From contig JAXLYG010000005.1 of the NCBI GenBank assembly GCA_046351535.1, positions 101,334 to 165,333 of the forward strand: a stretch of 64,000 nt of DNA, in the 5' to 3' direction. This document shows, piece after piece, positions 1 through 64,000 of the stretch. The position numbers and the translations under genes were made by a program. Under the pieces are notes generated by a model, which worked only from the letters and a program-made list of their open reading frames with translations, was not told the DNA's origin and made no database searches. Position 1 is the stretch's first letter. The number at the start of each line of letters is the position of its first letter. This DNA comes from Polyangiales bacterium (lineage in GTDB: Bacteria > Myxococcota_A > Polyangia > Polyangiales > Ga0077539).

Positions 1-315
1 CCGGCCTTCGTCGCGCAAGGGGGAGACCCCCGCGGTGACGGATACGGTGGGACCAACACCATCGTCGAGACCGAGCTCTCGGGGATGCGCTTCGACCGCG
101 GGGCCGTCGGGATCGCGCTCGCCGGGCTCGACACCGGTGGGATGCAGTTCTTCGTGGTGACCGCCGACGCGCCGCACCTCGACGCCCGCTATCCCTGGAT
201 CGGGCGCGTCATCGAGGGGATGGAGATTGTCGACGAGATGATGGAAGGCGATGCGATCGAACGGGTGGAGTTCGTCGCCCGTCAGCGCGACGAGGGGATG
301 GGACCCGCGTCGTAG
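1..315 (+). CDS. peptidyl-prolyl cis-trans isomerase, cyclophilin type (5' partial; only the C-terminal part is in the window)
   Basis: Frame-1 translation from base 1 (PAFVAQGGDPRGDGYGG...GMQFFVV...GRVIEGMEIVDEM) looks like a cyclophilin C-terminal core. The stop is TAG at 313-315. The ORF track has the 85..315 part. Confidence 0.65.
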   Translation, partial: PAFVAQGGDPRGDGYGGTNTIVETELSGMRFDRGAVGIALAGLDTGGMQFFVVTADAPHLDARYPWIGRVIEGMEIVDEMMEGDAIERVEFVARQRDEGMGPAS

Positions 316-1463
316 GCCGCGATCCCCGTGACGGACTGACCGAGCACGAGCGTGTGGATGTCGTGCGTGCCCTCGTAGGTGATCACCGTCTCGAGGTTCA
401 GGAGGTGGCGCGAGATCGGGTACTCGTAGGTGATCCCGTTCCCGCCCAGGATGTCGCGGCACTTACGAGCAGTCTCGAGCGCCATGTAGACGTTGTTGCG
501 CTTGGCGAGCGAGACCTGGTCGGGCCTCATCTTCTTCGCCTCCTTCAGCTTGCCGAGGCGCCAGGCGACGAGCTGCGCCTTGGTGATCTCGGTGAGCATG
601 TCCGCGAACTTCGCCTGGACGAGCTGGTAGCCCGCGATGGGGCGTGAGAACTGGACCCTCGTCTTCGCGTAGTCGACCGCGCACTCGAAGCAGGCTTCGG
701 CCGCGCCGATGACGCCCCAGGCGATGCCGTAGCGGGCCTGCGTGAGGCAGCTCAGCGGACCCTTGATCCCTTCGACGCCGGGCATCAGCGCGCTCTCGGG
801 GACCTCGACGTCCTCGAGGATCAGCTCGCTCGTCACAGAGGCCCGCAGCGAGAACTTCCGCTCGATCTTCAGGGCGGTGAAGCCGGGGGTGTTGGTGGGA
901 ACCACGAAGCCCCGGATCACGCCGTCGAGCTTGGCCCACACGATCGCCACGTCGGCGAGGTTGCCGTTGGTGATCCAGCGCTTGGTGCCGTTGAGCTTGA
1001 AGCCGTTGGCCGTGCGCTCCGCGCGGGTGATCATCCCGCCGGGGTTCGACCCGAAGTCGGGCTCCGTGAGTCCGAAGCAGCCGACGGCCTCGCCCGAAGC
1101 GAGCTTCGGGAGCCAGGTCGTGCGGTGCTCCTCGGAGCCGAACGCATAGATCGGGTACATCACCAGGGCGCCCTGGACCGAGCAGAACGACCGCACGCCC
1201 GAGTCGGCGCGCTCGAGTTCCTTCATCACCAGGCCGTAGGCGACGTCGCCCATGCCCGCGCAGCCGTACTTCTCGGGCAGCGTCGCCCCGAGCACGCCGA
1301 GCTTGCCGAACTCGGGGATGAGGTCCGACGGAAAGGTCCCCTCTTCGTAGTGCTTCGAAATGCCCGGAAGCACTCGCGCATCCACGAACGCGCGGACGTT
1401 GTCGCGCACCATCCGCTCCTCTTCCGTGAGGAGCGAGTCGATGTCATAGAAGTCGACGGACAT
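282..1463 (-). CDS. gcdH: glutaryl-CoA dehydrogenase (acyl-CoA dehydrogenase family)
   Basis: 393-aa ORF with acyl-CoA dehydrogenase N, middle and C domains. The GLTEPDFGSNPGGMITRA segment resembles the GCDH signature. Its 3' end overlaps the cyclophilin gene convergently by 34 nt. Confidence 0.8.
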   Translation of the reverse strand: MSVDFYDIDSLLTEEERMVRDNVRAFVDARVLPGISKHYEEGTFPSDLIPEFGKLGVLGATLPEKYGCAGMGDVAYGLVMKELERADSGVRSFCSVQGALVMYPIYAFGSEEHRTTWLPKLASGEAVGCFGLTEPDFGSNPGGMITRAERTANGFKLNGTKRWITNGNLADVAIVWAKLDGVIRGFVVPTNTPGFTALKIERKFSLRASVTSELILEDVEVPESALMPGVEGIKGPLSCLTQARYGIAWGVIGAAEACFECAVDYAKTRVQFSRPIAGYQLVQAKFADMLTEITKAQLVAWRLGKLKEAKKMRPDQVSLAKRNNVYMALETARKCRDILGGNGITYEYPISRHLLNLETVITYEGTHDIHTLVLGQSVTGIAAYDAGPIPSSR

Positions 1464-1587
1464 GGGATCTCCTCGCAGGCGGCGCTGTCATGCTCGCCGC
1501 CTCTTGCGAGGGCAATCCATATCGGCCCTGCACCCCGCGCCGCAAGGGCGTCCATTGGGTACATCGTTGAATGGTTGAAATACGAAA

Positions 1588-1630
1588 GGCCACCTTTCTC
1601 TCGCGAGAAGGGTGGCCCTCGTATTTTTCC
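1588..1630 (-). terminator. stem-loop terminator candidate immediately 3' of tRNA-Ala
   Basis: Near-perfect inverted repeat GGCCACCTTT / AAGGGTGGCC (about 10-bp stem, 10-nt loop). It is flanked by T-rich runs on both strands (TATTTTT on plus, TTTCGTATTT on minus). Confidence 0.4.
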
Positions 1631-1631
1631 C

Positions 1632-1706
<75 letters not shown>

Positions 1707-1981
1707 GGAAGGGACGCGAAAGAAACCACGGGGGAGCGTTCCGGTCAAGGTTCTTTTTGCGACCCTACACATTTCTCTCCCGAGCCCCCGCCCACGCGTC
1801 CCTCAGCACACCAGAAAGAGCTTGGAATTCATGTACTTCCAACACACACCGTTGCGATTTTTGCGCGGAACGGACATATGTCGCGAGCGTGACGCTTGTG
1901 TCGTGCGGCGGGATGTGGCACTCGCGCCCCCCGCCGTGGGCAACCAACATACGCCCCCCCGATGAGGAGGAGTGCTTCTTC

Positions 1982-2746
1982 ATGGCGAGCCGCGAATCGA
2001 TCGACGAGAAGCTCAAGAACCTCGAAAACCTGCTGGCCGTGCAGGATGAGCGCATCCTGGCGAAATTCCAGGAGCAGGTAGACATGTCGTGGATCTATCA
2101 CGACACGGCACTCGAGGGCTCCGTGCTCTCGTTCCACGAGCTCAAGAGCGCGATCGACAAGGACGTCGTCTCCGACGTGTCGTTGATCCCCACGTACGAC
2201 GAGATCCGCGCCCACAAGGCCGCGATCGATTTCGTGCGTGAGACCGCGGGCGCGCGCAAGAAGGTGCCCATCACCCTCGAGCTCTTGAAGAAGCTCCAGG
2301 AGATGGTCTCGCCCGACGACCCCGAGGTGAAAGATGGAACCTTCCGCAAGGAGACCCCCGTCCACCGGCTCTACTTCCACGACATCGCGGCCCCCGAGAA
2401 GATCGCGGGCGAGATGAAGAAGCTCGGCGAGTGGCTCGCCGACCCCGAGACCAAGAAGCTCTCGGCGCTGCGTATGGGCTCGAAGATCCACTTCAAGCTC
2501 ATGCAGATCTTCCCGTACACCCGCCACACGGGGAAGCTCGCGCGCCTCGCGATGAACCTCGTGCTCCTGCGCTCGGGGTATCCGCCGGCCATCGTCCACT
2601 CGACGGAGCGGCAGCGGTACTACGAAGCCCTCCGCGGCCCGAGCCTCCCGCTGCACAACCTCATGCTCGACTCGCTGGAGAACTCCATCGACAGCGCGAT
2701 CAAGCTCTTCTCCGAGGCCAACAGCGGCCGTCGCGCGCTCGCGTAG
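1982..2746 (+). CDS. Fic/Fido-fold family protein with a degenerate active-site motif
   Basis: Overall Fic architecture is present: SWIYHDTALEGSVLSFHEL, then IFPYTRHTGKLARLAMNLVLLRSGYPPAIV. The canonical HPFx[DE]GNGR motif is replaced by FPYTRHTGK. ATG at 1982 gives MASRESIDEK; the upstream part of the 1757..2746 ORF is not Fic-like. Confidence 0.6.
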   Translation: MASRESIDEKLKNLENLLAVQDERILAKFQEQVDMSWIYHDTALEGSVLSFHELKSAIDKDVVSDVSLIPTYDEIRAHKAAIDFVRETAGARKKVPITLELLKKLQEMVSPDDPEVKDGTFRKETPVHRLYFHDIAAPEKIAGEMKKLGEWLADPETKKLSALRMGSKIHFKLMQIFPYTRHTGKLARLAMNLVLLRSGYPPAIVHSTERQRYYEALRGPSLPLHNLMLDSLENSIDSAIKLFSEANSGRRALA

Positions 2747-2778
2747 CCTCTCTCAGCCTCTTCTCCCTCTCCCCCCCG

Positions 2779-3363
2779 TCAGCCGAGCTTCTCGAAGAGC
2801 CTCCGCGGCACGGCCTTGCCCGTGAGCGCGATGCGCTGCGTCCCCTGCTCGATCACCACGGCGACGGTCTCCATCGCGCGGAAGACCGCGTACCGACCGA
2901 CGCCCTCCCAGCGCCGCTCGACCTCGCCCGAAGGCGCGATCGCGCACGCGCCCTGCTCTACGGGGCGGAGCGTCATGCCCTGAAAGGGGATCTCGACGCC
3001 GGGCCACCCCATCGCCGCGAGCTTCTCGTCCGTGCGCAGCACATAGAGCGACTCGCCCTCGCGGGGAAACGCCAGCCAGCGCTCCTTGCCGCGCTCGGGG
3101 GCCGAGCACACGCGCATCGCGGCGCTCCCCTCGCGCATGAGCGCCAGCTCGCCCGAGAGCCAGTACTCGTCGCCCATGTGCAGCAGCACGTCGCCGACCT
3201 TGTACTCACCGGGACCCGCGGTCACCCGCTGCTCCTTGCGGGGCGGGCTGCGCGAAGGCTCCGCCTGATCGACCTTCGCCTCACGCCTCCGACGCCAGCG
3301 CGCCACCGCCGCCGCCCCGCCCGCTCCCATCGCCACCAGCAGTCCGATCGTGATCGGGTCCAT
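2779..3363 (-). CDS. hypothetical protein with an N-terminal transmembrane anchor
   Basis: 194-aa ORF whose N-terminus (ITIGLLVAMGAGGAAAVA) is hydrophobic and followed by an RRRR stretch. It packs tightly against thiE (2-nt gap). I recognise no family. Confidence 0.45.
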   Translation of the reverse strand: MDPITIGLLVAMGAGGAAAVARWRRRREAKVDQAEPSRSPPRKEQRVTAGPGEYKVGDVLLHMGDEYWLSGELALMREGSAAMRVCSAPERGKERWLAFPREGESLYVLRTDEKLAAMGWPGVEIPFQGMTLRPVEQGACAIAPSGEVERRWEGVGRYAVFRAMETVAVVIEQGTQRIALTGKAVPRRLFEKLG

Positions 3364-3365
3364 TG

Positions 3366-4004
3366 CTACGCTCCGCCAAGCGCCAGATGCAGCGCGCGCG
3401 CATTGTCGGTCACGCGAGCCTCTTCGACCAGCAGCGCGGAGATGACGGCCCCAGAAGTCGCGCCCGACGCGCGGATCTGCGCCGCGTTCTCGAGGGTGAT
3501 TCCGCCGATCGCGACGAGCGACCTGCCCGCGGAGGCGCAGCGCGAGGCCGCCGAACGCAGCCCTTCGAGGCCCGTCACGGGCGCGTGATCAGTCTTTGAA
3601 ATCGTCGAGAAAATAGGGCCGAACGCGACGTAGTCCGCGTCGGTCGCGAGCGCGGCCGACACGTCAGCGTCGGTGTGCGTCGAGGTCCCCACGAGGAGCG
3701 ACGGGGCGAAGCGCCGGACCTCAGCGACAGGGAGGTCTTCGGTGCCCACGTGAACCCCGCGCGCACCCGAGAGCAGCGCGAGGTCGGGGCGGTCGTTGAC
3801 GAAGAAGGGAACGCCCGCGCCGTGGCAGATCTCCGCGAGGCGCCGCGCGAGGGGGAGCGCGTCGCGCGCGCCGAGGGATTTCGCGCGGAGTTGAAGCGCC
3901 GTGAGGGCGCCCGCGGCGAGGACGCGCTCGGCGAACGAGCACGGCTCACGGCGCGCGCGCGTCAGGGAGTCGACGTCGATGATGGCGTAGAGGCCGCTTC
4001 TCAC
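3366..4004 (-). CDS. thiE: thiamine-phosphate synthase
   Basis: 212 aa with the ThiE TIM-barrel pattern (LYAIIDVD..., VPFFVNDRPDLAL..., GVHVGTEDLP, ADYVAFGPIF, VAIGGI). Confidence 0.8.
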   Translation of the reverse strand: MRSGLYAIIDVDSLTRARREPCSFAERVLAAGALTALQLRAKSLGARDALPLARRLAEICHGAGVPFFVNDRPDLALLSGARGVHVGTEDLPVAEVRRFAPSLLVGTSTHTDADVSAALATDADYVAFGPIFSTISKTDHAPVTGLEGLRSAASRCASAGRSLVAIGGITLENAAQIRASGATSGAVISALLVEEARVTDNARALHLALGGA

Positions 4005-4005
4005 T

Positions 4006-5967
4006 GTGCGTGTCGGAATCGCCGCTCGTCGCCGCCCTTGTCAAGCGGAAGCGCTTTCTGCGATACCGATGCGCCGGTACACCGTGAACGACCCGCGGTC
4101 GAACGACGACCGTTTCCCCTGGGCCTGGATCTCAAACATCTCGCTCGCCGCGACGGTGCTCTTCGCCGCGCTCGCCCTCTCGCGCTATCGCTCCTGGCAC
4201 AACGAGACCTTCGACCTCGCGTTCTACGCGCGCATGGTCTGGGGAGCGGGTCACTGGGACCTCGCGAATCCCCTCGTGGGCGCGCCGCTCTGGGGGCTGC
4301 ACCTCTCGCTGGTGCTTCTTCCCCTGGGCTTTCTCTCCCGCTTCGTCCACGTCGTGCCGCTGATCCTCGTCGTGCAGGCCGTGTGCGTCGGGGCCGCGGG
4401 GATTCCCCTCGCGCGCCTCGCGTTTCGTCGCATCGGCCACCCCGCCGCGGCCTTCGGCGCGCTCGCCGTGTACCTCCTCTATCCGACGGTGGGCTCCGTC
4501 GCGACGTACGAGTTCCACCCGAGCTCCCTCGCGCTCCTCCCGCTCGCGCTCGCGCTCGACTGGTTCGATCAGCGAGAGATCCGCAAAGGGTGCTTCGCGC
4601 TCCTCCTCGCCGCCGCGTGCCGCGAAGACGTCGCGCTCGTCTGCGCGCTCACGGGCGCCTCCCTCGCGCTGCGCCCCAAGCACCGCAAGGAAGGCCTCGC
4701 CATCTTCGCGTTCTTCGCGCTCTGGTTCGTCGTGTACCTCTTCGGCATCGCGCCGAGGTACCTCCCCCGTCACGGCTCGTTGCAGCTCCACTACGGTCAC
4801 CTCGGGTCGTCTCCGGGCGGCATCGTCGCGCATCTTCTCAGGCACCCCATCGCCACGCTTCGTGAGCTCGCGACGCCCGCGCGGCTGCTCTATATCCCGC
4901 GGCTCCTCGTGCCCGTGGCCGCGCTCCCGCTCTTGAGACCGCGGTGGCTCCTGCCCATCGCTGCGCCCGTCGCGATCAACCTCCTGTCGCAGTTCCCGAC
5001 GGCGGTGCAGATCCACTCGCACTACACCACGCTCGCGGTGCCCTTCGTCATCGTGGCCGCGGTGCACGGCTTCGCCCACCTGCTCGCCGTCGGCGTCGAG
5101 CGACCCGCGCGCTGGGCCGCCGCCGCGTCGTGCGCCGTGCTCTTCGGGACGCTCCACATGCAACACCGCGCGGGCGTGCTCCCCTTCATCGCGCGCCGCT
5201 ACGACCCCAACGCCTACGTCGCCGACTCTCGGATGACCGCGCTCGACACCGTGGTGAACGTCATCCCCGGCGACGCCGCCGTGGCCGCGCCCGACTACGT
5301 GCTCCCGCACCTGGCCGAGCGCGTGAGGATCTTTCGATATCCAACCGAACGCCGACCCGAGTACATCGTGCTCTCGACGGAGCACCGGCTGCTCCACACC
5401 GGGACGCAGGAACTCTGGCGCAACATCGAGGAGACCGCCGTGCGAGGCGCGCTCTTCTGGAAGCGCTACGGCGTCTGGGCCGTCGTGGGGAACTACATCA
5501 TCCTCCGCGAGGGGTGGCCCATTCGCACCTACGCGCGCGGGCGCTACGTCGAGTTCGACCCGGACCCCCGCGTTCACAGGGCTCACGTCGACGTGGGCTC
5601 GCACCTCGCCGTCGCGGGCTGGGGCCTCGAGCGCATCGAGCACGGGACGCGCGTCGTGCTCCTCCTCGTGGCGAAGGAGCCCATGCCCTACGACGTGAAC
5701 TTCGAAGTGGGCTGGGGGCCGCTGCACCCGCACCTCGACCGCCAGGACCCGCAGCGCACCTACGCGTTTCTGCCCTTCGACGGCGCGTTTCATCCGAGCT
5801 TCGTGCGGACCGGAGAGGTCGTGCGGACCACCGTCGACGTGCCCGCCGAGCCCGATGAGCTCCTCGCGCATGGTGTGTACTTCGGCGCGCGGCGCGTGGA
5901 CGGTTCGCGCCTCGACGCCGAGAGCGCGCACTGGACCCTCCTCCCGCCGGGCGAGACGACGCGATGA
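4006..5967 (+). CDS. DUF2079-like polytopic membrane protein (possible GT-C-fold glycosyltransferase-like) with a C-terminal soluble domain
   Basis: The N-terminal ~450 aa hold about 10 predicted TM helices and the motif YRSWHNETFDLAFYARMVWG, which is typical of DUF2079. A more plausible start is the ATG at 4069 (MRRYTVNDPRS). The stop overlaps the next gene's start as ATGA. Confidence 0.5.
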   Translation: MRVGIAARRRPCQAEALSAIPMRRYTVNDPRSNDDRFPWAWISNISLAATVLFAALALSRYRSWHNETFDLAFYARMVWGAGHWDLANPLVGAPLWGLHLSLVLLPLGFLSRFVHVVPLILVVQAVCVGAAGIPLARLAFRRIGHPAAAFGALAVYLLYPTVGSVATYEFHPSSLALLPLALALDWFDQREIRKGCFALLLAAACREDVALVCALTGASLALRPKHRKEGLAIFAFFALWFVVYLFGIAPRYLPRHGSLQLHYGHLGSSPGGIVAHLLRHPIATLRELATPARLLYIPRLLVPVAALPLLRPRWLLPIAAPVAINLLSQFPTAVQIHSHYTTLAVPFVIVAAVHGFAHLLAVGVERPARWAAAASCAVLFGTLHMQHRAGVLPFIARRYDPNAYVADSRMTALDTVVNVIPGDAAVAAPDYVLPHLAERVRIFRYPTERRPEYIVLSTEHRLLHTGTQELWRNIEETAVRGALFWKRYGVWAVVGNYIILREGWPIRTYARGRYVEFDPDPRVHRAHVDVGSHLAVAGWGLERIEHGTRVVLLLVAKEPMPYDVNFEVGWGPLHPHLDRQDPQRTYAFLPFDGAFHPSFVRTGEVVRTTVDVPAEPDELLAHGVYFGARRVDGSRLDAESAHWTLLPPGETTR

Positions 5968-8447
5968 GGCGCGCGGTTCTGGTGGCCTCGCTCATGGCCC
6001 TCACGACCTGCCGCAGCGCGGGGCGTACGAGGGTCTCGAACGGCGACATCGAGGTGGGGCGCGTCTCGACCGAGGCCGCCACGCGCGCGACGGCGGGCTC
6101 CGCGCGCTCGGCCATGCGCGGCGACTGGGTGCTGCGCGATCGCGACCTGCGCGTGACCGTCACGGGGTCTGAAGGCCCCACGCGCAACGAGCCTCCGGGG
6201 ACCATCGCGCAGGTGATGATCAATTCGCTCCCGGGCGCCGAGGCGCTGCGCTCGGTGGAGCCGCTCTTTCGTGTCGGCGCGCGCGACGTGGGGCTCCAGT
6301 CTCCGACCTTCGAAGCGGTGCTCGAAGGGGGCGTCGCGCTCCTGCGCGTGCGAGGGAGCCTCCGCGTCGGGGCCCAGTCGCTCGAGGTGCTGCGCGAGTA
6401 CTCGCTCGAGACGGGGCGCATGGCGTTGCACGTTCGAACGTCGATTCACAACCCGGGCCCCGCCGACGTGGTGGGCTTCTCGTGGGGCGCGCGCCTCGAG
6501 TGGGGCGGCGCCGCGCCCTTCGCGCCAGGGATCGGCCTCGTCAACGACGCGCGCGAGGGTCGCTCGACCTGGGTCGGACACGCCTTTCAGGGCGCGGTCA
6601 CCGCGTGGACGCGCGCCACCGGGAGCCGCGATGAGCTCCTGCGCTTCACCATCGATCAGCACGGCTCGTCGGCGCTCGGCGGACACACCGACGCGCTCGC
6701 TCCGCCCGTCACGCTCGCCGCGCAGCACACCATCGAAGACAGGGCCGTGCTGCTCGTGATGCCCGGCGACCTCACCGACGTCGCGCGCGCCATCGCGTTC
6801 GCGCGCAACGAGCACGTCGGCGAGGCCGCGGTGGTGCTCCAAGGGGGGGCGAGGGAGCCCGAGCTCACGGTGACCGACACGCGGGGAACGCCCGTGCTCA
6901 TCGCGCATCCGACGAGCGACACGCACTCGCTCCCGCTCGCGCCGGGCGAGTACATCGCCTCGGCGACGGCGCCCGGTCACGCGCCGTCTGATCCCGTTCG
7001 CTTCGTCGTGACGCCCGACAGCGCGGGGGCCATCCCCGTCGAGGTGAGCATTCCGAGGGGCGGTCACCTCCGCGTCGACGCGCGCGACGACGACACGGGG
7101 AGAGAGATCCCCGTGCGGGTCACGGTGCGCGGGATCCACCCCACGCGTGACCCCAACCTCGGACCGAATGATCGCGCCGCGGGGGCCGGCGTCGTGGCCG
7201 TCGCGATGCGCGGACAGACCGAGATTCCAGTGCCTCCGGGGCGCTACAAGGTCACCGTCTCGCACGGCCCCGAGTGGACCATCGCCACGCAGGAGGTGAC
7301 CGTCACCGAGACCCTCCGCGGTGACGTGAGCGTCGCGCTCCAGCACGTCGTTCGAATGGACGCCTGGGTCGGATGCGATCTGCACGTGCACGCGAACCCG
7401 AGCTTCGACTCGCGCGTGACCGTCGAAGACCGCGTCGCGACGCTCGTCTCCGAGGGCGTCGGCTTCGCCACACCGACGGAGCACAACGTCGTCGGCGACT
7501 ACAGCGCGGGCGTCGCCATGCTCCCCGACGGCGCGCGAGAGAGCTTTCTCTGGGTGCCCGCGGTAGAGGTCACCACCGACAGGAGCGCGCAGCCCTGGGG
7601 GCACTTCAACGTCTACCCGTTTCGCCCCGACCCCGCGACGCCGGGAGGCTCTCCGCCGCCCTTTCTCAACACCGCGCCGCGGCAGATCTTTCGCGCGGCG
7701 AGGGCCAACAACCCCGACGCGTTCATCCAGGTCAACCACCCCCGGATGCAGCCCAACATCGGGTACTTCAACGTCACGGGCCTCGATCCCCGGACCAACC
7801 GCGCGGTCTCGCGCGACTACGACCCCGGCTACGACGCCATCGAGGTCTTCAACGGCTTCTATCTGGGCGCGATCCCGAGCGTCGAGGCGGTGCTCCATGA
7901 TTGGATGTCGCTCCTCGGCGCGGGCGCGCGCTACATCGCCACGGGGTCGAGCGACTCGCACCATGTGATGTACTCGTGGGCGGGCTATCCGCGGACCTAC
8001 GTGCGCGTCGCGCCCGACGGAGATCCGCGCTGCGAGGCCGCGCACGAGAGCGCCACGGTGCTCCGCGAGCTGCGTCGGGGGAGGGCCTTCGTCACCTCGG
8101 GTCCGATGCTCTTTCTCTCGGTCGGTAGCGCGGAGCCCGGTGACACGGTGCAGGTCTCGCCGCTCGAGGCCGTGAGCGTGCGGGTGCGCGTGATGGCCGC
8201 GCCGTGGATCGCCGTGGAGTCCGTGGATCTCTTCCGCGACGGTCAGCGCGTGGCGACGCTCACGGTCCCCGCGTCGACGACGACGGTGCGGCTCGACGCG
8301 GAGCTTTCGCTGCCGATGAGTCCCGGGAGCTTTCTCATCGCCGTGGCGCGAGGTCCGCGCGGCGGGTTGAACGTCGTGCTCCCGTACTCCGACGGGACGC
8401 CCTTCGCGTTCACGAATCCGATCTTCTTCGAAGCTCGTCCGCGCTGA
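5964..8447 (+). CDS. PHP-domain (CehA/McbA-type) metal-dependent phosphoesterase lipoprotein
   Basis: Lipobox LMALTTC at the N-terminus. PHP motif VGCDLHVHANPSFDS...TPTEHN...SSDSHH. Translationally coupled to the upstream membrane protein (ATGA overlap). Confidence 0.6.
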   Translation: MRRAVLVASLMALTTCRSAGRTRVSNGDIEVGRVSTEAATRATAGSARSAMRGDWVLRDRDLRVTVTGSEGPTRNEPPGTIAQVMINSLPGAEALRSVEPLFRVGARDVGLQSPTFEAVLEGGVALLRVRGSLRVGAQSLEVLREYSLETGRMALHVRTSIHNPGPADVVGFSWGARLEWGGAAPFAPGIGLVNDAREGRSTWVGHAFQGAVTAWTRATGSRDELLRFTIDQHGSSALGGHTDALAPPVTLAAQHTIEDRAVLLVMPGDLTDVARAIAFARNEHVGEAAVVLQGGAREPELTVTDTRGTPVLIAHPTSDTHSLPLAPGEYIASATAPGHAPSDPVRFVVTPDSAGAIPVEVSIPRGGHLRVDARDDDTGREIPVRVTVRGIHPTRDPNLGPNDRAAGAGVVAVAMRGQTEIPVPPGRYKVTVSHGPEWTIATQEVTVTETLRGDVSVALQHVVRMDAWVGCDLHVHANPSFDSRVTVEDRVATLVSEGVGFATPTEHNVVGDYSAGVAMLPDGARESFLWVPAVEVTTDRSAQPWGHFNVYPFRPDPATPGGSPPPFLNTAPRQIFRAARANNPDAFIQVNHPRMQPNIGYFNVTGLDPRTNRAVSRDYDPGYDAIEVFNGFYLGAIPSVEAVLHDWMSLLGAGARYIATGSSDSHHVMYSWAGYPRTYVRVAPDGDPRCEAAHESATVLRELRRGRAFVTSGPMLFLSVGSAEPGDTVQVSPLEAVSVRVRVMAAPWIAVESVDLFRDGQRVATLTVPASTTTVRLDAELSLPMSPGSFLIAVARGPRGGLNVVLPYSDGTPFAFTNPIFFEARPR

Positions 8448-8516
8448 GAAGCAGAGGGTGTGTCGGGCGCGCCGGGCGTCCTTGCGGCCGCCGGTCTGTC
8501 GTTCGTGGGGGATCGA

Positions 8517-9320
8517 TCAGGCCGCGAGGTCGCCGAGCGCGCCGCGGAGCTTCTGGAGCGCGCGGGCCTCGATCTGACGGACGCGCTCCTTCGAGATGCC
8601 GAGGCTCTGACCGAGCGATTCGAGGGTCTCTTCGGCCTCGCCGAGCACGCGGTGTTCGAGGATCCAGCGCTCGCGGTCGGTGAGCTGCGTGAGGGCCGCG
8701 TCGATGCGCTCGCGCGTGTGGGCGCCCTCGTCGTGCTCGATCGTGGCCTCCTCGGGCGACGCGCAGTTGTCGCGCAGACGCTCGAGCGGCGCGCTCTCGC
8801 CGTCGGGCGCCGCGTCGAGGGAGACGTCGCGCTGCTTGAGCATCGGGAGGAGCCGCGCGGCACGCTCCGCGGTGACGCCCGAGAGCGCTGCGAGCTTCTC
8901 GGGGTCCTCTTCGCGCGTGCGGCGGAAGGCCCTGAGCGCGCGTCGCTCGCCCTTGCTCCCGCCGATGCGCACGAGGCGGTACGCGCGGACGACGTAGTCG
9001 CGGATCTCCGCGCGGATCCAGTAGACCGCGTAGGTGATGAGCCGGCAGTCGCGCTCGGGGTTGAAGCGCGTCGCGGCCTTCAAGAGCCCGAGGTTGCCCT
9101 GCTGGATCAGGTCTTCGAGCGCGACGCCCCAACGGCGGTACTCCGTCGCGATGGTGATGACGAACGGGAGCGACGCTTCGATGAGCTTGCGTCCCGCGAG
9201 CTGGTCGCCGTTGCGCCAGCGCGCCGCGAGGTCTCGCTCCTCGTCGGCCTTGAGGGGAGAGATCCCCGTGAGTGAGTTTCGATACGCTTCGAGCGCTGTC
9301 GCTGAGCCGAGGATGGCCAT
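8517..9320 (-). CDS. RNA polymerase sigma-70 family factor, RpoH-like (group 3)
   Basis: Region 2 (LIQQGNLGLLKAATRFNPERDCRLITYAVYWIRAEIRDYV) and region 4 (LTDRERWILEHRVLG...LESLGQSLGISKERVRQIEARAL) are present. I place the start at ATG 9320 (MAILGS); the first 48 codons of the 9464 ORF look non-coding. Confidence 0.7.
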   Translation of the reverse strand: MAILGSATALEAYRNSLTGISPLKADEERDLAARWRNGDQLAGRKLIEASLPFVITIATEYRRWGVALEDLIQQGNLGLLKAATRFNPERDCRLITYAVYWIRAEIRDYVVRAYRLVRIGGSKGERRALRAFRRTREEDPEKLAALSGVTAERAARLLPMLKQRDVSLDAAPDGESAPLERLRDNCASPEEATIEHDEGAHTRERIDAALTQLTDRERWILEHRVLGEAEETLESLGQSLGISKERVRQIEARALQKLRGALGDLAA

Positions 9321-9438
9321 GTACTGCGACCTCCGAGGCCGCAGCCGGTGCACGGGCAGTGCCACGCGTGCACGCGCACGGAAATCAAGGGATGTCGCGT
9401 TTCCGACCGACGCTCCGACGCGCGAGACGACTTCTGTA

Positions 9439-9465
9439 ACGCGTACGCGTTGCGGTAGCCGCAAT
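9439..9465. promoter_or_regulatory. two adjacent palindromes upstream of the RpoH-like sigma gene (candidate operator)
   Basis: AACGCGTACGCGTT (perfect 14-bp palindrome, 9439-9452) overlaps TTGCGGtagCCGCAA (6-bp inverted arms, 9451-9465). They lie about 120-145 bp upstream of the sigma-factor start on the minus strand. Confidence 0.3.
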
Positions 9466-9604
9466 CGTTGCGTTCGCCCGGTTTTCCGTGGGGATTTTGA
9501 ACGTTGAACGAAGAGACAGACAACGTCACGGAGTCATCGCACGCGCGACGTCTCGGTGAGTCTCAGCGGAGGGTTGCTCGAAGGCGCGGAGGGGAGCGCA
9601 GCGA

Positions 9605-9835
9605 TCAGGCGGCGCGAGCGGCCTTCGCGCGCTCGACGTAGCGGCCCATCGACTCGCCCTCGAAGGGCGTCGGGAGCGACGACTCGGAGACGTTGAGCAG
9701 CGCCGCGGCGGTCGCGAGGTAGCCGCAACGCTCGGCGGTGCGCTTGTTGATCTTCTTGCGGGCCTGGGGGTGGAGCCTCGTCGTCACGAAGAGCCACGCA
9801 GACTTCTCGACCGTGCGGAACTTGGGCTTCTGCAT
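9605..9835 (-). CDS. small basic hypothetical protein (76 aa) with a short segment resembling the DciA/DUF721 C-terminal motif
   Basis: The ORF sits directly downstream of gyrB. The segment TVEKSAWLFVTTRLHPQARKKIN is reminiscent of the DUF721 v.v.SsAWaqEL..lkpqL..ln motif. An in-frame stop lies 4 codons upstream of the ATG, so the gene cannot be longer. Confidence 0.3.
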   Translation of the reverse strand: MQKPKFRTVEKSAWLFVTTRLHPQARKKINKRTAERCGYLATAAALLNVSESSLPTPFEGESMGRYVERAKAARAA

Positions 9836-9964
9836 CGCGATGGTGCCTTATCGAAAGGGTTCTCTGGGTGCCCCTATGGGTAGACACCCGAAGAGGGGGC
9901 GCTGTCATAGACGGGCGTCGAGCTTCTGTCAATCGCTCGGTTGGAGCCGCGCGAAGTAGGGATC

Positions 9965-12529
<2,565 letters not shown>

Positions 12530-12598
12530 CTATCAGAACCCACAGCGGAATACAAGGACAGGGAATGTCTCTTGACCGCTTCGTCGGGAGCGCCTCGT

Positions 12599-13687
12599 TC
12601 AAGGGGCCGGGGTGACCTTCCCGTCGCTCACGTCGAAGCGCCTGGCGCGGGGGAGGAGGGCCGCGATGCCCGGGTCGGTGGTGGTCACCCACACCTGCGC
12701 GCCGAGCTTCGAGACCAGCTCGAAGAGCCGCTCGATGCGCTCGCGATCGAGCTCGCTCGACACGTCGTCGAGGAGGAGCGCGGGGGTGCTCTTCGTCCTG
12801 CTCTCGATGACGTGAAGCTCCGCGAGGCGCAGGGCCAGGGCGAGGGCGCGGGTCTGCCCCTGCGAGGCCACCACCCTGGCCGGTCGCGCGCCCCAGGTGA
12901 GCGTGAGGTCGTCGGCGTGGGGGCCGAAGAGGGTGGTGCGGCGCGCGAGGTCGTTCTGCACGCCGCCCGCGAGCATCGAGGCGTACGCGACCTGATCGCC
13001 GGGGGCCTTCGCGCGGTACGCCACGGAGATGATCTCGGGCGTGCGGGTGAGCGTGCCGAGGCTCTCCTGCGCGGCGTGGACGAGGTCGCCGACGACGGAC
13101 TCGCGGGCCCGCACCACGGCGCTCCCGTAGCGCGCGAGGGGGAAGTCGTAGGCCTGCACGGCGCGGAGGTTGGGGTGGCGCTCTCGCAGCAGCGCGTTGC
13201 GCGACCGCAGGGCCTTCGCGTAGCTCTTGAGGGCCTCGCCGTACCCATCCACCACGCGCACGAGGATGCGGTCGAGGAGCCTCCGTCGGATGTCGGGCGC
13301 GCCGAGCACGAGGTCGAGGTCGCCGGGCTGAAACACCACGCACGACGCTCCGCCGAAGTACTCGACCGCGCGCTCGGGGCGCTTTCCGTCGAGGAGGATC
13401 TCGCGGGCCGTGCGCGTGAGCTTGATGCGGTACTCGTGGGCGAGGGCCACGGACTCGACGCGCAGGAGAATCTGCGCGGCCTCGGCCTCGTGGCCCACGA
13501 GCTGCGCCCGCGTCGCGCCGCGGAACGACCGCAGCGAGGCCGCGTAGTCGATCGCCTCGAGGATCGACGTCTTGCCCTGACCGTTGGCGCCGAGGAGCAC
13601 GTTGGCGCGCGCGTCGGGGATGACACGCGCGCCCTGGAGGTTTCGAAAGCCTCCAGCGAAGAGCTCGGTGATTCGTACGGGGGTCAC
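12599..13687 (-). CDS. recF: DNA replication and repair protein RecF
   Basis: 362 aa with Walker A (LLGANGQGKTSILEAI) and the typical RecF signature. It sits between dnaN and gyrB. Confidence 0.9.
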   Translation of the reverse strand: MTPVRITELFAGGFRNLQGARVIPDARANVLLGANGQGKTSILEAIDYAASLRSFRGATRAQLVGHEAEAAQILLRVESVALAHEYRIKLTRTAREILLDGKRPERAVEYFGGASCVVFQPGDLDLVLGAPDIRRRLLDRILVRVVDGYGEALKSYAKALRSRNALLRERHPNLRAVQAYDFPLARYGSAVVRARESVVGDLVHAAQESLGTLTRTPEIISVAYRAKAPGDQVAYASMLAGGVQNDLARRTTLFGPHADDLTLTWGARPARVVASQGQTRALALALRLAELHVIESRTKSTPALLLDDVSSELDRERIERLFELVSKLGAQVWVTTTDPGIAALLPRARRFDVSDGKVTPAP

Positions 13688-13721
13688 GACCTGCGGCGCG
13701 GAGAGAGTGAGATCGAAGCGC

Positions 13722-14861
13722 TCAGATGCGCATGGGCATGATGACGCCGATGAAGTCGTTGCGTCCGACGGGGCGCACGACGCCGGGGTCGAGCTCGCCC
13801 GAGAGGTCGAGGGCGACGTCGTCGGTGACGAGCGCGTTGAGCACGTCGATGAGGTACTTGCTGTTGAAGCCGATGGTCACGTCGGGGCCCGTGAGCTCGG
13901 CGTCGAGCTCATCTTGTCCAGCGCCCACGTCGGGGTTCTCGCTCGACAGGATGGCCTTCGAACCGCTCATCGCGAGCTTCACGCCGCTGGTGCGGTCGGC
14001 GGCGACGAGCGACACGGCGCGGAGGGCGTCGAGGAAGGCGAGGCGGTTGATGCGCGCGCCGCGGTCGGTGCCCGTGGGGATGACCTGCTCGTACGAGGGG
14101 AAGGCCGCGTCGACGAGCTTGGAGCTGAGGGTCATCCCTTCGCGCTGAAAGAACACGGGGCCCTGCGAGCTGGCGGCGCCGACGGAGAGGGTGGCGGGTC
14201 CGGCCTCCTTGCGCTCGGCCTTGTCGGCGCGGACCTCGTCGACCATGCGCTTGACCTCGTGGATGCTCTTGGCGGGGATGAGGAGCTTGGAGGCCCCGCG
14301 CATCCCGGGGACGGTGCGCTCGGCCTTGGAGAGCCTGTGGCCGTCGGTGGTGACCATGCGCAGCGTCTCGCCCTGCATCTCGAAGAGGGCGGCGGCGAGG
14401 TGGGGCCGCGTGTCGTCGGTCGACATCGAGAACGAGGTGAGCGAGATGAGGTCGGCCAGGTCGTCGACGGGGATGGCCGTGAGGGGCGTCTTCCCGGGGT
14501 CGGGCATGGTGGGGAAGTCTTCGCCGGGCATCCCCGTGAGGTCGAAGCGGCGCTTGCCGGCCTTGAGCCTCGCGGTGAAGTTCTTCTCGACCGTGACGGT
14601 GATGTCTCCGTCGGGGAGGGCGCGCACCGTGTCGAAGACGTGCCGCGCGTGGAGGGCCACGGAGCCGGGCTTCTTCACCTCCGCGCGCATGGTGCCCGTC
14701 ACCGAGAGCAGCAGGTCGGTCGCTGCGAGGCGCACGCTCCCGCTCGCGTCGGCGGCGATCAGCACGTTGGCCAGGATCGGCATGGCGGACTTCTTGTCGG
14801 CCACGCTCTGCACTCGGCTGAGACCCTTCACGAAGTCCCGCTTGTTGACCACGAACTCCAT
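13722..14861 (-). CDS. dnaN: DNA polymerase III subunit beta (sliding clamp)
   Basis: 379 aa with a three-domain clamp pattern (MEFVVNKRDFVKGLSRVQSVADKK...ILANVLI). Located downstream of dnaA. Confidence 0.9.
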   Translation of the reverse strand: MEFVVNKRDFVKGLSRVQSVADKKSAMPILANVLIAADASGSVRLAATDLLLSVTGTMRAEVKKPGSVALHARHVFDTVRALPDGDITVTVEKNFTARLKAGKRRFDLTGMPGEDFPTMPDPGKTPLTAIPVDDLADLISLTSFSMSTDDTRPHLAAALFEMQGETLRMVTTDGHRLSKAERTVPGMRGASKLLIPAKSIHEVKRMVDEVRADKAERKEAGPATLSVGAASSQGPVFFQREGMTLSSKLVDAAFPSYEQVIPTGTDRGARINRLAFLDALRAVSLVAADRTSGVKLAMSGSKAILSSENPDVGAGQDELDAELTGPDVTIGFNSKYLIDVLNALVTDDVALDLSGELDPGVVRPVGRNDFIGVIMPMRI

Positions 14862-14904
14862 CTCGTCACGCTCCTGCGCTGAGGCTCTCAGGGGGTTGTT
14901 CCCT

Positions 14905-15148
14905 GCTCTTCTACTCTGTTGATAGGAGAAATGAATTTAGAAACAGTACACCGTACATAGATCCTGTGGAGACGGGGGGAAGCGTTGTAAGTACCCGTAA
15001 CTCCATCGGATTCGAAGTGGACAGCGGGAGGGACTCCAGGTGTGGACATCCTGCGGAGGGTCGGGAAGCCGGTTCGTCCACAGGGCCATCCACAGGGGAT
15101 GTCCCAGGGGGAGTTCACGGTGCCTTCCACAGGGTGATCCACAGGCGA
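14905..15148. promoter_or_regulatory. oriC candidate: AT-rich DUE-like stretch plus a DnaA-box cluster in the dnaA-dnaN intergenic region
   Basis: AT-rich stretch 14905-14960 (ttctactctgttgataggagaaatgaatttagaaacagtacaccgtacataga). At least six DnaA-box-like 9-mers with core TCCACAGG: 14961-14970 (minus), 15039-15050 (minus), TTCGTCCACAGG 15072-15083, CCATCCACAGG 15086-15096, CCTTCCACAGG 15122-15132 and GTGATCCACAGG 15133-15144. Confidence 0.6.
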
Positions 15149-15153
15149 GGGTC

Positions 15154-16761
15154 TCACGCTTCGCTGTCCGAGTGTTCAGTGTTCGGGTGCACCGTCGGAG
15201 GCTGGAACCCGAGCTTCACCGAGAGCGACTCGACGGTGCTCCGCAGCTCCGCGTCGTCGGGGAGGAGCTTCTCGATCCTTCGCACGGCGGACATCACGGT
15301 GGTGTGGTCCTTTCCGCCGAACTTCGCGCCGATCTGGGGGAACGACGTGCCGAGGTGGACGCGCGCGAGGAACATCGCGACCTGGCGCGCGATGGCGACC
15401 TCGCGGTGCCGGTCCTTGCCCGTGAGCTCCGACTGCTTGATGCGGTAGTGCTCGCAGACGGCGCGCTGCACGTCGTCGACGGTCACCACGGCGGGCCTCG
15501 CCCCGATGCGCAGGGTGTCCCTCACCATCGCCGTGTCGATGGAGGGGCGGCCCGAGATGTTGGCCTTGATGGCCAGCTTCATGAGCATGCCTTCGAGCTC
15601 GCGGACGCTGGTGTTCGCGGCGCCTGCGATGGCGAAGGCGGCGTCGTCGTCGAGGCGGACGTTCTCCTGCTCGGCCTTCTTCCGCAGGATCGCGACGCGG
15701 GTCTCGACCTCGGGGGTGTAGACCTCGGCGACGAGGCCCGAGCCGAAGCGCGACACGAGGCGCTCGGCCATGCCCTGGAGCTTCTGCGGGAGCACGTCGC
15801 TCGTGAGCACGATGGCGGCCTCGCGCTGGTAGAGCGCGTTGAACGTGTGGAAGAACTCCTCCTGCGTGCCCTCCTTCCCCGCGAGGAACTGCACGTCGTC
15901 GATGAGGAGCGCGTCGCACTGGTTGCGGTAGCGCGCGCGGAACTCGTCCATCTTCCGCTGCTGGATGGCCGCCACGTACTCGTTGGTGAAGGTCTCGGCG
16001 GAGACGTACACGATCCGCGCGTCGGGCTTCTGCTCGAGGATCTTGTGCCCCACGGCGTTGGAGAGGTGCGTCTTGCCGAGGCCCGTTCCGCCGCAGAGGA
16101 AGAGCACGTTGACCCGTCGGCCCGAGAGGTTCGAGAGGGCGAGGGCCATCGCGTGCGCGACCTGATTCGAAGGCCCGATCACGAACTGGTCGAAGGTGTA
16201 CTTGGGCGACAGGCCCGCGGAGAACGATCCCACCGCCGCACCCACGGAGGCTCCCACGGGGGCGGTGGCCGTGCGGGCCGCGGAGGGCTGTGAGGGCGCG
16301 TTGCGCGGGGCCACGGGGCGCTGCGACGGCTGCTGCGGGATCTGCGCGCTCTGGGTCTGCTGCGGCGGGTTCGGGAGCGTCGGCGCGACGATGCGTCCGA
16401 CGGGCTTCGGCGGAGACTTCGGCGCGGGCGAGAGCTTCGGCAGCGCGGCCATCGACACGACGCTCGCGGCCCAGTGCAGAGACCAGGGCTCGCCCGTCAC
16501 GATGCGGAGCTGCTCCTCGATGGCCGCGGTGTAGGCCTTCGAGACCCACTCGCGCGAGAAGTCGTTCGCGGCGCGGAGGAGGAGCACGCCCCCCGCGGCG
16601 TCGAGGGCCTCGATCGGTCGCAGGAGCTTGTCGATCATCTGCGCGCCGACCTTGCCCGAGAGGGAGGCGATCACCTTCTGCCAGAGCTCGTTCGCGTCGG
16701 GGTTCACGGGGGAAGATCTTTCGTCGCGTCGGCGCCCTTCCACAGGGTTATCCACAGGCAT
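15154..16761 (-). CDS. dnaA: chromosomal replication initiator protein DnaA
   Basis: 535 aa. N-terminus ELWQKVIASLSGKV, a Pro/Gln-rich linker, AAA+ Walker A (LFLCGGTGLGKTHL), sensor and box VII motifs, and C-terminal DNA-binding domain IV (KDRHREVAIARQVAMFLAR...GGKDHTTVMSA). Confidence 0.95.
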   Translation of the reverse strand: MPVDNPVEGRRRDERSSPVNPDANELWQKVIASLSGKVGAQMIDKLLRPIEALDAAGGVLLLRAANDFSREWVSKAYTAAIEEQLRIVTGEPWSLHWAASVVSMAALPKLSPAPKSPPKPVGRIVAPTLPNPPQQTQSAQIPQQPSQRPVAPRNAPSQPSAARTATAPVGASVGAAVGSFSAGLSPKYTFDQFVIGPSNQVAHAMALALSNLSGRRVNVLFLCGGTGLGKTHLSNAVGHKILEQKPDARIVYVSAETFTNEYVAAIQQRKMDEFRARYRNQCDALLIDDVQFLAGKEGTQEEFFHTFNALYQREAAIVLTSDVLPQKLQGMAERLVSRFGSGLVAEVYTPEVETRVAILRKKAEQENVRLDDDAAFAIAGAANTSVRELEGMLMKLAIKANISGRPSIDTAMVRDTLRIGARPAVVTVDDVQRAVCEHYRIKQSELTGKDRHREVAIARQVAMFLARVHLGTSFPQIGAKFGGKDHTTVMSAVRRIEKLLPDDAELRSTVESLSVKLGFQPPTVHPNTEHSDSEA

Positions 16762-17032
16762 GGGCGCACCGGTAGCGGTGCTGACTTTCGCCGGATCAGC
16801 TGCGTTTCGCGAGAAATCGACGAAGTTCGATCGGCGCCTCTGGAGCTCGCGCGGAGAAAATTGTCCACAGCCCCTCGCGCCCCGTGTTTGATCGGGCCGA
16901 CGGAGGGTGAAGGGGGCGGCGCGCGGGGGCGACTGGCGGGTGGGGCGGAGGTGACCGAACGGGGTTTTCCACAGCCCTGTGGATTCGCTGCCAGGAAATA
17001 GACGGCGGTCTCGCTGCCGTTATATGTCCACC
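16741..17032. promoter_or_regulatory. dnaA promoter/autoregulatory region with DnaA boxes
   Basis: GTTATCCACAGG overlaps the dnaA start (16748-16759). TTGTCCACAG at 16861-16870. Convergent pair TTTTCCACAG (16965-16974) and CTGTGGATTC (16978-16987). ATGTCCACC at 17024-17032. Confidence 0.55.
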
Positions 17033-17036
17033 CGCG

Positions 17037-17933
17037 ATGAACGCCCGACGCACGATCTCTACGTCCCTCGTGACGCTGGCCGCGACGATGACCCTGTCTT
17101 CGGCCGCGTACGCGCAGGTCGCGGGCGCGCCCGAGACGCCCACCACCACGCGCATGATGGCCCTCGGCGGCAACGCGCAGGCCGCGGCGCAGAGCACGTC
17201 GGGCGTGTTCTCGAACCCCGCGGCGATGAGCCTCGGGCGCGTCTATCACGTCGACTCGTCGATCCTGTTCGACCCGACGGTGAACCGCTGGGCCTTCGGC
17301 GGCACGGTGGCCGACACCACGCGCATGGTCAGCGCGTCGCTCTCGTACAACTACTCGCTGCTCGACGGGAGCGAGTCGCGGCACAACCACGACGTGCGCC
17401 TCGGGCTCTCGGTGCTGCTCACCGAGGGCGTCGCGCTCGGCGTGACCACCCGCTACATGAACTACGACGGCACGCAGACGACCAACACGCGGCTCGGCAC
17501 GGCGTACAGCGGGCTCACCGTCGACGTGGGCGCGGTGGTGCGTCCGGCGAGCTTCCTCACGCTGGCGGTGACGGGCTACTCGCTCACGAACCCCGACACG
17601 TCGCTCACGCCCATCTCCGTGGGTGGCGGCGTGGCGATCACGCCCGTCGACATCCTCAGCGTCATCGTCGACAACGTGTGGGACCTGCGCTCGTTCTCGG
17701 AGCCGCGCATGCGCCTCAACGGCGGCGTGGAGCTCATGCTCGGGCACATCCCCGTGCGCGCGGGCTACCTCTTCGACGACACGCGGCTCAACGGCCCGGT
17801 GCACACGGTCACGGGCGGACTCGGGTACCTCGACACGGCCTTCGGCGTCGAGGCGGCCATCCGTCAGGACGTGGCGGGGTCGAGCCAGACCACCCTGATG
17901 CTCAACATCCGGTACTTCTACCGAAGCATGTAG
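17037..17933 (+). CDS. outer-membrane beta-barrel protein (hypothetical)
   Basis: Signal peptide ending AAYAQ. Alternating amphipathic beta-strand pattern, Gly/Thr/Ser/Tyr-rich. The C-terminus ends ...LNIRYFYRSM, an aromatic OMP-like terminal strand. Confidence 0.5.
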   Translation: MNARRTISTSLVTLAATMTLSSAAYAQVAGAPETPTTTRMMALGGNAQAAAQSTSGVFSNPAAMSLGRVYHVDSSILFDPTVNRWAFGGTVADTTRMVSASLSYNYSLLDGSESRHNHDVRLGLSVLLTEGVALGVTTRYMNYDGTQTTNTRLGTAYSGLTVDVGAVVRPASFLTLAVTGYSLTNPDTSLTPISVGGGVAITPVDILSVIVDNVWDLRSFSEPRMRLNGGVELMLGHIPVRAGYLFDDTRLNGPVHTVTGGLGYLDTAFGVEAAIRQDVAGSSQTTLMLNIRYFYRSM

Positions 17934-18027
17934 CCGAGGGAACCACTCGACACCGCGAACGGTCTCGGCGTATGTGCCAGAGCGTGGTGCAAACGGCGGT
18001 GAGGTCCGCGACGAGGGACTGGTTGCC

Positions 18028-18630
18028 ATGAACCTCGACCTCGAGGCCGAGCGCAAGCTCGTCGAGCGGCTCAAGAAGCGCGACGAGGCCGCGTTCAACA
18101 CCTTCGTGCGGCTCTACCAGGACAAGGTCTTCTCGCTCGTCAACCGCATGCTGAACAACCGCGCCGAGGCCGAGGACCTCGCGCAAGAGGTGTTCATCAC
18201 GGTGTTCAAATCGATCGACCAGTTTCGCGGCGACGCGAGGCTCGGGACGTGGCTCTACCGCGTCGCGGTGAACCACACGAAGAACCGCGTGAAGTACCTC
18301 GACCGCCGCTCGCGCAAGGGCCACGGCGACATCGACAACGCGCCCGAGGCCGAGGTCGCCAAAGGGGGCCCCGTCACCTCGCGCGTCGATCGACCCGACG
18401 AGCGCACCGAGGGCGGCGAGCTCGAGGTGAAGATCCGCGTGGCGCTGGCCTCCCTCGACGCGGACCACAGGGAGCTCATCGTGTTGCGCGACCTCGAGGG
18501 GCTCTCGTACGAAGAGATCGTAGGGATCACGGGCCTGCCCGACGGGACCGTGAAGAGCAGGCTCCACCGCGCGCGCGCCGCGCTGCGTGAGGCCATCGAG
18601 AAAGGGTTGGGATGGAAGCTCCCGGAATGA
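18028..18630 (+). CDS. ECF-family RNA polymerase sigma factor (sigma-24/RpoE-like)
   Basis: Region 2 (DLAQEVFITVFKSIDQFRGDARLGTWLYRVAVNHTKN) and region 4 (DADHRELIVLRDLEGLSYEEIVGITGLPDGTVKSRLHRARAALR). Start taken at ATG 18028 (MNLDLEAER). Confidence 0.8.
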   Translation: MNLDLEAERKLVERLKKRDEAAFNTFVRLYQDKVFSLVNRMLNNRAEAEDLAQEVFITVFKSIDQFRGDARLGTWLYRVAVNHTKNRVKYLDRRSRKGHGDIDNAPEAEVAKGGPVTSRVDRPDERTEGGELEVKIRVALASLDADHRELIVLRDLEGLSYEEIVGITGLPDGTVKSRLHRARAALREAIEKGLGWKLPE

Positions 18631-19058
18631 CCGACGACGAGGCGCGCGACCTGTTCTCGGCCTACCACGACCGCGAGCTGTCGCCCGAGGAGCACGAGCG
18701 CGTGCGCGCCGCGCTCGAGGCGTCGCCCGCGCTCACCAAGGAGTACGAGGCGTTCTGCGAGCTCATGAAGGGGCTCTCGAACATCGCCGTGCCGCAGGAG
18801 CCCGAGTCAGCGCCCGCCCACACCGCGCGCGCCGAGGCGCCAAAGGTGGACCTCCTCGCGGGCGTGCAGAGCCGTCTGCACAAGCGCTCGGCGGGCAAGT
18901 TCTACAAGGACCGATGGTCGCGCGTGGCGGGGATCTTTCCGATCGAGATCCTCGCGGTGCTGGTGCTCGTGGGGCTGGTGATGGCGTACTACGCGATGAC
19001 CTCGATCACGATCGAGCCCGCGCCCGATCACACGGCGCCGACGGCGCCTTCGCGGTAG
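18612..19058 (+). CDS. anti-sigma factor (single-pass membrane protein) cognate to the upstream ECF sigma
   Basis: It overlaps the sigma gene by 19 nt. N-terminal anti-sigma-like helix region (ARDLFSAYHDRELSPEEHERVRAALE...FCELMKGL) followed by one TM helix (IFPIEILAVLVLVGLVMAYYA). Confidence 0.6.
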   Translation: MEAPGMTDDEARDLFSAYHDRELSPEEHERVRAALEASPALTKEYEAFCELMKGLSNIAVPQEPESAPAHTARAEAPKVDLLAGVQSRLHKRSAGKFYKDRWSRVAGIFPIEILAVLVLVGLVMAYYAMTSITIEPAPDHTAPTAPSR

Positions 19059-20299
19059 GTCTTCACCGTCGCCATGATCTCGGCTTCGGAGAGGAGCCGG
19101 TCGGTGGCCTTGGCCTGGCGCAGCACCTCTTGAACGAGGGCGGCCTCGGGCTCGATGCGGTGCGCGCGGAGCCAGTGCTGCACGTTGCTCGCGCCGCTCA
19201 TGGGGCCGATCTCGATCTCCTGCGAGCGGCCGAACATGCCCGCGGGGACGCCCGAGTAGATCCGGTCGGCGAGCCACGCGTCGCCCTTCGCGTGGGCCTT
19301 GATGATGGCCGCCGCGTGCACGCCCGTCGACGTGCGGAACGCGTCGGCGCCCACGAGGGGATAGTTCACCGGCACGGGCATCGCCGTGGCCTTCGAAGCC
19401 ACCTCGCAGTAGCGGATGAGGTTGGTGAGGTCCTGGTGGTCGAGGGCGCCCGCGAGCTTGAGGTTGAGGAGGATGAGCTCCATCGCGGTGTTGCCGACGC
19501 GCTCGCCGATGCCGCCCGCGGTGCCGTGCACGCGGTCGATGCCCTCTTCGACGGCGATGAGCGCGTTGACGAGCCCGAGGCCGCGGTCGTTGTGGTTGTG
19601 GAAGTCGAGCTTCACGTGGTGCGCGCCCATGCCGGCGAGGATGTTCCTCGCGAAGCGGATGAGGTTGCGCACGCCGTCGGGCGTCGCGTGGCCGACGGTG
19701 TCGCAGAGGCAGAGCCGTGATGCGCCGTGGTCGACGGCGTTCTTGAAGAGCGCCGCGAGGGCCTCGGGCCGCGAGCGGATCGTGTCTTCGGTGACGTAGG
19801 CCACGGGGAGGCCGTTCTTCACGGCGAAATCGATGGCCTCGGCGCTCGTCTTGAGGAGCCGCTCGACGTCCCAGTTCTCGGCGAAGAGGCGGATCGGCGA
19901 GCTGCCGATGAAGGTGTAGACCTCGAGGGGAATGCCCGCCTTCTGCGAGATCTCGACCATCGGCGCGATGTCGGCCACGACGGTTCTTCCCGCGGCGGCG
20001 GGGCGCACCTTGAGCTTCGACGAGACGATCTCCTGGCACATGCGCAGGACGTCGTCGTAGGCGCGCTTCGTCGAACCGGGCAGGCCGATGTCCGCGGCGT
20101 GAATCCCGATGGAGTCCATCAGGTGGACGAGCTCGAGCTTCTCGCCGATGGAGGGGTCGCGGACGGAGGGGTTCTGGAGGCCGTCGCGCAGGGTCTCGTC
20201 GAAGAACTCGACCGCGCCGAAGGGCTTGTGGCGGCGGCCGACTTCGTTCCAGTCGTAGATGAGGTCGTCGGCGTGGTGCTCCATAGGGGCGGCGATCAT
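19028..20299 (-). CDS. 2-isopropylmalate synthase / homocitrate synthase family protein (DRE-TIM metallolyase), short form without an obvious C-terminal regulatory domain
   Basis: DRE-TIM aldolase motifs are present: FFDETLRDGLQNP ... KLDFHNHNDRGLGLVNALIAVEEG ... HGTAGGIGERVGNTAMELI. I place the start at ATG 20299 (MIAAPMEHH); the first 131 codons of the 20692 ORF are Arg-rich and look non-coding. The 3' end overlaps the convergent anti-sigma gene by 31 nt. Confidence 0.55.
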   Translation of the reverse strand: MIAAPMEHHADDLIYDWNEVGRRHKPFGAVEFFDETLRDGLQNPSVRDPSIGEKLELVHLMDSIGIHAADIGLPGSTKRAYDDVLRMCQEIVSSKLKVRPAAAGRTVVADIAPMVEISQKAGIPLEVYTFIGSSPIRLFAENWDVERLLKTSAEAIDFAVKNGLPVAYVTEDTIRSRPEALAALFKNAVDHGASRLCLCDTVGHATPDGVRNLIRFARNILAGMGAHHVKLDFHNHNDRGLGLVNALIAVEEGIDRVHGTAGGIGERVGNTAMELILLNLKLAGALDHQDLTNLIRYCEVASKATAMPVPVNYPLVGADAFRTSTGVHAAAIIKAHAKGDAWLADRIYSGVPAGMFGRSQEIEIGPMSGASNVQHWLRAHRIEPEAALVQEVLRQAKATDRLLSEAEIMATVKTYREGAVGAV

Positions 20300-20343
20300 A
20301 GGTCTGATCGGCGGCCGAGTGGAGCGCGAAGGAGGCGCTGCGA

Positions 20344-21537
20344 TCAGAGCTTCTCGATGAGCACCGCGAGGCCCTGGCCTCCGCCGATGCACGCGCTGCC
20401 GATGGCGTAGCGCAGCGAGCGCTGACGGAGCGCGTACGCGAGGTGCGCCGTGATGCGCGCGCCGGAGGCGCCGAGGGGATGACCGAGCGCGATGGCGCCG
20501 CCGTCGACGTTGGTCTTCGCGCGGTCGAGTCCGAGCTCCTTCTCGACAGCGAGGTACTGCGGGGCGAAGGCCTCGTTCACTTCGAAGAGGTCGATCTGGT
20601 CGAGGGTCATCCCCGCGCGCTCGAGGCAGGTGCGAATGGCCGGCGCGGGGCCGATGCCCATGATCGAGGGCTCCACCGCGGCGACGCCCCACTGCACGAG
20701 TCGCGCGATGGGCGTGAGTCCGCGGGCGCGGGCCCAGTCGCCCGACGCGATCACGAGCGCCGCGGCGCCGTCGGAGATGCCCGACGCGTTGCCCGCGGTG
20801 ACGACGCCGTCCTTCTTGAAGACGGGGGCGAGCTTCGCGAGTCCTTCGAGGGTGGTCTGGGGGCGCGGGCCCTCGTCGACCGCGAACGACACGGTGCCCT
20901 TCTTCGAAACGAGGTCGTAGGGGACGATCTCGTCGGCGAAGCGCTTCGCCTCGTTGGCCGCGGCCCAGCGCTGCTGCGAGCCGAGCGCGTACGCGTCGCA
21001 GTCGGCGCGCGAGATGCCGTACTTCACCGCGAGGTTCTCGGCGGTCACGGCCATGGGCGTGTTGCAGTAGCTGTCGGTGAGCGACGACCAGAGCGAGTCT
21101 TCGAGCGAGGGGGCCTTGCCGAAGGCGAAGCCGTCGCGGGCGCCGCGCAGCACGTGGGGCGCCTGGGTCATGTTCTCGGTGCCCGCCGCGAGCACCACCT
21201 CGGACTCGCCGAGGAGGATCTGCTCGGCCGCGGAGATCACGGCCTGAAAGCCCGATCCGCAGAGGCGGTTGAGCGTGAGCGCGGGCGTCGTGATGGGCAG
21301 GCCCGCCTTGAGGCCCACGTGCCGCGCGCAGTAGATCGCGTCGGCCGAGGTCTGCGCCACGTTGCCCACGATCACGTGGCCGATGTCTTCGGCCTTCACG
21401 CCGCTCTGCGCGAGCGCCGCCTTCGACGCGTGCGCCGCGAGGTCGTTGGCCGACACGGCCTTGAGCGAGCCAGACAGCGCTCCGAACGCCGTACGCTTCG
21501 CCGAGAGGATCACCACTTCACGAGAGAGCTTCGCCAT
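20344..21537 (-). CDS. acetyl-CoA C-acyltransferase (thiolase)
   Basis: 397 aa with the active-site Cys region (LNRLCGSGFQAVISAAEQI) and C-terminal thiolase signatures (NVDGGAIALGHPLGASGARI, ACIGGGQGLAVLIE). Confidence 0.85.
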   Translation of the reverse strand: MAKLSREVVILSAKRTAFGALSGSLKAVSANDLAAHASKAALAQSGVKAEDIGHVIVGNVAQTSADAIYCARHVGLKAGLPITTPALTLNRLCGSGFQAVISAAEQILLGESEVVLAAGTENMTQAPHVLRGARDGFAFGKAPSLEDSLWSSLTDSYCNTPMAVTAENLAVKYGISRADCDAYALGSQQRWAAANEAKRFADEIVPYDLVSKKGTVSFAVDEGPRPQTTLEGLAKLAPVFKKDGVVTAGNASGISDGAAALVIASGDWARARGLTPIARLVQWGVAAVEPSIMGIGPAPAIRTCLERAGMTLDQIDLFEVNEAFAPQYLAVEKELGLDRAKTNVDGGAIALGHPLGASGARITAHLAYALRQRSLRYAIGSACIGGGQGLAVLIEKL

Positions 21538-21570
21538 AAAACGCCTCCAGAGAACGGGCGGTTGAGTCAG

Positions 21571-22413
21571 TCAGAGGGGTCTGATCGTCGCGCGGCAGTG
21601 CGAGAGCACCGCCTCGCCGCGCTCGAGCGTCGAGCTGCGCACGTACACGAGGGAACCTTCGATCCAGCCTTCGGTGAGGAGCGTGTCGCCGGGCCACACG
21701 GGCTTGGTGAAGCGCGCCGAGACGCTCTCGAGCCGCGACGCGTCGCCGCCGCACGCGCTCCGCACGAGGGCGCGGGTCATGAACCCGTACGAGCAGAGGC
21801 CGTGGAGGATGGGCGTCCCGTTGAAGCGCTCGCGCACGAGCGAGAAGTCGGGGTCGGCGTGGAGCGGGTTCGTGTCGCCCGAGAGGCGGTAGAGCAGGGC
21901 CTGCTCGGTGGTGGTCTTCTCTTCGACGCGAAAGTCCGCGGGGCGCGACGGCGCGGAGCCCTCGCGGCCGGGCGGAGCTTCGCCGCCGAAGCCGCCCTCG
22001 CCGAGCACGATGATGCCCCACTCGGTGTCGAAGAGGTGCGCGCCCGAGGCGTCGCGGGTCTCGGTGCGCACGACCACCTGGGCCATGCGCTTCATGTCGT
22101 AGATGGCCGCGATGGTGGCCGTCGTCGAGAGCGACCCCGCGGGGGGAATCTGCCCGTGGAGCGTGACCTTCTGGTGGCCGTGGACGACCTTGTCGATCGC
22201 GACGCCCGCGCGGTCGGTCGCGCGGATCACCGCGGCGAACGAGGGGATCACCGCGAAGGACGGGAGCACCTTCGGGCCGCGGCCCTCGTAGAGGTAGTCG
22301 AGCTCGTCGCGCTTCGCGCCGACGCCGAGGGCGTAGAGGCAGACGTCCTTCGCGGTGTAGTCGTAGGCGGTCGGCTCGGTGGGGAGTCCGACGCACGTGA
22401 GGTCGAGCGCCAT
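21571..22413 (-). CDS. MaoC-like (R)-specific enoyl-CoA hydratase, double hot-dog fold
   Basis: 280 aa. N-terminal hot-dog domain plus a C-terminal MaoC dehydratase motif (YRLSGDTNPLHADPDFS...GTPILHGL). It lies immediately upstream of the thiolase, suggesting a beta-oxidation pair. Confidence 0.75.
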   Translation of the reverse strand: MALDLTCVGLPTEPTAYDYTAKDVCLYALGVGAKRDELDYLYEGRGPKVLPSFAVIPSFAAVIRATDRAGVAIDKVVHGHQKVTLHGQIPPAGSLSTTATIAAIYDMKRMAQVVVRTETRDASGAHLFDTEWGIIVLGEGGFGGEAPPGREGSAPSRPADFRVEEKTTTEQALLYRLSGDTNPLHADPDFSLVRERFNGTPILHGLCSYGFMTRALVRSACGGDASRLESVSARFTKPVWPGDTLLTEGWIEGSLVYVRSSTLERGEAVLSHCRATIRPL

Positions 22414-22452
22414 CGGAGTGCGCAGCGCTCTACCGTGCGTAGGGACGGCCCG

Positions 22453-23301
22453 TCAACGGGCGAACACCACCGCGACGCGCGCGATCGACGCGAGGAGCAG
22501 CGCGCCCGTGAAGATCGCCGTGCGCTGGTCGGCCTTCGGGACGCGCCGCGCGTCACGGTGCGCGACGAGCATCGCGAGGCCGAGCGCGGGCAGCGCGGGG
22601 ACCGGCGCGGCGAGCGCCGCGGAGGCGATGCCAGCGAGGAGGACGCCGACGAAGATCGCGGCGGCGGTGCGGCGGATCGGGAGGCCGAAGCGCGCGCCGA
22701 TGGCGTGGTAGAGGGCCGCGAAGACCACGTCGCCGAAGCCGATCTGCGGCTCGGGGAGGCGCTCCATCGGGACCGTCGCGGTGATGGTGAGGAGGCGCAG
22801 GAGCGCGGGCGTCTGCACGATCATGTGCGTGGGCCCCGCGGCGGCGGTGACGCTCCAGAGATCGACGGCGGCGGAGAGGAGCGCCACGGGGAGGATGTGC
22901 CCCGGCGACTCGACGCGCGCGCCGACCTGCGTGCCGATCGCGCAGGCCGCGAGGGCGATTCCGACGGCGCCGAGCACGCCCGACGCGCCCGGGGCGACCC
23001 TCAAGATCGCGAAGGAGAGGAGCGACAGCGCGACGCCGAGCGCGGCGGAGATCACCGCGTTGCGAGGCTTCGAAAGAAGGGCCCGCGGCGCGAGGGCGCT
23101 CGCGAGGGTGACCGTGAGCGCCGCGCACACGAAGGCGACGAACGCGTAGAGCCCCTCTCCGTTCAGCGGAAAGCGGATCGCGTCGAGGGCGGGGTCGAGC
23201 GACGCGGGGCGCGGACCGACCGGCGCGAGGACCGCGAGGATCGCCAGCGGCGCGACGGAGACAGCGACGGCGCGCAGCGCGGGCGGAGCGTCGGGGGGCA
23301 T
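22453..23301 (-). CDS. polytopic membrane protein (8 predicted TM) with D...GxGD...PAL motifs; possible intramembrane aspartyl protease (prepilin-peptidase A24-like or presenilin/SPP-like)
   Basis: The real gene is the C-terminal 282 codons of the 894-aa ORF, starting at ATG 23301 (MPPDAPPALRAV). Motifs: AVDLWSV in TM5, IGFGDVVFAALY in TM6 (compare GGGDVKLLAALG of prepilin peptidases) and PALPAL in TM7. Confidence 0.35.
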   Translation of the reverse strand: MPPDAPPALRAVAVSVAPLAILAVLAPVGPRPASLDPALDAIRFPLNGEGLYAFVAFVCAALTVTLASALAPRALLSKPRNAVISAALGVALSLLSFAILRVAPGASGVLGAVGIALAACAIGTQVGARVESPGHILPVALLSAAVDLWSVTAAAGPTHMIVQTPALLRLLTITATVPMERLPEPQIGFGDVVFAALYHAIGARFGLPIRRTAAAIFVGVLLAGIASAALAAPVPALPALGLAMLVAHRDARRVPKADQRTAIFTGALLLASIARVAVVFAR

Positions 23302-23322
23302 CGGCGCCGAGCATAGAGCCCC

Positions 23323-24741
23323 TTGCGAGTGGAGGGGAGCGCTGATACCCACGACGGCCCCGTGAACCTCTCTCGCGCCTGCGGTCTCGCTGTCGTGTTG
23401 CTGGCCTTCGGATGCCAGGAGTCGACCATCGCGATCCGCGTGGTGGCGGCGGACGGAGGCGATCCGTTTCTGCCGCCCGATGCGGCGACGCAGGCGCGCT
23501 TTCGCTTCGAGGGGCGCACCAGCGAGACGGTGACCACGAACGTGGCGCCGAACGGGTACTTCACCCTCGAGACGCCCTTCGCCGGGGCCGTGTCGGGGCG
23601 CGGCATCGTCGAGGCGCTGCGCATGGGCGAGGTGGTCGGCGGCGGCGCGACGCCTCCCATCGACTGGGGCAGCCTCGGCGTGGCGGTGCTCAACGTCTTC
23701 GTGCAGCGCCGGGACTCGCTCGTCGAGTACGCGTGGAGGCTCCGCGCGTCGCGCACGTCGCCCGCGATCTTCGAAGCGGCGCCCGCGTTCGCGCTCGTCG
23801 TGGGCGGGACCGTGGAGGCGCAGCCCATCGAGAGCTTCAACGAGCTCACGCTCTCGGGCGCGGCCGACGGGTCGGTGTATGACAACACCCTCGGCCGCGA
23901 CGCGTCGTTCGTGCAGCTCGCCAACGGCCGGGTGCTCATCGTGAGCGGCTGCAACGCGCTGCTCTGGAACCCGCTCTCGAACCAGGCGCTCGTGAGCCCG
24001 ATGGCCATGTCGATGGCGACGCCGCCGTCGGAGCGCTGCGACGTGCGGGGCTCGACGGTGGTGCAGGAGCCGGGCGGCGGAGGGCTCCTCGTGGGAGGGC
24101 GCGGGCCGATGGGGCCCGTGGCGCGCGTGGACATCGTGAACGCTGACGGGACGTGGTCGGCGGCGCTGCCGATGGCGACGCCGAGGGTGCGTCCCGAGGT
24201 GGTGCGCACGGGCGTGGCCGAGGCGATCATCGCGGGCGGCCAGGACGCGGGGGCGCCCTTTCTGGAGCGCTACACCCGCACGCTCACGGCCGACGCGCGG
24301 CCCGTTCGCACGGGGATGAGCGCGGTGGATGACCGTCGCGACGCGGCCCTGGTCGACCTCGGCAACGGCGTGGTGCTCGCGCTCGGCGGCGCTTCGACGA
24401 CGGGGACCGACCTCGCCGCGAGCGACGTGGTGCTCGACGCGCGCTGCATCGACGGGAGCTGCCCGCTGGTGCTCTCGACGCCGACGCTCGTGCGTGAGCG
24501 GCGTCGGAACCCCGTCGCGGTGCTCGCGAATGACGGTCGCGTGGTGGTGGCCTCGGGGACGGGCGCGAGCGGCGTGGCGGCTTCCGTGGAGGTCATCGAC
24601 GCGACGACGCCGCGCGCGCCGATGTCGGTGGGGCCCATCGCGATGCTCCCCTACGACGGCATCACGGGGCGCAGGCTGGCGACGGGCTCGGTGCTCTTCG
24701 CGGGCGGCGGGACGATGCTCACCTGGGTCTACCGTCACTGA
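23323..24741 (+). CDS. hypothetical lipoprotein, Gly-rich beta-propeller/Kelch-like repeats
   Basis: Lipobox LLAFGC. Repeated GG-containing blade-like segments (LVVGGT, LLVGGRG, IIAGGQDAG, VLALGGAST, LFAGGGT). It lies antisense to the spurious 894-aa minus-strand ORF. Confidence 0.5.
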   Translation: MRVEGSADTHDGPVNLSRACGLAVVLLAFGCQESTIAIRVVAADGGDPFLPPDAATQARFRFEGRTSETVTTNVAPNGYFTLETPFAGAVSGRGIVEALRMGEVVGGGATPPIDWGSLGVAVLNVFVQRRDSLVEYAWRLRASRTSPAIFEAAPAFALVVGGTVEAQPIESFNELTLSGAADGSVYDNTLGRDASFVQLANGRVLIVSGCNALLWNPLSNQALVSPMAMSMATPPSERCDVRGSTVVQEPGGGGLLVGGRGPMGPVARVDIVNADGTWSAALPMATPRVRPEVVRTGVAEAIIAGGQDAGAPFLERYTRTLTADARPVRTGMSAVDDRRDAALVDLGNGVVLALGGASTTGTDLAASDVVLDARCIDGSCPLVLSTPTLVRERRRNPVAVLANDGRVVVASGTGASGVAASVEVIDATTPRAPMSVGPIAMLPYDGITGRRLATGSVLFAGGGTMLTWVYRH

Positions 24742-24765
24742 GGGAGACTGCGGTAGCGTCGCGCG

Positions 24766-25029
24766 ATGCGCTCCCTCGTCGTCGCGTGTGTGGTCTTCGC
24801 GCTCTCGCTCAACGCCTGCAAGCGTCGGCCTCCGCCCGTGCCCGAGCGCACCACCGCGGGGACGAGCCTCAACGTCGGCGCCACCGCGATGACCCCCGAG
24901 GTGCACATCAACCAGCGCGACGGCGGGAGCGGCGCGGGCGGGATGAACATCCAGATCGGCAACGTGGGCGTGCAGCTCCCCGGCGAGAACGAGCGCGGCG
25001 CCGCGGCGGAGCGAGAGGCCGAGCACTGA
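24766..25029 (+). CDS. small Gly-rich lipoprotein (87 aa), hypothetical
   Basis: Signal peptide plus lipobox (VVFALSLNAC). Starts 25 nt after the preceding lipoprotein gene. Confidence 0.4.
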   Translation: MRSLVVACVVFALSLNACKRRPPPVPERTTAGTSLNVGATAMTPEVHINQRDGGSGAGGMNIQIGNVGVQLPGENERGAAAEREAEH

Positions 25030-25142
25030 CCCCGCGCCGAGGCCCTCGAAGGCCTCGCCCACTCCCACGCGCGCACGAAGTTGACGGAAGCGCGGCGGTG
25101 TCGTCTGGCACCCTGCTCCGCGCACGAACAGCGTCATTTTTC

Positions 25143-25205
25143 ATGCGTAAAATCCGCATGCCGTCTCAGAAAAACCCGTTCTGAACACATCTATCTAGAG
25201 AGATG
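25143..25205. promoter_or_regulatory. AT-rich leader with two palindromes upstream of the DUF4280 gene
   Basis: ATGCGtaaaatCCGCAT at 25143-25159 and CATCTatctagagAGATG at 25188-25205, in an unusually AT-rich ~80-bp stretch for this genome. A GAGGAGGA ribosome-binding site lies 5 nt upstream of ATG 25314. Confidence 0.35.
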
Positions 25206-25313
25206 TCGCGCACGCGAGCGTGGGATCACGCCCGGCGATCGTTCGGTCATCTCCCGATCTCGACGCGGCGTCGCCCGCGGACGGGAGCGCGTTCCCTCAC
25301 GAGGAGGAGCACG

Positions 25314-25730
25314 ATGAGAAGACTGGTACTTCATGGCGCCACGCTCGGATGCACGCACGGCTCGTCGACAGCGTTCCTGTCGATCGCCCCGGGCCGCCGC
25401 GCGGGCGCTCTCGTTGCCACCGTGCGCGACCACGCGTCGCTCATGAACATCGCCCCCTTCGGCTTGTGCAGCTCGCTTTCGAACCCCCGCGTCGCGGCCG
25501 CCACCGCCGCGTCGCGCGGCGATCTCACGCCGCAGTTCTGCGTCCCCCACACGCCAGGCCCCTGGACGCAGTCCGATCCCGCGACCGAGGTCGACGGCGT
25601 CGAGGCGCTCCACGAGGGCGCGACGTGTCGTTGCGCGTGGGGCGGGCGCATCAGCGTGAAGTCGTCCGAGGTCTCCGCGAGCGACGAGCGATCGAGCGCG
25701 AGCGATGATCGTTCGAACGCGAGCTTGTAG
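25314..25730 (+). CDS. DUF4280 (PAAR-like) domain protein, standalone, with a Ser/Asp-rich C-terminal tail
   Basis: LVLHGATLGCTHGSS...MNIAPFGLCSSLSNPRVAAATAASRGDLTPQFCVPHTPGPWTQ...CRCAWGGRISV fits the DUF4280 pattern (NI.PFG.C.S..NP.VAAATAA...LTP..C.P.T..W...C.W.G.I). Strong ribosome-binding site. Tail KSSEVSASDERSSASDDRSNASL. Confidence 0.65.
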   Translation: MRRLVLHGATLGCTHGSSTAFLSIAPGRRAGALVATVRDHASLMNIAPFGLCSSLSNPRVAAATAASRGDLTPQFCVPHTPGPWTQSDPATEVDGVEALHEGATCRCAWGGRISVKSSEVSASDERSSASDDRSNASL

Positions 25731-25740
25731 CGCCGCACGC

Positions 25741-28700
25741 TCAGCGCGCGGGCAGCGAGACGATGTGATCGAGGTGGAGCACCGGCGCCGGTGACCCCGC
25801 CGCGTCGAGGTCGAAGTAGATCACCACGTCGCCCGCGGGGATGCGGATGGGCACGCGCGACTCCTCCCAGCGCGGTGAGAGCGGGATCGTCGCCACGACG
25901 CGCGCCCCGAGCCGCAGCGGGACGCGCACCGGCGGACCGTCGTCGCGGCGCGCGCGGATCACCATGAGCCTCAAGCCTCCGCGCTGCGAGTAGAAGGTCA
26001 CGGGGAGCCTCCCCCCGTGGGCCTTTCCGATGCAGCTGTGGGCGCCGAGGTAGCGCCAGCCGAGGGTGTCCTCGTGGGGGCCGCAGGACTCGAACGCGTC
26101 GGGGGTGATCTCGACGGTGCGCGCGTCGAAGCCCTCGATGCGAGGCCCCACCACGCCGAGCGCGCCGAGGGCCTCGGCCGCGTAGCGCTCCGCCCGCGTG
26201 TGACGGATCGTGCTCAGGATCAGCGGGACGGCGCGTCGATCGCCGAGCATGCCGAGGGCCGCGATGGCGTTGGCGCGCGCGTCGTCGGTGGGGTCGTTGA
26301 TGGCCGTGCGCGCGAGCAGTTCGAAGAGGCTCGGGTCGCGCATCTGACCGAGCGCCAGCACCACCTGATACCGCACGTGATCGTCGGGGAAGATGGTCAT
26401 CAGGGGCTCGATCGCGCGCGGATCCGCGAGCGTGCCGAGCGCGCGGATCGCGTCGATCACCTGCGACTCCTCGGGGGACCACAGCGTCTCGATGAGGGCG
26501 TCGACGGCGGCGTGGTCGCCGAGGCGGGCGAGGGCCAGCGCCGCGCGTCGCCGGAGCAGCGGGTCATCGCTCGTCACGAGGTCTCGGAGGAGGGGCGCGG
26601 CGGAGGCGTCTCCCGCGGCGCCGAGGGCCACGGCGGCGGCGTTGCGCACGGCGGCGGAGCGGTCTCGCAGGATCGGTCGCAGCGTGTCGATGAGCGAGCG
26701 GCGCGCGAAGCTCGCGAGGAGCTCGACGGCCTCGGTGCGCTCCTGCTCCGAGGCCCTGGGGTCACGCACGATCTCGGTGAGCCCGGGGATGGCCGCGCGG
26801 TCTCCGACGCGTGCGCGCGCCACGGCGCCGCGCGCGGTTCCGCGGTCTGCGAGGGACTCGAGCCACGCGGTCATGTCGGCGTGGAGCGACTCGCGCATCG
26901 CGAGCTCGGTGCCCGCGAGGTTGCGCCGCTCGCCGGGGTCGGCCGTGAGGTCGAAGAGCTCGTAGACGCCGAAGGTGAGGTCTGCGACGAGCTTCCACTG
27001 GCCGCGGCGCACCATCTTGCGGCTGTTGACCGTCGAGAACACGGGGGGAGAGTCGACGCCCGGTGTGGGCGGGCGGAGCATCCATCCCCGGAGGTCGCGC
27101 CCTCGCATCGTGGGCGCGGGCCGCGCGCCGGCGAGGGCCGCGAGCGTGGGCGCCACGTCGACGAGCTCCACGGGCGCGGTCACCCGCTGCGCGGTGAGTC
27201 CCGGCGCCGAGATCACCAGCGGCACCCTCACCTGCTCTTCGTAGAGCGTCGAGCCGTGATAGACGCCGCCGTGGTCGCCGAACTCCTCGCCGTGGTCCGC
27301 GGTGACGGCCACCACGAGCTCGCGCGCGAAGACGCGGCGCGCGTGGGTGAGCACGCGTCCCATCGCGGCGTCGATGTGCGAGACCGCGTCGTCGTACTGC
27401 GCGACGGGCGTCGGGCCGCTGCCCTGATAGGGCGCGTGGGCGTCGAAGAAGTGCACCCACATGAGGCTCGGGGCCTCGCCCCTCCGGACGATGTCGTCGA
27501 TCTCGCCGATGGCCGCGGCGGCCTGCTCGTCGGCGTTGCGGTCGACGTGCGTGGCGCGCGCGAAGCCGAAATCGTGCTCGCGGTAGCCCGTGAGGCGCTC
27601 TCCCTCGGTGAAGAAGATGCCCGTGGTGAAGAGCGCGGCGGTCTCGCGTCCGTTGGCGCGCATCACGTCGGCGAGCGTGGCGAGGGGCTGCGGCTGACCG
27701 AGCGCGAGCGTCTCGTGGAGGTACTCGCCCGTGTGCAGCGACGAGAGCGAGTAGCTCGAGTGCGGGGCCTGCGCGTAGGTGTTCACGAAGACCACGCCCT
27801 GCGCGGCGAGGCCGTCGAGGGTGGGCGTGAGCGAGCGCCCCGCGCGCGTGCGTCCGAGGCGGTCGGCCCGCATCGCGTCGACGGTGAAGAGGAACACGTG
27901 CGCCCCGGGGAAGCTCGGCGCGTTGACGTTGAGGTCGGCGTGTCCCGCGCGCTCTCGCGCGTAGCGGGCGCGGCGCAGGGCGAGCGAGTCGACGGCGCCG
28001 GTGGCCTCGGGCCTGCGCGCGACGGAGGCGACGGCGAAGGCCGCGTGACGCACGAAGGGGGCGTGGACGCCGAAGACCTCGGCGCGCACGTTGGGCCAGC
28101 GATCGAGGGCGCCCCAGGCCCACGGGGCCGCGAGGGCCGCGACGATCCCGGCGATGGCCGCGGCGCCCGGGAGCGAGCGGACGATCCACCACGCGGCGGG
28201 CGTGAGGGCCGCGACGGCGAAGGCGTTGGCGAGCAGCGTCGCGACGCCGAGGCCCGTGTGCAGGTACTCGTAGAGCCTCGGAAAAACACGGTGATCGAGG
28301 CCGTGCAGCGCCCAGCCCGCGAAGAGCGAGACCGCGCCGATGAGCGCGCGCTGCCGCACGGGGCGCGACGGGAGCGTCATGGCGAAGCGGCGGAGCCCCG
28401 CGAGCGCGAAGGCGCACACGGTCACGAGCACCACCGCCGTGAGCGGCTGGAGGAGCCACTGCATCGGGAGGCGCTTCATGCGTCCGCCCGTGAAGAGCGC
28501 GTGGGCCACGGACGCGAGGGGGAGCGCGACGAGCGCGGCCATGCGGACGGGCGCGCGGCGCTCCCACCGCGCGAGGAGCGCGTCGAGCGACGAGACCGTC
28601 GCTGAGAGCAATGCGCCCACGGCGTAGCCCCCGAGGAGGAGCACCGCGGCCAGACGCGCGCGATCGACGCCGGGCGCGAGCCAGAACACCGTGCTCGCAA

Positions 28701-28821
28701 GGTCGGCCTGACCCGAGAGCGTCCCCGCGACGGCGCCGATGAGGAGCGCCCTCGCCACGACGAAGCGCGGTGGCGTGGTCTCGATCACCGCCATGCGTGG
28801 CGCTGATTGCGCCCGTTGCAT
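25741..28821 (-). CDS. large membrane-anchored sulfatase-like (alkaline-phosphatase superfamily) protein with C-terminal HEAT repeats
   Basis: N-terminal ~330 aa hold multiple TM helices. Central sulfatase-like domain (LFTVDAMRADRLG...VFVNTYAQAPHSSYSLSSLHTGEY...VTADHGEEFGDHG) lacks the Cys/Ser-x-P-x-R FGly motif. About 8 HEAT-like repeats follow (AVRNAAAVALGAAGD, PLLRRRAALALARLGD and so on). The ORF track's start at 28860 overlaps tRNA-Cys, so I use ATG 28821 (MQRAQS); 28794 is an alternative. Confidence 0.55.
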   Translation of the reverse strand: MQRAQSAPRMAVIETTPPRFVVARALLIGAVAGTLSGQADLASTVFWLAPGVDRARLAAVLLLGGYAVGALLSATVSSLDALLARWERRAPVRMAALVALPLASVAHALFTGGRMKRLPMQWLLQPLTAVVLVTVCAFALAGLRRFAMTLPSRPVRQRALIGAVSLFAGWALHGLDHRVFPRLYEYLHTGLGVATLLANAFAVAALTPAAWWIVRSLPGAAAIAGIVAALAAPWAWGALDRWPNVRAEVFGVHAPFVRHAAFAVASVARRPEATGAVDSLALRRARYARERAGHADLNVNAPSFPGAHVFLFTVDAMRADRLGRTRAGRSLTPTLDGLAAQGVVFVNTYAQAPHSSYSLSSLHTGEYLHETLALGQPQPLATLADVMRANGRETAALFTTGIFFTEGERLTGYREHDFGFARATHVDRNADEQAAAAIGEIDDIVRRGEAPSLMWVHFFDAHAPYQGSGPTPVAQYDDAVSHIDAAMGRVLTHARRVFARELVVAVTADHGEEFGDHGGVYHGSTLYEEQVRVPLVISAPGLTAQRVTAPVELVDVAPTLAALAGARPAPTMRGRDLRGWMLRPPTPGVDSPPVFSTVNSRKMVRRGQWKLVADLTFGVYELFDLTADPGERRNLAGTELAMRESLHADMTAWLESLADRGTARGAVARARVGDRAAIPGLTEIVRDPRASEQERTEAVELLASFARRSLIDTLRPILRDRSAAVRNAAAVALGAAGDASAAPLLRDLVTSDDPLLRRRAALALARLGDHAAVDALIETLWSPEESQVIDAIRALGTLADPRAIEPLMTIFPDDHVRYQVVLALGQMRDPSLFELLARTAINDPTDDARANAIAALGMLGDRRAVPLILSTIRHTRAERYAAEALGALGVVGPRIEGFDARTVEITPDAFESCGPHEDTLGWRYLGAHSCIGKAHGGRLPVTFYSQRGGLRLMVIRARRDDGPPVRVPLRLGARVVATIPLSPRWEESRVPIRIPAGDVVIYFDLDAAGSPAPVLHLDHIVSLPAR

Positions 28822-28833
28822 CGGAGGTTCACC

Positions 28834-28907
28834 GGAGGTGCGGATGGGATTTGAACCCACGTATCACGGTTTTGCAAACCGTTGCCTGGCCACTTGGCTA
28901 CCGCACC
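28834..28907 (-). tRNA. tRNA-Cys (anticodon GCA)
   Basis: Reverse complement is GGTGCGGTAGCCAAGTGGCCAGGCAACGGTTTGCAAAACCGTGATACGTGGGTTCAAATCCCATCCGCACCT. Anticodon stem-loop ACGGT-TTGCAAA-ACCGT, T-loop TTCAAAT, CC encoded. Confidence 0.85.
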
Positions 28908-29033
28908 AGACTTCGTCTTTCACAGCGGTGTGAGGCACACCCTCCGTGCGAGACGGGGAGCTTTATAGACGTGCGCGTGATGGATTGTCAACCGAAGTGC
29001 GCGGAGTGCCGCGCGTCGGCGCCGTACGCGCTG

Positions 29034-29954
29034 TCAGCGCGCGAGCTCGACGCGGCCGTAGCAGCGGGCGCGGGGCGGCGGAGCGGTGAAGTCCGTGGGG
29101 GCTCCCTCGTCGACGAGGACGCACGAGGCGCCGAGGAGGTCGTCGTGTTGAAAGAGCCTCGCGGTGACCACGCAGCGCTCGCCCGCGAAGAGGGGCTTGC
29201 GAAACCCGAGGTCGAACGCGGCGGTGAAGCGGTCGAAGGGGAGCCCGTGCGCGTCGAGCCGCGCGAGCGCGGCGTCTTCGAGGAGCGCGGGGTACACGAG
29301 GGAGTTCACGTGCTGGTTGCTGTCGGTGTGACAGAGCCCGAAGCGCGCGGGCGTGGGCGACGGGTGCCAGCGGTCGTCGATCCAGTGCGCGCCCTCGGGG
29401 AGCGCCGCGGAGGCTTCGGGCGCGGAGTGCGCGGCGTCGAGCACGGAGATCAGCGGATCGAGCGCGTCGGGGAGCGCGCGCACGCGGCGGTCTTCGGGGG
29501 CGGCGAAGAGGCGCGTGAGGGTGTGCTCGCCGTAGACCTCGCCCACGGGGATGACCTCTCCGGCGCCGTCGGGGGGTGGGCCCCAGGTGCGTCCGCGCGG
29601 GGCTTCGACGCGGGCCCACATGTCGAGGCGAAAGCGGTCTTCGCCCTTGGAGACAGGCGCGCGTGTGAGGGCGAAGCGGCCGTCACAGAGGAGCGGTCCC
29701 GCGGCGGCGATGGGTCCGCCGTGGGAGCGCACGACGAGGCGACTGAGGATCGGGAGCACGCCCGTCGGCTTCATCACGTCGATGAGGGGGTGCTCGCGGA
29801 GGGCCTTGTTCCACAGGGCCGCGGCGAGGGCGTGCGACATCGGAGAGGGGTGGCAGCGCCCGCACTGCGAGACGTCTTCGTAGCGGGTGGGGAGCGTTCC
29901 TCGTCCGCGCTGGGAGTCGGGCACGTCGGGCCACGGAGGGATGATGAGCGTCAC
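29034..29954 (-). CDS. acyl-ACP thioesterase family protein (double hot-dog)
   Basis: 306 aa. C-terminal hot-dog carries TDSNQHVNSLVYPALLED, compare the D.NQHVNN..Y motif of FatA/FatB-type thioesterases. Confidence 0.5.
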   Translation of the reverse strand: MTLIIPPWPDVPDSQRGRGTLPTRYEDVSQCGRCHPSPMSHALAAALWNKALREHPLIDVMKPTGVLPILSRLVVRSHGGPIAAAGPLLCDGRFALTRAPVSKGEDRFRLDMWARVEAPRGRTWGPPPDGAGEVIPVGEVYGEHTLTRLFAAPEDRRVRALPDALDPLISVLDAAHSAPEASAALPEGAHWIDDRWHPSPTPARFGLCHTDSNQHVNSLVYPALLEDAALARLDAHGLPFDRFTAAFDLGFRKPLFAGERCVVTARLFQHDDLLGASCVLVDEGAPTDFTAPPPRARCYGRVELAR

Positions 29955-30104
29955 GGGCGCGGAGCTATACCGCGAGATCGGGGAGCGTGGTCTGCGATGT
30001 CGTCAACGGTCGCGCGCGTCGCGTTTGCGCTTCACCGCCCTTCGCGCCCGTTGGTACCGTGCGCTCTCCATCTGCCTCGAAGCCCACAAGGAGCAGCGAC
30101 GACA

Positions 30105-30893
30105 ATGCCCTCGCAGGTACTCACCGACACCCAGAAGCTCGCGGAAGACATCGTGACCGCCATCGACGCCCACACCGCGGAGCTCGACGCGAGCGCCTCC
30201 GCGCGCCTCGCGGCGGACCTCCATCACGGAGAGAAGTGGCCCTCCGTGGCGCTGCTGCTCGCGCTCACGAGCCGCCGCGTGAAGCGCACCCTCGGCGCCC
30301 ACGTCGACGCCGAGCGGGCCCTCGACGCCGAGCGCGCCGATGACGTCGAGCCCCGCGCCGAGCGCGACAAGCAGGCCCTCGCGGTCTACGCGCAGCTCAA
30401 GAAGATCAAGGGCGCCGTCGAGTCTCTCTTTGGTGACTCCGTCGTGCGGAAGCTCCAGCTCCCCGCGGAGCTACCGCGCGACCCGGCGAAGCTCTGCCTC
30501 GCGGGCGATGACGTCACGAGCGCGATCAAGCGCGAGAAGCTCCCGGCGCCGCAGGTCGAGGGCATCGGGAGGGTTGACTCCAAGGCGTGGATCGAGGCGC
30601 TTGCGAAGCCCCTCGCGGATCTCAAGAAGGCCCGCGCGAAGGTCAACCTCGAAGACAAGGAGCTCGCCGCCGCGCTCGCCGCCCGCGACCGCGCCCAGGA
30701 GGCGCTCTCTGAAGCCATGGTCGAGGCCCTCACCTTCGCCCGCGCCGCGGCCAGCCTCGCAGACAAGGACTCCCTCTTCGACGGGCTCCGCGCCACGATC
30801 GACTATGGAAGCTCCCCGTCAGGCGGAGACGCGCCCGCGGATCCCGTGAACCCCGATCCGCCAGGCGGACCGACGCCCGCGCGCCCTGCGTGA
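30105..30893 (+). CDS. hypothetical protein, predicted coiled-coil, Ala/Leu/Asp-rich
   Basis: ATG 30105 is preceded by AAGGAG. The real gene is the downstream 262 codons of the 707-aa ORF; the upstream part of that ORF is antisense to the thioesterase gene. Confidence 0.45.
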   Translation: MPSQVLTDTQKLAEDIVTAIDAHTAELDASASARLAADLHHGEKWPSVALLLALTSRRVKRTLGAHVDAERALDAERADDVEPRAERDKQALAVYAQLKKIKGAVESLFGDSVVRKLQLPAELPRDPAKLCLAGDDVTSAIKREKLPAPQVEGIGRVDSKAWIEALAKPLADLKKARAKVNLEDKELAAALAARDRAQEALSEAMVEALTFARAAASLADKDSLFDGLRATIDYGSSPSGGDAPADPVNPDPPGGPTPARPA

Positions 30894-31010
30894 GCGTTGC
30901 CTTTCGCGTAGACGCCCGTTCGCGCCCGCTGCGAACGCCTCCCTGTCCGGCAGGAACGCGTTCGCGGCGCGGTGCGAGGTGTACCTACATCGCCCTCGGA
31001 GCCTTTTCGT

Positions 31011-31721
31011 TCACCGCGTGTAGGTCACCGTGGCCGAGGCGCTCGCGAGCGTGATCGCGCGGATCGCGTCGGTGAGCACCGCGCCGGTCACATCCCTCGC
31101 GCGCGTGGGGAGCGTCGGGTGCGCCGAGAGCGCATACACCGTGTACGTGTACATCATCGCGCCGGGGCCCTGAGAGCACGGCGGCGAGTAGGCCAGCGCC
31201 GGTCCGTCGCTCGTGATGCCCGCGACGCCGACGCCCGTCGAGCCCACCGCGAGCGCGCGCGTCGCGCCGGGGATGCTGTGAAGCACCCAGTTCCACTTGA
31301 GGCCGTCGCGCGCGAGGGTGGTCATCATCACGGCGAACTCGGTGGTTCCCGCGGGGACGCCCGACCACGCGAGCGGAGGGCTGTGCCCCACGCCGTCGCA
31401 GGTGTACTCGGCGGGGAGCGTCCCGTGATCGACGAAGGCGCTGCTCGTGAGCGTGAACGCGCCCGTTGAAGCATCCGCGGGAGAAGCATCCGCGGACAGA
31501 GCATCACTCGCGGTCGCGTCACTCGCAGTCACGTCGCTCGCGGTCGCGTCGTTCGCGGTCGCGTCACTCGCGGTCGCGTCGCTCGCGGTCACGTCGCTCG
31601 CGGTCACGTCGCTCGCAGTCACATCCGTGATGCTCGCGTCTTGCGGCGTCGCGGCGTCGGGCGCGTCGCTCGAAGAGCACGCAGCCAGCAGCGCGCAGAG
31701 CGGGAGAGCGAGGTACTTCAC
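31011..31721 (-). CDS. YbhB/YbcL (PEBP-family) lipoprotein with an N-terminal TASDV tandem-repeat linker
   Basis: Lipobox LLAACSS. About 10 copies of T-A-S-D-V/A. PEBP core (FVDHGTLPAEYTCDGVGHSPPLAWSGVPAGTTEFAVMMTTLARDGLKWNWVLHSIP). Confidence 0.7.
   Translation of the reverse strand: MKYLALPLCALLAACSSSDAPDAATPQDASITDVTASDVTASDVTASDATASDATANDATASDVTASDATASDALSADASPADASTGAFTLTSSAFVDHGTLPAEYTCDGVGHSPPLAWSGVPAGTTEFAVMMTTLARDGLKWNWVLHSIPGATRALAVGSTGVGVAGITSDGPALAYSPPCSQGPGAMMYTYTVYALSAHPTLPTRARDVTGAVLTDAIRAITLASASATVTYTR
31470..31640. repeat. 15-nt tandem repeat (about 10 units of gtcacgtcgctcgcg) encoding a TASDV linker
   Basis: Direct tandem repeats are visible in the sequence between 31470 and 31640. 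Confidence 0.7.
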
Positions 31722-32404
31722 GCGGGCCTTCCCTCGCTGCGGCGGGCGCGCAGCGTCGTGACGATCGCGGTCGCGCCGAAGAGCGCCGTGAGCGCCGTGA
31801 GCCAGTGGTTGCGAGAGGTCGCGGGCGGCGCGGCGGGCGCGCGCGCGGTCACCGCGGGCTCATGCGACGGAGGGCGCTGCGCGGTCATCACGTCGAAGCT
31901 CGCGGGGCGGCCGGGCCAGGCGTAGCGCGTCGCGGGCTGCACGAAGGACACGACCACCGGACCGAGCGCCGCGGGCGCCGAGAGCGTCACCACACGCGCA
32001 CCGGGAACCGCGCGCCGCGCTTCGAGGCGCATCCGAACGCGCTCGCCGTGGAGCTGACCCGCGGCCGAGAGCGTCGCGGCCATCGCGCGAAGCTCCGGGG
32101 CGGAGATGAAGCCCGTGAGCGCGAGCGGGAGCGACGCGCCGTCGACGCGGAGCGAGGTGCCCTCTTCGATCTCGCGACGGAGCCGCGCGCAGGTCGTCGC
32201 GAGCGCCTCGTCGGTGCTCGTCGCCACGGCGGTGGGCGTTCCGTCGACGAGGAGAAAGAGGTCCCAGTCGGCGGCCACTTCGAGGTGGTCGTCGCGCAGG
32301 GTCACGCGCGCGGTGCCCTCTTCGAGCGGGTGCGCCATCGACGGAACACCCGCCGCGAGGCACGCCGCGAGGAGCGACGCGCGGAGCAGGGAGCGCGCGG
32401 TCAT
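31718..32404 (-). CDS. hypothetical exported protein with a C-terminal TM anchor; predicted mature N-terminus HPLEEG
   Basis: Real start ATG 32404 (MTARSLLRASLLAACLAAGVPSMA), overlapping the upstream gene's stop as ATGA. Pro/Ala-rich linker, then the C-terminal helix WLTALTALFGATAIVTTL. The stop overlaps the PEBP gene's start. Confidence 0.5.
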   Translation of the reverse strand: MTARSLLRASLLAACLAAGVPSMAHPLEEGTARVTLRDDHLEVAADWDLFLLVDGTPTAVATSTDEALATTCARLRREIEEGTSLRVDGASLPLALTGFISAPELRAMAATLSAAGQLHGERVRMRLEARRAVPGARVVTLSAPAALGPVVVSFVQPATRYAWPGRPASFDVMTAQRPPSHEPAVTARAPAAPPATSRNHWLTALTALFGATAIVTTLRARRSEGRPA

Positions 32405-33534
32405 CGCATCCCCCGGCAGTAGGTTCCGCGCTGCGTGACGCCGCGCGTGGTGTACGAGGCGTCGGTGAAGTCCCAGCAGTTGGCCGTCGTCGCGGGGCGA
32501 TACGAGATCGAGTACGTGCGACCCATGTGCTCGTAGGTCATCGTGTGCGTCCCGTCGGCGGCCTCGACGTAGCGGAGGTTCATCACGCCGCCGGGCGCCT
32601 TCTCGCCAGGGGGCCGTCCGCCTCCGCCGCCGAGTCGGTTGAGGGGCGTCACGCGCGGGGCCATCGCGGTGTCGAAGGCCCCCGTGAGGCACTGCACGAT
32701 GTACGGGTGCGTCGTCGACGTGTGGTAGCGGAAGCCGAACACGGGGTCGCGCTGGCCGTTGCAGACGTCGAGCGTCCCCGCGGCGATGGGCGTCCCGTCG
32801 GGGTTGTCGTTGCCGTAGATGGGATAGCCGTCGAAGGCCCACCCGAGGATCGCGCTCGCCCCGCGGTTGCGCATCGCCGCGATCATGCACGAGGGAGACG
32901 CGTGGTAGTGGTAGTCGTCGCCGCGCCCCGAGTGACCGCCGCACTGGTCGAGCTCGCCCGTGAGCACCGTGTCGAAGCGGGGATCGTAGGCCGAGAGGTC
33001 GAGCGTCCCCTGCGAGCTGTAGTCGTAGATGGGCACGCCGTTGACGGCCACGCCGAGGGCCGCGTCGATGGAGATGGGCGCCGCGGCGCGCGTCGGCGCC
33101 AGCGTCACGGGCGACGAATACCCGGGCGCAGGAACGGGCACCTGGTCGTTGGTGCCGGTGATCCCGTTCATCTTCACGTGGTCGGGGTACGTGTCGGAGA
33201 CGATGTACGCGAAGCGCTCGTCGCAGCGCACCGTCACGCGATCGGCGAAGCCCGCGGCGCGCACCGACCCGGTCACCGCGGCGCAGCGCTCGGAGGGGGT
33301 GAGCATCGTCGACGCGTCGGACGGAGCGTCGGTGCTCGCATCGGGCGTCACGTCGGGCGAGGCATCGGGCGTCACGTCGGGCGAGGTGTCGGGCGAGGTG
33401 TCGGGCGTGACGTCTGCGGCGACGTCGGTGACGGTGCTCGCGTCGGTGGCCGTCGCGGCGTCGGAGCAGCCCGCGATCGCGAGCGCCGCCACGAGCGAAG
33501 AGAAACGCGTTCCTGCGTGTGTGCGCGTGGGCAT
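32401..33534 (-). CDS. YHYH-domain lipoprotein with a DVTPD tandem-repeat linker
   Basis: Lipobox AIAGCSD. Repeats DVTPDTSPDTSPDVTPDASPDVTPDAS. YHYH signature (VNGVPIYDY ... CGGHSGRGDDYHYHASPSC). Start probably M14 (MPTRTHAG). Confidence 0.7.
   Translation of the reverse strand: MPTRTHAGTRFSSLVAALAIAGCSDAATATDASTVTDVAADVTPDTSPDTSPDVTPDASPDVTPDASTDAPSDASTMLTPSERCAAVTGSVRAAGFADRVTVRCDERFAYIVSDTYPDHVKMNGITGTNDQVPVPAPGYSSPVTLAPTRAAAPISIDAALGVAVNGVPIYDYSSQGTLDLSAYDPRFDTVLTGELDQCGGHSGRGDDYHYHASPSCMIAAMRNRGASAILGWAFDGYPIYGNDNPDGTPIAAGTLDVCNGQRDPVFGFRYHTSTTHPYIVQCLTGAFDTAMAPRVTPLNRLGGGGGRPPGEKAPGGVMNLRYVEAADGTHTMTYEHMGRTYSISYRPATTANCWDFTDASYTTRGVTQRGTYCRGMR
33315..33440. repeat. tandem repeats encoding (D/A)VTPD(T/A)SP units in the YHYH gene
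   Basis: gtcacgtcgggcgaggc/tgtcgggcg units are visible in the sequence. Confidence 0.6.
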
Positions 33535-33591
33535 CGGTCGTGCGCTTTCTCCCGCGTGTCGCGGGTCATTCATCGTGGCGAACGGAGCGCG

Positions 33592-34779
33592 TCAGGGCGC
33601 GGCGCCGTCTCGTTCGCAGAGGTCACGGAGCCGCCGCAGCTCGGTCGCGCCCGCGCGTTCGCCTTCGCTCGTCGAGAGCGCGATGACGCGGGCGCAGTCT
33701 CCGCGGAGCCTCGCCGCGCGCGCGAGCAGCGTCGCGACCTCGCCGCGGTGCGCCCCCGAGGGGTAGCCGCGGAGGTAACGCTCGGCCGAGGCGAGCGCGG
33801 CGGGCTCGTCTCCCGCGCGGCGGAGGGCGACCACGCGGAGCCACCCCGCGTCGTCGGCGCGCTCGTCGTGAGGTTGCTGCCGTTCGAAGTCTTCGAAGTC
33901 CGCCGCGGCCGTGCGGAAGTCGCCCCGGCCCATCGCTGCAACACCCGACGCGAAGCGCTGAAAGGGCGCCTCCGCGTCGGCGGATTCGCTGTGAGCGCTG
34001 CCGTGCGTGTGCGCGCCGTGCTGCGCGGGAGGAGGCGTCGCGGACGCGACCACCGCGGGGACGTTCGCGGCGGGAGGCGTCTGCGCTGCGACGACGGGGG
34101 GATCGTCGGGGACCTTCCAACGCTGACCCGCGGCGATGAGGCGCTCGGGCTCGTGCGCGACGCGGAGCGCGACGAGGCCCTCGTACACGGTGACGCGCAC
34201 GGTGTGTCCGCCGTGGGCCTCGACGACGAAGCGCGTGCCGCGGACCTCGAGCTCACCGTCGGGCAGCGCCACCACGAAGCGATGCCCCGCGCGCTGATGC
34301 GGAACGCTCACCTGGAGCGCGCCCTCGCTGAGCCGCACGGTCTCGCGGTCGGGCTCGACGGAGCGCGTCCAATGGGCCTCGCCGACGATCTCGATGCGCG
34401 CGGTGGGGTCCGTCGGCGTGCCCGTCGTTCGGTGGTCTCCGCGTCGCGCGAGGATCACCGCCGCCACGGCGACCGCGCCCGCGAACGAGAGCGCGCCCGC
34501 GAGCGCGAAGGGCGTCACGCTCCGTCGAGGCTGCTCTTCTCCGTGCGCCGCCGCGAGGAGGAGCGCGGCGCGCGCGCGGTGTCGCTGGAGGTCGCTCACG
34601 GGGGCCTTCGCGTGTCGCCGGGCCTCTTCGCGGAGGCTGATCCAACGCTCGCGGCGCGCGCGGCAGTCGGCGCACTGCGCGAGGTGTCGCGCGACGCGGT
34701 CGACCTCACGGGCGCTGAAGCGTCCGTCTTCGGCGGCCTCGACCTCGGGCCAGCGCGGGCACACTTCGCCTTCGCTCAC
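33592..34779 (-). CDS. anti-sigma factor: zf-HC2-like N-terminus, single TM helix, periplasmic FecR-like domain
   Basis: GTG start at 34779 overlaps the sigma gene's stop (GTGA). N-terminus HLAQCADCRARRERW, TM helix ALAGALSFAGAVAVAAVIL, FecR motif LEVRGTRFVV. The C-terminus is TPR-like and Arg-rich. Confidence 0.7.
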   Translation of the reverse strand: MSEGEVCPRWPEVEAAEDGRFSAREVDRVARHLAQCADCRARRERWISLREEARRHAKAPVSDLQRHRARAALLLAAAHGEEQPRRSVTPFALAGALSFAGAVAVAAVILARRGDHRTTGTPTDPTARIEIVGEAHWTRSVEPDRETVRLSEGALQVSVPHQRAGHRFVVALPDGELEVRGTRFVVEAHGGHTVRVTVYEGLVALRVAHEPERLIAAGQRWKVPDDPPVVAAQTPPAANVPAVVASATPPPAQHGAHTHGSAHSESADAEAPFQRFASGVAAMGRGDFRTAAADFEDFERQQPHDERADDAGWLRVVALRRAGDEPAALASAERYLRGYPSGAHRGEVATLLARAARLRGDCARVIALSTSEGERAGATELRRLRDLCERDGAAP

Positions 34780-35345
34780 GGCACACCTCCAGACGGGTCT
34801 TCGAGCATCCGTTTGCGCGCGTGGTGGAGCCGCGTCCACACGGTGGCGACGGGGATCGCGAGCTCGCGCGCGGCCTCGTCGCACGACAGCTCGTGCACCT
34901 CGACCAGCACGTACGCGGCGCGCATCTTCTCGGGGAGCGCGGCGACCTGCGCGGCGAAGCGCTCCCACCGCTGCGCGGCGATGCGGTCGTCTTCGGGCGT
35001 CTGCGCGTGCGCGCTCGGCGCGACGTGCGTGAACCGCGTGACCGCGCGGAGCCATCGGGTGATCGAGCGCCGACGATCGGCCGCCACGCGCCACGCGGTG
35101 GCGAGCACCCAGGGCTTCGCCGAGGGGCGTCCGTCGTAGCGCGCGGCCATCGACGAGAGGCGGAGGAAGGTGTCCTGCGCGACGTCGTCGGCGTCGGCGG
35201 GTCGCACGCCCGCGTGGAGCGCCACGCTTCGCACGGCCTCGTAATAGCGGTCGAAGAGGGCGCCGAGGGCGTCGAGCTCGCCGCGCGCCATCGCGGCGAA
35301 GAGCTCCGCGTCGGTGGCGTCGGCGCGCGTCGTCGAGCGTCGCAT
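34776..35345 (-). CDS. ECF-family RNA polymerase sigma factor
   Basis: Real start ATG 35345 (MRRSTTRADA). Region 2 DVAQDTFLRL...WVLATAWRVAADR. Region 4 MRAAYVLVEVHELSCDEAARELAIPVATVWTRLHHARKRM. The upstream part of the 730-aa ORF is non-coding antisense. Confidence 0.8.
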   Translation of the reverse strand: MRRSTTRADATDAELFAAMARGELDALGALFDRYYEAVRSVALHAGVRPADADDVAQDTFLRLSSMAARYDGRPSAKPWVLATAWRVAADRRRSITRWLRAVTRFTHVAPSAHAQTPEDDRIAAQRWERFAAQVAALPEKMRAAYVLVEVHELSCDEAARELAIPVATVWTRLHHARKRMLEDPSGGVP

Positions 35346-35350
35346 GAGCT

Positions 35351-36382
35351 TCACAGCGCGCCTCCGTAGAGGGCGCCGACCATGAGCCCCGCGCTCCAAG
35401 AGGGAGGCGTCGGGACCGACGCGCTCGACCCCGCGGCGAAGACCGTCACGGGCGCGACGTCGGCGTCGACGGTGACCGCGAGCGCGAGGCCGTGCCAGTC
35501 CGCCGAGCGCCACCGCGCGATGGCCCCGAGGCGCACCTGCACGAAGGTCTCCTTCTGTCCGGGGAGCAGCGCCTGATCGCGCCATGTGTAGCTGTTGGTC
35601 GCCACGGTGACGCCCGCCTCGGCGCGGCCGCGGAGCGCGCGGGCCCCCCAGCTCGCGCCGATGCCCAGCGCGCCGACGTCGAGGAGGTAGCGCCCCGGTC
35701 CGCGGTCGACGAGGCGGTACGTCCACGGCTCGACGCGCCCCCACGCGAAGAGCGACCACGCGCGGATGCGGAACGCCACCGTCGCGCGCATCGCGAACGA
35801 CGTGTACGAGGGCGTCGCGCCGAGGCGCATCCCGAGGTCGAAGATCCCTTCGATGAACGAGGTGGGGGCGGGGCGCTCCCGCACGACGGGGGCGGGCGGC
35901 GGAGGCGGCGGAGCCGGCAGCGGCAACGGCGCGGGCGCGCGAAGCGGCTGCGCGGCCGTGTGTGAAGGCGCGGGCTCGGCTTCGAGCGCGGGGAGCGCGT
36001 CGAGGATGAGCGCGGCCTGGAGCGTCGCGGTGAGCTCCGCGGGCGCGGCGACGTGACGGCGCAGCGTGGTGCCCGAGGGGAGCGCGACGTCGAGCGCCGC
36101 GACGCCCGCCTCGTCGAGCGTGAAGCGCACGGTCGCGCCGACGCAGTGCCACGGTCGGTCGGAGCCCGTGAGCGACGCGCGCATCTCGCGGATCGCGTCG
36201 GCCCAGCGCGGCACCTCGAGCGACGGCGCGACGGAGAGCGTCGAGGCGGGGCAGCGGGTCTGCGCCGCGGGCGCCGTGGTGAACGCGAGCGCGCAAAACC
36301 CCAGCGCCACGGGCGACGGCGTCGGTCTCGGTCTCGCGGGGTGTGTGCGACGCGGGCTCACGGTCGAGGGTGCTCTCATCAC
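35351..36382 (-). CDS. hypothetical exported protein with a Pro-rich linker and a C-terminal beta-barrel-like domain
   Basis: Signal-like N-terminus (VALGFCALAFTTAPAAQ). PLPLPAPPPPPPAP linker. The C-terminal ~170 aa show alternating aromatic/small residues and end GLMVGALYGGAL. The gene ends 6 nt before the ECF sigma start. Confidence 0.5.
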   Translation of the reverse strand: MMRAPSTVSPRRTHPARPRPTPSPVALGFCALAFTTAPAAQTRCPASTLSVAPSLEVPRWADAIREMRASLTGSDRPWHCVGATVRFTLDEAGVAALDVALPSGTTLRRHVAAPAELTATLQAALILDALPALEAEPAPSHTAAQPLRAPAPLPLPAPPPPPPAPVVRERPAPTSFIEGIFDLGMRLGATPSYTSFAMRATVAFRIRAWSLFAWGRVEPWTYRLVDRGPGRYLLDVGALGIGASWGARALRGRAEAGVTVATNSYTWRDQALLPGQKETFVQVRLGAIARWRSADWHGLALAVTVDADVAPVTVFAAGSSASVPTPPSWSAGLMVGALYGGAL

Positions 36383-36543
36383 CCCTTTGGCCGATCGCGG
36401 TCGAGACCTTCACGCGGAGGCGCGACGTAATTTCTTCGGCGCGCCGTGAAGGCGTCGGGCGCGGGGGGCCAATGGCCTCGTGAAGGGGGCGCGATGCGCT
36501 CCCGAAGACGCCGCGCGTCGCGCGAGAAACGAGAGGACGGTCG

Positions 36544-38241
36544 ATGGCAGAGCGCAGGGGCTTCATCGCAGCGGAGCGCGGTCGGATCGCGGCGGTCTTC
36601 GCGATCACGGCGCAGCTCGCGGGCGTCGCGTGCACGACGACACCGGCCGCAGACGCGGGGGTCGACGCCCCCGTCACGCCCATCGACGTGACGAGCGACA
36701 CGGCCCCGCCCGACGCCGCGACGGACGCTCCCCTCGACGCCTCGGAGATGGACGCGGTGACGGACGCGGTGACGGACGCGGTGACGGACGCTCCCACGAT
36801 GGACGCCGGGCGCGACGGGGGGATGCGGCGCGACGGCGGCGCGAGCGACGCGTCGGGCGACGTGACGATCACGATGTCCGTCGACGTGTTCACCGACGAC
36901 GCGTTCACGGGCCCCGAGCTGCTCGCGCGGCCCACCGACCGCTCGATCGCGGTGCACGTCGTCCCCACGCGCGCCGTCGAGATCTACTACGAGTACGGCG
37001 CGTCGCCGGGGGTCTACAGCGGGCGCACCGAGACGCAGTCGGTCGCCGCGCGCACGCCCGCGCTGACGGTGCTCTCGCCCCTCACGGCGAACACCCGGTA
37101 CTACTACCGCCTGCGGTACCGGGCGCCCGGCGAGGCGACCTTCGCGTCGCGCGAGGAGCACTCGTTCTTCACGCAGCGCGCGCGAGGTTCGACCTTCACC
37201 TTCACCGTGCAGGCCGACTCGCACCTCGACGACCGCTCGGACTACTCGGTCTACGCGAGCACGCTCACCAACGTGCTGCGCGACAGGCCCGACTTTCACG
37301 TCGACCTCGGCGACACGTTCATGTGCGAGAAGCACACGACGCCCTTCATGGCCGAGACCCTCGCGGCCATGGACGCCCCCACCGTCGACGCCCGCTACGC
37401 CTTCGACCGCGCCAACTTCGCGCGCATCGGCCACTCGGTGCCCGTCTTCCTCGTGAACGGAAACCACGAGGGAGAGTCGGGCTGGTTCCTCGACGGGACG
37501 GCCAACAACATCGCGGTGTGGGCGACGCTCTCGCGCAAGCGGTACTTCGCCAACCCCGAGGCCGACGCGTTCTACTCGTCGACCACCGACGCGGAGCCCA
37601 TCGTCGGCACGCGCCAGGCGTTCTACGCCTTCGAGTGGGGCGACGCGCTCTTCATCACCCTCGACCCGTACTGGTACACCCGCGCGCGTCCCACCGCGGA
37701 TCGCTGGCGCTGGACCCTGGGTGAAGCGCAGTACCAGTGGCTCCGTCGCGTGCTCGCGGGGAGCACCGCGACGCACAAGTTCGTCTTTCTGCACCACCTG
37801 CTCGGCGGCGTGAACGCCGAGGCCCGCGGCGGCGTCGAGGCTGCTCCCTTCTACGAGTGGGGCGGGCTCAACGAAGACCGCACGCAGGGCTTCGCCGCGC
37901 ACCGCCCGGGGTGGCCCGCGCCCATCCATCAGCTCCTCCGCGACGCGCACGTCACCGCTGTTTTTCACGGCCACGACCACGTCTACGTGCGCCAGGAGCT
38001 CGACGGGATCGTCTATCAGGAGGTCCCCCAGCCGAGCGCGTCGAACTTCACCAACGGCGCCACGATCGCCGCCGAGGGCGGCTACGACAGCGGCGTCGTG
38101 ATGAGCAGCAGCGGCCACCTGCGCGTGGTCGTGTCTCCGTCGAGCGTCGTCGTCGACTACGTGCGCGCGACGCCTCCCGCGGGCATGCGCATCCCCGACG
38201 GCGGCGTCGGCGGCTACTCGTACACCCTCGTCCCTCGCTGA
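36544..38241 (+). CDS. purple-acid-phosphatase-like calcineurin-type metallophosphoesterase lipoprotein
   Basis: Lipobox LAGVAC, AVTD repeats, N-terminal FN3-like domain, then the GDTF ... GNHE ... GHDH metallophosphatase motif set. Confidence 0.7.
   Translation: MAERRGFIAAERGRIAAVFAITAQLAGVACTTTPAADAGVDAPVTPIDVTSDTAPPDAATDAPLDASEMDAVTDAVTDAVTDAPTMDAGRDGGMRRDGGASDASGDVTITMSVDVFTDDAFTGPELLARPTDRSIAVHVVPTRAVEIYYEYGASPGVYSGRTETQSVAARTPALTVLSPLTANTRYYYRLRYRAPGEATFASREEHSFFTQRARGSTFTFTVQADSHLDDRSDYSVYASTLTNVLRDRPDFHVDLGDTFMCEKHTTPFMAETLAAMDAPTVDARYAFDRANFARIGHSVPVFLVNGNHEGESGWFLDGTANNIAVWATLSRKRYFANPEADAFYSSTTDAEPIVGTRQAFYAFEWGDALFITLDPYWYTRARPTADRWRWTLGEAQYQWLRRVLAGSTATHKFVFLHHLLGGVNAEARGGVEAAPFYEWGGLNEDRTQGFAAHRPGWPAPIHQLLRDAHVTAVFHGHDHVYVRQELDGIVYQEVPQPSASNFTNGATIAAEGGYDSGVVMSSSGHLRVVVSPSSVVVDYVRATPPAGMRIPDGGVGGYSYTLVPR
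36750..36795. repeat. three or four 15-nt units (gacgcggtgacggac) encoding DAVTD in the metallophosphoesterase gene
   Basis: Direct repeats are visible in the sequence. Confidence 0.6.
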
Positions 38242-38266
38242 ATCACAGCCACCACGGAGCACCGCC

Positions 38267-39775
38267 ATGACCGACCCTTCGAAGAGCCCCGTGTCTCGCC
38301 TCGCGCTCCTCGTCATCACCCTCGCGGGCTGCGGAAACTCAATCGCAGAGCCCTCGCCCGACGCGAGCGCGCAGGTCGACGTGCGACCCGCGAGCGACGT
38401 CCTTCCCTCGTCCGATGTCACCGCCTCCGATGTCACGGTCACCGACGTCACCGTCACCGACGTCACGGTCACCGACGCGCCGTCCTCCGACGCGCCCTCG
38501 ACGGGACGTCATCCCAACTTCATCGTCTTCCTCGCCGAGGCCAACGGGTGGACGAGCACCTCGGTGCTCCAGGACGAGGCGATTCCCGCGTCGCGCAGCG
38601 GCACGATCCAGACGCCGAGCCTCGACCGCATCACCGCACAGGGGATGCGCTTCTCGAACTTCTACGCCCCGTCGCCGCGGTGCATGCCGACGCGCGCGAG
38701 CCTCATCAGTGGGATCTCGCCCGCCGCGCTGCACATGACCTTCATCCCCGAGGCGCGCAACGACGGCGCGGCGACGGGCAACGTGGTCACGCCCACGACC
38801 ATCACCACGCTCCCTGTCGAGACGCCGACGGTGGCGTCGCTCCTCCGCGCGGCGGGGTACGGCACGGCGCACTTCGGCAAGTGGCACGCGGGCAACATTC
38901 ACCCGTCGATGTACGGCTTCGACATGAGCGACGGGCCGACGGCCAACCGTGGACCCGACAACGTCGACCACCCCAACCCCGCGCAGGCGTACGCGATCGC
39001 CGACAGGGCCATCGCGTTCCTCAACACGCAGGCCGCGGCGCGGCGACCGTTCTACCTCCAGGTGTCGAGCTACGGCGGCAAGGACGAGGTCGACTCGCGG
39101 CCCGAGACCTACGCGATGGCCGCCGCGAGGCTCCCCGGCGCGAACCCGCGCGACATCGCGCTCGCCGCCGTGCAGATGGAGATGGACATCAACATCGGCC
39201 GCGTCCTCACGCGCCTCGACGAGCTGGGGCTCACGGGCGACACGTACGTGTTCTTCACGTCGGATCACGGCGCGCAGGGCCCCTCGTCGAACCCGCCGCT
39301 CCAGGGCAGCAAAGGGACGGTCTGGGAGGGCGGCATCCGCGTTCCCCTCTTCGTGCGCGGACCCAACGTGCGCATGGGGGTCTCATCGCGCGTGCGCACC
39401 ACGGGGGTCGACCTGCTCCCGACGATCATGTCGCTCGCGAACGTCACCGCGCTCCCTGCCCGTCTCGAAGGCGGCAACCTCGCGCCGCTTCTCCTCGGAA
39501 CCGTCAACGAGGTGCGCCGTTCGCGCGACGAGCTCGTCGTCCACTTTCCCCACTACGACATGGACCCGCTCGGCCCCGCGTCGACGATCCTCTTCGGCGA
39601 CTACAAGCTCACGCGCTACTACGAGACCGGCTCGCAGCGGCTCTACAACGTCGTGACCGACTTCGCCGAAGCGACGGACCTCGCCCCGCGCGACCCGGCT
39701 CGTGTGACCGACATGGCCCGCCGCCTCGACGAGTACCTCGCCGCGGTCAACGCCCAGATCCCCACGCGTCGCTGA
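38267..39775 (+). CDS. arylsulfatase-family (Cys-type, FGE-dependent) lipoprotein
   Basis: Lipobox LAGCG. VTVTD repeats. Sulfatase signature SPRCMPTRASLISG (C-x-P-x-R) and a second motif GKWH. Confidence 0.8.
   Translation: MTDPSKSPVSRLALLVITLAGCGNSIAEPSPDASAQVDVRPASDVLPSSDVTASDVTVTDVTVTDVTVTDAPSSDAPSTGRHPNFIVFLAEANGWTSTSVLQDEAIPASRSGTIQTPSLDRITAQGMRFSNFYAPSPRCMPTRASLISGISPAALHMTFIPEARNDGAATGNVVTPTTITTLPVETPTVASLLRAAGYGTAHFGKWHAGNIHPSMYGFDMSDGPTANRGPDNVDHPNPAQAYAIADRAIAFLNTQAAARRPFYLQVSSYGGKDEVDSRPETYAMAAARLPGANPRDIALAAVQMEMDINIGRVLTRLDELGLTGDTYVFFTSDHGAQGPSSNPPLQGSKGTVWEGGIRVPLFVRGPNVRMGVSSRVRTTGVDLLPTIMSLANVTALPARLEGGNLAPLLLGTVNEVRRSRDELVVHFPHYDMDPLGPASTILFGDYKLTRYYETGSQRLYNVVTDFAEATDLAPRDPARVTDMARRLDEYLAAVNAQIPTRR
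38411..38480. repeat. tandem repeats encoding VT(A/V)(S/T)D units in the sulfatase gene
   Basis: gtcaccgacgtcacggtcaccgacgtcaccgtcaccgac. Confidence 0.6.
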
Positions 39776-41411
39776 TCGTCGGGTCCCACCGCCTCGCGCG
39801 CTCCAACCACATCGCGGCCTCGCGGTCTCTCCCCTCGACGCGCGCGAGCTCGTGCTGTCGCAGCGCGCCCGCGGGCTGATCGCAGGTCACGTCGAGCCAC
39901 TGCACGAGCGCCCGCCGCGCCTCGCGATCACCGCGGAGCGTCTCGCGCGTCGCCCACGCGCCGTCGACGACCACGACCCGAGACGCGTCGTGCCGCAAGC
40001 GCGTGAGCGCGTCGACGTGCGTCCCGTGCGAGACGCTCCGCGCGGCGGCGGCGCGCACCCACGGAGACCGATCTCGCAGCGCCGACGTGAACACCTCGTC
40101 GGCCTCGGGACGATCCGCCCACGGCGCGAGCATCGCGACGAGCGAGGCCCTCCACGCGTCGTTGTCCTCTCGCATCGCCAGCGACGCGAGCTCGCGGAGC
40201 ACCGAGGTATCGCCGCGCATCGCGCTCGCCACGACCCGCGCGCGACGGCGGACGGCGCCGTGGTGTCCCTCACCGAACCACGCCGTGACGTTCTCTTCGG
40301 CCCAGGTCACAGGGCGATCGGAGTGACAGCCGGAGCACGCGTTGGGCACGCCGAGCGCTCGCGTGAGCGTCGGATCGGGGATCGTGAAGCCGTGGTCCCT
40401 CCTCCGATCGCGCTGCATGTAGGTCGCCGCGGGCATGTGGCAGTTGACGCAGCGGGCGCCGTCGCTCGCCGCGGGGTGATGCGCGTGCGTCGCGTCGATG
40501 ACAGGAGCGCCTCGCGCGCCGTTGCCGTGGCACGTGAGGCAGAGTTCGTCGCGGGTGATGGGGGCGCGCAGTCTGCCCGAATGGGGATCGTGACAGTCGT
40601 TGCAGGAGACGCCGCGCTGTCCCATGCGGCTCAGCGAGAGGGAGGCGTATTCGAAGTCCTCGTCGGCGCACTGTCCGTCGGGGTGATACGCGCCGGGCGT
40701 GTCGGCGAGCGTGAGGCGGTAGTGGTCGTCGAAGCGCTCGCCCGCGCGGAAGGCTCCGCTCAGCTCCTCGCGTCGCGCGTGGCAGCTCGCGCAGGTGTCG
40801 GCGACGCGCGCTCGCCACGGGGGATTCTGCGAGCGTCGATGGCCCTCGGGCATCGCGCCGTGGCACTGCGCGCAGGCGACGCCTGCGGCGCTCCACGCGC
40901 TGCGGTACGCGTCGGAGCGCGCGTCGTAGCCCTTCACGAACCCGGTCGTGTGGCAGGCGGCGCACCAGGCGTTCCAGTTCATCCCGCGCTGCGTCCAGTG
41001 GCTCCACTCGTGGGGCGCCGGGCGGTCGGCGCCGAAGATCGAGAACCACTGTTTTTGCGATGGATCCCACGCGGGGTCGAGCACCTGCACGCGGCCGTCG
41101 GCGCGCGCGACGAGGTACTGCCGCAGGGGTTCGACGGCGATCACCGCGCGGAGGGGTTCACTGCGCAGCTCGGGCGAGAGCGCTCTCAGTGCCTCGGTGT
41201 CGCGCGCGTCGATGGGGCGCTGCGCCCTCGCGTGCTGCGATGCCTGCCAGGCTTCGTATTGCGCGCGGTGACAGGGCGCGCAGGGCCGCGCGACATCGGG
41301 CGCGGCGGAGCCCGGGGCCCCCACGTCGGTGAAGCGCGCGGGAGGCTCAGGGGTCGCGCGTCGACACCCCAGGGCCACGGCGAAGGCGAGGAGCGATCGC
41401 GCGAGGTTCAC
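39747..41411 (-). CDS. octaheme c-type cytochrome with a C-terminal HEAT-like repeat region
   Basis: Eight CxxCH motifs (CAPCH, CAACH, CAQCH, CASCH, CNDCH, CLTCH, CVNCH, CSGCH). Signal or lipobox LLAFAVALGC. Probable GTG start at 41411 preceded by GGAG; the ORF-track start is 41606. The 3' end overlaps the sulfatase gene by 29 nt. Confidence 0.65.
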   Translation of the reverse strand: MNLARSLLAFAVALGCRRATPEPPARFTDVGAPGSAAPDVARPCAPCHRAQYEAWQASQHARAQRPIDARDTEALRALSPELRSEPLRAVIAVEPLRQYLVARADGRVQVLDPAWDPSQKQWFSIFGADRPAPHEWSHWTQRGMNWNAWCAACHTTGFVKGYDARSDAYRSAWSAAGVACAQCHGAMPEGHRRSQNPPWRARVADTCASCHARREELSGAFRAGERFDDHYRLTLADTPGAYHPDGQCADEDFEYASLSLSRMGQRGVSCNDCHDPHSGRLRAPITRDELCLTCHGNGARGAPVIDATHAHHPAASDGARCVNCHMPAATYMQRDRRRDHGFTIPDPTLTRALGVPNACSGCHSDRPVTWAEENVTAWFGEGHHGAVRRRARVVASAMRGDTSVLRELASLAMREDNDAWRASLVAMLAPWADRPEADEVFTSALRDRSPWVRAAAARSVSHGTHVDALTRLRHDASRVVVVDGAWATRETLRGDREARRALVQWLDVTCDQPAGALRQHELARVEGRDREAAMWLERARRWDPTISDAWGSGR

Positions 41412-41497
41412 CGGACACTCCGTTGGCCGAAGGCGAGAGAGACCTTCACGGGGCAGCGCGCGTTGCGGGCGCCTCGCTTCAGGGTGAAGATGGGCGC

Positions 41498-42286
41498 ATG
41501 ACGAGCGACGCCCGCGCGAAGATGGGTCACGGACCGTTCCGACCGGAGCAGTTGAAATCCGGTGATCCCTACGAGATTTCGAACGGGCACGCGATCTTCT
41601 GCGCACCGACGGGCGGAGACGGCGGCGGACCGAATCTCCGGGGCGGCTTCGTGCTCGACACCGATCCGATGGTGAAGCGCGCGGGGGTCGACACGGGGTT
41701 TCAGCTCAGCCCCCTCACGATGCGCGCGCCCGACGTCTCTGTGGGTGACTACGAGGAGCGTCCGGGCTGGGTGAAGGGGGTTCCTCCGCTCGCGATCGAG
41801 TATGCGAGCGTCGGTCAGGACGAGCGTGAGCTCATGGAGAAGATCGAAGACCTCCGTCGCGCGGGCACGCAATACCTCTGGGTGGTGCGTCTCACGGGGC
41901 CGCGTCGGGTCGAGGTGTACGAGCGATCGAAGCCCATGCGGGTCGTGACGTCGGGGCAGTCGCTCACCGCGCCTGGGGTGCTCCAGAACGAAGTGCCCAT
42001 CGAGGCGCTCTTCGACCGCGACGCGGCGATGGAGGTGGCGCTGAGGAACCTCCTGCAGCGCAAAGGGCACGAGAGCCTCGAGGCGCTCCAGAAGAGCGAG
42101 CGAGAAGAAGGAAAAGCAGAAGGAATCGCCGAGGCCCTCCTCCGTGTGCTCCGTCGCCGCGGGTTCGCGCTCGACGACGCTGCGCGCGCGAAGGTCGAAA
42201 CGTGCCGCGACGCCGATCAGCTCGACGCCTGGCTCGATCGCGCCGTCACGGCGCAGCGCATCGAAGACGTGTTCGTCGACCTGTAG
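41498..42286 (+). CDS. Uma2-family (DUF820) endonuclease fused to a DUF4351-like C-terminal domain
   Basis: The PD-(D/E)xK-like core is PLAIEYASVGQDERELMEKIEDLRRAGTQYLWVV. The C-terminal LLRVLRRRGFALDDAARAKVETCRDADQLDAWLDRA resembles the DUF4351 tail of YhgA/Rpn-like proteins. Confidence 0.5.
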   Translation: MTSDARAKMGHGPFRPEQLKSGDPYEISNGHAIFCAPTGGDGGGPNLRGGFVLDTDPMVKRAGVDTGFQLSPLTMRAPDVSVGDYEERPGWVKGVPPLAIEYASVGQDERELMEKIEDLRRAGTQYLWVVRLTGPRRVEVYERSKPMRVVTSGQSLTAPGVLQNEVPIEALFDRDAAMEVALRNLLQRKGHESLEALQKSEREEGKAEGIAEALLRVLRRRGFALDDAARAKVETCRDADQLDAWLDRAVTAQRIEDVFVDL

Positions 42287-42335
42287 CGCTCTGCACTCCC
42301 CCGCGCGCACCCTCGCAGGTACGCTCGCGCTCTCC

Positions 42336-44888
42336 ATGCGCGCCCTCTGGATCGCTCCCCTGGTCATCGTCGCGTCGTGTGAGGTCACCACGGAGCCCGC
42401 GTCCGCGCGGCGCTACACGGGACCCTCGCGCGTCACCCTCGGCTCCGGCGCGACGCGCGTCACGCTGCGCCTCGACCGCTTCGGAATGCAGATCAGCGGC
42501 CGCGACGGCGTCGTGCTCGACACCCTCGACACCACCCCCACCGCACCCGGTGAAGACCATACCGCGTACGGAGCGCTCGGCGCCGCGCGGCGCGACGTCG
42601 AGGTGCGCGCCCCCATCATCGAGGGGTGGGACCACGTCACGATCCGTGAGACCGGGTGGTTCCACGGGAGCGCCGTCGAGAGCGCGGTGATCGAGGGAGA
42701 CAGCGCGTCGATCGACCTCGTCGACCCGTCGCAGCCTCGCGTCACGCTGCACCTCGACCTCTCGGTGCTCGACGACGAGGTGCGCATCGACACGCGCGTG
42801 CGCCCCACGGGCGGCGCCGCCGACGCTGGCATCACCGACGGACCCGACCGCACGGGGCTCTCGTTCACGCTCCCCGCGGACGAGCACTTCTTCGGCCTCG
42901 GGGAGCGCTACGTCACCGTCGATCACCGCGGGCAGCGCTTCGAATGCTGGACCGAAGAGGGCGGCATCGGCGGCGGCGAGCGCGCCACGCCGGGACGCGC
43001 GAACCCCTTTCCCAATGGGACGGGGATGACGCACATCCCGATTCCGTTCGTGCTCTCGACGAAGGGCTACGGGCTCTGGATCGACACGACCGCGCGCACG
43101 GGCTTCGACATGGGCGCCGAGCTCCCCACCGCGTGGAGGGTCTACGCCGATGAGCCCACGATGCGACTCAGGGTGCTCGTGCACCGCGAGCCCGCCGACA
43201 CGCTCGCGCACTTCACACGGCTCACGGGACACGCGCACGCGCCCGCGCCGTGGGTCTTCGGTCCGCGCCGCAGGGTCGACCACGGCACGATGGTGGGCGC
43301 CGAGCCCGAGTGGCTCGCGCTTCGAACGCACCACGTCCCCACGACGATGGCCGACGACACGACGCACTTTCTCCCCCACGCGGGCGCGTCGGGGCGCGAG
43401 CCCGAGGTGCGCATGTGGAACACGCAGCTCCACGCGTACGGGTACAAATCCATCGCGTACTTCAACGCCAACGTGTCGGCGTCGAGGCCCGCGGCGGCGG
43501 ACCTCCTCGCGTATGGGCGGGCGCACGACCTCTTCGTCCGCACCGACGACGGCGCCGAGTTCGTCACGTCGATCGTGTCGGGCGGCGCGCAGCCCACGGT
43601 CACCCTCGACCTCTCGAAGCCCGAGGCCGCCGCGTGGTGGACCTCGCTCCAACAGAACGCGCTCGACCTCGGCTACGACGGCTGGATGCTCGACTTCGGG
43701 GAGTACATCCCCCCCAACGCGAGGCTCTCCGACGGGCGCAGCGGGTGGCTCGCGCACAACGCCTTTCCGCTCCTCATGCAGCGCGTGTCGACGGAGTTTC
43801 TCCGCAGGGTGCGCGGCGACGACTACATGTTCTTCGCGCGCGCCGGCTACACGGGGACGCAGGCCCTCGTGCCGATGGTGTGGTCCGGCGATCCGAGCGC
43901 GAGCTTCGAACCCGCGCGGGGCCTGCCCGCCAACGTGCGCGCGGGCGTGAACGCGGGGCTCTCGGGCATCCCCTACTGGGGCAGCGACATCTCGGGCTAC
44001 ACGTGCCTCAACGACCCTCCCGCCAACAAGGAGGTGTACCTCCGCTGGGCCGAGTTCGGCGCGCTCTCGCCCGACATGCACGACGAGAACGCGTGCTCGA
44101 GCGCGCCGCCCGGCTCGCCGCCGAAATGGACCCTCTGGAGCGACGCCGAGACCACCGAGGTCTACGGCCGCTACGCGCGCCTCCACACGCGGCTCATCCC
44201 GTACATCTACGCCGCCGCGAAGGAGTCCGAGGCCACGGGCATCCCCATCATGCGGCACCCGATCTTCACGCACCCGCGCGAGGCCGACGCCTGGAGGACG
44301 CAGCTCGAGTACTGGTTCGGCCCGGCGCTCTACGCGGCCCCCGTGGTCGAGCGCGGCGCCCGCACGCGGTCGCTCTGGCTCCCGCCCGGCGCGTGGATCG
44401 ACTGGTGGACCCTCGACGGCGTCGACGGCGGACGCACCGTGACCCGCGACGCGCCGCTCGACGTGATCCCGCTCTATCAGCGGGCTGGGACGCTCGTCGC
44501 GATGCTCGACCCGCGCGTCGAGACGCTCATCGCCGACACGCGCGACGACGTGGTGAGCGCCGACGAGGTCGCCGACGTGATGGACGTGCGAGGCTACGTG
44601 CGACGCGGCGATCCGCGCGCCACGGCCACGCTCGCCGATTCGACCGTGTACGAAGCCGTCGCGGGAGATGGCGCGGTGACCCTCCCCGATGGCTACGCGA
44701 TGGCGGACGAGGCCACGCTCTCGACGTGCTCGCGCTGCGCGCGCGTCGACGCGCTCCCCTCGGGCGGAACGCGCCTGAGAGTGACCACCGAGCGCGCCAT
44801 GACGGGGAATGTCACCGCGGGTTCTGTCTCGCTCACGCACCGCGCGTCGAGGGCGCGTCGCGTGCGGTGGGACGTCGTCGTTCGCTGA
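42336..44888 (+). CDS. glycoside hydrolase family 31 (alpha-glucosidase/alpha-xylosidase-like) lipoprotein
   Basis: Start ATG 42336 with lipobox VIVASC. GH31 catalytic-region motifs GYDGWMLDFGE and VWSGDPSASF. Confidence 0.7.
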   Translation: MRALWIAPLVIVASCEVTTEPASARRYTGPSRVTLGSGATRVTLRLDRFGMQISGRDGVVLDTLDTTPTAPGEDHTAYGALGAARRDVEVRAPIIEGWDHVTIRETGWFHGSAVESAVIEGDSASIDLVDPSQPRVTLHLDLSVLDDEVRIDTRVRPTGGAADAGITDGPDRTGLSFTLPADEHFFGLGERYVTVDHRGQRFECWTEEGGIGGGERATPGRANPFPNGTGMTHIPIPFVLSTKGYGLWIDTTARTGFDMGAELPTAWRVYADEPTMRLRVLVHREPADTLAHFTRLTGHAHAPAPWVFGPRRRVDHGTMVGAEPEWLALRTHHVPTTMADDTTHFLPHAGASGREPEVRMWNTQLHAYGYKSIAYFNANVSASRPAAADLLAYGRAHDLFVRTDDGAEFVTSIVSGGAQPTVTLDLSKPEAAAWWTSLQQNALDLGYDGWMLDFGEYIPPNARLSDGRSGWLAHNAFPLLMQRVSTEFLRRVRGDDYMFFARAGYTGTQALVPMVWSGDPSASFEPARGLPANVRAGVNAGLSGIPYWGSDISGYTCLNDPPANKEVYLRWAEFGALSPDMHDENACSSAPPGSPPKWTLWSDAETTEVYGRYARLHTRLIPYIYAAAKESEATGIPIMRHPIFTHPREADAWRTQLEYWFGPALYAAPVVERGARTRSLWLPPGAWIDWWTLDGVDGGRTVTRDAPLDVIPLYQRAGTLVAMLDPRVETLIADTRDDVVSADEVADVMDVRGYVRRGDPRATATLADSTVYEAVAGDGAVTLPDGYAMADEATLSTCSRCARVDALPSGGTRLRVTTERAMTGNVTAGSVSLTHRASRARRVRWDVVVR

Positions 44889-44905
44889 TGCCGAGAGGGA
44901 GCACC

Positions 44906-46527
44906 ATGTCTGTCACACAACACCGCGCCGCGGCGCTCGCGATGGGCCTCGCGGCGACGCTCGTACGCCCGTCGCTCGCGGCGGCGCAGACCCCCATCGT
45001 GCTCGACGCGACGATCCCCGAGGGACGCCGCGCTACTTCGCCGTGCCCTTCACCGTGCCCGAAGGGATCCGCGAGATCGAGGTGCGCCACGACGACCAGT
45101 CGGAGATGAACATCCTCGACTGGGGCCTCGCGGATCCGTCGCGGTTTCGAGGCTGGGGCGGTGGCAACCGTGAGCCCGCGGTGGTGGCCGTCGAAGCGGC
45201 TTCGCGGAGCTACCTCCCCGGTCCCATCGCCGCGGGGACGTGGTCGCTGCTCATCGGTCAGGCGAAGGTGGTGGAGCGCCCCGCGCGCTACCACGTCGAG
45301 ATCTTTCTGCGCGCGACGCCGACGCTGGCCGCGCAGCCCGAGCGACGCCCCTACGCAGACGTGCCCGCGCTCTCGACGGGGCCGCGCTGGTACGCGGGAG
45401 ACTTTCACGTCCACACGCGCGAGAGCGGCGACGCCTCGCCGACGCTCGACGAGGCGGCCACCTTCGCGCGCAGCCGCGGCCTCGATTTCATCGAGCTCTC
45501 GGAGCACAACACCGTCTCGCAGCTCGAGCTCGTCGGCGCCGCGCAGGCGAGGCACCCCGACATTCTCTACGTGCCGGGCATCGAGGTGACCACCTACGCG
45601 GGGCACGCCAACGCGATCGGCGCGACGCGCTGGGTCGACTTCCGCGCGGGCTCTCCCGACGCGGGCGTTCCCATCGGAGAGATCACCGACGCGGTGTCGT
45701 CGCAGAACGCGCTCTTCGCGATCAACCACCCGATGCTCGACCTCGGCGACACCTGCATCGGCTGCGCGTGGAGCCTCCGCGAAGCCCCCGGTCGCGTGGC
45801 CGCCATCGAGATCCAGAACGGCCAGTACTCGGTCACGGGGCTGCTCTTCTATCCGCAGGTGATGCGCTTCTGGGAGTCGTACCTCGAACGCGGCGAGCAC
45901 GTGGCCCCCATCGGCGGCAGCGACGATCACAGCGCGGGTCAAGACCACGGCATGTTCTCGAGCCCCACGGGCGGCCCCACCACGATGGTCTACGCCACGG
46001 AGCTCAGCGCGCCGGCCATCCTCGCGGGCGTCCGCGCGGGGCGCACGGTGGTGAAGCTCCAGGGCCCCGGTGACCCGATGGTCGCCCTCCGCGCGGGCGA
46101 CGCGCTGCTCGGAGACACCGTGCGCGCGCGCAGGGTGACGCTGCGCGCGACGGTCACGCAGGGCGTCGGGTCGGAGCTCGCGTTCGTGCGAAACGGCGAG
46201 GCCCGCGCGCCCGTGACGGTGAACGCAGACCCCTTCACGGCGACGCTCGACGTCGACGCTCCGCCGGGCAGCTCCGACGATCGATGGCGCTGCGAGCTCA
46301 TGGTCGGCGGTCGCCCGCGCGTGGTGACGGGTCACGTGTGGGTGGCGGCGACGGGCGATCCCATCCCCGTCGACGCGGGGCGCGACGCGAGCGTCTCAAC
46401 GCCCGCGACGCAGGGTGAAGGCTGCGGCTGTCGCGCGGGGGCGCCTGCGCGCGACGGGCTGTGGGGCGCGCTCGTGGCGATGGTGGTCGGGCTGCGCCGT
46501 CGCAGGCGCGCGCGGCTCACACGATGA
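44906..46527 (+). CDS. PHP-domain (CehA/McbA-type) metallohydrolase, second copy in the window; apparent +1/-1 frameshift near 45025 separates the signal peptide from the enzyme body
   Basis: Ribosome-binding site GAGGGA, then ATG 44906, then signal peptide MSVTQHRAAALAMGLAATLVRPSLAAAQ in frame 2. The body RYFAVPFTVPEGIREIEV...GDFHVHTRESGD...ELSEHN is in frame 1 (ORF 44809..46527). One inserted base around 45023-45031 would join IPEG to TPRYFAVPF. Confidence 0.55.
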
Positions 46528-47914
46528 GCAGGTGGTCGGCGTCGTCGGGCGCGCGGGCGATGACCGAGTGCATCTCCTCGTCGCGCGTGACGGCGAGCTC
46601 GTAGAGCGACGCGAGCAGCGGCGGGTTCGCGCGCACCACGCTCATGAAGTGCTCGGGCAGTAGAACCAGCGCCACCGTGGGCTCCAGCGCGACCACCTCG
46701 GCGCTCGTCGGACGACGCAAGAGCAGCGAGACCTCGCCCACGGCCTCGCCCGGTCCGAGCGCGGCGATCGCGATGGTGCGCTCTCCCTCGATGCGACGCA
46801 CGGCCACGCGACCCGAGGCGATGAGGTGCAGCCCCACGGCCTCGGCGCCCTGCGCGATGAGCACGTCACCGGGCGCGTAGGTGCGCGTCTCGATGGCGCC
46901 CGTGAGCGTCTCGCGCCCCGCCGCGTCGACGCTTCGAAGCAGCGGCGCCGTGCGCAGGAGGTTCTGCACGAGGCGCTGACGCCCCCACCGCGCGAGCTCG
47001 TAGCCGAGCGCGGGGACCTCCTTCGATGCGGCATCGACGGCCTCGCGCGACGCTTCGAGCAGCAGGCACGCGCGCGTCGTGATCGCGCTCGCGGCGCGCG
47101 GCGCCGCCGTGAGCAGCGCCATCTCACCGAACACGGTCTCGGCCCCGAGCACCGCGAGCTCGTCGCCCGTGAGCACGGGCTCGGCGTCGACGAGGGGGAG
47201 CACCGAGTCGCGCTCCAGCGGACGGCGCAGCACGCGCACCTCGCCGCGCGCGACGAAGAACACGCGGCCGTCGCGCTCGCCCTCGCGGATCACCTCTTCG
47301 CCGGGCGGACAGAGCCGCACCTCGAGGGTCTCCGCGAAGCGTTCGAATGCGCCGCGCGGGAGCGCGCCCCATAGCGCGTGCGCCGACCGCGCCGGGAGCC
47401 GCTCGGGCAGCTTCGCGCGCATCGCCTCGATCGACGCGTGCGCGCGCTCGAACACCTCGCTCATGGGCACCTCGTCGGGGATCGGCGTCACCTCGTCGCT
47501 CCGAAGCGGCGGCGGGTGCACCGACGTGTCGACCGCGCGCTCCGCGTCGGCGCCGAGCACCGCGGCGAGCTCCGAGAGGATCTCTCCGTTGCCCGTGAGC
47601 CTGCGCGCCGAGAGGGCCGCGGCGACGGCGTGGCCGGTCATTCCCCGGATGGCGAGGGTGCGCGCGGCGGTTTCGAACGCGATGCGCGCGAGGTTCATGT
47701 GCCCGAGGCTCACGGCGGCGCGGGCCACCACGTCGGCCGCGGCGGCGTCGGCGCCGACGTCACCGAGGGCGGGCGCCGCGCGGCGGAGGCACTCGCTCGC
47801 GCGGTTGCGAGAGAGGGCTGCGAGGGCAAGGTCGAGGGCGTGTGTAGGGCTGAGCGAGCGGCGCATGCGAGGCAGCATCGTGGGGCGGTGAAGATACACG
47901 GTCGCGCCCCCCAT
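46517..47914 (-). CDS. protein with two cyclic-nucleotide-binding (cNMP/CAP effector) domains and an N-terminal helical region
   Basis: FGEMALL and VGEVSLL phosphate-binding-cassette motifs. The start is uncertain among M1, M13 and M17. Confidence 0.65.
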   Translation of the reverse strand: MGGATVYLHRPTMLPRMRRSLSPTHALDLALAALSRNRASECLRRAAPALGDVGADAAAADVVARAAVSLGHMNLARIAFETAARTLAIRGMTGHAVAAALSARRLTGNGEILSELAAVLGADAERAVDTSVHPPPLRSDEVTPIPDEVPMSEVFERAHASIEAMRAKLPERLPARSAHALWGALPRGAFERFAETLEVRLCPPGEEVIREGERDGRVFFVARGEVRVLRRPLERDSVLPLVDAEPVLTGDELAVLGAETVFGEMALLTAAPRAASAITTRACLLLEASREAVDAASKEVPALGYELARWGRQRLVQNLLRTAPLLRSVDAAGRETLTGAIETRTYAPGDVLIAQGAEAVGLHLIASGRVAVRRIEGERTIAIAALGPGEAVGEVSLLLRRPTSAEVVALEPTVALVLLPEHFMSVVRANPPLLASLYELAVTRDEEMHSVIARAPDDADHLLIV

Positions 47915-47994
47915 TGGATCGCGTCCGCGCTTCGGTTAGAACCGCAGTCGCGATACGTCTCCCACGGAACATCGCTTCGACGGAGCACCCACCG

Positions 47995-49629
47995 ATGGCT
48001 CGTCTCTTCTCGATGGCTTCTACCGCGGGCGCGCTGAGCCTCCTGGCCGCGTGCTCCGAGGGTCCCGCGCGCTTCGTTCCTCCCACCGACGCCGAGGCCG
48101 ACGTGCTCGTTCCGCGCGTCGACGCCGCGCGCGATGTGACGCCCGACGTGACCGCGCCCACCGACCGACCCGCGGTACGCACCGTGCGCACGGTCATCAC
48201 CATGGGCGCGCCGATGGACGCCCCCATGCGCTTCGGCGGCACGGAATCGACCGCGCGCGCGCCGACCTGGGTGTACCCCGAAGACCGCACCATCGTTCCG
48301 CCGAACCTCCCGGGCTTCGAAGTGCACTTCATGCCCGGCGAGGGGAACACCCTCTTCGAAGTGACCTTCTCGGGCGACGTCGTCGACGTGAAGGTCTACG
48401 CCACCTGCACGATGGTCAACGGCGGCTGCGTGCTGCCGATCCCGCGCGAGGGCTTCGACCAGATCGCCGCCGCGGGGCGCTCCGGCGGCGGCGTTCGCAT
48501 GGTCATCCGCGGCACCGCGATGGGCTCGACGAACGGCCCCGTGTCGCGCTCGGAGTCGCGCTTCCTCGGGCTCACGCAGAGCGACCTGCGCGGCGGTGTG
48601 TACTACTGGGCCGCGACGGTGGTGGGCCGCGTCGACCGCTTCGACTTCGCCCGCGAAGACGCGCGGCCCGAGGTCTTCATGCAGGGCCCCAACCCCTTTC
48701 TCTGCGTGGGCTGTCACGTCCTCTCGCGCGACGGGACGCGCATGGCCGCGGGCTACGGCATCCCGGGCCCCGCGCAGACGCAGATCATCGACGTCGCGTC
48801 GCGCATGCAGCGCGGCTCCAACGTGGGCTCGAACTTCGGGTCGTTCTCGCCCGACAACACCCGGTACATCTCGTCCGACGGCAACACGCTGTCGCTCTTC
48901 AGCGGAGACACGGCCACGGCGATGCCGGGCCTCGCGGTGGGCACCGCGGGCTCGCAGCCCGACTGGTCGCCCAACGGCGATCAGGTGGTGTTCTCTCGCG
49001 CGCGACAGGGCATCCCGATCCCCCTCGGCAACCCCGGCCACGGCGCGCCCGCGGACCTCTTCGTCATGCGATGGAACGTCTCGACCTTCGGCCCCCCGCG
49101 GATGCTGGTCGAGAGCATGGGCGAGAACAACTACTACCCGGGCTTCTCGCCCAACGGTCAGTGGGTGGCCTTCAACCGCTCGTCGAGCACCACGTACAAC
49201 GCCCCCGACGCGTCGCTGTGGGCCGTGCGCGGCGACGGGACGGGGACCCCCGTGTCGCTCACCGCCGCCAACGGACCGCCCGGCGTGAACAACTCGTGGC
49301 CCAAGTGGACGCCCTTCGTCGAGCGCTACGTGGGCGAGCTCGAGGAGCCCCTCATGTGGGTGACCTTCTCGTCGAACAGGGACTACGGCCTGCGGCTGCG
49401 TCAGGGCTCGATGCGACGCGCGCAGCTCTGGATGGCCGCGTTCCGCCCGAGCGCCGCGGCGACGGACCCGAGCGCGCCCGCGTTCTGGCTGCCCTTTCAG
49501 AACATCGAAGAGAGCAACCACATCGCGCAGTGGGTCGAGACCGTGCGCCGTAACGACTGCACCATGGACCGCAACTGCCCCGCGGGCGAGACCTGCGTCC
49601 GCGGTCAGTGCGTGGGCGCTCCGCCGTGA
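47995..49629 (+). CDS. lipoprotein with a TolB-like/PD40 beta-propeller
   Basis: Start ATG 47995 (MARLFSMASTAGALSLLAACS). Repeats PDWSPNGDQVVF and YPGFSPNGQWVAF. The C-terminus is Cys-rich (CTMDRNCPAGETCVRGQC). Confidence 0.55.
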   Translation: MARLFSMASTAGALSLLAACSEGPARFVPPTDAEADVLVPRVDAARDVTPDVTAPTDRPAVRTVRTVITMGAPMDAPMRFGGTESTARAPTWVYPEDRTIVPPNLPGFEVHFMPGEGNTLFEVTFSGDVVDVKVYATCTMVNGGCVLPIPREGFDQIAAAGRSGGGVRMVIRGTAMGSTNGPVSRSESRFLGLTQSDLRGGVYYWAATVVGRVDRFDFAREDARPEVFMQGPNPFLCVGCHVLSRDGTRMAAGYGIPGPAQTQIIDVASRMQRGSNVGSNFGSFSPDNTRYISSDGNTLSLFSGDTATAMPGLAVGTAGSQPDWSPNGDQVVFSRARQGIPIPLGNPGHGAPADLFVMRWNVSTFGPPRMLVESMGENNYYPGFSPNGQWVAFNRSSSTTYNAPDASLWAVRGDGTGTPVSLTAANGPPGVNNSWPKWTPFVERYVGELEEPLMWVTFSSNRDYGLRLRQGSMRRAQLWMAAFRPSAAATDPSAPAFWLPFQNIEESNHIAQWVETVRRNDCTMDRNCPAGETCVRGQCVGAPP

Positions 49630-50444
49630 ACGCGCCGCCCGAAGGGACGCTCGAGCGCTGGGCGTGGGACTACCTCCACGCGACGGACCTCGCGACGAAG
49701 CTCTCTCCGCCCAAGGCTCCCGACGAGACCGAGCGAGACGCGCCCGCCCGCTTCATCGCAGCGCCCTCGCGCCCCGCGGAGCTCACGGTCGTCGAGCGCG
49801 CGGAGAAGGTCCCTTCCGCAGGCGCGCTGCGTGATCCCAGGCAGCGCGCGAGGCTCACGCACACGTTCCTCCACCACGAGCTTCAGGCGGCGGAGCTCAT
49901 GGCGTGGGCTCTCCTGGCCTTTCCCGATGCGCCCGCGGCGTTTCGAAGGGGCCTCGTGACGGTCTTCGAAGACGAGGTGCGGCACATCTCGCTCTACGCC
50001 GAGCACGTCGAGCGACACGGCGCGCGCTTCGGCGAGTGGCCCGTGCGCGACTGGTTCTGGCAGCGGATCCCCGCGGCGAAGACGCCCGCCCACTTCGTCG
50101 CCGTGATGGGGATGGGCTTCGAAGGCGCCAACCTCGATCACTGCGCCCGCTTCGCCGCGCAGCTCCACGCGGTCGGTGACGACGACGGCGCGCGCAGGGT
50201 CGAGGCCGTGGGCGACGAGGAGGTCCCGCACGTTCGCTTCGGGCTCCACTGGTTCAAGCGCTTCACGGGCGCAGACGACTTCGCGTCGTGGGAGTCGCAC
50301 CTGCCCGAGCCGCTCTCTCCGTGGCTGATGAAGGGCGCTCCGCTCGACCGCGCGCAGCGTCGCCGCGCGGGCTTCAGCGAGACCTTTCTCGACGCGCTCG
50401 AAGGCTACGCGTGGACCCCGCGCCGAAGCGCGCCTGGTACCTGA
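49608..50444 (+). CDS. DUF455-family ferritin-like protein
   Basis: LHHELQAAELMAWALLAFPD ... FEDEVRHISLYAEH ... GFEGANLDH is the DUF455 di-iron-like pattern. Overlaps the upstream gene by 22 nt. Confidence 0.55.
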   Translation: MRGRSAVNAPPEGTLERWAWDYLHATDLATKLSPPKAPDETERDAPARFIAAPSRPAELTVVERAEKVPSAGALRDPRQRARLTHTFLHHELQAAELMAWALLAFPDAPAAFRRGLVTVFEDEVRHISLYAEHVERHGARFGEWPVRDWFWQRIPAAKTPAHFVAVMGMGFEGANLDHCARFAAQLHAVGDDDGARRVEAVGDEEVPHVRFGLHWFKRFTGADDFASWESHLPEPLSPWLMKGAPLDRAQRRRAGFSETFLDALEGYAWTPRRSAPGT

Positions 50445-51310
50445 ACCTCGACGCCGAAGAGGAGCTGCGCCACCCCGGCGCGGTGAACCCCTCGCGCGCG
50501 ATCATCGAGCGCTGCGCCGCGCTCTCTTCGAAGCTCACAGGGCTCGTTCCGCCGGGTGACCTCGCGTGGACCCCTGGCACCGCAGCGCCCGACGCGCGCG
50601 GACGCATCGCGATGGCGTGGTGCCCGACCCCGAGCGCGTTGCGAGCGCTCTCGCGCGCGGGCGCGGTGACGTCACCGTCGCCGTCGTGGGCGGTGCTTCG
50701 CGCGGCCAACCATCGCGCGCTCTCGTCGTCGATCGCGCAGCCGCTCCCTGGCGCCGCGTATGTGGGGGATCTCACTTCGCTCGAAGCGCTGCTCGCGACG
50801 CGCTCGATCACGGGCGTGTGGCGCTTGAAGCGTCCCCTCGGATACCGCGGCGGAGGGCGCCTCCGCGTGCGGGGGAGCGCGCTCGATGAACCGTCGCTGC
50901 GGTGGGCGCGCGCGAGCTTCGAGGCCGACGGAGGCTTGCAGGTCGAGCCCGAGGTCGATCGCGTCGAAGACCACGGGCGGCACGGCTTTCTCTCGCGCGA
51001 AGGCGCGGTCACCTGGGGCGTACTCACGCGCCAGAGGCTCGACGCGTTCGGCGCGTGGGAGGCCACCGAGCGCATCGGCGACGAGGCGCTCTCCGACGAG
51101 GAGTCGCGCGTCTCGAACGACGTGAACGCGCGCGTGGCGGAGGCGCTGCGCGCGATGGGGTACTTCGGTCCCTTCGGCGTCGACGCGTTCCGTTGGAGAG
51201 ACCCCTCGGGCGCGCTTCGCTACTGCGCGCTCTGCGAGGTGAACGCGCGCTACTCGATGGGCTGGTCGGTGGGCATGGCGGGCCGTCGCGTCGACCTCGA
51301 CGCGCCGTGA
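50411..51310 (+). CDS. hypothetical protein, overlapping the 3' end of the DUF455 gene
   Basis: GTG 50411 (VDPAPKRAWYLNLDAEEEL) is the first plausible start in the 340-aa ORF. It overlaps the DUF455 stop by 34 nt. No confident family; a weak ATP-grasp-like feel (GVWRLKRPLGYRGGGRL). Confidence 0.4.
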   Translation: MDPAPKRAWYLNLDAEEELRHPGAVNPSRAIIERCAALSSKLTGLVPPGDLAWTPGTAAPDARGRIAMAWCPTPSALRALSRAGAVTSPSPSWAVLRAANHRALSSSIAQPLPGAAYVGDLTSLEALLATRSITGVWRLKRPLGYRGGGRLRVRGSALDEPSLRWARASFEADGGLQVEPEVDRVEDHGRHGFLSREGAVTWGVLTRQRLDAFGAWEATERIGDEALSDEESRVSNDVNARVAEALRAMGYFGPFGVDAFRWRDPSGALRYCALCEVNARYSMGWSVGMAGRRVDLDAP

Positions 51311-51334
51311 TCGACTGCGATAGCGTCGTGCGCG

Positions 51335-51808
51335 ATGGGCGACGCGACGACCGAGGTGATCTACGAGGCCCCTGGGCGGACGCGCGCGTGGTGGGGCGCG
51401 GCCTTCGGCGCGCTGGTGTTCTTCGCGGGCCTCGCGTGGATCGTCGCGCGGATGATCCGCAGCCCCGCGATGATCGCGGTGACCGCCGTGATCGTGGCGC
51501 TCGCGCTCGCGGCGCCGACGCTCCTGGGGCAGCGCGGTCCGCTGCGGGCGAAGCGCGTCGTGGCCGACGGAAAGACCCTGCGGGTGGAGCACCGCCGCGG
51601 CGTCGAAGAGATCGCGTACGGCGACATCGCGAGCGCGGAGTACGCGGAGGTCACGCTGGCCGATGGGGTCCCGCTCGACGCGGTGGTGGTGCGAAGCAAG
51701 GCGGGGGCCGAGGTGACCTTCAGCGTGCTCGATCGCGGCGCCGCGGAGGGCGCGGCGAGGGCGATTCGCGCGGTGACGGGCCTCGACGCGAAGCCCGCCG
51801 AGGGGTGA
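51335..51808 (+). CDS. small membrane protein, two TM helices plus a PH-like domain (YdbS/bPH_2-like)
   Basis: TM1 WWGAAFGALVFFAGLAWIVA and TM2 MIAVTAVIVALALAA, followed by a ~90-aa soluble domain. Confidence 0.4.
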   Translation: MGDATTEVIYEAPGRTRAWWGAAFGALVFFAGLAWIVARMIRSPAMIAVTAVIVALALAAPTLLGQRGPLRAKRVVADGKTLRVEHRRGVEEIAYGDIASAEYAEVTLADGVPLDAVVVRSKAGAEVTFSVLDRGAAEGAARAIRAVTGLDAKPAEG

Positions 51809-51809
51809 C

Positions 51810-52394
51810 TCACGCTCGGAGCGCGTCTTCGAGGAACTCCATGCGGTCGTTGCCCCAGTAGAGCTCGCCCCGGTACACGAACGACGGCGCGCCGAAGGCC
51901 TCGCGCGCGATGGCCTCGTCGGTGTACGCGCGGAGCTTGTCCTTCACGGGCGCGGTCTCGATGGCCGCGAGGAGCGCGTCGGAGTCGAGGCCCACGGAGC
52001 GCGCCGCCGCGCGCATCTCGTCGACGGAGGAGATGTCCTTGTCCTCGGCCCACATGGCGCTGAAGAGGGCCAGCGCGAGCTCCTTCGAGCGGCCCGTTGG
52101 CTCCGCCGCGATCACGAGGCGCTCGGGCTTGATCGTGTTGAGCGGAAAGCGCGAGTTCATCACGAAGGGCACGCCGTACTTCTTCGCCCAGCGGTCGAGG
52201 TCGTTGACCATGTAGCGGGCCTTCGGCGGGCTCTGCGCGGGCATGTGGTTGTCGGCGGCCTTGAACACGGCCGCGAGCACGATGGGCTTCCACTGCACGT
52301 CGGCGCCGCGTCGCGCCGCGAGCGCGGGGATCTGCGTCGCGGCGAGGTACGAGTACGGAGACGACAGATCGAAATAGAAATCGACGGTCTTCAT
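51810..52394 (-). CDS. 2-hydroxychromene-2-carboxylate isomerase family protein (DsbA-like thioredoxin fold)
   Basis: MKTVDFYFDLSSPYSYLA N-terminus and GAPSFVYRGELYWGNDRMEFLEDAL C-terminus are typical of the HCCA isomerase/DsbA-like family. Confidence 0.7.
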   Translation of the reverse strand: MKTVDFYFDLSSPYSYLAATQIPALAARRGADVQWKPIVLAAVFKAADNHMPAQSPPKARYMVNDLDRWAKKYGVPFVMNSRFPLNTIKPERLVIAAEPTGRSKELALALFSAMWAEDKDISSVDEMRAAARSVGLDSDALLAAIETAPVKDKLRAYTDEAIAREAFGAPSFVYRGELYWGNDRMEFLEDALRA

Positions 52395-52451
52395 GGGGCG
52401 CCGAAACTACCCCAAATCACGCCGCGCGTTGTACCTACTCTCGCGCCCGCG

Positions 52452-53798
52452 ATGGACCTCTTCGACCGACAGAAACCCCCTCCCCCGAGCGCTGCGTCCG
52501 AGGCTTCGCAGGGCGAAGCGCCCGACGCGCCCCTCGCCGATCGCATGCGCCCGCGCACCCTCGACGAGCTCTCGGGTCACGACGCCGTGCTCGGCCCGAA
52601 GACCCCGCTGGGAAGGTCGATCCGCGCAGACCGCGCCCCGTCGATCCTGCTCTGGGGGCCGCCCGGCTGCGGCAAGACCACCGTCGCCCGCTGCCTCGCC
52701 GCGCACTCGAAGGGGCGCTTCGTCCAGCTCTCCGCCGTGCTCTCGGGCGTGGCCGAGGTGCGCGCCGCGGTGGCCCAGGCCGAGCACGAGCGCAAGGCCG
52801 GTCGACGCACGGTGCTCTTCGTCGACGAGATCCACCGCTTCAACCGCGCGCAGCAGGACGCGCTGCTCCCCCACGTCGAAGCGGGCACCGTCACGCTCGT
52901 CGGCGCGACGACGGAGAACCCCTCGTTCGCGGTGAACGCCGCGGTGCTCTCGCGCGCCCAGGTCGTGCGCCTCGAACCGCTCGCGGCCGAGCACCTCGTC
53001 CCGGTGCTCTCTCGCGCGCTCACAGACGCCGAGCGCGGACTCGGTTCGCTCGGTGTGACGGCCACCGAAGAGGCCCTCGCGGCCATCGCGCGGTGGGCCG
53101 ACGGCGACGCGCGCAAGGCGCTCGGACTCCTCGAACACGTCGCGCGCGAGGCGCAGGGCGCGGGCAAGACCGAGGCGACCTTCGAAGACGTCGAGGCCGC
53201 GTCGAGGGAGCGCACCCTCCGCTACGACCGCTCCGGCGAGGAGCACTACAACCTCGCGAGCGCGCTCATCAAGAGCCTCCGCGGGAGCGATCCCGACGCG
53301 GCGCTCTACTGGGCCCTGCGCATGATCGAAGCGGGCGACGATCCGCGCTTCGTGCTCCGTCGGCTCATCATCTTCGCCTCGGAGGACATCGGCCTCGCGG
53401 ACTCACGCGCGCTCGAGATCGCCGTCGCCGCCGATCGCGCGTTCGAACGTCTGGGCGCGCCCGAGGGATTGATCCCGCTGAGTCACGCGGTGGTCTACCT
53501 GTCGATCGCGCCCAAATCGAAGTCGGCCTACAACGCCCTCGGCGCGGCGAAATCCGAGATCGAGCGCTCGGGGGCGCTGCCCGTTCCGCTGAAGCTCCGC
53601 AACGCGCCGACGAAGGCGATGAAGGAGTGGGGCTACGGCGCGGAGTACAACGACCCGCAGAAGGCCGAAGGGGGCTACGTGCCCGAGCACTACCTCCCCG
53701 AAGCGCTCCAGGGCGCGGAGTTCTACACGCCGACGACGCGCGGCACCGAGGCGAAGATCGCCGAGCACCTCGCGAAGCTCCGGGCGCGACGACCCTAG
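52452..53798 (+). CDS. rarA: replication-associated recombination protein A (AAA+ ATPase RarA/MgsA)
   Basis: Start ATG 52452 (MDLFDRQ). Walker A LWGPPGCGKTT, Walker B VLFVDEIHRFN, and the MgsA C-terminal helical domain. Confidence 0.85.
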   Translation: MDLFDRQKPPPPSAASEASQGEAPDAPLADRMRPRTLDELSGHDAVLGPKTPLGRSIRADRAPSILLWGPPGCGKTTVARCLAAHSKGRFVQLSAVLSGVAEVRAAVAQAEHERKAGRRTVLFVDEIHRFNRAQQDALLPHVEAGTVTLVGATTENPSFAVNAAVLSRAQVVRLEPLAAEHLVPVLSRALTDAERGLGSLGVTATEEALAAIARWADGDARKALGLLEHVAREAQGAGKTEATFEDVEAASRERTLRYDRSGEEHYNLASALIKSLRGSDPDAALYWALRMIEAGDDPRFVLRRLIIFASEDIGLADSRALEIAVAADRAFERLGAPEGLIPLSHAVVYLSIAPKSKSAYNALGAAKSEIERSGALPVPLKLRNAPTKAMKEWGYGAEYNDPQKAEGGYVPEHYLPEALQGAEFYTPTTRGTEAKIAEHLAKLRARRP

Positions 53799-54562
53799 AA
53801 CGCCCTGCCCTGCCCGCCATCGACGGGGATGCACGCGCCGGTCACCCACGACGCGCGCGGCGAACACAGGAAGGTCACCACGCTCGCGATCTCGTCGGGC
53901 TCACCGAACCTGCCCCACGGGAGGTCCTCTTCGAGCATGCGCTTGATGCGCTCGGGGTGGCTCTTCGCGCGGCGATCCCACGAGCCGCCCTCGAACATGA
54001 TCGAGCCCGGGGCCACGGTGTTCACGCGGATCTTGTGCTTCGCGAGGTCGACGGCCATCGACTTGCCGAGCGCGATGAGCCCCGCCTTCGCGGTCACGTA
54101 CGGCGCCGACGAGGCGTACTCGCGGCCCGAGATGCTCGACACGTGCACGATCGCGCCGCCCGTGTTCTTCATGTGCTCCACGGCGCGGCGGGAGCAGTGC
54201 AGCGCCGAGAAGAGGTTGAGGTCGACCACGCGCGACCAGTCGTCTTCGCTCGCGACGTCGAAGCCCTTGCTCCCGAGGGAACCGCCCGCGTTGTTCACCA
54301 GGATGTCGAGCGCGCCGAAGCGCGAGGCCGCGTCGTCGACGGCGAGCGCCGCGCCGCCCGCGGAGCTCACGTCGGCGGTGATCCCGTAGACGTCGAAGCC
54401 CTCGGCGGTGAGCGCGGCGACGGCGGCGTCGAGGGTCTCGGGGGTGCGTCCGCAGAGGGCGACGCGGGCGCCTTCACGGCAGAGCGAGCGCGCGATGGCG
54501 AGGCCGATCCCGCGCGACGATCCGGTGACCAGCGCGGCGCGGTTGGTGAGCGAGAGGTCCAT
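53795..54562 (-). CDS. SDR-family short-chain dehydrogenase/reductase
   Basis: TGSSRGIGLAIA cofactor motif, NNAG, and the catalytic Y...K pair (YVTAKAG). Confidence 0.8.
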   Translation of the reverse strand: MDLSLTNRAALVTGSSRGIGLAIARSLCREGARVALCGRTPETLDAAVAALTAEGFDVYGITADVSSAGGAALAVDDAASRFGALDILVNNAGGSLGSKGFDVASEDDWSRVVDLNLFSALHCSRRAVEHMKNTGGAIVHVSSISGREYASSAPYVTAKAGLIALGKSMAVDLAKHKIRVNTVAPGSIMFEGGSWDRRAKSHPERIKRMLEEDLPWGRFGEPDEIASVVTFLCSPRASWVTGACIPVDGGQGRAF

Positions 54563-54602
54563 CGGCGAAGGCGATACCGCGACGGGGCGTCACGGCGCAA
54601 CG

Positions 54603-55973
54603 TCACTCTCGACGCGACGGCGCGCGCGGCGCAGGAGGCGGCGGAGGCGGCGCGTTGGCGGCCCGCTCTCGGGCCCGCACCATCCCCCGGAGGAGCTGAT
54701 ATCCGAGCCGGAGCTGGAGGTCGCGGATCTCGCTCCCGGGCGCCTCGACGGGCGGCGGGTCGTTCGACTCGTTGTTGGGCAGGTGCTGATCGAGGTCGCG
54801 CTCGCGCTCGGGGGCCTCCGTCGATCCCGCGGCGGGCTCCTCGGGCAGCGTGACCTGCTCGACCTGCACGTCGGGGGCGATGCCCTGCGCTTGAATGCTT
54901 CGCCCCGAGGGCGTGAAATACCGGGCGATCGTGAGCTTGAGCGCGCCGCCGTCGGGCAGGTCGACGACGGTCTGCACGGAGCCCTTTCCGAACGTGCGCG
55001 TGCCCACGAGCGTGGCGCGGTGGTGGTCCTGGAGCGCGCCCGCGAGGATCTCCGCGGCGCTGGCCGTGTACTCGTTCACGAGCACCACGATGGGAAAGTC
55101 GGGGCGTGTCCCCGCGGTGTGCGCGCGGGCCTCGTCTTGCGCCGATCCGTCGCGCCCGCGCGTCGAGACGATGACCCCGTCCGCGAGGAACTCGTCGGCG
55201 ATGAAGATGGCCTCGTCGAGGAGGCCCCCCGGGTCGTTGCGGAGGTCGAGCACGAGGCCGTTGAGGCGCCCGCCGGAGCTGCGCGTGAGCTCGTCGAGGG
55301 CGCGCGTCACCTCGTCGCTCGCGCGCTCCTGAAAGCTCTTGATGGTGAGGTACCCGACGCCGCCGTCCATGACGTGCGACTCGACCGACGAGACGTGCAC
55401 CACCTCGCGCACGAGGTCGAGGCGCAGCGGCTCGGTCTGCCCCCTGCGCTGGAGCACCACGCGGACGTGTGAGCCCGGCGCGCCGCGCATCCGTCGCACG
55501 GCCTCGTCGACGTCGAGCCCGCGCGCGTCTCTCCCCTCGATCTGGAGGATCTCGTCGCCCGCGCGCACGCCGGCCCTCGCCGCGGGGGAGCCCGCGATGG
55601 GCGCGATGACCGTGAGAAAATCGCCGCGCGCGTCGATCTCGACGCCGACGCCGCCGAACTGCCCCGTCGTGTCGCTCTCGAGGAGCGCGTACTCCTCGGC
55701 GTTGAGGTACGAGCTGTGCGGGTCGAGGGTGCCCACCATGCCCCGGATGGCGCCGTCGATGAGGCGGTCTTCATCGACGGGGTCGACGTAGCTGTTCTCG
55801 ATGTGGGCCATCACCTGCGAGAGCACGCCGAGGCGGCGATAGGCCGACGCGCGCGGAGGGATCGCCGTGGCCGAGCGGTCGACGAGCACCCCCGCGCCGA
55901 AGCTCGCGACGAGGGCCGCGCCCGCTGCGGCAGCGCGCCACGAGAGAGATTCCGAGAACAGACGTTTGACCAT
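54603..55973 (-). CDS. ctpA: carboxyl-terminal processing protease (S41 family, PDZ-containing)
   Basis: Start ATG 55973 (MVKRLFSESL, signal peptide or TM). PDZ domain, S41 catalytic region (GLVLDLRNDPGG...TASAAEILAGAL...TFGKGSVQ), and a Pro-rich C-terminal tail. Confidence 0.75.
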   Translation of the reverse strand: MVKRLFSESLSWRAAAAGAALVASFGAGVLVDRSATAIPPRASAYRRLGVLSQVMAHIENSYVDPVDEDRLIDGAIRGMVGTLDPHSSYLNAEEYALLESDTTGQFGGVGVEIDARGDFLTVIAPIAGSPAARAGVRAGDEILQIEGRDARGLDVDEAVRRMRGAPGSHVRVVLQRRGQTEPLRLDLVREVVHVSSVESHVMDGGVGYLTIKSFQERASDEVTRALDELTRSSGGRLNGLVLDLRNDPGGLLDEAIFIADEFLADGVIVSTRGRDGSAQDEARAHTAGTRPDFPIVVLVNEYTASAAEILAGALQDHHRATLVGTRTFGKGSVQTVVDLPDGGALKLTIARYFTPSGRSIQAQGIAPDVQVEQVTLPEEPAAGSTEAPERERDLDQHLPNNESNDPPPVEAPGSEIRDLQLRLGYQLLRGMVRARERAANAPPPPPPAPRAPSRRE

Positions 55974-56137
55974 CGGAGGTCGCGGAGTGTAGTGCGGCGG
56001 CGAAGCAAACCACAACGAAGGGGCGGCCGCGCACCATCGTGTGTCGGTCCCTTGACGGCGGGGCCAGGTTTGAGAGACTCCGCCGCCCTTTTCCACGGTT
56101 CTTGAAGCGAACTGTTCTCGGATTCTCTGGAGGTACA

Positions 56138-58459
56138 ATGAAGCGGTTGACTCTCGCAGGCCTGCTCGCAGTGAGCGGGTCCCTCGCGGCCTGTGGCGAT
56201 TCCACTGGTAACACCCCCGCGGACGCCGCGGTCCCCACGGACACCGTGATGCCCACGGACACCGTGACGCCGATGGACACCACGCCTTCCGACGTGGCCA
56301 CCGACAACGCGCCCACGGACCGTCCCGGCGACGTCGCCGCCGACCGCGCCGACGCGGGGCCCACCTGCGGACGCCTGTCGTACACGACCGTCGCGCGCAT
56401 GGGCGCCACGACCACCGTCCGCGGCGACAACACCCAGGCCTGGATGGACCAGACCATGGGCCGCCCCACGGGCGCTCCGCCGGTCCGCCCCCCGTCGGGT
56501 AGCACCACCTGCGTCGCGATGTCGGGTCAGCTCGCGTACTCGTACACCATCGGCTCGACCGCTTCGGCCCTGCGCATCTCGACCACCAACGCAGGCACCC
56601 CGCGCAACTTCGACACGGTGCTCTACGTCACCACGCGCTGCGCCAACACCCTCACGGCCGCGGCCTGCAACGACGACGACCCCGAGTACGCCTCGCGCCC
56701 CGACCGCCGCGTCTCGTCGCTCGTGACCACCGAGGTGCTCCCCGCGGGCACGCAGGTGTTCATCCTCGTCGGCGGGTTCTACCCGCCGGGCGACGGCACC
56801 ACGACGATCGACCATGGCATGTTCGAGATGACCATCAACGAGCTGCCCGCGGTGGCCGACGGCGGCGCCTGCGACGCCAACGGCCTCGCGAACCGCTGCG
56901 ACACCAACCTCGTCTGCGTGGCCGACACCATCGGCGGCGACGCCGGTCACTGCCGCGCGCGCGGCAGCGTCGCGGGCGCCCTCTGCCGCACCAGCGAGCC
57001 GCGCTGCGACACGGGCCTCACCTGCTCGTCGACGGCCACCACCGGCGTGTGCATCGCCACGGGCATGGCCGACGGACCCTGCAACCCCCGCACGGCCTGC
57101 CCCGACGGGTACGTCTGCGCGGCCACCACGCTCGGCATCGCGTCGGGCACCTGCCGCCGCACGGGCACCGTGCTCGGCTCGGCCTGCCGCCCCGTGGGCG
57201 CCACGGGCGGACGCTGCGACGCGCCCCTCATCTGCGCGGCCGACATCGACCCCTCGCGCGCGGCCAACTGCGTCCGCGCCGCCGTCGCCGGGATGGAGTG
57301 CGACACGATCCGCTCGATCTGCCCGACGGGCACCACCTGCGTGACGCCCAACGGCGCCACCGCGATCGGCACCTGCACGGCCGACGGCGCCGGCCCCCGC
57401 GCCCGCTGCCGCGCCTCGGGAACCCGCTGCGACATGGGCCTCGAGTGCATCACCCTCGGTGAAGGCACCGCCGCGGAGGAGCTCTGCCTCCGCCGCTCGA
57501 CGACCAACATGGCCTGCGGCCCGGCGCTCCAGTGCCCCGACGCCGACACCTGCTACCTCACCGACCTCACCGACCGCTCCAACGGCCTCTGCGGCGCGAC
57601 GGGCGCGGCGGGCGGCGCGTGCAACACCGCGATGCCCTTCTGCTCGGGCTCGCTCGTGTGCAGCAGCGACACCGGCAACGGCCTCTGCGGCACCGTCAGC
57701 ACCATGATGGGCGCGGCCTGTGACCGCCTCCACTCGCGCTGCGGCACGGGCCTCTCGTGCGTGCTCGCCGCGGGCAGCCAGACGATGGGCACCTGCCAGC
57801 CCGACGGCTCCGTCGCCGGCGCTGACTGCCGCACGGGCGACATGCCCTGCGCCACGGGCCTCACCTGCAACGGCTCCGCCCTCAGCGGCGGCGTGTGCCA
57901 GCGCGCGGTCACCGCGGGCATGGCCTGCGACCCGATCAACGGCACCACGGCGTGCCCCGCGATGCAGTACTGCCTCGCGTCGGCCTTCAACGCCGGCACC
58001 TGCTCGGGCACCACGACCCCCGAGATGGAGCCCAACGACGCCCCGACGAACGTGATGGCCCGCGCGATCACGACCCCGTCGCTCATCACCGGCGCCCTCG
58101 GCCGCCTCGACGTCGACTGCGTGGCGGTCACCGTGCCCGCCATGGGCCGCATCGTCGCGATGGTCTCCGACGGCAACGGCCGCTGCCGCGTCAACATCGG
58201 CGGACGCCTCGCCATGGACGTGTACAGCCCCGACGGCACCACGATCCGCGGCATCGCCACGCAGAACGGTCCCTTCGGCTCGGGCTCGTGCGCCCACGTC
58301 GACGGCGGCCGCGCGATCCAGTCGTACGCGGGCGGCCTCGCGGCCGGCACGTACTACGTCTGCATCCGCGGCGTGAACGACACGTCGGTCAACCCGCCGG
58401 TCACCACCGACGCGGTCACGAGCTACGTGCTCAGCGTCTCGCCCCTCGCCGCTCCCTGA
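56138..58459 (+). CDS. secreted lipoprotein with about 11 Myxococcus-type cysteine-rich repeats flanked by PPC-like domains
   Basis: Ribosome-binding site GGAGG, then ATG 56138, lipobox SLAACG. Eleven C-x(4-7)-C-x(3-5)-C-x(6-14)-C modules. The C-terminal domain begins EPNDAPTNV, compare the bacterial pre-peptidase C-terminal (PPC) domain. Confidence 0.65.
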   Translation: MKRLTLAGLLAVSGSLAACGDSTGNTPADAAVPTDTVMPTDTVTPMDTTPSDVATDNAPTDRPGDVAADRADAGPTCGRLSYTTVARMGATTTVRGDNTQAWMDQTMGRPTGAPPVRPPSGSTTCVAMSGQLAYSYTIGSTASALRISTTNAGTPRNFDTVLYVTTRCANTLTAAACNDDDPEYASRPDRRVSSLVTTEVLPAGTQVFILVGGFYPPGDGTTTIDHGMFEMTINELPAVADGGACDANGLANRCDTNLVCVADTIGGDAGHCRARGSVAGALCRTSEPRCDTGLTCSSTATTGVCIATGMADGPCNPRTACPDGYVCAATTLGIASGTCRRTGTVLGSACRPVGATGGRCDAPLICAADIDPSRAANCVRAAVAGMECDTIRSICPTGTTCVTPNGATAIGTCTADGAGPRARCRASGTRCDMGLECITLGEGTAAEELCLRRSTTNMACGPALQCPDADTCYLTDLTDRSNGLCGATGAAGGACNTAMPFCSGSLVCSSDTGNGLCGTVSTMMGAACDRLHSRCGTGLSCVLAAGSQTMGTCQPDGSVAGADCRTGDMPCATGLTCNGSALSGGVCQRAVTAGMACDPINGTTACPAMQYCLASAFNAGTCSGTTTPEMEPNDAPTNVMARAITTPSLITGALGRLDVDCVAVTVPAMGRIVAMVSDGNGRCRVNIGGRLAMDVYSPDGTTIRGIATQNGPFGSGSCAHVDGGRAIQSYAGGLAAGTYYVCIRGVNDTSVNPPVTTDAVTSYVLSVSPLAAP

Positions 58460-58503
58460 TTCGCTGACAGCGCGCCACCGGACCGCGTAGCATCGCGGCC
58501 CTG

Positions 58504-59430
58504 GTGGCACCGCTGAATCGCCTCTCTCCCCTCTCCCTCACACTCATCGCGCTCGCCATCGCGGGCTGCGGCACCTCCTCGTCGACGCCCGACGCGGCGG
58601 TCGACGCGGGCCGGGATGCGCCCGCCGACGTCGCCGAGGACAGCACACCCGACGACGACGTGCCGCCGTGCTCGGTGCGCCCCGACGCTTCGAACGTCGC
58701 GTGCGTGCTGCGCGTGCGAGGTCGCGCGGTCGACGCGACGGGCGCGGCCCTCGGCAACACGGTGGTCACGTACTGCAGCACGACCTGCTACGCGACGACC
58801 TCCGACGCGGCGGGAGAGTTCACCGTCCCCGTCGGAGACTTCATCGACACGTCGGTCTACTCGCTGCTCGTGCACGGGAGGCCCGATCACGCGAGCGTGT
58901 ATGTGCGCTCGCCCGCGGCGGTCGACGGGGTCGTCACGATGCCCGCGCCGGTGGCGGTTCCCCGCTACGCCGACATGGGCCCGCTGCTCCCGATGGGCAG
59001 CGCGGGGGGGACCTTCACCGCGGGCGACGTGACCCTCACGGTCTCACCGGGAACAACGCTGGAGTTCGACCTCGAAGACGCGCTCCTCGGCGAGCTCGGG
59101 CGGCGGTTCCGCGTGACCTACGTCCCGATGGCGCAGGCGCCCGCGTTCGCGCGCGAGGCCAACCTCACGGCGCTGTGGGCGCTCGGTCCGTTCAACCTCC
59201 TCGCCGATCACCCCGTCGCGGTGCGCGTCGCGAATCGCGCGGGCCTCGCCGCGGGCAGCGCCGTCGAGTTCGTCGCGCTCGGGCAGGACATCCTCAGCGT
59301 GCCGCCCACCGCGGGTCACCCCATCGTCGTCGCGAGGGGACACGTCTCCGCCGACGGAATGTCTGCCACCACCGACCCCGGAACAGGCATCTCCTACGTG
59401 ACCTGGATCGGCATCCGTCCCCTGAGGTGA
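58504..59430 (+). CDS. hypothetical lipoprotein with a carboxypeptidase-regulatory-like (transthyretin-like) domain
   Basis: Lipobox ALAIAGCG. VRGRAVDATGAALGNTVVTY resembles CarboxypepD_reg. Confidence 0.5.
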   Translation: MAPLNRLSPLSLTLIALAIAGCGTSSSTPDAAVDAGRDAPADVAEDSTPDDDVPPCSVRPDASNVACVLRVRGRAVDATGAALGNTVVTYCSTTCYATTSDAAGEFTVPVGDFIDTSVYSLLVHGRPDHASVYVRSPAAVDGVVTMPAPVAVPRYADMGPLLPMGSAGGTFTAGDVTLTVSPGTTLEFDLEDALLGELGRRFRVTYVPMAQAPAFAREANLTALWALGPFNLLADHPVAVRVANRAGLAAGSAVEFVALGQDILSVPPTAGHPIVVARGHVSADGMSATTDPGTGISYVTWIGIRPLR

Positions 59431-59438
59431 ACCCTTCG

Positions 59439-60348
59439 ATGCGAACCCGTCTGACCCTCGCGCTCACGCTCGCGCTCGCCGCGTGCGATGACGCCACCAC
59501 CGCGCCTCCGGTGACCGCCGACGCGGCGCCCGACGTCACCGCCGACGCGGTGAGCGACGTCGCCCGCGACACCTCCGTCGACGACGCCCTCGCCGACCTC
59601 GTGACCCCCGTCGATCGCAGCGCACCCGACGTGCGCGACGTGACCGTGGCCGACGTCACCCCGCGCGATGTCACCGCGAGCGACGTGACCGCCAGCGATG
59701 TGACCGCCAGCGACGTCACCGCGACGGATGTCACCGCGACGGACGTCACCGCGCGTGACGTGTCCGCGACGGATGTCATGGCGACCGACGCGCCCGTCGC
59801 GGTCGGTCCGTACCCCGCGGGGCCCTATGGAAACCGCGAGGGAGACATCCTCGCGAACCTCTCGTGGGAGGGCTACCAGAACCTCGACGGACGCGCGGTC
59901 TCGACCACGCTCCCCTACGGCCCGATGACGCTCCAGACGGTGCGCGAGACGGGGCGCCACTACGCCCTCGTGCACCTCTCGGAGTTCTATTGACCCGGCT
60001 GTCAGCACGCGGCCCGTGATCTGGCCGTGCAAGGACCGATGGTGCTCGCTGCGGGCGGTGCGGTGGTCGAGATCCTCGAGTCGACGGCGCTGTCCTTCAC
60101 GCCGCGCGCGAACCTCGACGCGTGGATCAACACGTACCGCCTCCCGGTGACGGCCGTGATCGACCCCCCCCGCCGAGCGCGTGACCCGCACGCTGATGAC
60201 CTACGGGATCCGCGAGAGCCTCTTCGTCGTCGACCTGCGCACCATGCAGATCGTCAACAAGTTCAACGGCTCCGTGGCGGGCGTCGGCGACTCGTCGATC
60301 ACCATGGGCATCGCGCGCGTGCTCGAACTCCTCCGCAGCGGGATGTGA
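59439..60348 (+). CDS. thioredoxin-fold (TlpA/redoxin-like) lipoprotein; in-frame TGA at the catalytic Cys position (candidate selenocysteine, Y-U-P-G-C) plus a C8 homopolymer frameshift; alternatively a pseudogene
   Basis: ATG 59439 with lipobox LALAAC, and DVTASDV repeats. ...ALVHLSEFY-[TGA 59991-59993]-PGCQHAARDL... continues in the same frame. After the C8 run at 60164-60171, a +1 shift gives ...VIDPPAERVTRTLMTYGIRESLFVVDLRTMQIVNKFNGSV..., which is the redoxin C-terminal ygv.g.PttflID..G.I pattern. Stop at 60346-60348. Confidence 0.45.
59630..59790. repeat. 15-nt tandem repeats encoding a DVTA(S/T) linker
   Basis: gacgtgaccgccagc-type units repeated about 9 times. Confidence 0.6.
60008..60029 (+). 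other. hairpin 15 nt downstream of the in-frame TGA (SECIS-like candidate)
   Basis: CGCGGCC-cgtgatct-GGCCGTG: a 7-bp stem with one G.U pair and an 8-nt loop containing GU. Confidence 0.25.
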
Positions 60349-60363
60349 TAGTCGTCGCGTCCG

Positions 60364-61185
60364 ATGAACCTCTCTCGCGAGGACCTCGACGAGGTCTCAC
60401 ACACGCTCCTCGACATCGCGCGTGAGGCGGCGGCGCTGCTCCGCGCGGGGTGGCACACGGGCGTCGAGGTCGAGCACAAGGGCTCCATCGACCTCGTGAC
60501 GAAATATGACCGGGCCTCCGAGGCCCTGCTCGTGGCGCGCTTTCGCGAGCGGCTCCCGCGCTTCGACGTCGTGGCCGAGGAGCGCGGCGGCGCGCCTTCG
60601 GGCGAGCGTCCGGTGCTCTGGGCCGACCCCCTCGACGGAACCACCAACTTCGCGCACGGCCACCCCTTCTACTGCGTCTCGATCGGTCTGCTCGACGGCC
60701 CGACGCCCCTCGCCGCCGCCGTGGTGGCCCCCTCGCTCGACGCCGAGTACCGCGCGGCGAAGGGAAGCGGCGCGTGGCGCAACGGCCGACGGTGCCAGGT
60801 CACGCGCACCGCGACGCTCGCCGAGTCGCTCCTCGCGACGGGCTTTCCGTACGACGCGCACACCGACGCCGAGAACAACCTCCGAGAGTTCTGCGCGCTC
60901 ACGCGCCGCACCCGCGGCGTCCGTCGCTGCGGCTCCGCGGCGCTCGACCTGTGCCTCACGGCCGATGGGTCCTTCGACGCGTACTGGGAGCGCAAGCTCA
61001 AGCCATGGGACGTCGCCGCGGGCGCCCTCATGGTGCTCGAAGCGGGCGGGCGCCTGAGCGACCTCGACGGCGCCCCTGTCGACGTGCGCGCGGGGCAGCT
61101 CATGGCGAGCAACGGACCGCTCCACGAGCCGCTCCTCGCGGCGATCCGCGCGGCGCGAGAGGCCGCGCCGCCCGTGATGTGGTGA
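60364..61185 (+). CDS. inositol monophosphatase family protein (SuhB/ImpA-like)
   Basis: WADPLDGTTNFAHG metal-binding motif, plus WDVAAGALMVLEAGG in the C-terminal region. Confidence 0.8.
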   Translation: MNLSREDLDEVSHTLLDIAREAAALLRAGWHTGVEVEHKGSIDLVTKYDRASEALLVARFRERLPRFDVVAEERGGAPSGERPVLWADPLDGTTNFAHGHPFYCVSIGLLDGPTPLAAAVVAPSLDAEYRAAKGSGAWRNGRRCQVTRTATLAESLLATGFPYDAHTDAENNLREFCALTRRTRGVRRCGSAALDLCLTADGSFDAYWERKLKPWDVAAGALMVLEAGGRLSDLDGAPVDVRAGQLMASNGPLHEPLLAAIRAAREAAPPVMW

Positions 61186-61198
61186 TGCGCGGGGCGCG

Positions 61199-63376
61199 CT
61201 ACTCCGCGCGCACCTGAGAGGGCCGCAGGTGCGGCCCGAAGACGCCGTCGCCGTAGCTCTGCCCCGGCGCGCCGCCCCAGCACCACACGGTGCCGTCTTC
61301 GCGCAGCGCGCAGGTGAGCGATCCGCTCGCGACGACCTTCGTGACGTGGTCGAGGCCGGGCACCTCCGCGGGCTCCGTGCGCGATCGCGTGGCGCCGTCG
61401 TCGCCGAGCTGTCCGTCGCCGTTGTCGCCCCAGCAGCGCACGGTGCCGTTCTCCATGCGCGCGCAGGAGTGCGTGTCTCCCACGGCCACCTCGACGGCGC
61501 CGCGCGCGCCGGTCACCTCGACGGGCGTCGCGCGCTCGGAGAACACGCCCGTGCCGAGCTGACCCGCGCGGCCGCGTCCCCAGCATCGCACCGCGCCGCC
61601 GCGCTCGACCGCGCACGCGTGCCCTGCGCTCACGGCGAGCGAGATCACCGCGCCGAGGTCGTCGCGCGCGATCGGACGCGGCTGTACAGCGCGCGCGCTG
61701 CGAGAGATGAGACCCCACTCGAGGTCGCGCCCCCAGCACCGCGGCGGGGCGCCGTCGGAGAGCGCGCAGATCGCGTGCTCGAAGGTCTGGACGCGGGTCA
61801 CGCCCGTGAGGCCCGCGATGCGGGTGAAGGTCAGCGGCGTCGTGATCTGGGTGCCCCGAGAGGTGTCGCACGCGACGGTGCCGTCACGCATCGAGACGCA
61901 GAGGGCCGACCTCCCTCCCGCGATCGAGACGCCGGGAGATGGGAGCGTCGGCGTGTCGAACTCCTCGCGCGGCGGAGGCGCCTCCGGCGGCTCCTCGAGG
62001 TCACCGGACTCTTCGGGGGGATCGGGGTAGAGCGCGCGCGCGCACCGCAGCGCGCCTTCGTGGGAGAGGGCGCAGCACGACAAGCCGCGCGACGCGATGC
62101 CGGCGGCGTCGCCGAGCCCCACGCGGGGTCGAGGGAGCGCGCTCGCGGTCACGCCGATGTCGAAGAGGGCGTTGAGGTTCGACCTGCTGTTCCAGCACCG
62201 CGCGGGGCCGCGTTCGAAGGTGGCGCAGAGGCCGTCCTCCGTGCTGACGAGGTCGCGAACGCCCGTGAGCGCGGCGCCGCCCGCGGGAACCATTCGCCAG
62301 CGCGGCGCGCGCGCTGCGAGCTGGCCGTGCTGGTTGTCGCCCCAGCAGCGAAGCTCGGTGCCTTCGAGCACCGCGCACACGAAGTTCCCGCCGACCGCGA
62401 GCAGGCGCACGGGGGGGAGACCCGTCACGGGCTGCCTCTCGGCGGTGTCAGAAGTGGAGCCCCGGACGCCCGTTCCGTCGAGGTCTTCGGCGTTGCCCCA
62501 GAGGGTCACGCGGTCGCGCGTCGCGACGGCCCAGGCCTGATCGCCCTGCGAGAGCGCGACCACGTCCGTGAACGACTCGGGCGTGCGCGGGAGGTCTGAG
62601 GGCGTCGGCAACGCGAGCCGTTCGGCGCGGTCACCGCGCAGCGCGAAGATGTGCCACAGGCCCCCGACGAGTTCCCGCACCGCGCCCGGCTCGTAGGGAA
62701 AGCTCTGCGGCCCCCGCGGCGTCACGCAACGCACGGGACCCGACCGCGTCACCGCGCAGGTCGCGGCGCCCGACGCGGCCACGCGCGTCGCGTCGTCGAG
62801 GTGCGCGGGTCGCGGCGCGTCGCGCGCGAAGCCCCCGGCCGCGGCGCGGAGCCACTGGACCACCGCGCCGTCGCGTCGAACGGCGAACACCTCCCTCGGC
62901 GAGATCGCGACGTCGATCAGGTCGCTCACGGCGCTCGCGGTGAGGGGCGACCGGTCGCAGTCGCTGTCGTCGTCGCGGTTGGTGCCCCACTTCCCCCAGC
63001 AGGAGAGCGAGCCCGAGCGGGTGAGGGCGCACGCGAGGCCGCTCTGCATCGCGATGCGCACGACATCGGTGAGGCCCGGCACCTGCTGCGGCTCGGCGCG
63101 GTCTTCGGCGGGCGCCCCGTCGCCCAGCAGACCCACCTCGTCGCTGCCCCAGCACCACACCGTCGCGTCGCTGCGTAGCGCGCACGCCGACGCGCCGTCC
63201 GCCGCGATGGCCGTGTAGCGCAACGGCCCCGCGGTGGCCTCGACGGGCGCGGTCGCCACGGGCGGGGTCACCACGGGCGCGGCCACCGCGGGCGCGGCCA
63301 CGGGCGGAGGCGTCTGCACCGCGGCGTGACACGCGGTGGCGAGCGCGACGGCGGAGATCGTTCGTAGCCGAATCAT
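61199..63376 (-). CDS. RCC1-repeat (double beta-propeller) protein, exported
   Basis: Start ATG 63376 (MIRLRTISAVALATACHA). Many CWG...GQLG RCC1 blades, for example VRCWGDNGDGQLG. A Pro/Glu-rich linker separates two repeat blocks. Confidence 0.65.
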   Translation of the reverse strand: MIRLRTISAVALATACHAAVQTPPPVAAPAVAAPVVTPPVATAPVEATAGPLRYTAIAADGASACALRSDATVWCWGSDEVGLLGDGAPAEDRAEPQQVPGLTDVVRIAMQSGLACALTRSGSLSCWGKWGTNRDDDSDCDRSPLTASAVSDLIDVAISPREVFAVRRDGAVVQWLRAAAGGFARDAPRPAHLDDATRVAASGAATCAVTRSGPVRCVTPRGPQSFPYEPGAVRELVGGLWHIFALRGDRAERLALPTPSDLPRTPESFTDVVALSQGDQAWAVATRDRVTLWGNAEDLDGTGVRGSTSDTAERQPVTGLPPVRLLAVGGNFVCAVLEGTELRCWGDNQHGQLAARAPRWRMVPAGGAALTGVRDLVSTEDGLCATFERGPARCWNSRSNLNALFDIGVTASALPRPRVGLGDAAGIASRGLSCCALSHEGALRCARALYPDPPEESGDLEEPPEAPPPREEFDTPTLPSPGVSIAGGRSALCVSMRDGTVACDTSRGTQITTPLTFTRIAGLTGVTRVQTFEHAICALSDGAPPRCWGRDLEWGLISRSARAVQPRPIARDDLGAVISLAVSAGHACAVERGGAVRCWGRGRAGQLGTGVFSERATPVEVTGARGAVEVAVGDTHSCARMENGTVRCWGDNGDGQLGDDGATRSRTEPAEVPGLDHVTKVVASGSLTCALREDGTVWCWGGAPGQSYGDGVFGPHLRPSQVRAE

Positions 63377-64000
63377 CGAGGCGCGACCGCTGCGTTGCTC
63401 GCGACGGTGACCGGCGCGGCGATCGAGACGTGCGTCCGCTGCGCCCACCGACGGATGTACACCGCGGCGCGCGCGGGCAGGTCGCGGCGCGCGAGGAGGT
63501 CACGCAGCGAGGCCGTCGCCGCGGGGCCGTGCACGGGGTTGGTCGCGAGGCGCTGAATGGCCGCGAAGCGCACGGCGGGATCCTCTGCGTTGAGGTCCCC
63601 GAGCGCGTGCGACTCGATCGCGGCGGCGCGCTGCGCGGGGGTGTCTGCGCCGTGCGCGCGCCACCAGCGGATCCACGAGGTCACGACGCGGCGTCGCGCG
63701 TCGGCCGTGTTCAGGGCGTTGCGCTCCCACGGCGCGACGGGCATCGGGTCGTCGCCCGCGACGCGCCCGAGCTGTCGGAGGATCTCGCGCTCGAGCTCCC
63801 AGAACTGCGTGTCGCGACGGGCCACATCGGCGAGGTGGTTGAGCATGTAGGGCACGGCCTCGGGGGCGCGCGTCGCGGCGAGCACCTGCATGAGCCGCGG
63901 GCCGCGCTGCTCGGAGCCATCGACGCTCATGAGGTTGTGCTCCGCGCCCTCGGGGCGCATGAGCGCGAGGCCGATAGCGTGCGCGGCGGCGGAGCCTCCG
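63373..64000 (-). CDS. hypothetical protein with HEAT-like repeats (N-terminus lies beyond the window end)
   Basis: The ORF is open to the window edge. DPAVRFAAIQRLATN is a HEAT-like segment. The stop overlaps the RCC1 gene's start by 4 nt. Confidence 0.4.
   Translation of the reverse strand, partial: GGSAAAHAIGLALMRPEGAEHNLMSVDGSEQRGPRLMQVLAATRAPEAVPYMLNHLADVARRDTQFWELEREILRQLGRVAGDDPMPVAPWERNALNTADARRRVVTSWIRWWRAHGADTPAQRAAAIESHALGDLNAEDPAVRFAAIQRLATNPVHGPAATASLRDLLARRDLPARAAVYIRRWAQRTHVSIAAPVTVASNAAVAPR

Follow-up and report, generated by a model that had tools for sequence, protein, structure and literature searches.

Where does chromosome replication begin in this Polyangiales bacterium, and what are the DnaA boxes on both sides of its dnaA gene for? 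The DNA analysed here, a 64-kb stretch that we call the window, carries dnaA, dnaN, recF and gyrB on its minus strand, all four passing their NCBIfam cut-offs. The candidate origin is placed between dnaA and dnaN, with recF and gyrB next, which is the gene proximity looked for in a DnaA-dependent oriC. We propose that the locus is very probably the DnaA-dependent chromosome origin (oriC) of this bacterium, in the ancestral layout around dnaA. A preliminary description had placed an origin in the dnaA-dnaN spacer, with an unwinding element there and a further group of boxes ahead of dnaA, and our reading of the sequence supports this on the strength of box enrichment, a unique AT-rich minimum and a phylogenetic footprint in about 19 related loci. 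Motifs, enrichment, stability minimum, gene context and conservation are the parts of this case that can be seen directly.

DnaA boxes in the two spacers flanking dnaA

The motif TCCACAGG occurs nine times in the 64-kb window, against 1.18 matches expected from shuffles (largest shuffle count, 4). Eight of the nine lie in the two spacers that flank dnaA, at 14963-15145 and 16739-16983, and the binomial probability that at least eight of nine would fall in these 621 bp is 7e-16. Chance is rejected because of these shuffle and binomial results. Similarly, TCCACA occurs at 17.7 per kb within the two spacers and at 0.16 per kb in the rest of the window, and TCCACAG is found ten times in the spacers and once elsewhere; these enrichments, about 100-fold and about 1000-fold, respectively, are restricted within the window to the two spacers.

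Boxes with a TCCAC core number seven in the 292-bp dnaA-dnaN spacer and six upstream of dnaA, the kind of intergenic cluster by which oriC is recognized. The earlier count of at least six core 9-mers in the dnaA-dnaN spacer, clustered in both orientations, was right about the clustering and too high in number: five are exact matches to TCCACAGG, and the two further TCCAC boxes read ATGTCCACAcc and CTGTCCACTtc. Likewise, T(T/C)NTCCACAGG, put forward as the local box variant, is too strict. In a set of 95 boxes from the clade, T occupies position 2 in 58%, and G occupies position +10 in 82% and position +11 in just 55%; the clade consensus is nTnTCCACAG(G/C). This clade-level DnaA-box matrix is one product of the analysis.

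Table 1. Features of the candidate origin and its neighbouring genes (positions in the window; A1 and A2, alignments of related loci; D2, repeat family)
Feature	Position	Strand	Remarks
dnaN	13722-14861	-	379 aa; Shine-Dalgarno AGGAG at 14871-14875; TIGR00663 245 bits, model aligned from residue 1
Conserved purine tract AGAGTAGAAGAG	14906-14917	-	dnaN-side edge of the AT-rich stretch; AGA invariant and the rest at least 90% conserved in A1; also in L092-L099
AT-rich candidate DNA-unwinding element (DUE)	14909-14963		Lowest GC and weakest nearest-neighbour duplex energy of the window; conserved in relatives
DnaA-trio position of relatives	14934-14964	-	Window reads ggatct ATGTACGGT GTA CTG TTT CTA
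Anchor-box candidate GTCTCCACA	14965-14973	-	Adjoins the AT-rich stretch and points into it; TCTCCACAG invariant in 10 of 10 sequences of A1
Degenerate partner box CTTCCCCCC	14974-14982	-	Directly abuts the anchor box, 9-bp pitch; five mismatches to TTATCCACA
DnaA-box-like CTGTCCACT	15016-15024	-	Fused to conserved TTCGAA (15011-15016)
DnaA box ATGTCCACA	15041-15049	-	GTCCACA core conserved in A1
Tandem box pair TCGTCCACAgggCCATCCACA	15074-15094	+	12-bp pitch; D2 copy; kept as TGTGGAnnnnCCTGTGGA in A1
Tandem box pair CCTTCCACAgggTGATCCACA	15123-15143	+	10 bp past the dnaA stop codon; D2 reference copy
dnaA	15154-16707	-	517 aa, GTG start; between the two box clusters; TIGR00362 467 bits (cut-off 344)
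Tandem box pair CCTTCCACAgggTTATCCACA	16736-16756	+	29-49 bp upstream of the dnaA GTG; candidate autoregulation site
DnaA box TTGTCCACA	16861-16869	+	Kept as TGTGGA(C/T)AA in A2
Head-to-head box pair TTTTCCACAgccCTGTGGATTC (TTTTCCACAG / CTGTGGATTC)	16965-16986		Conserved in L081, L083 and L084
Box-like ATGTCCACC	17024-17032	+	4 bp from the start of a divergent PorV-like gene; conserved in L081, L083 and L084

The AT-rich stretch and its conserved surroundings

Is there a site at which the duplex could open? The GC content of the stretch at 14909-14963 is 34.5%, compared with 71.3% on average for the window, and at all segment lengths from 30 to 100 bp no other part of the 64 kb is as poor in GC or as unstable. 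It directly adjoins the invariant box, which at the level of sequence is the position of the AT-rich element of an oriC and of the AT-rich DNA beyond the trios of a basal unwinding system (BUS). The minus strand of the AT-rich stretch has two ATTTCT repeats, spaced by about 11 bp. An AT-rich stretch had already been noted at 14905-14960, with a figure of about 70% AT; the stretch is confirmed, but its AT content between those positions is 62.5%, and it is the 30-bp core at 14919-14948 that reaches 73%.

Close relatives were collected through a protein database and contig look-ups. The roughly 19 related loci comprise 10 aligned spacers (A1; DnaA identity from 98% down to 60%) and nine further metagenome loci. 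A DnaA search of genome contigs returned, among the matches listed, mostly distant phyla, the useful ones being Minicystis rosea and one Polyangiales MAG. The window DnaA matches the NCBI protein P0121 (517 aa) of a Polyangiales MAG at 100% identity. Contigs bearing this locus include one of 712 kb that encodes MFO0644711.1 and CAXXZZ010000013.1 (GCA_964268295.1), 1.36 Mb long, with dnaA at about 812 kb. The related loci share one layout, in which the dnaA stop codon is followed by two tandem box pairs, inverted boxes, the invariant GTCTCCACA facing the AT-rich stretch, and dnaN. In A1, hardly any variation is seen in CTGTGGAnnACCCTG of the tandem pair that follows dnaA. A 69-nt core made up of the box, the AT-rich stretch and the purine tract is 99% identical to that of L082 and L084, and the four-fold sites of dnaA are merely 74-76% identical to those of the same two loci.

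Could this core have a transcriptional role, for instance as a dnaN leader, a small RNA or a promoter, and not be an unwinding element? Its position 35-110 nt upstream of the dnaN start would suit such a role, and distant taxa (L003 and L004) use the purine run after the AT-rich stretch as the dnaN ribosome-binding site; here, however, dnaN has its own AGGAG 30 nt beyond, and no start codon follows the purine tract. A scan of 14700-17200 for sigma-70 promoters and intrinsic terminators found no site of either type, and an Rfam scan returned two tRNAs only, with no family in the origin region. The consensus RNA fold of the spacer alignment leaves the core unpaired. An RNA reading of the spacer is rejected because this fold pairs opposed DnaA boxes only, without support from covariation (covariation term, +0.21). 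We therefore regard a transcribed core as extremely improbable and take the core to be a candidate unwinding module.

How does the junction between the anchor box and the AT-rich stretch compare with that of known unwinding sites? Firmicutes dnaA-dnaN spacers were compared directly, and criteria for BUS were taken from PMC8287927 and PMC6669920. A BUS box has at most two mismatches and faces the unwinding region; GTCTCCACA has two mismatches to TTATCCACA, is invariant in the clade and is oriented toward the AT-rich stretch and dnaN as is the trio-adjacent TTATCCACA box of Firmicutes. The second tandem box of the published search is optional, is allowed at most four mismatches and a gap of 0-3 bp, and is found in 57% of predicted BUS (PMC8287927). 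With its five mismatches the window partner box CTTCCCCCC falls outside this limit, and the partner position of relatives L085, L087 and L089 (CGTTCCACC, TTTTCCACC and TTCTCCACC, respectively) falls within it. The published rule for DnaA-trios asks for (.A.){3,} in the trio strand, with the first trio 0-16 bp away from the box (PMC8287927). Clear arrays of this kind are present in L087 and L099 (CTA CTA CTA CTG TTT, offset 7), and also in L088 (TTA CTA CTA), L089 (CTC TTC ATC ATC GTC) and L095 (ATC ATC ATC). In the window, the sole run consists of four trios (GTA CTG TTT CTA) at offset 15, and shuffles reach at least four trios in 13% of cases and at least three in 37%; the array in the window itself is degenerate and does not exceed chance. 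The tail beside the anchor box reads ATGTACGGTGTACTGTTTCTA in the window and CTACTACTACTGTTT in L087. The succession of box, trios and AT-rich DNA, in the order and orientation of Firmicutes origins, also fits the origin reading. Moreover, the clade forms a natural series, with a canonical array in some members and a degenerate one in close relatives, that can be used to test how strictly trios are needed.

These observations bear on a further alternative, namely that the boxes serve only to control dnaA and dnaN transcription, in the manner of those at the E. coli dnaA promoter, and that the chromosome fires from elsewhere on the replicon. DnaA-trio arrays are a feature of unwinding and not of transcription (PMC8287927), and relatives have them at the junction of box and AT-rich DNA. 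Seven boxes and the partner box come after the dnaA stop codon, a place from which control of the dnaA promoter would be senseless; the invariant box points into the least stable part of the window; and the promoter scan found no sigma-70-like site in the spacer. On the other side, Minicystis rosea dnaA retains upstream boxes without an adjacent dnaN, and in Sorangium cellulosum, whose GC skew is weak or atypical, Ori-Finder placed the origin directly upstream of dnaN and away from dnaA (PMC2650636). Because of these two cases, linkage to dnaA alone is no proof of an origin in Polyangiales. The skew of the window likewise leaves the locus unmarked: the cumulative GC-skew minimum is near 7-8 kb, and there is no switch at the locus. 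However, the sense strand is C-rich in 28 of the 34 genes by per-gene skew, and because skew here tracks the coding strand it says little about the position of an origin. After the coding-strand effect is taken out, the residual skew is +0.006 to the left and +0.019 to the right, and coding-strand bias on either side of the DUE is weak. A search of the window for parS (TGTTNCACGTGNAACA, at most two mismatches) gave no match. Weighing these points, we consider a purely transcriptional role of the boxes improbable, and we retain the origin as the preferred reading.

We note, as a separate matter, that the window's subclade has lost the canonical trio array while the surrounding 69-nt core is almost frozen, and that the clade keeps invariant elements other than boxes: the purine tract AGAGTAGAAGA, which borders the DUE on its far side, TTCGAA, and GTTAC-N5-CTTAC. 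That these three belong to an unwinding or control module specific to the lineage, and are no passive spacer, is a speculative idea to which we assign a low probability. If true, it could mean engagement of single-stranded DNA without trios, a recognition element for the second strand, or sites for myxobacterial origin regulators.

The upstream cluster and a proposed model of the origin

The preliminary description had boxes overlapping the dnaA start codon. The GTG at 16707 is invariant, and coding conservation starts there (9 loci), which corrects the start codon of some gene calls. The alternative start at ATG 16761, used in the 535-aa gene call P0001, was rejected because this ATG is not conserved and the lengths of the indels lying between the two codons are not divisible by three. 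It is to this ATG that GTTATCCACAGG adjoins, and the box pair lies about 29-50 bp upstream of the invariant GTG, clear of the start codon. At dnaN, an in-frame upstream start beside the purine tract was rejected because no start codon occurs between a stop near 14937 and the ATG at 14861.

The upstream pair at 16736-16756 is 90% identical to the copy at 15123-15151 after the dnaA stop codon, and its motif CTGTGGAnAA-C-CT-TGGA is invariant in 9 loci. An invariant pair just before the GTG places boxes in the dnaA promoter/leader region, as expected for autoregulation, and we regard it as a putative operator. Farther upstream, the box TTGTCCACA and the convergent pair TTTTCCACAG / CTGTGGATTC are present as originally described.

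Do the two clusters form one origin? A bipartite origin is defined as two box clusters split by a spacer gene, usually dnaA, with a DUE in one of them (PMC4285127), and this is the layout observed, with clusters at 14965-15143 and 16736-17032, dnaA between them and the candidate DUE in the first only. The near-copy relation of the pair before the GTG to the pair after the stop codon would also suit DnaA-mediated looping. Alternatively, the origin could be continuous and lie wholly in the dnaA-dnaN spacer, with 16736-17032 serving only dnaA autoregulation and control of the PorV-like gene. The DUE, anchor box and trios are all in the downstream spacer, and the upstream tandem pair has the typical position of an operator. 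The distal upstream boxes are kept in closer relatives only and are absent from L082, L085 and L086, and the upstream boxes of Minicystis persist with dnaA alone. We give a continuous origin a substantial probability, a little short of even.

We infer DnaA binding, unwinding, autoregulation and origin firing from this organization as follows. DnaA would occupy the TCCACA-type boxes, densely arrayed in the 292-bp spacer: two tandem pairs (12-bp pitch), two inverted boxes, and the anchor box GTCTCCACA with its degenerate partner. A DnaA oligomer starting at the anchor box would grow onto the adjoining strand and open the 55-bp AT-rich stretch, where the helicase would be loaded and from which forks would depart bidirectionally. 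The upstream cluster, with six boxes and the conserved tandem pair before the GTG, most likely allows DnaA to repress its own dnaA promoter, and it may at the same time form the other half of a bipartite origin like those of Bacillus subtilis and Helicobacter pylori. GC skew is a poor guide in Polyangiales, and calls of the Sorangium origin have been uncertain; the candidate origin offers a zero point for replichore and gene-dosage analysis of this uncultured lineage.

Comparison with known origins

The kind of origin proposed here has long been known and is well kept in relatives, and the present understanding of bacterial initiation is unchanged by our results. The closest parallel in layout is found in Firmicutes. 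In B. subtilis oriC (incA/B - dnaA - incC, with BUS), dnaA is likewise flanked by box clusters, and the DUE is located between dnaA and dnaN. Along the dnaA sense strand, loci of Bacillales and Clostridia run as this clade does: tandem boxes with a pitch of 9 bp, then a short spacer, a trinucleotide array, AT-rich DNA and finally dnaN. The differences are several. The present host is a high-GC Gram-negative myxobacterium, its boxes are nTnTCCACAG(G/C) and not TTATCCACA, and neither rpmH nor rnpA lies upstream of dnaA. The window's subclade has degenerate trios, with a good trio-proximal box and a poor partner, and the purine tract, TTCGAA and GTTAC-N5-CTTAC are without a Bacillus counterpart. 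H. pylori (oriC1 - dnaA - oriC2) is similar in being Gram-negative, in having an origin split by dnaA with the DUE downstream of dnaA, and in carrying trio-like motifs beside a box (PMC4285127, PMC8235120). However, its boxes are TCATTCACA, its genome is AT-rich, and its sub-origins were shown by experiment to interact.

Streptomyces and Mycobacterium resemble this lineage in their high GC content, in an origin between dnaA and dnaN, and in the high-affinity box TTGTCCACA (PMC4285127). The window shares TTGTCCACA exactly, at 16861-16869, and has ATGTCCACA at 15041-15049. The origins of Streptomyces and Mycobacterium are continuous, and those of Streptomyces can reach about 950 bp and have far more boxes; to our knowledge, they have been described without a marked AT-rich DUE of the kind found in the window. 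Here, by comparison, the spacer is 292 bp long and has a sharp 55-bp AT-rich element. In E. coli, DnaA boxes in the promoter/leader region of dnaA provide a parallel for autoregulation, and oriC is about 42 kb from dnaA; the present locus differs from the E. coli dnaA promoter in also bearing a candidate unwinding module. Finally, Sorangium cellulosum belongs to the same order, and its proposed box TTATCCCCC resembles the window partner box CTTCCCCCC. Three weak boxes only have been proposed there, whereas this clade has many clear TCCACA boxes, and while dnaA is not adjacent to dnaN in Sorangium and Minicystis, this clade retains the ancestral order dnaA-oriC-dnaN.

Box clusters and AT-rich minimum flanking dnaA

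What sets the two spacers flanking dnaA apart from the rest of the window? The octamer TCCACAGG occurs nine times in the 64 kb versus 1.18 expected, and eight of the nine copies fall within the 292-bp dnaA-dnaN spacer and the region of about 330 bp upstream of dnaA, a clustering with a chance of about 7e-16. TCCACA reaches a density of 17.7 per kb in these spacers versus 0.16 per kb elsewhere in the window; for TCCACAG the counts are 10 and 1. A two-box module, TCCACAgggNNNTCCACA (21-29 nt, 12-bp pitch), recurs three times in the region. The AT-rich stretch of the dnaA-dnaN spacer, the candidate DNA-unwinding element, is 34.5% GC versus 71.3% for the window, and no other duplex in the 64 kb is as low in GC or as unstable, whichever window size was used. 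Thus, the box clusters seen on both sides of dnaA in the preliminary description are real and far beyond chance. Its details shift: where at least six spacer boxes had been counted, five are exact TCCACAGG copies, joined by two further TCCAC-core boxes, and the segment 14905-14960, said to be about 70% AT, is AT-rich but at 62.5%, with a 30-bp core of up to 73%. Judged from sequence, we consider it very probable that this locus is a functional chromosome origin.

Coordinates of features in the window
Feature	Position	Strand	Remark
tRNA-Ala(CGC)	1632-1706	-	
gyrB	9965-12499	-	above NCBIfam cut-off
recF	12599-13687	-	above NCBIfam cut-off
dnaN	13722-14861	-	above NCBIfam cut-off
Purine tract AGAGTAGAAGAG	14906-14917	-	dnaN-side edge of AT-rich stretch
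AT-rich stretch	14909-14963		candidate unwinding element
TATCAACAGAGTA	14912-14924	-	within AT-rich stretch
TCCACAGG, exact spacer copies	14963 (-), 15077, 15089, 15126, 15138		
TTCGAA and GTTAC-N5-CTTAC	14987-15016		between boxes
CTGTCCACT	15016-15024		TCCAC-core box
ATGTCCACA	15041-15049		TCCAC-core box
TCCACAgggNNNTCCACA module	15074-15094		
TCCACAgggNNNTCCACA module	15123-15143		
TCCACAgggNNNTCCACA module	16736-16756		90% identical to 15123-15143 copy
dnaA	15154 (gene end) to 16707 (GTG)	-	above NCBIfam cut-off; invariant GTG
TTCGTCGATTTCTCGCGAA and CGCGAGCTCCAG	16806-16851		upstream of dnaA
PorV-like outer-membrane gene	17037-17933	+	divergent from dnaA
Second most AT-rich spot	25127-25206		upstream of small gene
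Small gene	25315-25734		
tRNA-Cys(GCA)	28834-28907	-	
15-bp-period tandem repeats	31507-31622, 36750-36791, 38412-38492, 59633-59790, 63243-63301		in several separate ORFs

The cut-offs applied to gyrB, recF, dnaN and dnaA are the curated ones. Beside dnaA (window 17037-19058; L081, L084, L088, L090 and L091 among loci from other genomes), the clade conserves the divergent PorV-like gene and, after it, an ECF sigma / zf-HC2 anti-sigma pair, and rnpA-rpmH, the usual neighbours, are absent there. Cumulative GC skew, calculated over the 64-kb window only, reaches its minimum around 7-8 kb rather than at 14.9 kb; because 28 of the 34 called genes are C-rich on the sense strand (mean sense-strand skew -0.049), skew here tracks gene orientation rather than replication direction. 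The residual skew (+0.006 left, +0.019 right) has the expected direction and negligible size. The 64-kb window contains no parS site, and the candidate origin region shows no match to a promoter or terminator consensus. Elsewhere, the small gene beside the second most AT-rich spot has an L081 counterpart annotated DUF4280, which we take to be PAAR-like, and the GACGTCACCGC-like tandem repeats encode pentapeptide repeats.

Conserved spacer order and the candidate unwinding module

Uncultured Polyangiales/Myxococcota assemblies encode the most similar DnaA proteins; the DnaA of Minicystis rosea, a named genome, is only 46% identical. We compared eleven dnaA loci (DnaA identity 98% to 53%) and nine more found via DnaN. 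Wherever DnaA identity is about 60% or more, the spacer runs in constant order from the dnaA stop codon through the tandem pair CTGTGGAnnACCCTGTGGA, a second tandem pair, one or two opposite-orientation boxes (GTCCACA), TTCGAA, GTTnC-N5-CTTAC, a poor box directly adjoining the invariant GTCTCCACAG box, the AT-rich stretch and the purine tract AGAGTAGAAGA to the dnaN ribosome-binding site. Over the same range, every locus has 10-20 boxes per kb in its spacers versus 0.1-0.9 in flanking coding DNA. The window's non-box motifs, TTCGAA (fused to a box) and GTTAC-N5-CTTAC, are kept to about 72% DnaA identity; the direct half-sites of the latter, 10 bp apart, resemble a response-regulator site.

For 95 boxes chosen on the TCCAC core and drawn from nine non-redundant loci, the count matrix has T at position 2 in 58%, A at 9 in 80%, G at +10 in 82% and G at +11 in 55%, with positions 1 and 3 almost unconstrained. 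These frequencies give nTnTCCACAG(G/C) as the clade consensus. The GG extension proposed earlier is too strict, its second G being present in only 55%, and it arises in part from the CCC linker within tandem pairs. The intact domain IV DNA-binding signature of DnaA (GGKDHTTV) is consistent with an ordinary TCCACA core.

From invariant box to purine tract, the window's 69-nt core shares 99% identity with that of L082 or L084, versus only 74-76% at four-fold degenerate dnaA sites, and we infer from this difference that the core is under strong purifying selection as DNA. We reject a role as RNA: an Rfam scan found no family at the core, and the consensus fold pairs just the opposed boxes (covariation term +0.21). 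Within the core, only the 9 nt after ggatct vary among close relatives (e.g., AGATACTAG in L092). The purine tract is near-invariant in about 19 loci; in the distant taxa L003 and L004 the equivalent run is the dnaN ribosome-binding site, and the window's dnaN has its own AGGAG 30 nt beyond the tract. TATCAACAGAGTA differs at one position from the IHF consensus WATCAANNNNTTR; its conservation is limited to the subclade of 82% or higher DnaA identity.

[quoted passage not shown] Dna­A-dnaN spacers of Bacillales and Clostridia, read directly as the orientation reference, have TTATCCACA-(T/A)ATCCACA-4 bp-CTA CTA CTA TTA CTA-AT-rich-dnaN on the dnaA sense strand, and the Polyangiales clade shares this order and orientation of box, trios, AT-rich region and dnaN. 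L087 and L099 read TTTTCCACC-GTCTCCACA-gggctca-CTA CTA CTA CTG TTT-AT-rich; the arrays are TTA CTA CTA in L088, CTC TTC ATC ATC GTC in L089 and ATC ATC ATC in L095, and relatives fall within the strict BUS definition. The homologous segment of the window, as of its nearest relatives, reads ggatct-ATGTACGGT-GTA CTG TTT CTA; the window's trio run follows the formal rule only at offset 15, where shuffles equal it in 13% (run of at least 4) or 37% (at least 3), and its partner box CTTCCCCCC has five mismatches. Because order and orientation match and relatives carry trio arrays, we propose that the candidate module works like, and descends from, a BUS. In L100 (VFSW01006121.1), tandem boxes TTATCCACG-GTGTCCACA upstream of dnaN adjoin the 3-nt periodic array CTA CGA CGA CGT, which lacks the central adenine/thymine of canonical DnaA-trios and may be a deviant trio array.

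The dnaA start and the upstream boxes

Gene calls for dnaA vary in their start, and an upstream ATG (e.g., in the 535-aa call P0001) places two DnaA boxes within the ORF. Nine aligned loci all have the GTG at 16707, which marks the exact onset of coding conservation; the ATG at 16761 is not conserved, and indels between the two are not multiples of three, ruling it out. The 517-aa product from the GTG is 100% identical to NCBI MFO0644711.1, annotated DnaA of a Polyangiales MAG, and we take this GTG as the conserved start. The boxes once described as overlapping the start codon depended on the unconserved ATG; from the GTG, the pair lies 29-49 bp upstream, in operator position.

The upstream cluster comprises six boxes (16736-17032). 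Nine loci share the tandem pair ahead of the start without change, and retention of the TTGTCCACA box is widespread; the head-to-head pair and the box beside the PorV-like gene persist in closer relatives alone. A cluster on either side of dnaA, one of them holding the candidate unwinding element, corresponds to a bipartite origin as defined in the literature (PMC4285127). A continuous origin plus an operator, in which the upstream cluster would serve autoregulation only, is a serious possibility, at somewhat under an even chance: Minicystis rosea keeps boxes upstream of dnaA though dnaN does not follow, which fits a mainly regulatory role. This layout likewise agrees with Ori-Finder's positioning of the Sorangium cellulosum origin next to dnaN (PMC2650636). 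The sequence of the upstream cluster would be compatible both with a part in initiation, as in a bipartite origin, and with autoregulation only. In L001 (Minicystis rosea CP016211, about 9.70 Mb), dnaA is followed by another ORF and has DnaA boxes on its upstream side only; this part of the Polyangiales has lost the ancestral linkage of dnaA and dnaN, which is also the reported situation in Sorangium.

TTCGTCGATTTCTCGCGAA and CGCGAGCTCCAG have inverted arms CGCGAG / CTCGCG and could serve as a promoter or as the site of a regulator, but 16806-16851 shows no sigma-70 consensus. TTTCTCGCG, within TTCGTCGATTTCTCGCGAA, is invariant in nine loci.

Relation to known origins

For a lineage whose skew is unreliable, the analysis calls the origin, corrects the dnaA start and supplies a clade box matrix; across the clade, trio arrays form a natural series that includes canonical and degenerate versions. 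Anything new could come only from the conserved purine tract, TTCGAA, GTTAC-N5-CTTAC and TTTCTCGCG upstream of dnaA. The locus clearly belongs to an already known origin type, its closest systems including the B. subtilis-type origin with a BUS, the Helicobacter pylori bipartite origin, the actinobacterial high-GC dnaA-dnaN origins, which share the TTGTCCACA box (PMC4285127), and, from the same taxonomic order, the much weaker Sorangium prediction (PMC2650636).

Follow-up and report, generated by a model that had tools for sequence, protein, structure and literature searches.

Background

DUF4280 proteins are PAAR-like, and the family is defined by a metal site of four highly conserved cysteines (PMC5014421), on which metal binding and T6SS secretion both depend (PMC5014421; PMC5349215). 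Both T6SS and eCIS are served by DUF4280 types, and only about 37% of PAAR genes adjoin core loci (PMC8651086). The DUF4280 protein IglG of Francisella, with four cysteines, binds Fe/Zn experimentally and is required for secretion (PMC5014421); an N-terminal alpha-helical (amphipathic) extension of IglG binds IglF. The best solved structure and sequence match to the protein described below is BtpeA (Bfe5) of Bacteroides, a DUF4280-DUF3289 effector of 608 aa with a toxin domain, which was resolved on the VgrG spike (PDB 9jg8/9jg9) and displays the DUF4280 cone capping VgrG. Single-domain DUF4280 or 'PAAR_H' proteins, such as Fte1 (Fjoh_3275) of Flavobacterium johnsoniae and Pte3 of Bacteroides fragilis, belong to the same Pfam family; they have about 130 aa, four cysteines, a predicted cone and no toxin domain, and their genes are frequently found apart from those of the core apparatus. 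Canonical PAAR proteins (PF05488; V. cholerae VCA0105, E. coli c1882, phage T4 gp5.4) have an equal role and overall cone shape, with three PAAR motifs and a zinc site of 3 His and 1 Cys. In T6SS-bearing bacteria, tips also occur in orphan VgrG-effector-PAAR islands.

The current work concerns a stretch of 64,000 nucleotides (here called the window) from an uncultured activated-sludge member of the Myxococcota/Polyangiales, in which a solitary DUF4280 gene is embedded in housekeeping genes close to the replication origin. Its product is probably a functional, single-domain orphan PAAR-like spike tip, serving a contractile injection system with genes at another genomic location, most likely one with a T6SS-type VgrG. 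Coordinates of the features are collected in Table 1.

Table 1. Features of the DUF4280 gene and its leader (window coordinates)
Feature	Position	Strand	Remark
GC-rich hairpin CGAGGCC-N6-GGCCTCG	25038..25057	+	just past the stop of the upstream 87-aa gene
Block AGTTGACGGAAG	25079..25090	+	conserved inside an otherwise hypervariable leader part; contains TTGACG, -35-like
Conserved AT-rich leader core	25115..25206	+	candidate promoter/operator; holds all three inverted repeats
Palindrome 1, ATGCG-N7-CGCAT	25144..25160	.	inverted repeat; also opens the 13-codon uORF
Third inverted repeat, TCAGAA-N7-TTCTGA	25166..25184	.	overlooked in the original prediction
Palindrome 2, ACATCTATCT/AGAGAGATGT	25187..25206	.	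near-perfect, 20 bp; 10-nt arms, 1 mismatch
Shine-Dalgarno GAGGAGGAG	25301..25309	+	4 nt before the ATG; read from the sequence
DUF4280 gene	25314..25730	+	standalone 138-aa PAAR-like ORF; domain at residues 5-117
C-terminal tail, about 21 aa, Ser/Asp/Glu-rich	25665..25727	+	lineage-specific; predicted disordered

The DUF4280 gene and its predicted product

To judge from its sequence and from a structural model, the ORF is a genuine, intact DUF4280 gene for a PAAR-like spike tip. Pfam PF14107 (DUF4280) matches with E=7.6e-21 and 75.2 bits (gathering score 26.3) over profile positions 1-106 of 109. A standalone DUF4280 protein of 138 aa had been predicted originally, and both its length and its family are borne out, the latter by the profile search, the cysteines, the predicted fold and the literature; the accession then given, PF13665, is wrong and denotes DUF4150 (PMC8651086).

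The four conserved cysteines (C13, C52, C76 and C107) show no variation in alignments of 13 and of 122 sequences and align with cysteines of the solved DUF4280 domain 9jg8_B, that is, with those of BtpeA; the NIAPFG, NPxVAAATAA and WGG motifs are intact as well. Unlike BtpeA, to which it has 21% identity, the window protein is the cap alone: no toxin or enzymatic domain lies N- or C-terminal of the DUF4280 domain, beyond which there is just the tail. It differs from proteins of the Fte1/Pte3 type in a 4-residue deletion near position 30, which is seen throughout its clade in the alignment, in the disordered Ser/Asp tail, and in having no adjacent VgrG, adaptor or effector. The four cysteines likewise set it apart from canonical PAAR proteins, and the Pfam profile search of the protein gave no match to PF05488 at E<=0.1, which places it outside that family. 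The IglG model NF041248 scored 17.2 bits against a cut-off of 200, so that the protein does not belong to the IglG subfamily, and because the domain begins at residue 5, an N-terminal extension of the IglG type is absent. Beyond annotation the finding matters little; a divergent, lineage-specific clade, with at most 51% identity to any other homologue found, is added to a very large family.

As had been noticed at the outset, the tail is rich in Ser and Asp, which make up 12 of 23 residues in KSSEVSASDERSSASDDRSNASL. In the alignment it is confined to orthologues with 83% identity or more, other sequences having a variable tail or none; its nucleotide identity to the orthologue L003 is just 54%, and the AlphaFold pLDDT is below 50 at residues 125-133.

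The start codon is the ATG at 25314, which the Shine-Dalgarno sequence precedes. A longer ORF of 175 aa from the ATG at 25203 was rejected, since homologues all begin MRRLV or MKRLV, its 37 upstream codons are unconserved, and the ribosome-binding site precedes 25314.

A conical PAAR-like beta fold is supported by modeling. The AF2 model was built from the deep alignment of 122 sequences and reached pLDDT 83.3 and pTM 0.75 (the 13-sequence alignment gave an unusable model of pLDDT 49). The top Foldseek match was 9jg8_B/9jg9_B, the DUF4280 effector bound to a T6SS VgrG spike (E=6.6e-4, probability 1.00), although agreement with known folds is moderate, with TM about 0.5 and rmsd 4.4 A. The next matches, phage baseplate chain 9f4b_BA (TMt 0.54) and the T4 gp5.4 PAAR protein (TMt 0.51), had non-significant E-values.

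Genomic context in the window and in relatives

A scan of about 45 of the genes in the 64-kb window brought up no VgrG, Hcp, toxin or immunity gene, in agreement with the original prediction, and likewise no sheath, baseplate, adaptor or eCIS gene. The neighbors are housekeeping and envelope genes in conserved synteny: upstream are putative lipoprotein genes of 470 and 87 aa, and downstream is a sulfatase-HEAT gene, beyond which, 3.1 kb from the DUF4280 gene, a tRNA-Cys is located at 28834-28907. The sulfatase-HEAT gene thus lies between the tRNA-Cys and the DUF4280 gene, and the two are not, as earlier described, on one side of it. The 'GxGD' membrane protein, formerly regarded as adjacent, lies two genes away and gave no family match. 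Pfam, NCBIfam and PDB sequence searches returned nothing significant for the 282-, 470- and 87-aa neighbors.

The genomes of relatives are more informative. An orthologue with 69% identity (L016) occupies the same chromosomal spot, with the same downstream sulfatase-HEAT gene. Upstream of it are a C-terminal fragment, which is a candidate VgrG on the basis of sub-threshold Pfam matches (Gp5_trimer_C, E=1.8e-4; DUF2345, E=2.6e-4) and tblastn matches to Polyangium and Sorangium VgrGs (3e-11 to 1e-6), and then a candidate effector ORF of 611 aa, whose stop overlaps the DUF4280 start. This is the layout of an orphan VgrG-effector-PAAR island, whereas the lineage of the window has the tip gene only, with the two putative lipoprotein genes upstream instead. 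The 611-aa ORF also gave nothing significant in the searches named above, and the 470-aa neighbor, considered as a possible relative of it, has no similarity to it. The MAG that carries an 87% syntenic orthologue (the sister MAG) has two further DUF4280 genes (L069 and L073) beside three full VgrG genes, with Phage_GPD matches of E=8e-71, 3e-64 and 1e-58.

In a survey of 80 related loci, a VgrG was found within 10 kb in 32 and an eCIS sheath or tube gene in 14. Encoding together with VgrG, T6SS or eCIS genes, which is common in the family though no requirement, is seen for the DUF4280 genes of L016, L069, L073 and L007-L012, and not in the window. The delivery context, called unknown in the original prediction, is therefore still not visible inside the window itself, but is largely resolved by the VgrG and eCIS contexts of relatives. 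A standalone copy had also been implied to be unusual; in fact at least 8000 standalone homologues exist, mostly of about 129 aa, and orphan DUF4280 copies amid housekeeping genes were found in other Polyangia. As stray tip genes are common in relatives, the window gene is ordinary in this regard.

These contexts suggest how the protein may act. If IglG and the DUF4280 proteins of Bacteroides, for which alone Fe/Zn binding, docking on the VgrG tip and a need in secretion are known, are a guide, the four cysteines would coordinate a metal ion where a small beta-structured cone narrows to its apex, and the cone would attach to a VgrG trimer at its blunt end and sharpen the spike. The tip would then be fired with the spike by a contractile injection system whose genes lie in another part of the genome, and this apparatus most likely uses long T6SS-type VgrG proteins, as the sister MAG suggests for the partner of the window tip. 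For the window protein, metal binding, VgrG docking, the apparatus served and the mode of regulation are what we infer.

Less likely, and in our view improbable, is that the protein caps an eCIS, a particle resembling a phage tail, and not a VgrG spike of the T6SS type. Its nearest homologues outside the clade are indeed eCIS-linked: sheath, gp19 tube and DUF6760 genes follow immediately downstream of one (P0008, 47%), which also has eCIS_core (DUF4157) proteins in its vicinity, and another (P0012, 48%) is near an eCIS_core-Ntox15 toxin. The 14 related loci with sheath or tube genes, and the service of both machines by DUF4280 types (PMC8651086), agree with such a role. However, the closest informative contexts, those of L016 and of the sister-MAG paralogues, are of long VgrGs of about 850 aa with Gp5_trimer_C and DUF2345 traces, and neither has sheath or tube genes within 10 kb; no eCIS genes were detected in the window.

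A function outside injection systems, such as that of a small metal-binding protein rich in cysteine, would fit the housekeeping and envelope neighbors in conserved synteny and the lack of a partner gene in 64 kb. All informative homologue contexts, however, involve VgrG or eCIS genes, the fold and cysteines match a VgrG-capping domain, and the DUF4280 literature examined gives no other role, so that a function of this kind is extremely unlikely.

Selection and recombination of the gene

The DUF4280 gene is under purifying selection (dN/dS 0.16-0.33), and all six orthologues, the most distant of them at 69% identity, have kept an undamaged ORF and ribosome-binding site. The dS of the DUF4280 gene, nevertheless, is 0.22-0.47 vs 0.02-0.15 in the neighbors, its nucleotide identity 87-90% vs 94-98% in the flanking genes, and its GC3 86% vs 93-95%. 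The leader is mosaic in L019, and gene and leader together are mosaic between strains. On sequence grounds, gene and leader appear to behave as a small cassette, exchanging and diverging faster than their neighbors.

The gene probably descends from a VgrG-effector-tip island, as is still present at the same position in the related Polyangiales genome of L016. It could then be asked whether it is a functionless leftover of such an island in decay, since the window gene is alone, its L016 orthologue being part of a module with a VgrG, and evolves faster than its neighbors with lower GC3. The low dN/dS, with cysteines and motifs intact, and the conservation of ORF, ribosome-binding site and leader core in the six orthologues make this explanation a rather remote one. 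Moreover, the raised dS points to allele exchange and not to relaxed constraint alone, and orphan DUF4280 genes are common in Polyangia. A functional orphan tip is the preferred reading, and it indicates that spike tips persist as selected orphan genes after parting from the VgrG-effector module.

The leader and its inverted repeats

The orphan gene is preceded by a ribosome-binding site of its own, and a separate promoter probably lies in the conserved AT-rich leader. The ribosome-binding site first noted as GAGGAGGAG is present, and its AGGAG core is invariant across all orthologous leaders. The AT-richness described earlier is equally clear: in the leader (25030-25313), GC in 80-nt windows falls to 42.5%, vs 71% for the whole window, and is the joint lowest there. 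Among 27 intergenic regions, its 60-nt GC minimum ranks second, after the dnaA-dnaN spacer, and seven of the 27 dip below 50%.

The GC-rich hairpin is terminator-like without a T-run, failing the T-run rule of the terminator scan, and its hairpin-forming sequence is kept, with changes, in L003 and L017; it may separate the DUF4280 transcription unit from the 87-aa gene. Independent transcription of the DUF4280 gene would be consistent with this hairpin, the 284-nt gap and the conserved core.

The core, of about 90 nt, is conserved among close orthologues, with 90-91% identity to L001 and L003 against about 48-57% in the leader flanks. Both palindromes of the original prediction are present, and inverted repeats are modestly enriched in the leader relative to Markov resamples (P about 0.01-0.03). 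Tight transcriptional control through these two palindromes, which had been proposed, is not borne out: neither is kept in distant orthologues, and no regulon is visible. The arms of palindrome 1 are polymorphic even in 99% strains (A/G at 25144), and the repeat is lost in the 72% orthologue, L017. Palindrome 2 is unique within the window, where 39 comparable palindromes (10-nt arms, one mismatch) occur; its symmetry is degraded in L003 (83%) by a 1-nt insertion and ATGT>AAGT, and is lost in L017 and L018, the orthologues at 72% and 78%. The right arm of the third repeat falls inside GTTCTGAAC, part of the best conserved leader block (25166-25194), in which TCAGAAAAACCCGTTCTGAACACATCTAT shows no change in any orthologue with 83% identity or more and GTTCTGAA is retained even at 72%. 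Its left arm is altered in L017 without compensation.

Leader motifs were found only at orthologous positions when the window and 104 fetched loci were searched, and are absent upstream of the sister-MAG paralogues L069 and L073; hence no regulon is visible. A scan of public metagenome contigs for AAAAWCYCRTTCTGAASACAT gave seven matches, all on unrelated contigs of 32-54% GC (71% in the window) without a DUF4280 gene. These are chance matches, which add neither orthologues nor a regulon.

It is very improbable that the leader acts as RNA rather than through DNA sites, be it as a riboswitch, by attenuator hairpins or because the 13-codon uORF (MRKIRMPSQKNPF, 25144-25185) is translated. Three consecutive hairpin-forming repeats do lie in the putative 5' UTR, the uORF persists in close orthologues, and the A>G polymorphism in palindrome 1 would preserve a G-U pair. 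However, no Rfam family reached its gathering score (the sole match, RT-13, had 23.9 bits vs a cut-off of 69.1), the fold z-score was -1.16, with 27 of 200 shuffles folding equally well, and the RNAalifold covariation term was unfavorable (+6.1), the hairpin pairs being invariant, or broken in L017 and L018. Rfam, shuffled folds and covariation thus gave no evidence of a structured RNA, and the leader is not classed as a cis-regulatory RNA. The changes in the uORF are non-synonymous (K>E, PS>SL>AG), so that a conserved peptide is unlikely.

Worthy of note is the combination of a gene and leader that evolve and recombine much faster than their flanks with a conserved AT-rich core, which matches no known promoter, operator or RNA family. 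A bolder proposal is that the leader of about 280 nt and the gene form a strain-variable recombining cassette, with GTTCTGAAC and the repeats of the core as a lineage-specific regulator or silencer operator that switches the tip independently of VgrG islands. This is a speculation to which we attach little likelihood; if true, strains that share an injection apparatus would equip it with tips that differ and are controlled separately, which might serve, for instance, to determine compatibility or kin discrimination.

Several promoter candidates were discarded. The promoter scan gave no sigma-70 consensus in the leader; TAAAAT (25148-25153), as a -10 element, has a poor -35 element by eye, a sigma-54 site at TGGCAC (25106) has the wrong spacing and is unconserved, and the spacing of an ECF-type GAAC...CGTC does not fit the leader. 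The sequence that we take to be the Myxococcus LexA box, CTRHAMRYBYGTTCAGS, matches the minus strand of the leader at 13 of 17 positions. TTGACG (25081-25086), as a -35 element, has no conserved -10 element 16-19 nt downstream. The 12-mer AGTTGACGGAAG in which it lies recurs without change in L003, L017, L018 and in most of the 99% strains, and L001 and L019 each carry one G>T.

Identification of the DUF4280 protein

The 138-aa protein flagged in the original prediction belongs, as had been proposed, to the Pfam family DUF4280. In a Pfam search, residues 5-117 matched PF14107 with 75.2 bits (E=7.6e-21), against a cut-off of 26.3 bits. The accession first suggested, PF13665, is that of DUF4150, a different PAAR-like family (PMC8651086). 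A longer in-frame ORF starting at 25203 was rejected: the homologues all begin with MRRLV or MKRLV, and the upstream codons show no conservation. The Ser/Asp-rich tail noticed earlier is present; it is predicted to be disordered and is restricted to the closest orthologues. A profile search returned at least 8000 DUF4280 homologues at E<=1e-8; of the matches listed, nearly all stand alone as proteins of about 129 aa.

DUF4280 is a PAAR-like domain whose definition by Rigard et al. (PMC5014421) and Lays et al. (PMC5349215) includes four conserved cysteines; in IglG they bind Fe/Zn, and each one is needed for T6SS secretion. C13, C52, C76 and C107 of the window protein are conserved without exception in 122 homologues and align with the cysteines of 9jg8_B, the only solved DUF4280 domain. 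The AlphaFold model built from 122 sequences has a pLDDT of 83.3 and a pTM of 0.75. Its top structural matches, 9jg8_B/9jg9_B (E=6.6e-4, probability 1.00), come from a DUF4280 effector in complex with a T6SS VgrG spike; the T4 gp5.4 PAAR protein and a phage baseplate chain come next (TMt 0.51-0.54), at non-significant E-values. The window gene is read as a functional orphan PAAR-like spike-tip gene, adding a divergent new member to a well-known spike-tip family.

Features of the window and of the locus carrying the 69% orthologue (L016)
Feature	Location	Strand	Remarks
Chromosomal origin region	9965-17069	-	gyrB, recF, dnaN, dnaA
Polytopic membrane protein, 282 aa	22453-23301	-	
Leader gap, 284 nt	25030-25313		sharp AT trough
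GAGGAGGAG	25301-25309	+	4 nt upstream of ATG 25314; read from the sequence
DUF4280 ORF, 138 aa	25314 (ATG) to 25730 (stop)	+	ORF of the original prediction
Sulfatase-HEAT membrane protein, 1017-1039 aa	25741-28860	-	sulfatase domain fused to HEAT repeats
VgrG-like fragment, 318 aa	L016 2-958		upstream of 611-aa ORF
611-aa ORF	L016 955-2790	+	no family; between VgrG-like fragment and DUF4280 orthologue

Gene context in the window and in relatives

No T6SS, eCIS, phage-tail, toxin or immunity domain was found among the approximately 45 window genes scanned, and the earlier caution about the delivery context was justified. The close orthologues (99%, 87%, 83% and 72% identity), found in metagenomes from activated sludge and elsewhere, have a common gene order: 282-aa membrane protein (-), protein of about 460-470 aa (+), small ORF (+), DUF4280 (+) and sulfatase-HEAT (-). 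The small ORF encodes 87 aa, and 66 aa beside the 72% orthologue. The DUF4280 and sulfatase-HEAT genes are convergent, with 10 nt separating their stops. The tRNA-Cys gene lies at 28834-28907, beyond the sulfatase gene and not, as first described, on the DUF4280 side of it.

At L016, in a Polyangiales MAG, the sulfatase-HEAT gene is kept downstream of the DUF4280 orthologue, while upstream a 318-aa fragment is followed by an ORF of 611 aa, its stop overlapping the start of the DUF4280 gene. The fragment matches Gp5_trimer_C (E=1.8e-4) and DUF2345 (E=2.6e-4), as well as Polyangium and Sorangium VgrGs (tblastn, 3e-11 to 1e-6), and resembles a VgrG C-terminus. The 611-aa ORF, a candidate lipase/esterase effector that would represent a new family, is unrelated to the 470-aa window protein and carries the GxSxG motif GFSFGG and a faint esterase match (NF033854, E=0.012). 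In the Myxococcota MAG that carries the 87% orthologue, two further DUF4280 genes adjoin three full-length VgrG genes. Homologues of 47-48% identity adjoin eCIS sheath/tube genes and eCIS_core (DUF4157) toxins.

Among the 80 best DUF4280 loci from species-representative genomes, VgrG was found within 10 kb in 32 and sheath or tube genes in 14; 36 had neither with the probes used. Four of these 36, all from Polyangia, were checked and proved to be true orphans, with kinase, dehydrogenase, transporter or glycolytic genes around them. This survey agrees with the published PAAR survey, in which DUF4280 types serve T6SS and eCIS alike and only about 37% of PAAR genes adjoin core loci (PMC8651086). 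By analogy, the window protein most likely caps VgrG spikes whose genes lie elsewhere in the genome. The orphan tip gene probably descended from a VgrG-effector-tip island, one of which is still visible in a relative.

Two side observations were made at these loci. Alongside VgrG and DUF4280, the VgrG islands of the Myxococcota MAG encode small LysM + PG_binding_1 proteins of 223 and 209 aa (L069 1934-2605, 10403-11032) and a 528-aa protein weakly matching DUF6345, which may serve the spike as cell-wall-binding accessories or effectors. In a Polyangiaceae MAG (L062 9509-10381), a Ser/Thr kinase gene and a short-chain dehydrogenase gene flank a tandem pair of standalone DUF4280 genes, and VgrG is absent over 10 kb around them.

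Evolution of the gene and its leader

The DUF4280 gene has a dN/dS of 0.16-0.33 and is therefore under purifying selection. Its neighbourhood is very conserved: flanking genes share 94-98% nucleotide identity with the genomes carrying the 87% and 83% orthologues, whereas identity drops to 87-90% in the DUF4280 coding sequence and to about 50% in the leader flanks. The dS of the gene is 0.22-0.47, compared with 0.02-0.15 in its neighbours, and its GC3 is 86% versus 93-95%. In one of the 99% strains (L019), the 5' part of the leader (L019 9695-9800; compare window 25030-25115) carries the 87% lineage's allele and the rest of L019 is window-type, so that this leader is a recombination mosaic inside the intergenic region. 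Higher dS, lower GC3 and the mosaic leader together indicate that the gene behaves, with its leader, as a small cassette that is exchanged.

The leader was originally described as markedly AT-rich and tightly controlled through two palindromes. The trough is real, with a minimum of 42.5% GC per 80 nt (the joint lowest in the window, which averages 71%) and rank 2 among 27 intergenic regions by 60-nt minimum; since seven of the 27 dip below 50% by that measure, it is extreme yet ordinary in kind. Both palindromes are present, with a third inverted repeat (TCAGAA-N7-TTCTGA) between them; inverted repeats are modestly enriched in the leader (P about 0.01-0.03), and 39 comparable palindromes occur window-wide. 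Control by the palindromes is unproven, however, for the orthologues conserve a core (25115-25206) and the block AGTTGACGGAAG (25079-25090), the remainder being only about 50% identical, and not the palindromes themselves. The first (25144-25160) varies between 99% strains and is gone at 72% identity; the second (25187-25206) is already degraded at 83% and is no longer present at 78% and 72%. The stretch TCAGAAAAACCCGTTCTGAACACATCTAT is the most stable.

Within the leader, a sigma-70 scan found no site, Rfam gave no family at gathering score, the RNA fold was not unusually stable (z = -1.16), and covariation analysis gave no support for structure. A 13-codon uORF shows non-synonymous changes. 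No copies of the leader motifs were detected elsewhere in the window or beyond it in 104 fetched loci, and public metagenomes yielded no meaningful occurrence. The conserved core, the only part with some residual interest, is presumed to be a promoter/operator region.

Other features of the window

The minus strand carries the replication-origin gene set gyrB, recF, dnaN and dnaA at 9965-16707. Upstream of dnaA there are DnaA-box-like sites at 16748, 16861 and 16965, and a further one lies at 15135. With 36.7% GC in 60 nt, the dnaA-dnaN spacer (14862-15153) is the most GC-poor of all intergenic regions, ahead of the DUF4280 leader, and is thus a likely oriC/DUE.

The 282-aa membrane protein, syntenic in all close relatives, has no match in Pfam, NCBIfam or PDB sequences; its AVDLW, GFGDVVF and PALPALG segments follow the D / GxGD / PAL order of presenilin/SPP-type intramembrane aspartyl proteases, making it a putative member of that type. 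A second sulfatase-domain gene lies at 38267-39775 (+), and a multihaem cytochrome at 39747-41144 has a sub-threshold HEAT match. The strain L019 is about 100% identical to the window around the DUF4280 locus; just past tRNA-Cys, between 306-aa and 262-aa genes, it carries an NgoMIV-type restriction endonuclease and a C5 DNA methylase (L019 14652-16560) that have no counterpart in the window (compare 29955-30104).

Follow-up and report, generated by a model that had tools for sequence, protein, structure and literature searches.

The window, a 64-kb stretch of DNA from a Polyangiales bacterium, carries six tightly packed minus-strand ORFs between 31011 and 36382 (Table 1), as the sequence-only reading had proposed. 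The overlaps described there, ATGA at 32401-32404 (g4/g5) and GTGA at 34776-34779 (sigma gene g2/anti-sigma gene g3), are real, and an additional GTGA overlap joins g5 to g6 at 31718-31721. Between the stop codon of g1, at 35351, and the ATG of the sigma gene, at 35345, there are 5 nt, where 6 had been counted before. The sigma gene is translationally coupled both to the anti-sigma gene and to the upstream g1. From the anti-sigma stop to the earliest possible start of g4 there are 18 nt, or 57 nt if g4 begins at the better-placed ATG 33534, which may be its true start; the start codon of g1 is ambiguous (36382, 36379 or 36361). Comparison with related loci, described below, identifies this six-gene operon as a lineage-specific fusion of a regulatory unit (g1-g3) and a cargo unit (g4-g6).

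Table 1. Genes and predicted promoters of the locus, in window coordinates.
Feature	Position	Strand	Description
g6	31011-31721	-	PEBP/YbhB-YbcL family lipoprotein, 236 aa
g5	31718-32404	-	228-aa His1 protein
g4	32401-33573	-	YHYH-domain lipoprotein, 390 aa
g3	33592-34779	-	single-pass anti-sigma, 395 aa
g2	34776-35345	-	ECF (group 4) sigma-70 factor, 189 aa
g1	35351-36382	-	exported 343-aa protein
P1, predicted ECF-type promoter	36386..36413	-	GTGAAGG-N14-GGCCAAA; precedes barrel-sigma-anti-sigma(-YHYH-228aa-PEBP) operon
P2, predicted ECF-type promoter	36446..36473	+	GTGAAGG-N14-GGCCAAT; precedes phosphatase-sulfatase pair
Metallophosphoesterase (calcineurin-like/PhoD-like)	36544..38241	+	exported, 565 aa; Metallophos 27.3 bits, PhoD 26.2 bits
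Sulfatase lipoprotein	38267..39775	+	502 aa; PF00884 139 bits; CxPxR motif CMPTR
Multihaem cytochrome c lipoprotein	39747..41411	-	C-terminal HEAT repeats; Cytochrome_C554, C7, Paired_CXXCH, HEAT_2
P3, predicted ECF-type promoter	41422..41449	-	GTGAAGG-N14-GGCCAAC, perfect match; precedes multihaem cytochrome gene

Three proteins make up the regulatory unit: an ECF sigma factor, a zinc-finger anti-sigma that also has FecR and TPR domains, and, encoded upstream of both, a protein predicted to form an 8-stranded outer-membrane barrel. The g1 product matches no Pfam or NCBIfam family. Its N-terminal alpha/beta domain (~residues 47-127) carries an invariant RPWHC motif, and the predicted structure places an 8-stranded outer-membrane beta-barrel after a Pro-rich linker, in agreement with its earlier description as a beta-barrel-like protein with a Pro linker. 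Domain matches likewise bear out the sigma/zf-HC2-FecR anti-sigma pair: g2 scores 47.8 bits for Sigma70_r2, 48.5 bits for Sigma70_r4_2 and 62.3 bits for TIGR02937 sigma70-ECF (cut-off 42.9), and g3 matches PF04773 (FecR, 37.7 bits), PF13490 (zf-HC2) and YfiO/TPR_16. Read from its N-terminus, g3 has a ZAS zinc finger (C7, H32xxxC36xxC39 in the translation) and then a TM helix; the FecR domain that follows is periplasmic and is joined by a Pro/Ala linker to a TPR (BamD/YbgF-like) tail.

This arrangement resembles known ECF sigma/ZAS-type anti-sigma pairs, with sigma-2 and sigma-4 domains in g2 and a co-transcribed, single-pass partner bearing an HxxxCxxC zinc finger; as in other ECF sigma systems, the operon has an apparent autoregulatory promoter. 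The similarity to FecI-FecR-FecA signalling lies in the central PF04773 domain of g3. The anti-sigma is nevertheless no cell-surface-signalling protein of the FecR type: its N-terminus is ZAS-type, its tail is TPR, and Pfam finds no match to the N- and C-terminal domains of FecR itself. An 8-stranded barrel and periplasmic-domain protein is instead co-transcribed upstream of the sigma gene. The ORFs examined include no TonB-dependent transducer, and none is expected, because the anti-sigma combines a ZAS-type N-terminus, a central FecR domain and a TPR tail. Casas-Pastor et al. 2021 mention group ECF267 together with a "FecR-like anti-sigma with TPR".

Export signals were read directly from the translations, and both flanking cargo proteins were recovered as the lipoproteins first proposed. 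In g4, a YHYH domain (PF14240, 73.5 bits; cut-off 25) follows a lipobox (IAGC) and a low-complexity D/T/P/S tether; its alignment shows eight invariant Cys residues and the invariant histidines H132, H214, H222, H224 and H284. Homologues of g4 number 894 at E<=1e-10, and 2 of the 120 among the matches listed are fused to PEBP. In the literature YHYH is predicted to be a Zn hydrolase that uses three His residues and an Asp (PMC7824862), so that its hydrolase function is itself a prediction. In g6, a PBP/PEBP domain (PF01161, 58.7 bits; cut-off 24) follows the lipobox LAAC and a DVTAS-type repeat tether.

The middle cargo protein, g5, belongs to no Pfam or NCBIfam family, and neither DUF6702 nor DUF4198 was found in it by Pfam. 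Its translation contains a possible SPase I cleavage site, SMA|HP, and ends in a hydrophobic helix followed by RARR. The AlphaFold model is confident (mean pLDDT 85.5). Over residues 25-175 it predicts an Ig-like beta-sandwich in which helices are inserted between strands 2 and 3; a linker rich in Pro then leads to a TM-anchor helix (200-224) at the C-terminus. About one fifth of family members, such as the 190-aa forms, have no TM anchor. The Ala-His pair is invariant in all 148 family members, and nearly always its His falls between residues ~17 and 37. All significant structural matches of the model are metal-binding proteins, the best being a Cu-bound mono-histidine-brace protein. The weight that the sequence-only reading had placed on a mature N-terminal His is borne out by the invariant Ala-His pair.

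Among known systems, the nearest is RbAng-1a (PDB 9GCE), an Ang-1 "anglerase" domain of HupE/UreJ-2 proteins, which has helices between its second and third strands and binds Cu via His1 and Asn41 with a Kd of ~74 nM (Franco Cairo et al., Nat Commun 2025, PMC12537917). As modelled, g5 would share this Ig-like beta-sandwich with helices at the same position, and like Ang-1 it is predicted to be exported, membrane-tethered and led by His after the signal peptide. The gene neighbourhoods of Ang-2, which is related to Ang-1, are rich in metallophosphatases (PMC12537917), another point of likeness. The link is drawn from predicted structure only, with 15-16% identity in the structural alignment; sequence-level similarity is undetectable, and the g5 family profile matches no PDB sequence even at E<=10. 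Unlike Ang-1, g5 has no fused HupE/UreJ-2 permease and carries one C-terminal TM helix or none: permease-sized members account for 0 of the 150 family representatives listed, and three long ones examined proved to be something else. It also differs in its conserved set (R14, D15, H17 and D25 of the mature domain) and in its obligate YHYH partner, not reported for Ang-1.

Two other groups bear comparison. ZrgA and PA4063 (PDB 8EZW, 8F1B, 7AHW) bind Zn via His-rich disordered loops together with internal His/Glu, and are encoded in Zur-regulated ABC-transporter operons (PMC9820375), whereas g5 has neither a His-rich loop nor a transporter neighbour and carries an invariant N-terminal His. DUF6702 genes lie beside M1 peptidases and HAD hydrolases, and a metal-transport role has been proposed for them (PMC12537917). 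In general plan g5 resembles the DUF6702/DUF4198 proteins, as a small secreted protein with His1 whose gene neighbours specify metal-dependent proteins, but by Pfam it falls in neither family, and its partner is YHYH, usually with PEBP.

A search for an ECF promoter motif upstream of 36382, suggested beforehand, located P1, one of three copies in the window of a bipartite motif with ECF-promoter geometry, GTGAAGG-N14-GGCCAAC. Exact matches to GTGAAG-N15-GGCCAA number 3 in the 64-kb window versus 0.00 expected by chance, and allowing one mismatch in the 14 specified bases adds no further site in the window. All three copies are correctly oriented before transcription units, and in relatives the motif also precedes a fourth, the separately transcribed YHYH unit. 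P1 and P2 stand back to back, and in an alignment of four genomes the motif halves are the sole long invariant blocks of this divergent intergenic region. P1 recurs at the equivalent place in L001, L002 and L005, where P2 is also conserved; P3 is conserved in L005 (1000-1025) and L007 (18978-19003). The probable start of the cytochrome gene is the GTG at 41411 (VNLARSLLAFAVALGC), 11 nt past the GGCCAA of the motif. A CGT core is common in the -10 elements of ECF promoters; the -10 half here, GGCCAAC, has none, and the motif could therefore be the site of another regulator.

The divergent phosphatase and sulfatase neighbours were confirmed by domain matches. They do not just adjoin the operon: the pair bears the operon's promoter motif. 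The metallophosphoesterase is a putative regulon member, and its homologues occur again beside the YHYH module in L009, L012 and L014. The sulfatase gene lies directly downstream of it and is conserved in L001/L007 and L005; a second sulfatase gene is present at 25741-28860. Judging from the shared motif, we infer that these units form a single regulon of exported proteins. An alternative sigma factor of a myxobacterium thus seems to turn on a handful of exported proteins, whose conserved core is the uncharacterised YHYH/His1/PEBP trio.

Across loci, the most widely conserved cargo is the YHYH and g5 pair, usually with PEBP beside it or fused. The two genes are adjacent in every informative locus (L001-L012, L014-L019, L021-L023), including those of Oligoflexus sp. 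and Psychromonas arctica, and their start and stop codons overlap in the loci for which gene calls are available. PEBP follows the pair in Polyangiales loci; L016, P0306 and P0308 from Psychromonas arctica carry it as a fusion with YHYH. Synteny of the cargo genes is therefore conserved, but that of the six-gene operon as a unit is not: the YHYH-228aa-PEBP and barrel-sigma-anti-sigma units converge on each other in L001/L007, and in L002 two extra genes lie between them. Gene layout indicates separate transcription of the cargo unit in two related Polyangiales metagenome assemblies, and L001/L007 and L002 each have their own motif copy before it. The two units are neighbours in all four genomes having both. 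Outside the closest Polyangiales loci, the only sigma pair beside the module is a 45%-identical one in L014, which lacks the outer-membrane barrel protein. Two loci have a two-component system in place of the sigma pair; because such a system or nothing stands beside the module elsewhere, the sigma-cargo link is lineage-specific.

The explanation preferred here, which we rate slightly better than an even bet, is a dedicated ECF sigma/anti-sigma switch with a local regulon of exported proteins, in which g5 delivers metal to YHYH. The anti-sigma would perceive an envelope cue through its periplasmic FecR/TPR region, perhaps with the barrel protein as intermediary, and the sigma factor would be set free. 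Transcription of the sigma operon itself, of the metallophosphoesterase-sulfatase pair and of the multihaem cytochrome gene would follow. Here the sigma operon would read through into YHYH-His1-PEBP because, as we propose, an inversion fused the units and the cargo promoter was lost. Signal-peptide cleavage would expose His1 of g5, with the C-terminal helix tethering the protein to the inner membrane. By analogy with the structurally related Ang-1 domain, g5 may use a mono-histidine brace to bind Cu, Ni or Zn; feeding no fused HupE/UreJ permease, it would pass metal to, or receive it from, its invariant disulfide-rich partner YHYH, the literature-predicted His3-Asp metal-dependent hydrolase. 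PEBP may serve as an anion- or phospho-ligand-binding accessory subunit. The most likely role of g5 is that of a periplasmic metal-delivery protein for a YHYH metalloenzyme.

The same genes could instead constitute a nutrient-scavenging or envelope-remodelling regulon, a rather unlikely reading in which the sigma factor induces secreted ester hydrolases (metallophosphoesterase, sulfatase, YHYH), PEBP binds phospholipid or anionic head groups and g5 is a membrane tether or scaffold for YHYH. Metallophosphoesterase paralogues near the module in L009, L012 and L014, PAP2 in L001, Exo_endo_phos in Psychromonas, the promoter motif common to the phosphatase-sulfatase pair, the PEBP-YHYH fusions of some lineages and the second sulfatase are consistent with it. 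However, a mere tether poorly explains either the invariant Ala-His at the cleavage site or a set of structural matches that all bind metal, and the anchorless fifth of the family argues against tethering; such a regulon is in any case compatible with metal delivery. Somewhat less probable still is a metal-stress or homeostasis module, in line with the sequence-only reading's proposal, with an anti-sigma sensing periplasmic Cu/Zn excess or shortage and the His1 protein, YHYH and PEBP buffering, sequestering or acquiring metal. The fold class of g5 does consist of periplasmic Cu and Zn binding proteins, among them the Zur-regulated zinc-uptake accessories ZrgA and PA4063, the anti-sigma has a ZAS zinc finger and YHYH has numerous invariant His and Asp residues. 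Yet no metal transporter, whether P-type ATPase, RND, ABC, HupE/UreJ or CopCD, and no metal-sensor gene occurs in any context examined, g5 lacks the His-rich loops of ZrgA and PA4063, and none of the co-regulated genes, for phosphatase, sulfatase and cytochrome, is of a classical metal-resistance type. Moreover, the ZAS finger faces the cytoplasm and usually has a structural or redox-sensing role; it is no sensor of metal in the periplasm.

A copper-dependent oxidative system, with YHYH as a redox metalloenzyme that would receive its metal from the His1 protein and its electrons from the co-regulated multihaem cytochrome, is very improbable. The structure closest to g5 binds Cu via a histidine brace and the cytochrome lies under the same motif in three genomes, but neither Ang-1 nor Ang-2 showed substantial oxidase or peroxidase activity (PMC12537917), the distant loci L003, L016 and L021-L023 have no cytochrome in their gene tables, and for YHYH the literature predicts only a Zn hydrolase. 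Chance packing of six genes without shared function, to which the variable relative orientation of the sigma pair and cargo unit might point, has almost no likelihood left: the conserved neighbourhood of both units, a common motif not expected by chance and the adjacency or fusion of cargo genes, including YHYH and PEBP, in distant lineages effectively refute it.

Direct reading of the minus strand and an ORF listing established the six consecutive minus-strand genes that the sequence-only reading had proposed (g1 to g6, listed in the table), in a window with a G+C content of 70-77%. The ATGA (32401-32404) and GTGA (34776-34779) stop/start overlaps were found as stated, and a third overlap, GTGA at 31718-31721, couples g5 to g6. 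The spacing of g1 and g2 is as tight as had been claimed, although the gap is 5 nt on reading and not 6 nt. The start of the YHYH gene is ambiguous between ATG 33573, which has no ribosome site, and ATG 33534, which has GGGAGAAAG upstream; the g3-g4 spacing is accordingly 18 or 57 nt. Pfam and NCBIfam scans confirmed the proposed ECF sigma, zf-HC2/FecR anti-sigma, YHYH and PEBP domains, as well as the phosphatase and sulfatase divergent to the operon, and gave no match for g1 or g5. Signal peptides and lipoboxes are discernible in the translations. No intrinsic terminator was found 3' of the PEBP gene, and Rfam detected no RNA elements within 30000-42500.

Features of the operon, its predicted promoters and the neighboring genes
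Feature	Position	Strand	Description
g1	35351-36382	minus	343 aa, predicted barrel protein
g2	34776-35345	minus	189 aa, ECF sigma
g3	33592-34779	minus	395 aa, anti-sigma
g4	32401-33573	minus	390 aa, YHYH lipoprotein
g5	31718-32404	minus	228 aa, His1 protein
g6	31011-31721	minus	236 aa, PEBP lipoprotein
Metallophosphoesterase	36544-38241		calcineurin/PhoD-like; divergent from operon
Sulfatase	38267-39775		CMPTR motif; divergent from operon
Multihaem cytochrome c	39747 to ~41411		HEAT repeats; convergent to phosphatase-sulfatase
P1	36386-36413	minus	predicted promoter 5' of g1
P2	36446-36473	plus	predicted promoter back to back with P1, toward phosphatase-sulfatase pair
P3	41422-41449	minus	predicted promoter; GGCCAA 11 nt 5' of likely cytochrome GTG start
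Lipoprotein tethers	31480-31650, 33300-33450, 36700-36800, 38400-38480		low-complexity repeats
Sulfatase-HEAT_2 protein	25741-28860	minus	1039 aa, sulfatase domain and five HEAT_2 repeats
Uma2-family ORF	41423-42286	plus	putative endonuclease
GH31 gene	42144-44888	plus	glycoside hydrolase

The sigma factor and its anti-sigma form an ordinary pair of a known kind. The sigma factor contains only sigma-2 (PF04542, 47.8 bits) and sigma-4 (PF08281, 48.5 bits) domains, scores 62.3 bits against TIGR02937 (cut-off 42.9), and matches ECF group 4 in its domain content, small size and co-transcribed cognate anti-sigma. Its gene is joined to that of the zf-HC2 protein by the GTGA overlap, and the same coupling is present in two homologous loci, L001 (a Polyangiales MAG) and L002. 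In Pfam and NCBIfam searches the anti-sigma comprises zf-HC2, FecR (PF04773) and TPR/YfiO-like parts. Its translation reads C7 ... H32-LAQ-C36-AD-C39, the pattern of a class I ZAS domain, with a PF13490 score of 21.9 bits, slightly under the cut-off of 22.2. The pair differs from the FecI/FecR/FecA system, which includes a transducer: no TonB-dependent transducer occurs among the ORFs scanned at 25.7-44.9 kb, nor in L001 or L002. Only the central PF04773 of the anti-sigma matches FecR, flanked by a ZAS-type zf-HC2 N-terminus and a TPR C-terminus, and the score for the NCBIfam FecR equivalog, 15.4 bits, falls below the cut-off of 385. Because of the missing transducer, the restriction of the match to the central domain and the ZAS-type N-terminus, this pair is not of the FecIR surface-signaling type.

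The co-transcription of g1 5' of the sigma gene is an unusual architecture. A word-indexed search of 5.8 billion proteins returned only 14 homologs of g1 and 39 of g5, and the named organisms among them are Polyangiales or Myxococcota. The AlphaFold model of g1 (mean pLDDT 68) is weaker than that of g5. It places an alpha/beta domain at residues 47-127, which carries an invariant RPWHC motif in the alignment, ahead of a disordered Pro-rich linker; a second conserved Cys lies near the mature start. The model is consistent with a small outer-membrane barrel protein, predicted to be 8-stranded, with a periplasmic domain. As such, g1 could represent an outer-membrane input, independent of TonB, to an anti-sigma with a FecR domain.

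Comparison of the regions 5' of g1 and of separately transcribed YHYH units identified a common bipartite sequence, GTGAAGG-N14-GGCCAAC. The 64-kb window contains the pattern GTGAAG-N15-GGCCAA exactly three times (P1 to P3), against an expectation of 0.00 in 100 shuffles, and every other window site differs at more than one of the 14 specified bases. Copies are found at equivalent positions in L005 (a Myxococcota MAG), L001/L007 and L002, with an additional copy before YHYH in L001 and L002. The motif 5' of the sigma operon is conserved in four genomes, in which the only long invariant blocks of the g1/phosphatase intergenic region are the halves of the two divergent motif copies. Because of its geometry (a -35 element that contains GAA and a short -10 element, separated by a spacer of ~16 nt) and its position before the sigma factor's own operon, the motif is predicted to be an autoregulated ECF promoter. 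The -10 element of ECF promoters usually contains CGT, whereas the -10 half of this motif is atypical in lacking it. The candidate g1 starts (GTG 36382, ATG 36379 or GTG 36361) fall 5-26 nt 3' of the GGCCAA in the predicted -10 element, and only the cytochrome gene, and possibly g1, has a very short leader. A search of 33574-34000, before YHYH in the window, found no minus-strand site with up to three mismatches, and the cargo genes would therefore need read-through from P1. The locus offers a compact ECF regulon, defined in silico, with four promoters.

Several candidates were set aside. Leaderless YHYH mRNAs in L001 and L002 were dropped because in L001 the GTG that immediately follows the motif is not in frame, and in each of the two loci the called YHYH start has a GGAG-type ribosome site 25-48 nt downstream. 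Motif matches with two mismatches in L006 and L009 were not relied on, and no convincing copy of the motif turned up near the 45%-identical sigma of L014 (Byssovorax sp.). The Uma2-family ORF and the GH31 gene flank the cytochrome gene on its far side, and the listed Uma2 start falls inside P3. The 1039-aa protein is a second sulfatase near the regulon, with HEAT repeats that echo the C-terminus of the cytochrome predicted to be co-regulated; no motif copy was seen 5' of its gene.

Close-relative contexts were collected by exact-protein look-ups and a GTDB species genome scan and mapped by tblastn with nine window proteins; the relatives are metagenome assemblies throughout, except Psychromonas arctica. 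L005 encodes proteins 89-97% identical to those of the window in the same nine-gene layout. In L001/L007, YHYH-g5-PEBP lies on the opposite strand, convergent to g1-sigma-anti-sigma, and the phosphatase, sulfatase and cytochrome genes then follow as in the window. The two units are also convergent in L002, with two extra genes between them. In L014 the sigma and an anti-sigma are followed, on one strand, by two phosphatase paralogs and then YHYH-g5-PEBP; g1 is absent. Since the units differ in arrangement among these loci, the six-gene operon is a local fusion, and the durable units are g1-sigma-anti-sigma and YHYH-g5-PEBP. The synteny that the sequence-only reading put forward as a check is conserved for the regulatory and cargo units; the six-gene operon is not the conserved unit. 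Beside these units, a PAP2 phosphatase gene (L001 6108-6827) lies directly upstream of YHYH, another phosphoesterase next to the module, with a P450-UbiA-polyprenyl synthase cluster beyond it (639-5318). L002 has an extra 340-aa ORF after PEBP (9305-10327, plus strand), which has no Pfam match, and a 672-aa Cys-rich protein with 15 STIG1-like repeats after the anti-sigma (10329-12347, minus strand).

It is the cargo, and not the sigma/anti-sigma pair, that makes this locus interesting. YHYH adjoins the distant g5 members in every context examined. The order is YHYH, g5 in Oligoflexus sp. (L023) and in one metagenome locus (L019), and PEBP, g5, YHYH in another (L017). L016, at 41% G+C, encodes one Big_2, PEBP and YHYH polypeptide followed by g5. 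In Psychromonas arctica (L022), a PEBP-YHYH fusion (P0308) is followed by the g5 homolog, a histidine kinase and a response regulator, while the metagenome locus L021 reads PEBP, histidine kinase, response regulator, YHYH, g5; its HAMP/HisKA kinase and OmpR-type regulator stand between PEBP and YHYH. The core is therefore a pair of YHYH and the His1 protein, usually with PEBP, and its regulator is interchangeable.

The YHYH domain of g4 scores 73.5 bits against PF14240 (gathering score 25). Across loci its identity is 56-81%, where g5 reaches only 35-60%. The GRGDDYHYH and RYHTS motifs are invariant in the alignment, as are His132, 214, 222, 224 and 284 and eight Cys, which fit an oxidizing compartment. 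The domain is widespread, occurring in bacteria, jumbo phages and diatoms, and is also present in phage tail proteins. Our literature search on its function yielded a single statement, which predicts a His3-Asp Zn-dependent hydrolase (PMC7824862), and no characterized member or solved structure; PDB sequences gave only low-complexity noise and thus no solved relative by sequence. The g6 protein scores 58.7 bits against PEBP PF01161 (gathering score 24) and only 30.9 bits against the subfamily model TIGR00481 (cut-off 57.75), and is therefore a divergent PEBP member. The PEBP, YHYH, phosphatase and sulfatase lipoproteins have tethers of short D/V/T/A/S/P low-complexity repeats (e.g. DVTAS, DVTPDTSP), whose length varies among close relatives.

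An AlphaFold model of g5, built from a 24-sequence alignment, has a mean pLDDT of 85.5 and exceeds 90 over most of the domain. It consists of a signal helix, a beta-sandwich with helices connecting strands 2 and 3, a disordered Pro-rich linker and a terminal TM helix. The significant Foldseek matches were three proteins and no others: the anglerase domain Ang-1 (RbAng-1a, PDB 9GCE) and the periplasmic zinc-binding proteins ZrgA and PA4063. The CopC/YcnI-like character suggested from sequence found no counterpart, as neither fold nor family matched. Ala-His occupies the predicted cleavage site in each of the 148 members aligned, and in almost every one this His falls within about residues 17-37. 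In mature-domain numbering (window precursor in brackets), R14 (R37) is conserved in 147 of the 148, D15 (D38) in 133, D25 (D48) in 132 and H17 (H40) in 110. The register of the modeled hairpin suggests that D48 is close to His25 (His1), with R37, D38 and H40 at the opposite hairpin end.

The N-terminal-His "anglerase" proteins were first described in 2025; Ang-1 binds Cu through a mono-histidine brace of His1 and Asn41 (Kd ~74 nM) and was proposed to capture metal on behalf of the permease to which it is fused, and the neighborhoods of the related Ang-2 are rich in metallophosphatases (PMC12537917). Like Ang-1, g5 has a His first after the predicted signal-peptide cleavage, family-wide, and an Ig-like beta-sandwich into which helices are inserted after strand 2. 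In contrast to the C-terminal multi-pass HupE/UreJ-2 permease of Ang-1, g5 has a single TM helix, and sequence homology between the two is undetectable: the g5 family profile found nothing among all PDB sequences, with no 9gce hit at E<=10. A profile of the mature domain retrieved 223 proteins from 1.84 billion cluster representatives. Among the 150 of these that were listed, nearly all are 76-279 aa long with the domain directly after the signal peptide, none has a HupE/UreJ fusion, and the three that are longer either are joined to YHYH in one ORF or have a C-terminal domain of an unrelated kind. Without a permease fusion or detectable sequence similarity, g5 lies outside the Ang-1 family as defined and is a new free-standing family with the anglerase fold and an N-terminal His. 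It most plausibly works like Ang-1.

Tentatively, we propose that YHYH, the His1 beta-sandwich protein and PEBP form a previously unrecognized, widely distributed three-component periplasmic metalloenzyme system, in which a free-standing anglerase relative would serve as the dedicated YHYH metallochaperone under lineage-specific envelope-signaling control. The trio occurs in Polyangiales, Oligoflexus sp., Psychromonas arctica and several unclassified metagenome lineages, and was not found in the literature searched; its signaling device is the ECF sigma with a predicted outer-membrane barrel partner in the window and two-component systems elsewhere. In the most likely mechanism, the anti-sigma would hold the sigma through its ZAS domain, and its periplasmic FecR/TPR part would take the cue, possibly via g1. 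Released sigma would then transcribe four units, which in this genome are merged into three. Once mature and tethered to the inner membrane, g5 would bind a metal ion at His1 and exchange it with its obligate partner YHYH, while PEBP would supply anion or phospho-ligand binding. That the locus is a scavenging regulon of ester hydrolases, with g5 serving only as a tether, is unlikely, and this reading is itself compatible with metal exchange. That the genes form a metal-stress module is more doubtful still, as no context examined contains a transporter or metal sensor, and a Cu-redox system drawing electrons from the multihaem cytochrome seems very improbable.

If the metallochaperone proposal is correct, it would provide the first functional handle on the YHYH domain and the first client enzyme for an Ang-type His1 protein. 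The g5 family itself shows the anglerase fold and His1 in free-standing proteins paired with an enzyme and not a permease. For YHYH, an invariant genomic partner with a metal-chaperone-type fold, together with the recurrent PEBP fusion, leads to testable cofactor and partner hypotheses, and Psychromonas arctica, which is a named species and has an assembled genome, is a possible test organism.

Some members depart from the common g5 architecture. P0057, a metagenomic ORF of 457 aa, joins a YHYH domain to a g5 domain at ...TRAPHVHPLDLSTARISL... but has neither the C-terminal region of YHYH nor the signal peptide of g5, and its His would therefore not be N-terminal. Whether through genuine fusion, deletion or an artifact of assembly, any of which may account for it, the two domains share one ORF. 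P0086 (L021 5001-6338, 445 aa) has an extra domain of ~230 aa after the TM helix, with no Pfam match anywhere in the protein. A more distant 190-aa g5 group without a TM anchor is found in L003 (4071-7498) and L004, where an OmpA-family protein is encoded 5' of the YHYH-g5 pair and a 699-aa beta-propeller-like and a 437-aa LVIVD-repeat protein after it replace PEBP.

Follow-up and report, generated by a model that had tools for sequence, protein, structure and literature searches.

The in-frame TGA codon at position 59991 of the window (the whole analyzed stretch of DNA, 64 kb in length) is predicted, with strong support from comparative sequence analysis, to encode the active-site selenocysteine (Sec) of a redox enzyme that has a thioredoxin fold and is anchored in the membrane. 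The gene is probably intact and would encode an exported, lipid-anchored oxidoreductase of a TlpA/ResA/DsbE-Prx-like type with the redox motif U-P-G-C, the eighth C of a downstream C tract most likely being an assembly error. The database entries examined cover at least 60 protein clusters as well as 25 species-representative genomes; all of them show the gene divided into two "hypothetical proteins", and recognition of the Sec codon would repair the annotation of the whole family.

Gene organization and the C tract

The gene and its upstream neighbor are located on the plus strand of the window and have the following features.

58504..59430, plus strand: upstream partner gene encoding a 308-aa lipoprotein; it ends 9 nt before the start codon of the selenoprotein gene
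59439..60348, plus strand: whole gene, 302 aa with TGA translated as Sec (residue 185) and the C8 run shortened by one C
59439..59486, plus strand: signal peptide and lipobox MRTRLTLALTLALAAC (read by eye)
59487..59801, plus strand: low-complexity linker rich in Asp, Val, Thr and Ala, with 15-nt (5-aa) tandem repeats at approximately 59633-59790
59802..59990, plus strand: N-terminal half of the thioredoxin-fold domain (VGPYPAGPYG...LVHLSEFY), conserved in 25 loci
59991..59993, plus strand: TGA, proposed Sec codon (residue 185); TGA in 26 of 26 aligned genes
59991..60002, plus strand: redox motif U-P-G-C, at the N-terminus of the first long helix in the model of a Cys homolog
60008..60029, plus strand: SECIS-like hairpin with stem 60008-60014 / 60023-60029 and loop 60015-60022, CGUGAUCU
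60164..60171, plus strand: run of eight C, one too many for the reading frame
60172..60348, plus strand: C-terminal portion of the domain, read in the shifted frame as AERVTRTLMTYGIRESLFVVDLRT...LLRSGM, with the stop codon TGA at 60346-60348

The initial annotation had described a lipoprotein gene that starts at 59439, meets a TGA at 59991-59993 and continues in frame as PGCQHAARDL, together with a 7-bp hairpin 15 nt past this TGA and a C8 run at 60164-60171 that breaks the frame, whereas 7 C would restore a redoxin C-terminus. All of these elements were observed as described. The start codon is ATG 59439, and the lipobox L-A-A-C is located at the end of the signal peptide with its Cys at codon 16, which by eye fits the bacterial lipoprotein pattern of a signal peptide ending in [LVI][ASTVI][GAS]C. 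After processing, Cys16 would form the N-terminus of the mature protein and carry the lipid anchor. A lipobox-like Cys is also found near the N-terminus of most full-length homologs and N-terminal fragments. The repeat units of the linker are DVTAS/DVTAT (59633-59790). An extra 15-nt unit is present in the window at 59685-59699, and two assemblies that are ~99% identical to it (L041 and L042) are one unit shorter; linker length thus varies within the population, since repeat copy number differs between assemblies as similar as these.

The TGA at 59991-59993 directly follows ...RHYALVHLSEFY (...HYALVHLSEFY). With seven C at 60164, the frame continues through AERVTRTLMTYGIRESLF...LLRSGM and terminates at TGA 60346-60348. 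The genetic code is not reassigned, because TGA also serves as the ordinary stop codon of the same gene at 60346. Orthologs read through both the TGA site and the C-run site. The 58 codons that follow the C8 run, as well as the stop codon, are intact, and the C-terminal 58 residues differ at only three positions from those of P0001, the protein of the closest species, which is 94% identical to the query over the whole 102-aa match.

Among the homopolymers of the 64 kb, the C8 tract is the longest, and of the 25 runs of six or more nucleotides it is the only one that coincides with a frame break. Using the protein cluster that contains the window's own N-terminal fragment, we reached three independent assemblies of the same region (L040, L041 and L042). 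The comparison assemblies are Logan DRR545331 (99.3% identity, 4.6 kb), DRR046817 (99.2%, 6.3 kb; an activated-sludge run assembled with MEGAHIT at ENA) and Logan DRR235451 (98.7%, 1.7 kb). All three read GAC CCC CCC GCC, which is seven C, in frame. The extra C is the sole indel between the window and L040 (Logan DRR545331) in 4,558 aligned nt. The closest other species (L001 and L029-L034, ~93-95% identical) read GAT CCC CCC GCC, thus having a C6 tract, and in others the tract is interrupted (CCG CCC). A single-base indel unrelated to the tract was observed in L030 (CAXXZZ010000013.1, a 1.36-Mb contig of another MAG of this group), which, compared with the window as well as with L029, has one extra base opposite window position 57180. 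This base splits a conserved 773-aa lipoprotein gene into two calls and is probably an assembly error in CAXXZZ010000013.1, which indicates that single-base assembly errors occur in this group.

These comparisons suggest that the eighth C at 60164-60171 is very likely a homopolymer error of the assembly, as the initial annotation had proposed, a private recent mutation being possible. Evolved phase variation, the other option raised there, is unlikely given the lack of conservation of the tract, which is C7 in near-identical assemblies and C6 or interrupted elsewhere. The strongest alternative to our interpretation of the gene accepts the selenoprotein in this species and takes the extra C as real in the strain, where either a recent inactivating frameshift or a slipped-strand on/off switch would make this copy non-functional. 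C8 is indeed what the assembly shows, homopolymers are prone to slippage, and the T-to-C change that lengthens C6 to C7 is specific to the population of the window. We nevertheless consider this scenario improbable, given C7 in three independent assemblies at 98.7-99.3% identity, a downstream reading frame intact to its stop codon and only three residues away from P0001, and the state of the tract in other species, which speaks against a conserved contingency tract; the indel in L030 shows that assembly errors of this type do occur in the group.

Conservation of the TGA codon and its cysteine counterparts

By aligning the N-terminal domain, we located 25 related loci in species-representative genomes, all of which are Myxococcota / Polyangiales-type MAGs. 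The loci extend down to 39% tblastn identity in this domain. The codon at the Sec column is TGA in all 26 aligned genes (the 25 loci and the window); TAA, TAG or a Cys codon was found in none. PGC comes directly after the TGA in 22 of the 25 loci, and the remaining three have GGC, GNC or AAC, so that x-x-Cys is retained throughout; ~110 conserved codons then lead to a common C-terminus. The dN/dS ratio (Nei-Gojobori) is ~0.16 for the closest pair before the frameshift site, the estimates for distant pairs being noisy and partly saturated.

A protein search with the repaired domain retrieved the close relatives as fragments of two kinds: N-terminal ones that end in ...SEF[YFL], and C-terminal ones that start slightly downstream and read IDPPAERVTRTL without a frameshift. 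The single full-length homolog among the close relatives in this search, P0010, reads HVSEFYCPGCQHAAKQL. We further scanned 1.84 billion cluster representatives with HMMER using P0010 as a query and obtained 399 matches. All 60 N-terminal fragments fetched from these matches stop one residue short of Cys179 of P0010, and CxxC occupies the Sec column in ~35 of the 40 longer matches fetched. The TGA column therefore aligns with Cys179 of P0010 and with the first Cys of CxxC in ~35 other full-length homologs, which is the position that the initial annotation had assigned to it; orthologs carry TGA there (25 of 25) and full-length homologs carry Cys. In the six genes of the Cys form examined at the DNA level, the codon is TGT or TGC. 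Both Cys179 and Cys182 (P0010 numbering) are almost invariant. Four full-length homologs (P0038, P0053, P0059 and P0060) have lost both motif Cys (e.g., DTVDVGSQ and SQSPGSQ) and are probably redox-inactive derivatives.

The presence of TGA in the Sec forms and of Cys in the homologs therefore constitutes the standard Sec/Cys-pair signature of a selenoprotein family. Two features by which selenoproteins are recognized are observed here, namely the Sec/Cys pair itself and TGA-containing orthologs in other genomes with coding conservation past the TGA.

Several genomes contain more than one family member. In L019, a second paralog (15387-15857) is located ~5 kb downstream of the first one; it has an in-frame TGA at 15573 (..VHVSGFT-U-GGC), an open frame past this TGA and a local hairpin. 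A search of the G+C-rich DNA for further in-frame TGAs flanked by high-GC3 segments gave noisy results, with this paralog as its only yield. In L035, the Cys-form paralogs P0010 and P0031 are arranged in tandem (524-1405 and 1430-2224) behind one copy of the partner gene. The MAG GCA_052035985.1 possesses a Sec form (L001/L029) as well as the Cys paralog P0058 (FYCGGC, L039 3001-3747), whose gene adjoins genes for a rhodanese and a pyridine-nucleotide disulfide oxidoreductase.

The downstream hairpin and the proposed decoding of the TGA

The hairpin in the window begins 15 nt past the TGA and consists of a 7-bp stem, CGCGGCC/GGCCGUG, which includes one G-U pair, and an 8-nt loop. Its minimum free energy (MFE) is -12.9 kcal/mol, and 21% of 34-nt windows across the 64 kb fold equally well or better. 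The support for the hairpin is thus comparative, since its folding energy alone is ordinary in DNA with a G+C content of 71%. According to the published model of bacterial SECIS elements (bSECIS), the loop comprises 3-9 nt, the stem comprises 4-16 bp, a G is located in the first two loop positions, the distance from UGA to the loop is 16-37 nt, and the MFE is -7.5 kcal/mol or lower (PMC13188914, Fig. 2). The window hairpin agrees with this model in all constraints (loop of 8 nt, stem of 7 bp, spacing of 21 nt, MFE of -12.9 kcal/mol). No Rfam family matched the region around the hairpin, either at the gathering threshold or at E<=10.

Each of the 26 Sec forms has a hairpin at the corresponding position, with energies from -8.4 to -16.1 kcal/mol and at least five different stem sequences. 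Most Sec genes have the stem CGCGGCC/GGCCGCG; L019 has CGGGGCC/GGCCUCG; L015, L017 and L018 share CCGCCC-AGGUCUU-GGGCGG; and other stem solutions are found in L023, L024 and L025. In the ungapped codon alignment, 90.7% of the helix cells are paired, compared with 30-44% in slid registers. Compensatory changes occur at three pairs, and the observed measures were reached by just 1-4 of 500 shuffles. One loop position, 28 nt away from the U of UGA, is G in every gene. Synonymous sites within the hairpin are frozen on rare codons (Ala+7 GCC in 26 of 26 genes, Arg+8 CGT in 19 of 21 and Asp+9 GAT in 14 of 19), whereas at Ala+23 four codons are used about evenly. In all six Cys forms the SECIS-type hairpin is absent: the equivalent place folds at -4.9 to -9.3 kcal/mol into no common shape. 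The idea that a SECIS element follows the TGA is thus supported by the fit to the bacterial model and by conservation with covariation, and the selenoprotein reading put forward in the initial annotation gains from this hairpin in addition to the TGA in every fetched ortholog and the Cys at this column in full-length homologs.

Two further explanations of the TGA were considered. It is very unlikely that the codon is a genuine stop, giving rise to a lipoprotein N-fragment and a separately initiated C-fragment, or that it is read through by a standard tRNA in a selenium-free manner. Gene callers annotate the same split in all databases. However, the segment PGCxxAARDLAAQG between the TGA and the called downstream starts is conserved and includes the second motif Cys; the called starts differ in position and codon; and the split is predicted to cut one compact thioredoxin fold at its active site. 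The co-occurrence of TGA with a hairpin of the SECIS type, which Cys forms lack, argues against both termination and selenium-free readthrough. The least probable reading, and one that we reject, is the doubly disrupted and decaying pseudogene also offered in the initial annotation, with the TGA as a nonsense mutation and C8 as a frameshift: there are indeed two apparent disruptions within 180 nt and no Sec machinery in the window, but a nonsense mutation would not recur as TGA at the same column in 25 species and in 60 of 60 fragments, the downstream coding sequence, the motif and the C-terminus are conserved, and the frameshift is absent from every other assembly, near-identical ones having C7. 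This gene is an example of how a working copy can be mistaken for a pseudogene in decay when a Sec codon is combined with a single homopolymer error.

If the TGA encodes Sec, as we favor, the UGA at 59991 would be recoded by SelB together with Sec-tRNA(Sec), recruited via the hairpin 15 nt downstream. Searches with E. coli SelA, SelB and SelD gave no tblastn match for selA, selB or selD in the 64-kb window and in 25-26 loci of ~20 kb, and ARAGORN detected no tRNA-Sec in the window and 25 loci. The sole RNA genes detected in the window are tRNA-Ala(CGC) at 1632-1706 and tRNA-Cys(GCA) at 28834-28907 (minus strand). In view of the conserved TGA, hairpin and downstream coding sequence in dozens of species, the host is predicted to possess the Sec machinery. 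Use of Sec has been documented in another myxobacterium, Anaeromyxobacter dehalogenans (PMC1794560).

Protein fold, partner gene and relation to known systems

The window protein scores below every Pfam and NCBIfam threshold; its score with AhpC-TSA (PF00578) is 17.7 bits against a cut-off of 26. PF00578 matches only 21 of 40 Cys-form relatives at E<=0.01, and it does not match P0010. The structure of P0010 was modelled with AlphaFold. The model built on 40 family members has a pLDDT of ~97 over residues 113-293, as well as over the region equivalent to 59802..59990; a single-sequence run gave a pLDDT of 35. In this model, Cys179 (the Sec column) directly precedes the first long helix (180-198). 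Foldseek ranked ResA of B. subtilis at the top, with a target-normalized TM score of 0.74-0.78, CcmG and AhpC being close behind, and the best PDB sequence match of the family profile is also ResA (E 0.003). Like TlpA, ResA and DsbE, the family has a thioredoxin fold with an N-terminal extension and a central insertion, and the C-x-x-C expected at the N-terminus of helix 1 in these proteins is represented by U-P-G-C in the window. The fold ranking and the ResA profile match support, at the level of a model, assignment to the TlpA/ResA/DsbE and Prx-like branch of thioredoxin folds. The TlpA/redoxin fold named in the initial annotation is thus backed by a confident model that matches ResA, DsbE and PrxQ-type folds. 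The cis-Pro loop motif of ResA is PTTF; at the level of sequence correspondence, the family has R-E-S/T-x-F-V-V-D where P-T-x-F of this loop is expected.

The comparison of folds does not separate a disulfide reductase from a peroxidase. The peroxidatic signature of peroxiredoxins is P-x-x-x-T/S-x-x-C. It is absent from the window protein, which reads V-H-L-S-E-F-Y-U and lacks both the Pro at -7 and the Thr/Ser at -3. The role of a thiol-disulfide oxidoreductase appears somewhat more probable than that of a peroxidase, because the family has C/U-x-x-C preceded by an aromatic residue and lacks PxxxT/SxxC; R-E-S/T at the expected place of the cis-Pro loop tempers this preference. After translation, the protein would be exported and, as its lipobox suggests, acylated at Cys16. 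Outside the cytoplasm, the Sec-Cys pair would cycle between the selenol/thiol and selenenylsulfide states, with Sec as the attacking residue of U-P-G-C. The most likely activity, with a presumed direction of electron flow, would be to reduce or isomerize disulfides of one dedicated substrate, and thiol-peroxidase activity may be considered as the second possibility.

The lipoprotein gene located directly upstream encodes four conserved Cys (including C-x-x-x-C) and an HGRPxH motif, and its only Pfam match is a weak one to CarboxypepD_reg. By tblastn, it was found directly upstream in 19 of the 25 loci, of which 18 were aligned, down to ~36% identity, and it also precedes three Cys-form genes. 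It can be speculated that this co-conserved, Cys-containing lipoprotein is the best candidate for a substrate or partner of the enzyme, since the two-gene module is kept whether the enzyme uses Sec or Cys. The conserved partner thus provides a concrete and testable substrate hypothesis. Synteny of the downstream inositol-monophosphatase gene and of the 773-aa lipoprotein gene upstream is limited to closer relatives. In the NCBI numbering, a single accession (MFO0644749.1) separates the N-terminal fragment MFO0644748.1 from the phosphatase MFO0644750.1; given this one-accession gap, it seems that the pipeline placed an ORF call on the rest of the gene (60027-60425).

The window gene works like the known thioredoxin-fold UxxC selenoproteins and belongs to that kind. 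Judging by profile scores, it appears to represent a distinct family outside the current Pfam and NCBIfam models. The family appears to be specific to Polyangiales-type Myxococcota. We tentatively propose that this is an uncatalogued selenoprotein family restricted to Myxococcota (Polyangiales-type), comprising lipid-anchored extracytoplasmic Sec-x-x-Cys oxidoreductases that form a two-gene module with a Cys-containing beta-sandwich lipoprotein and interchange Sec and Cys between species and paralogs. The literature searched mentions neither this family nor selenoproteins in Myxococcota or myxobacteria. The proposed family would add an exported, lipid-anchored enzyme to the selenoprotein catalogue, from a lineage not discussed for selenium use in that literature, and it would imply that myxobacteria from soil and sludge, which are largely aerobic, invest selenium in a redox function of the cell envelope.

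Thioredoxin-fold UxxC selenoproteins known from computational surveys include those named 'Prx-like thiol:disulfide oxidoreductase', 'Redoxin family', TlpA-like and DsbA-like (PMC13188914, Table 1), the Prx-like and Redoxin family members being common in the former Deltaproteobacteria (PMC13188914; PMC1794560). The window family shares with the latter two the thioredoxin fold, the UxxC motif and prediction from Sec/Cys pairs together with a bSECIS element. However, these families are defined by PF00578 or PF08534, and the window protein, which scores below the PF00578 cut-off, is set apart by that definition. From ResA, TlpA and CcmG (DsbE), the window family differs in having Sec in place of the first Cys, a sequence identity of only 14-16%, its own N-terminal YPxGPYG segment and a lipid anchor instead of a transmembrane helix; no cytochrome c maturation genes are linked to it in the loci examined. 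R-E-S/T, where the cis-Pro loop of TlpA-like proteins is expected, may be a further difference. Unlike the BCP/PrxQ and AhpC peroxiredoxins, including Sec-containing Prx, it lacks the PxxxT/SxxC signature, and its second Cys is three residues away from the first position, as in CxxC redoxins. Finally, a thioredoxin in the form of a surface lipoprotein is known from pneumococcus (Etrx2, PDB 4hqz); the Etrx proteins use Cys, are found in Gram-positive bacteria and have MsrAB as their partner, whereas the partner in the window is an unrelated, beta-sandwich-like lipoprotein.
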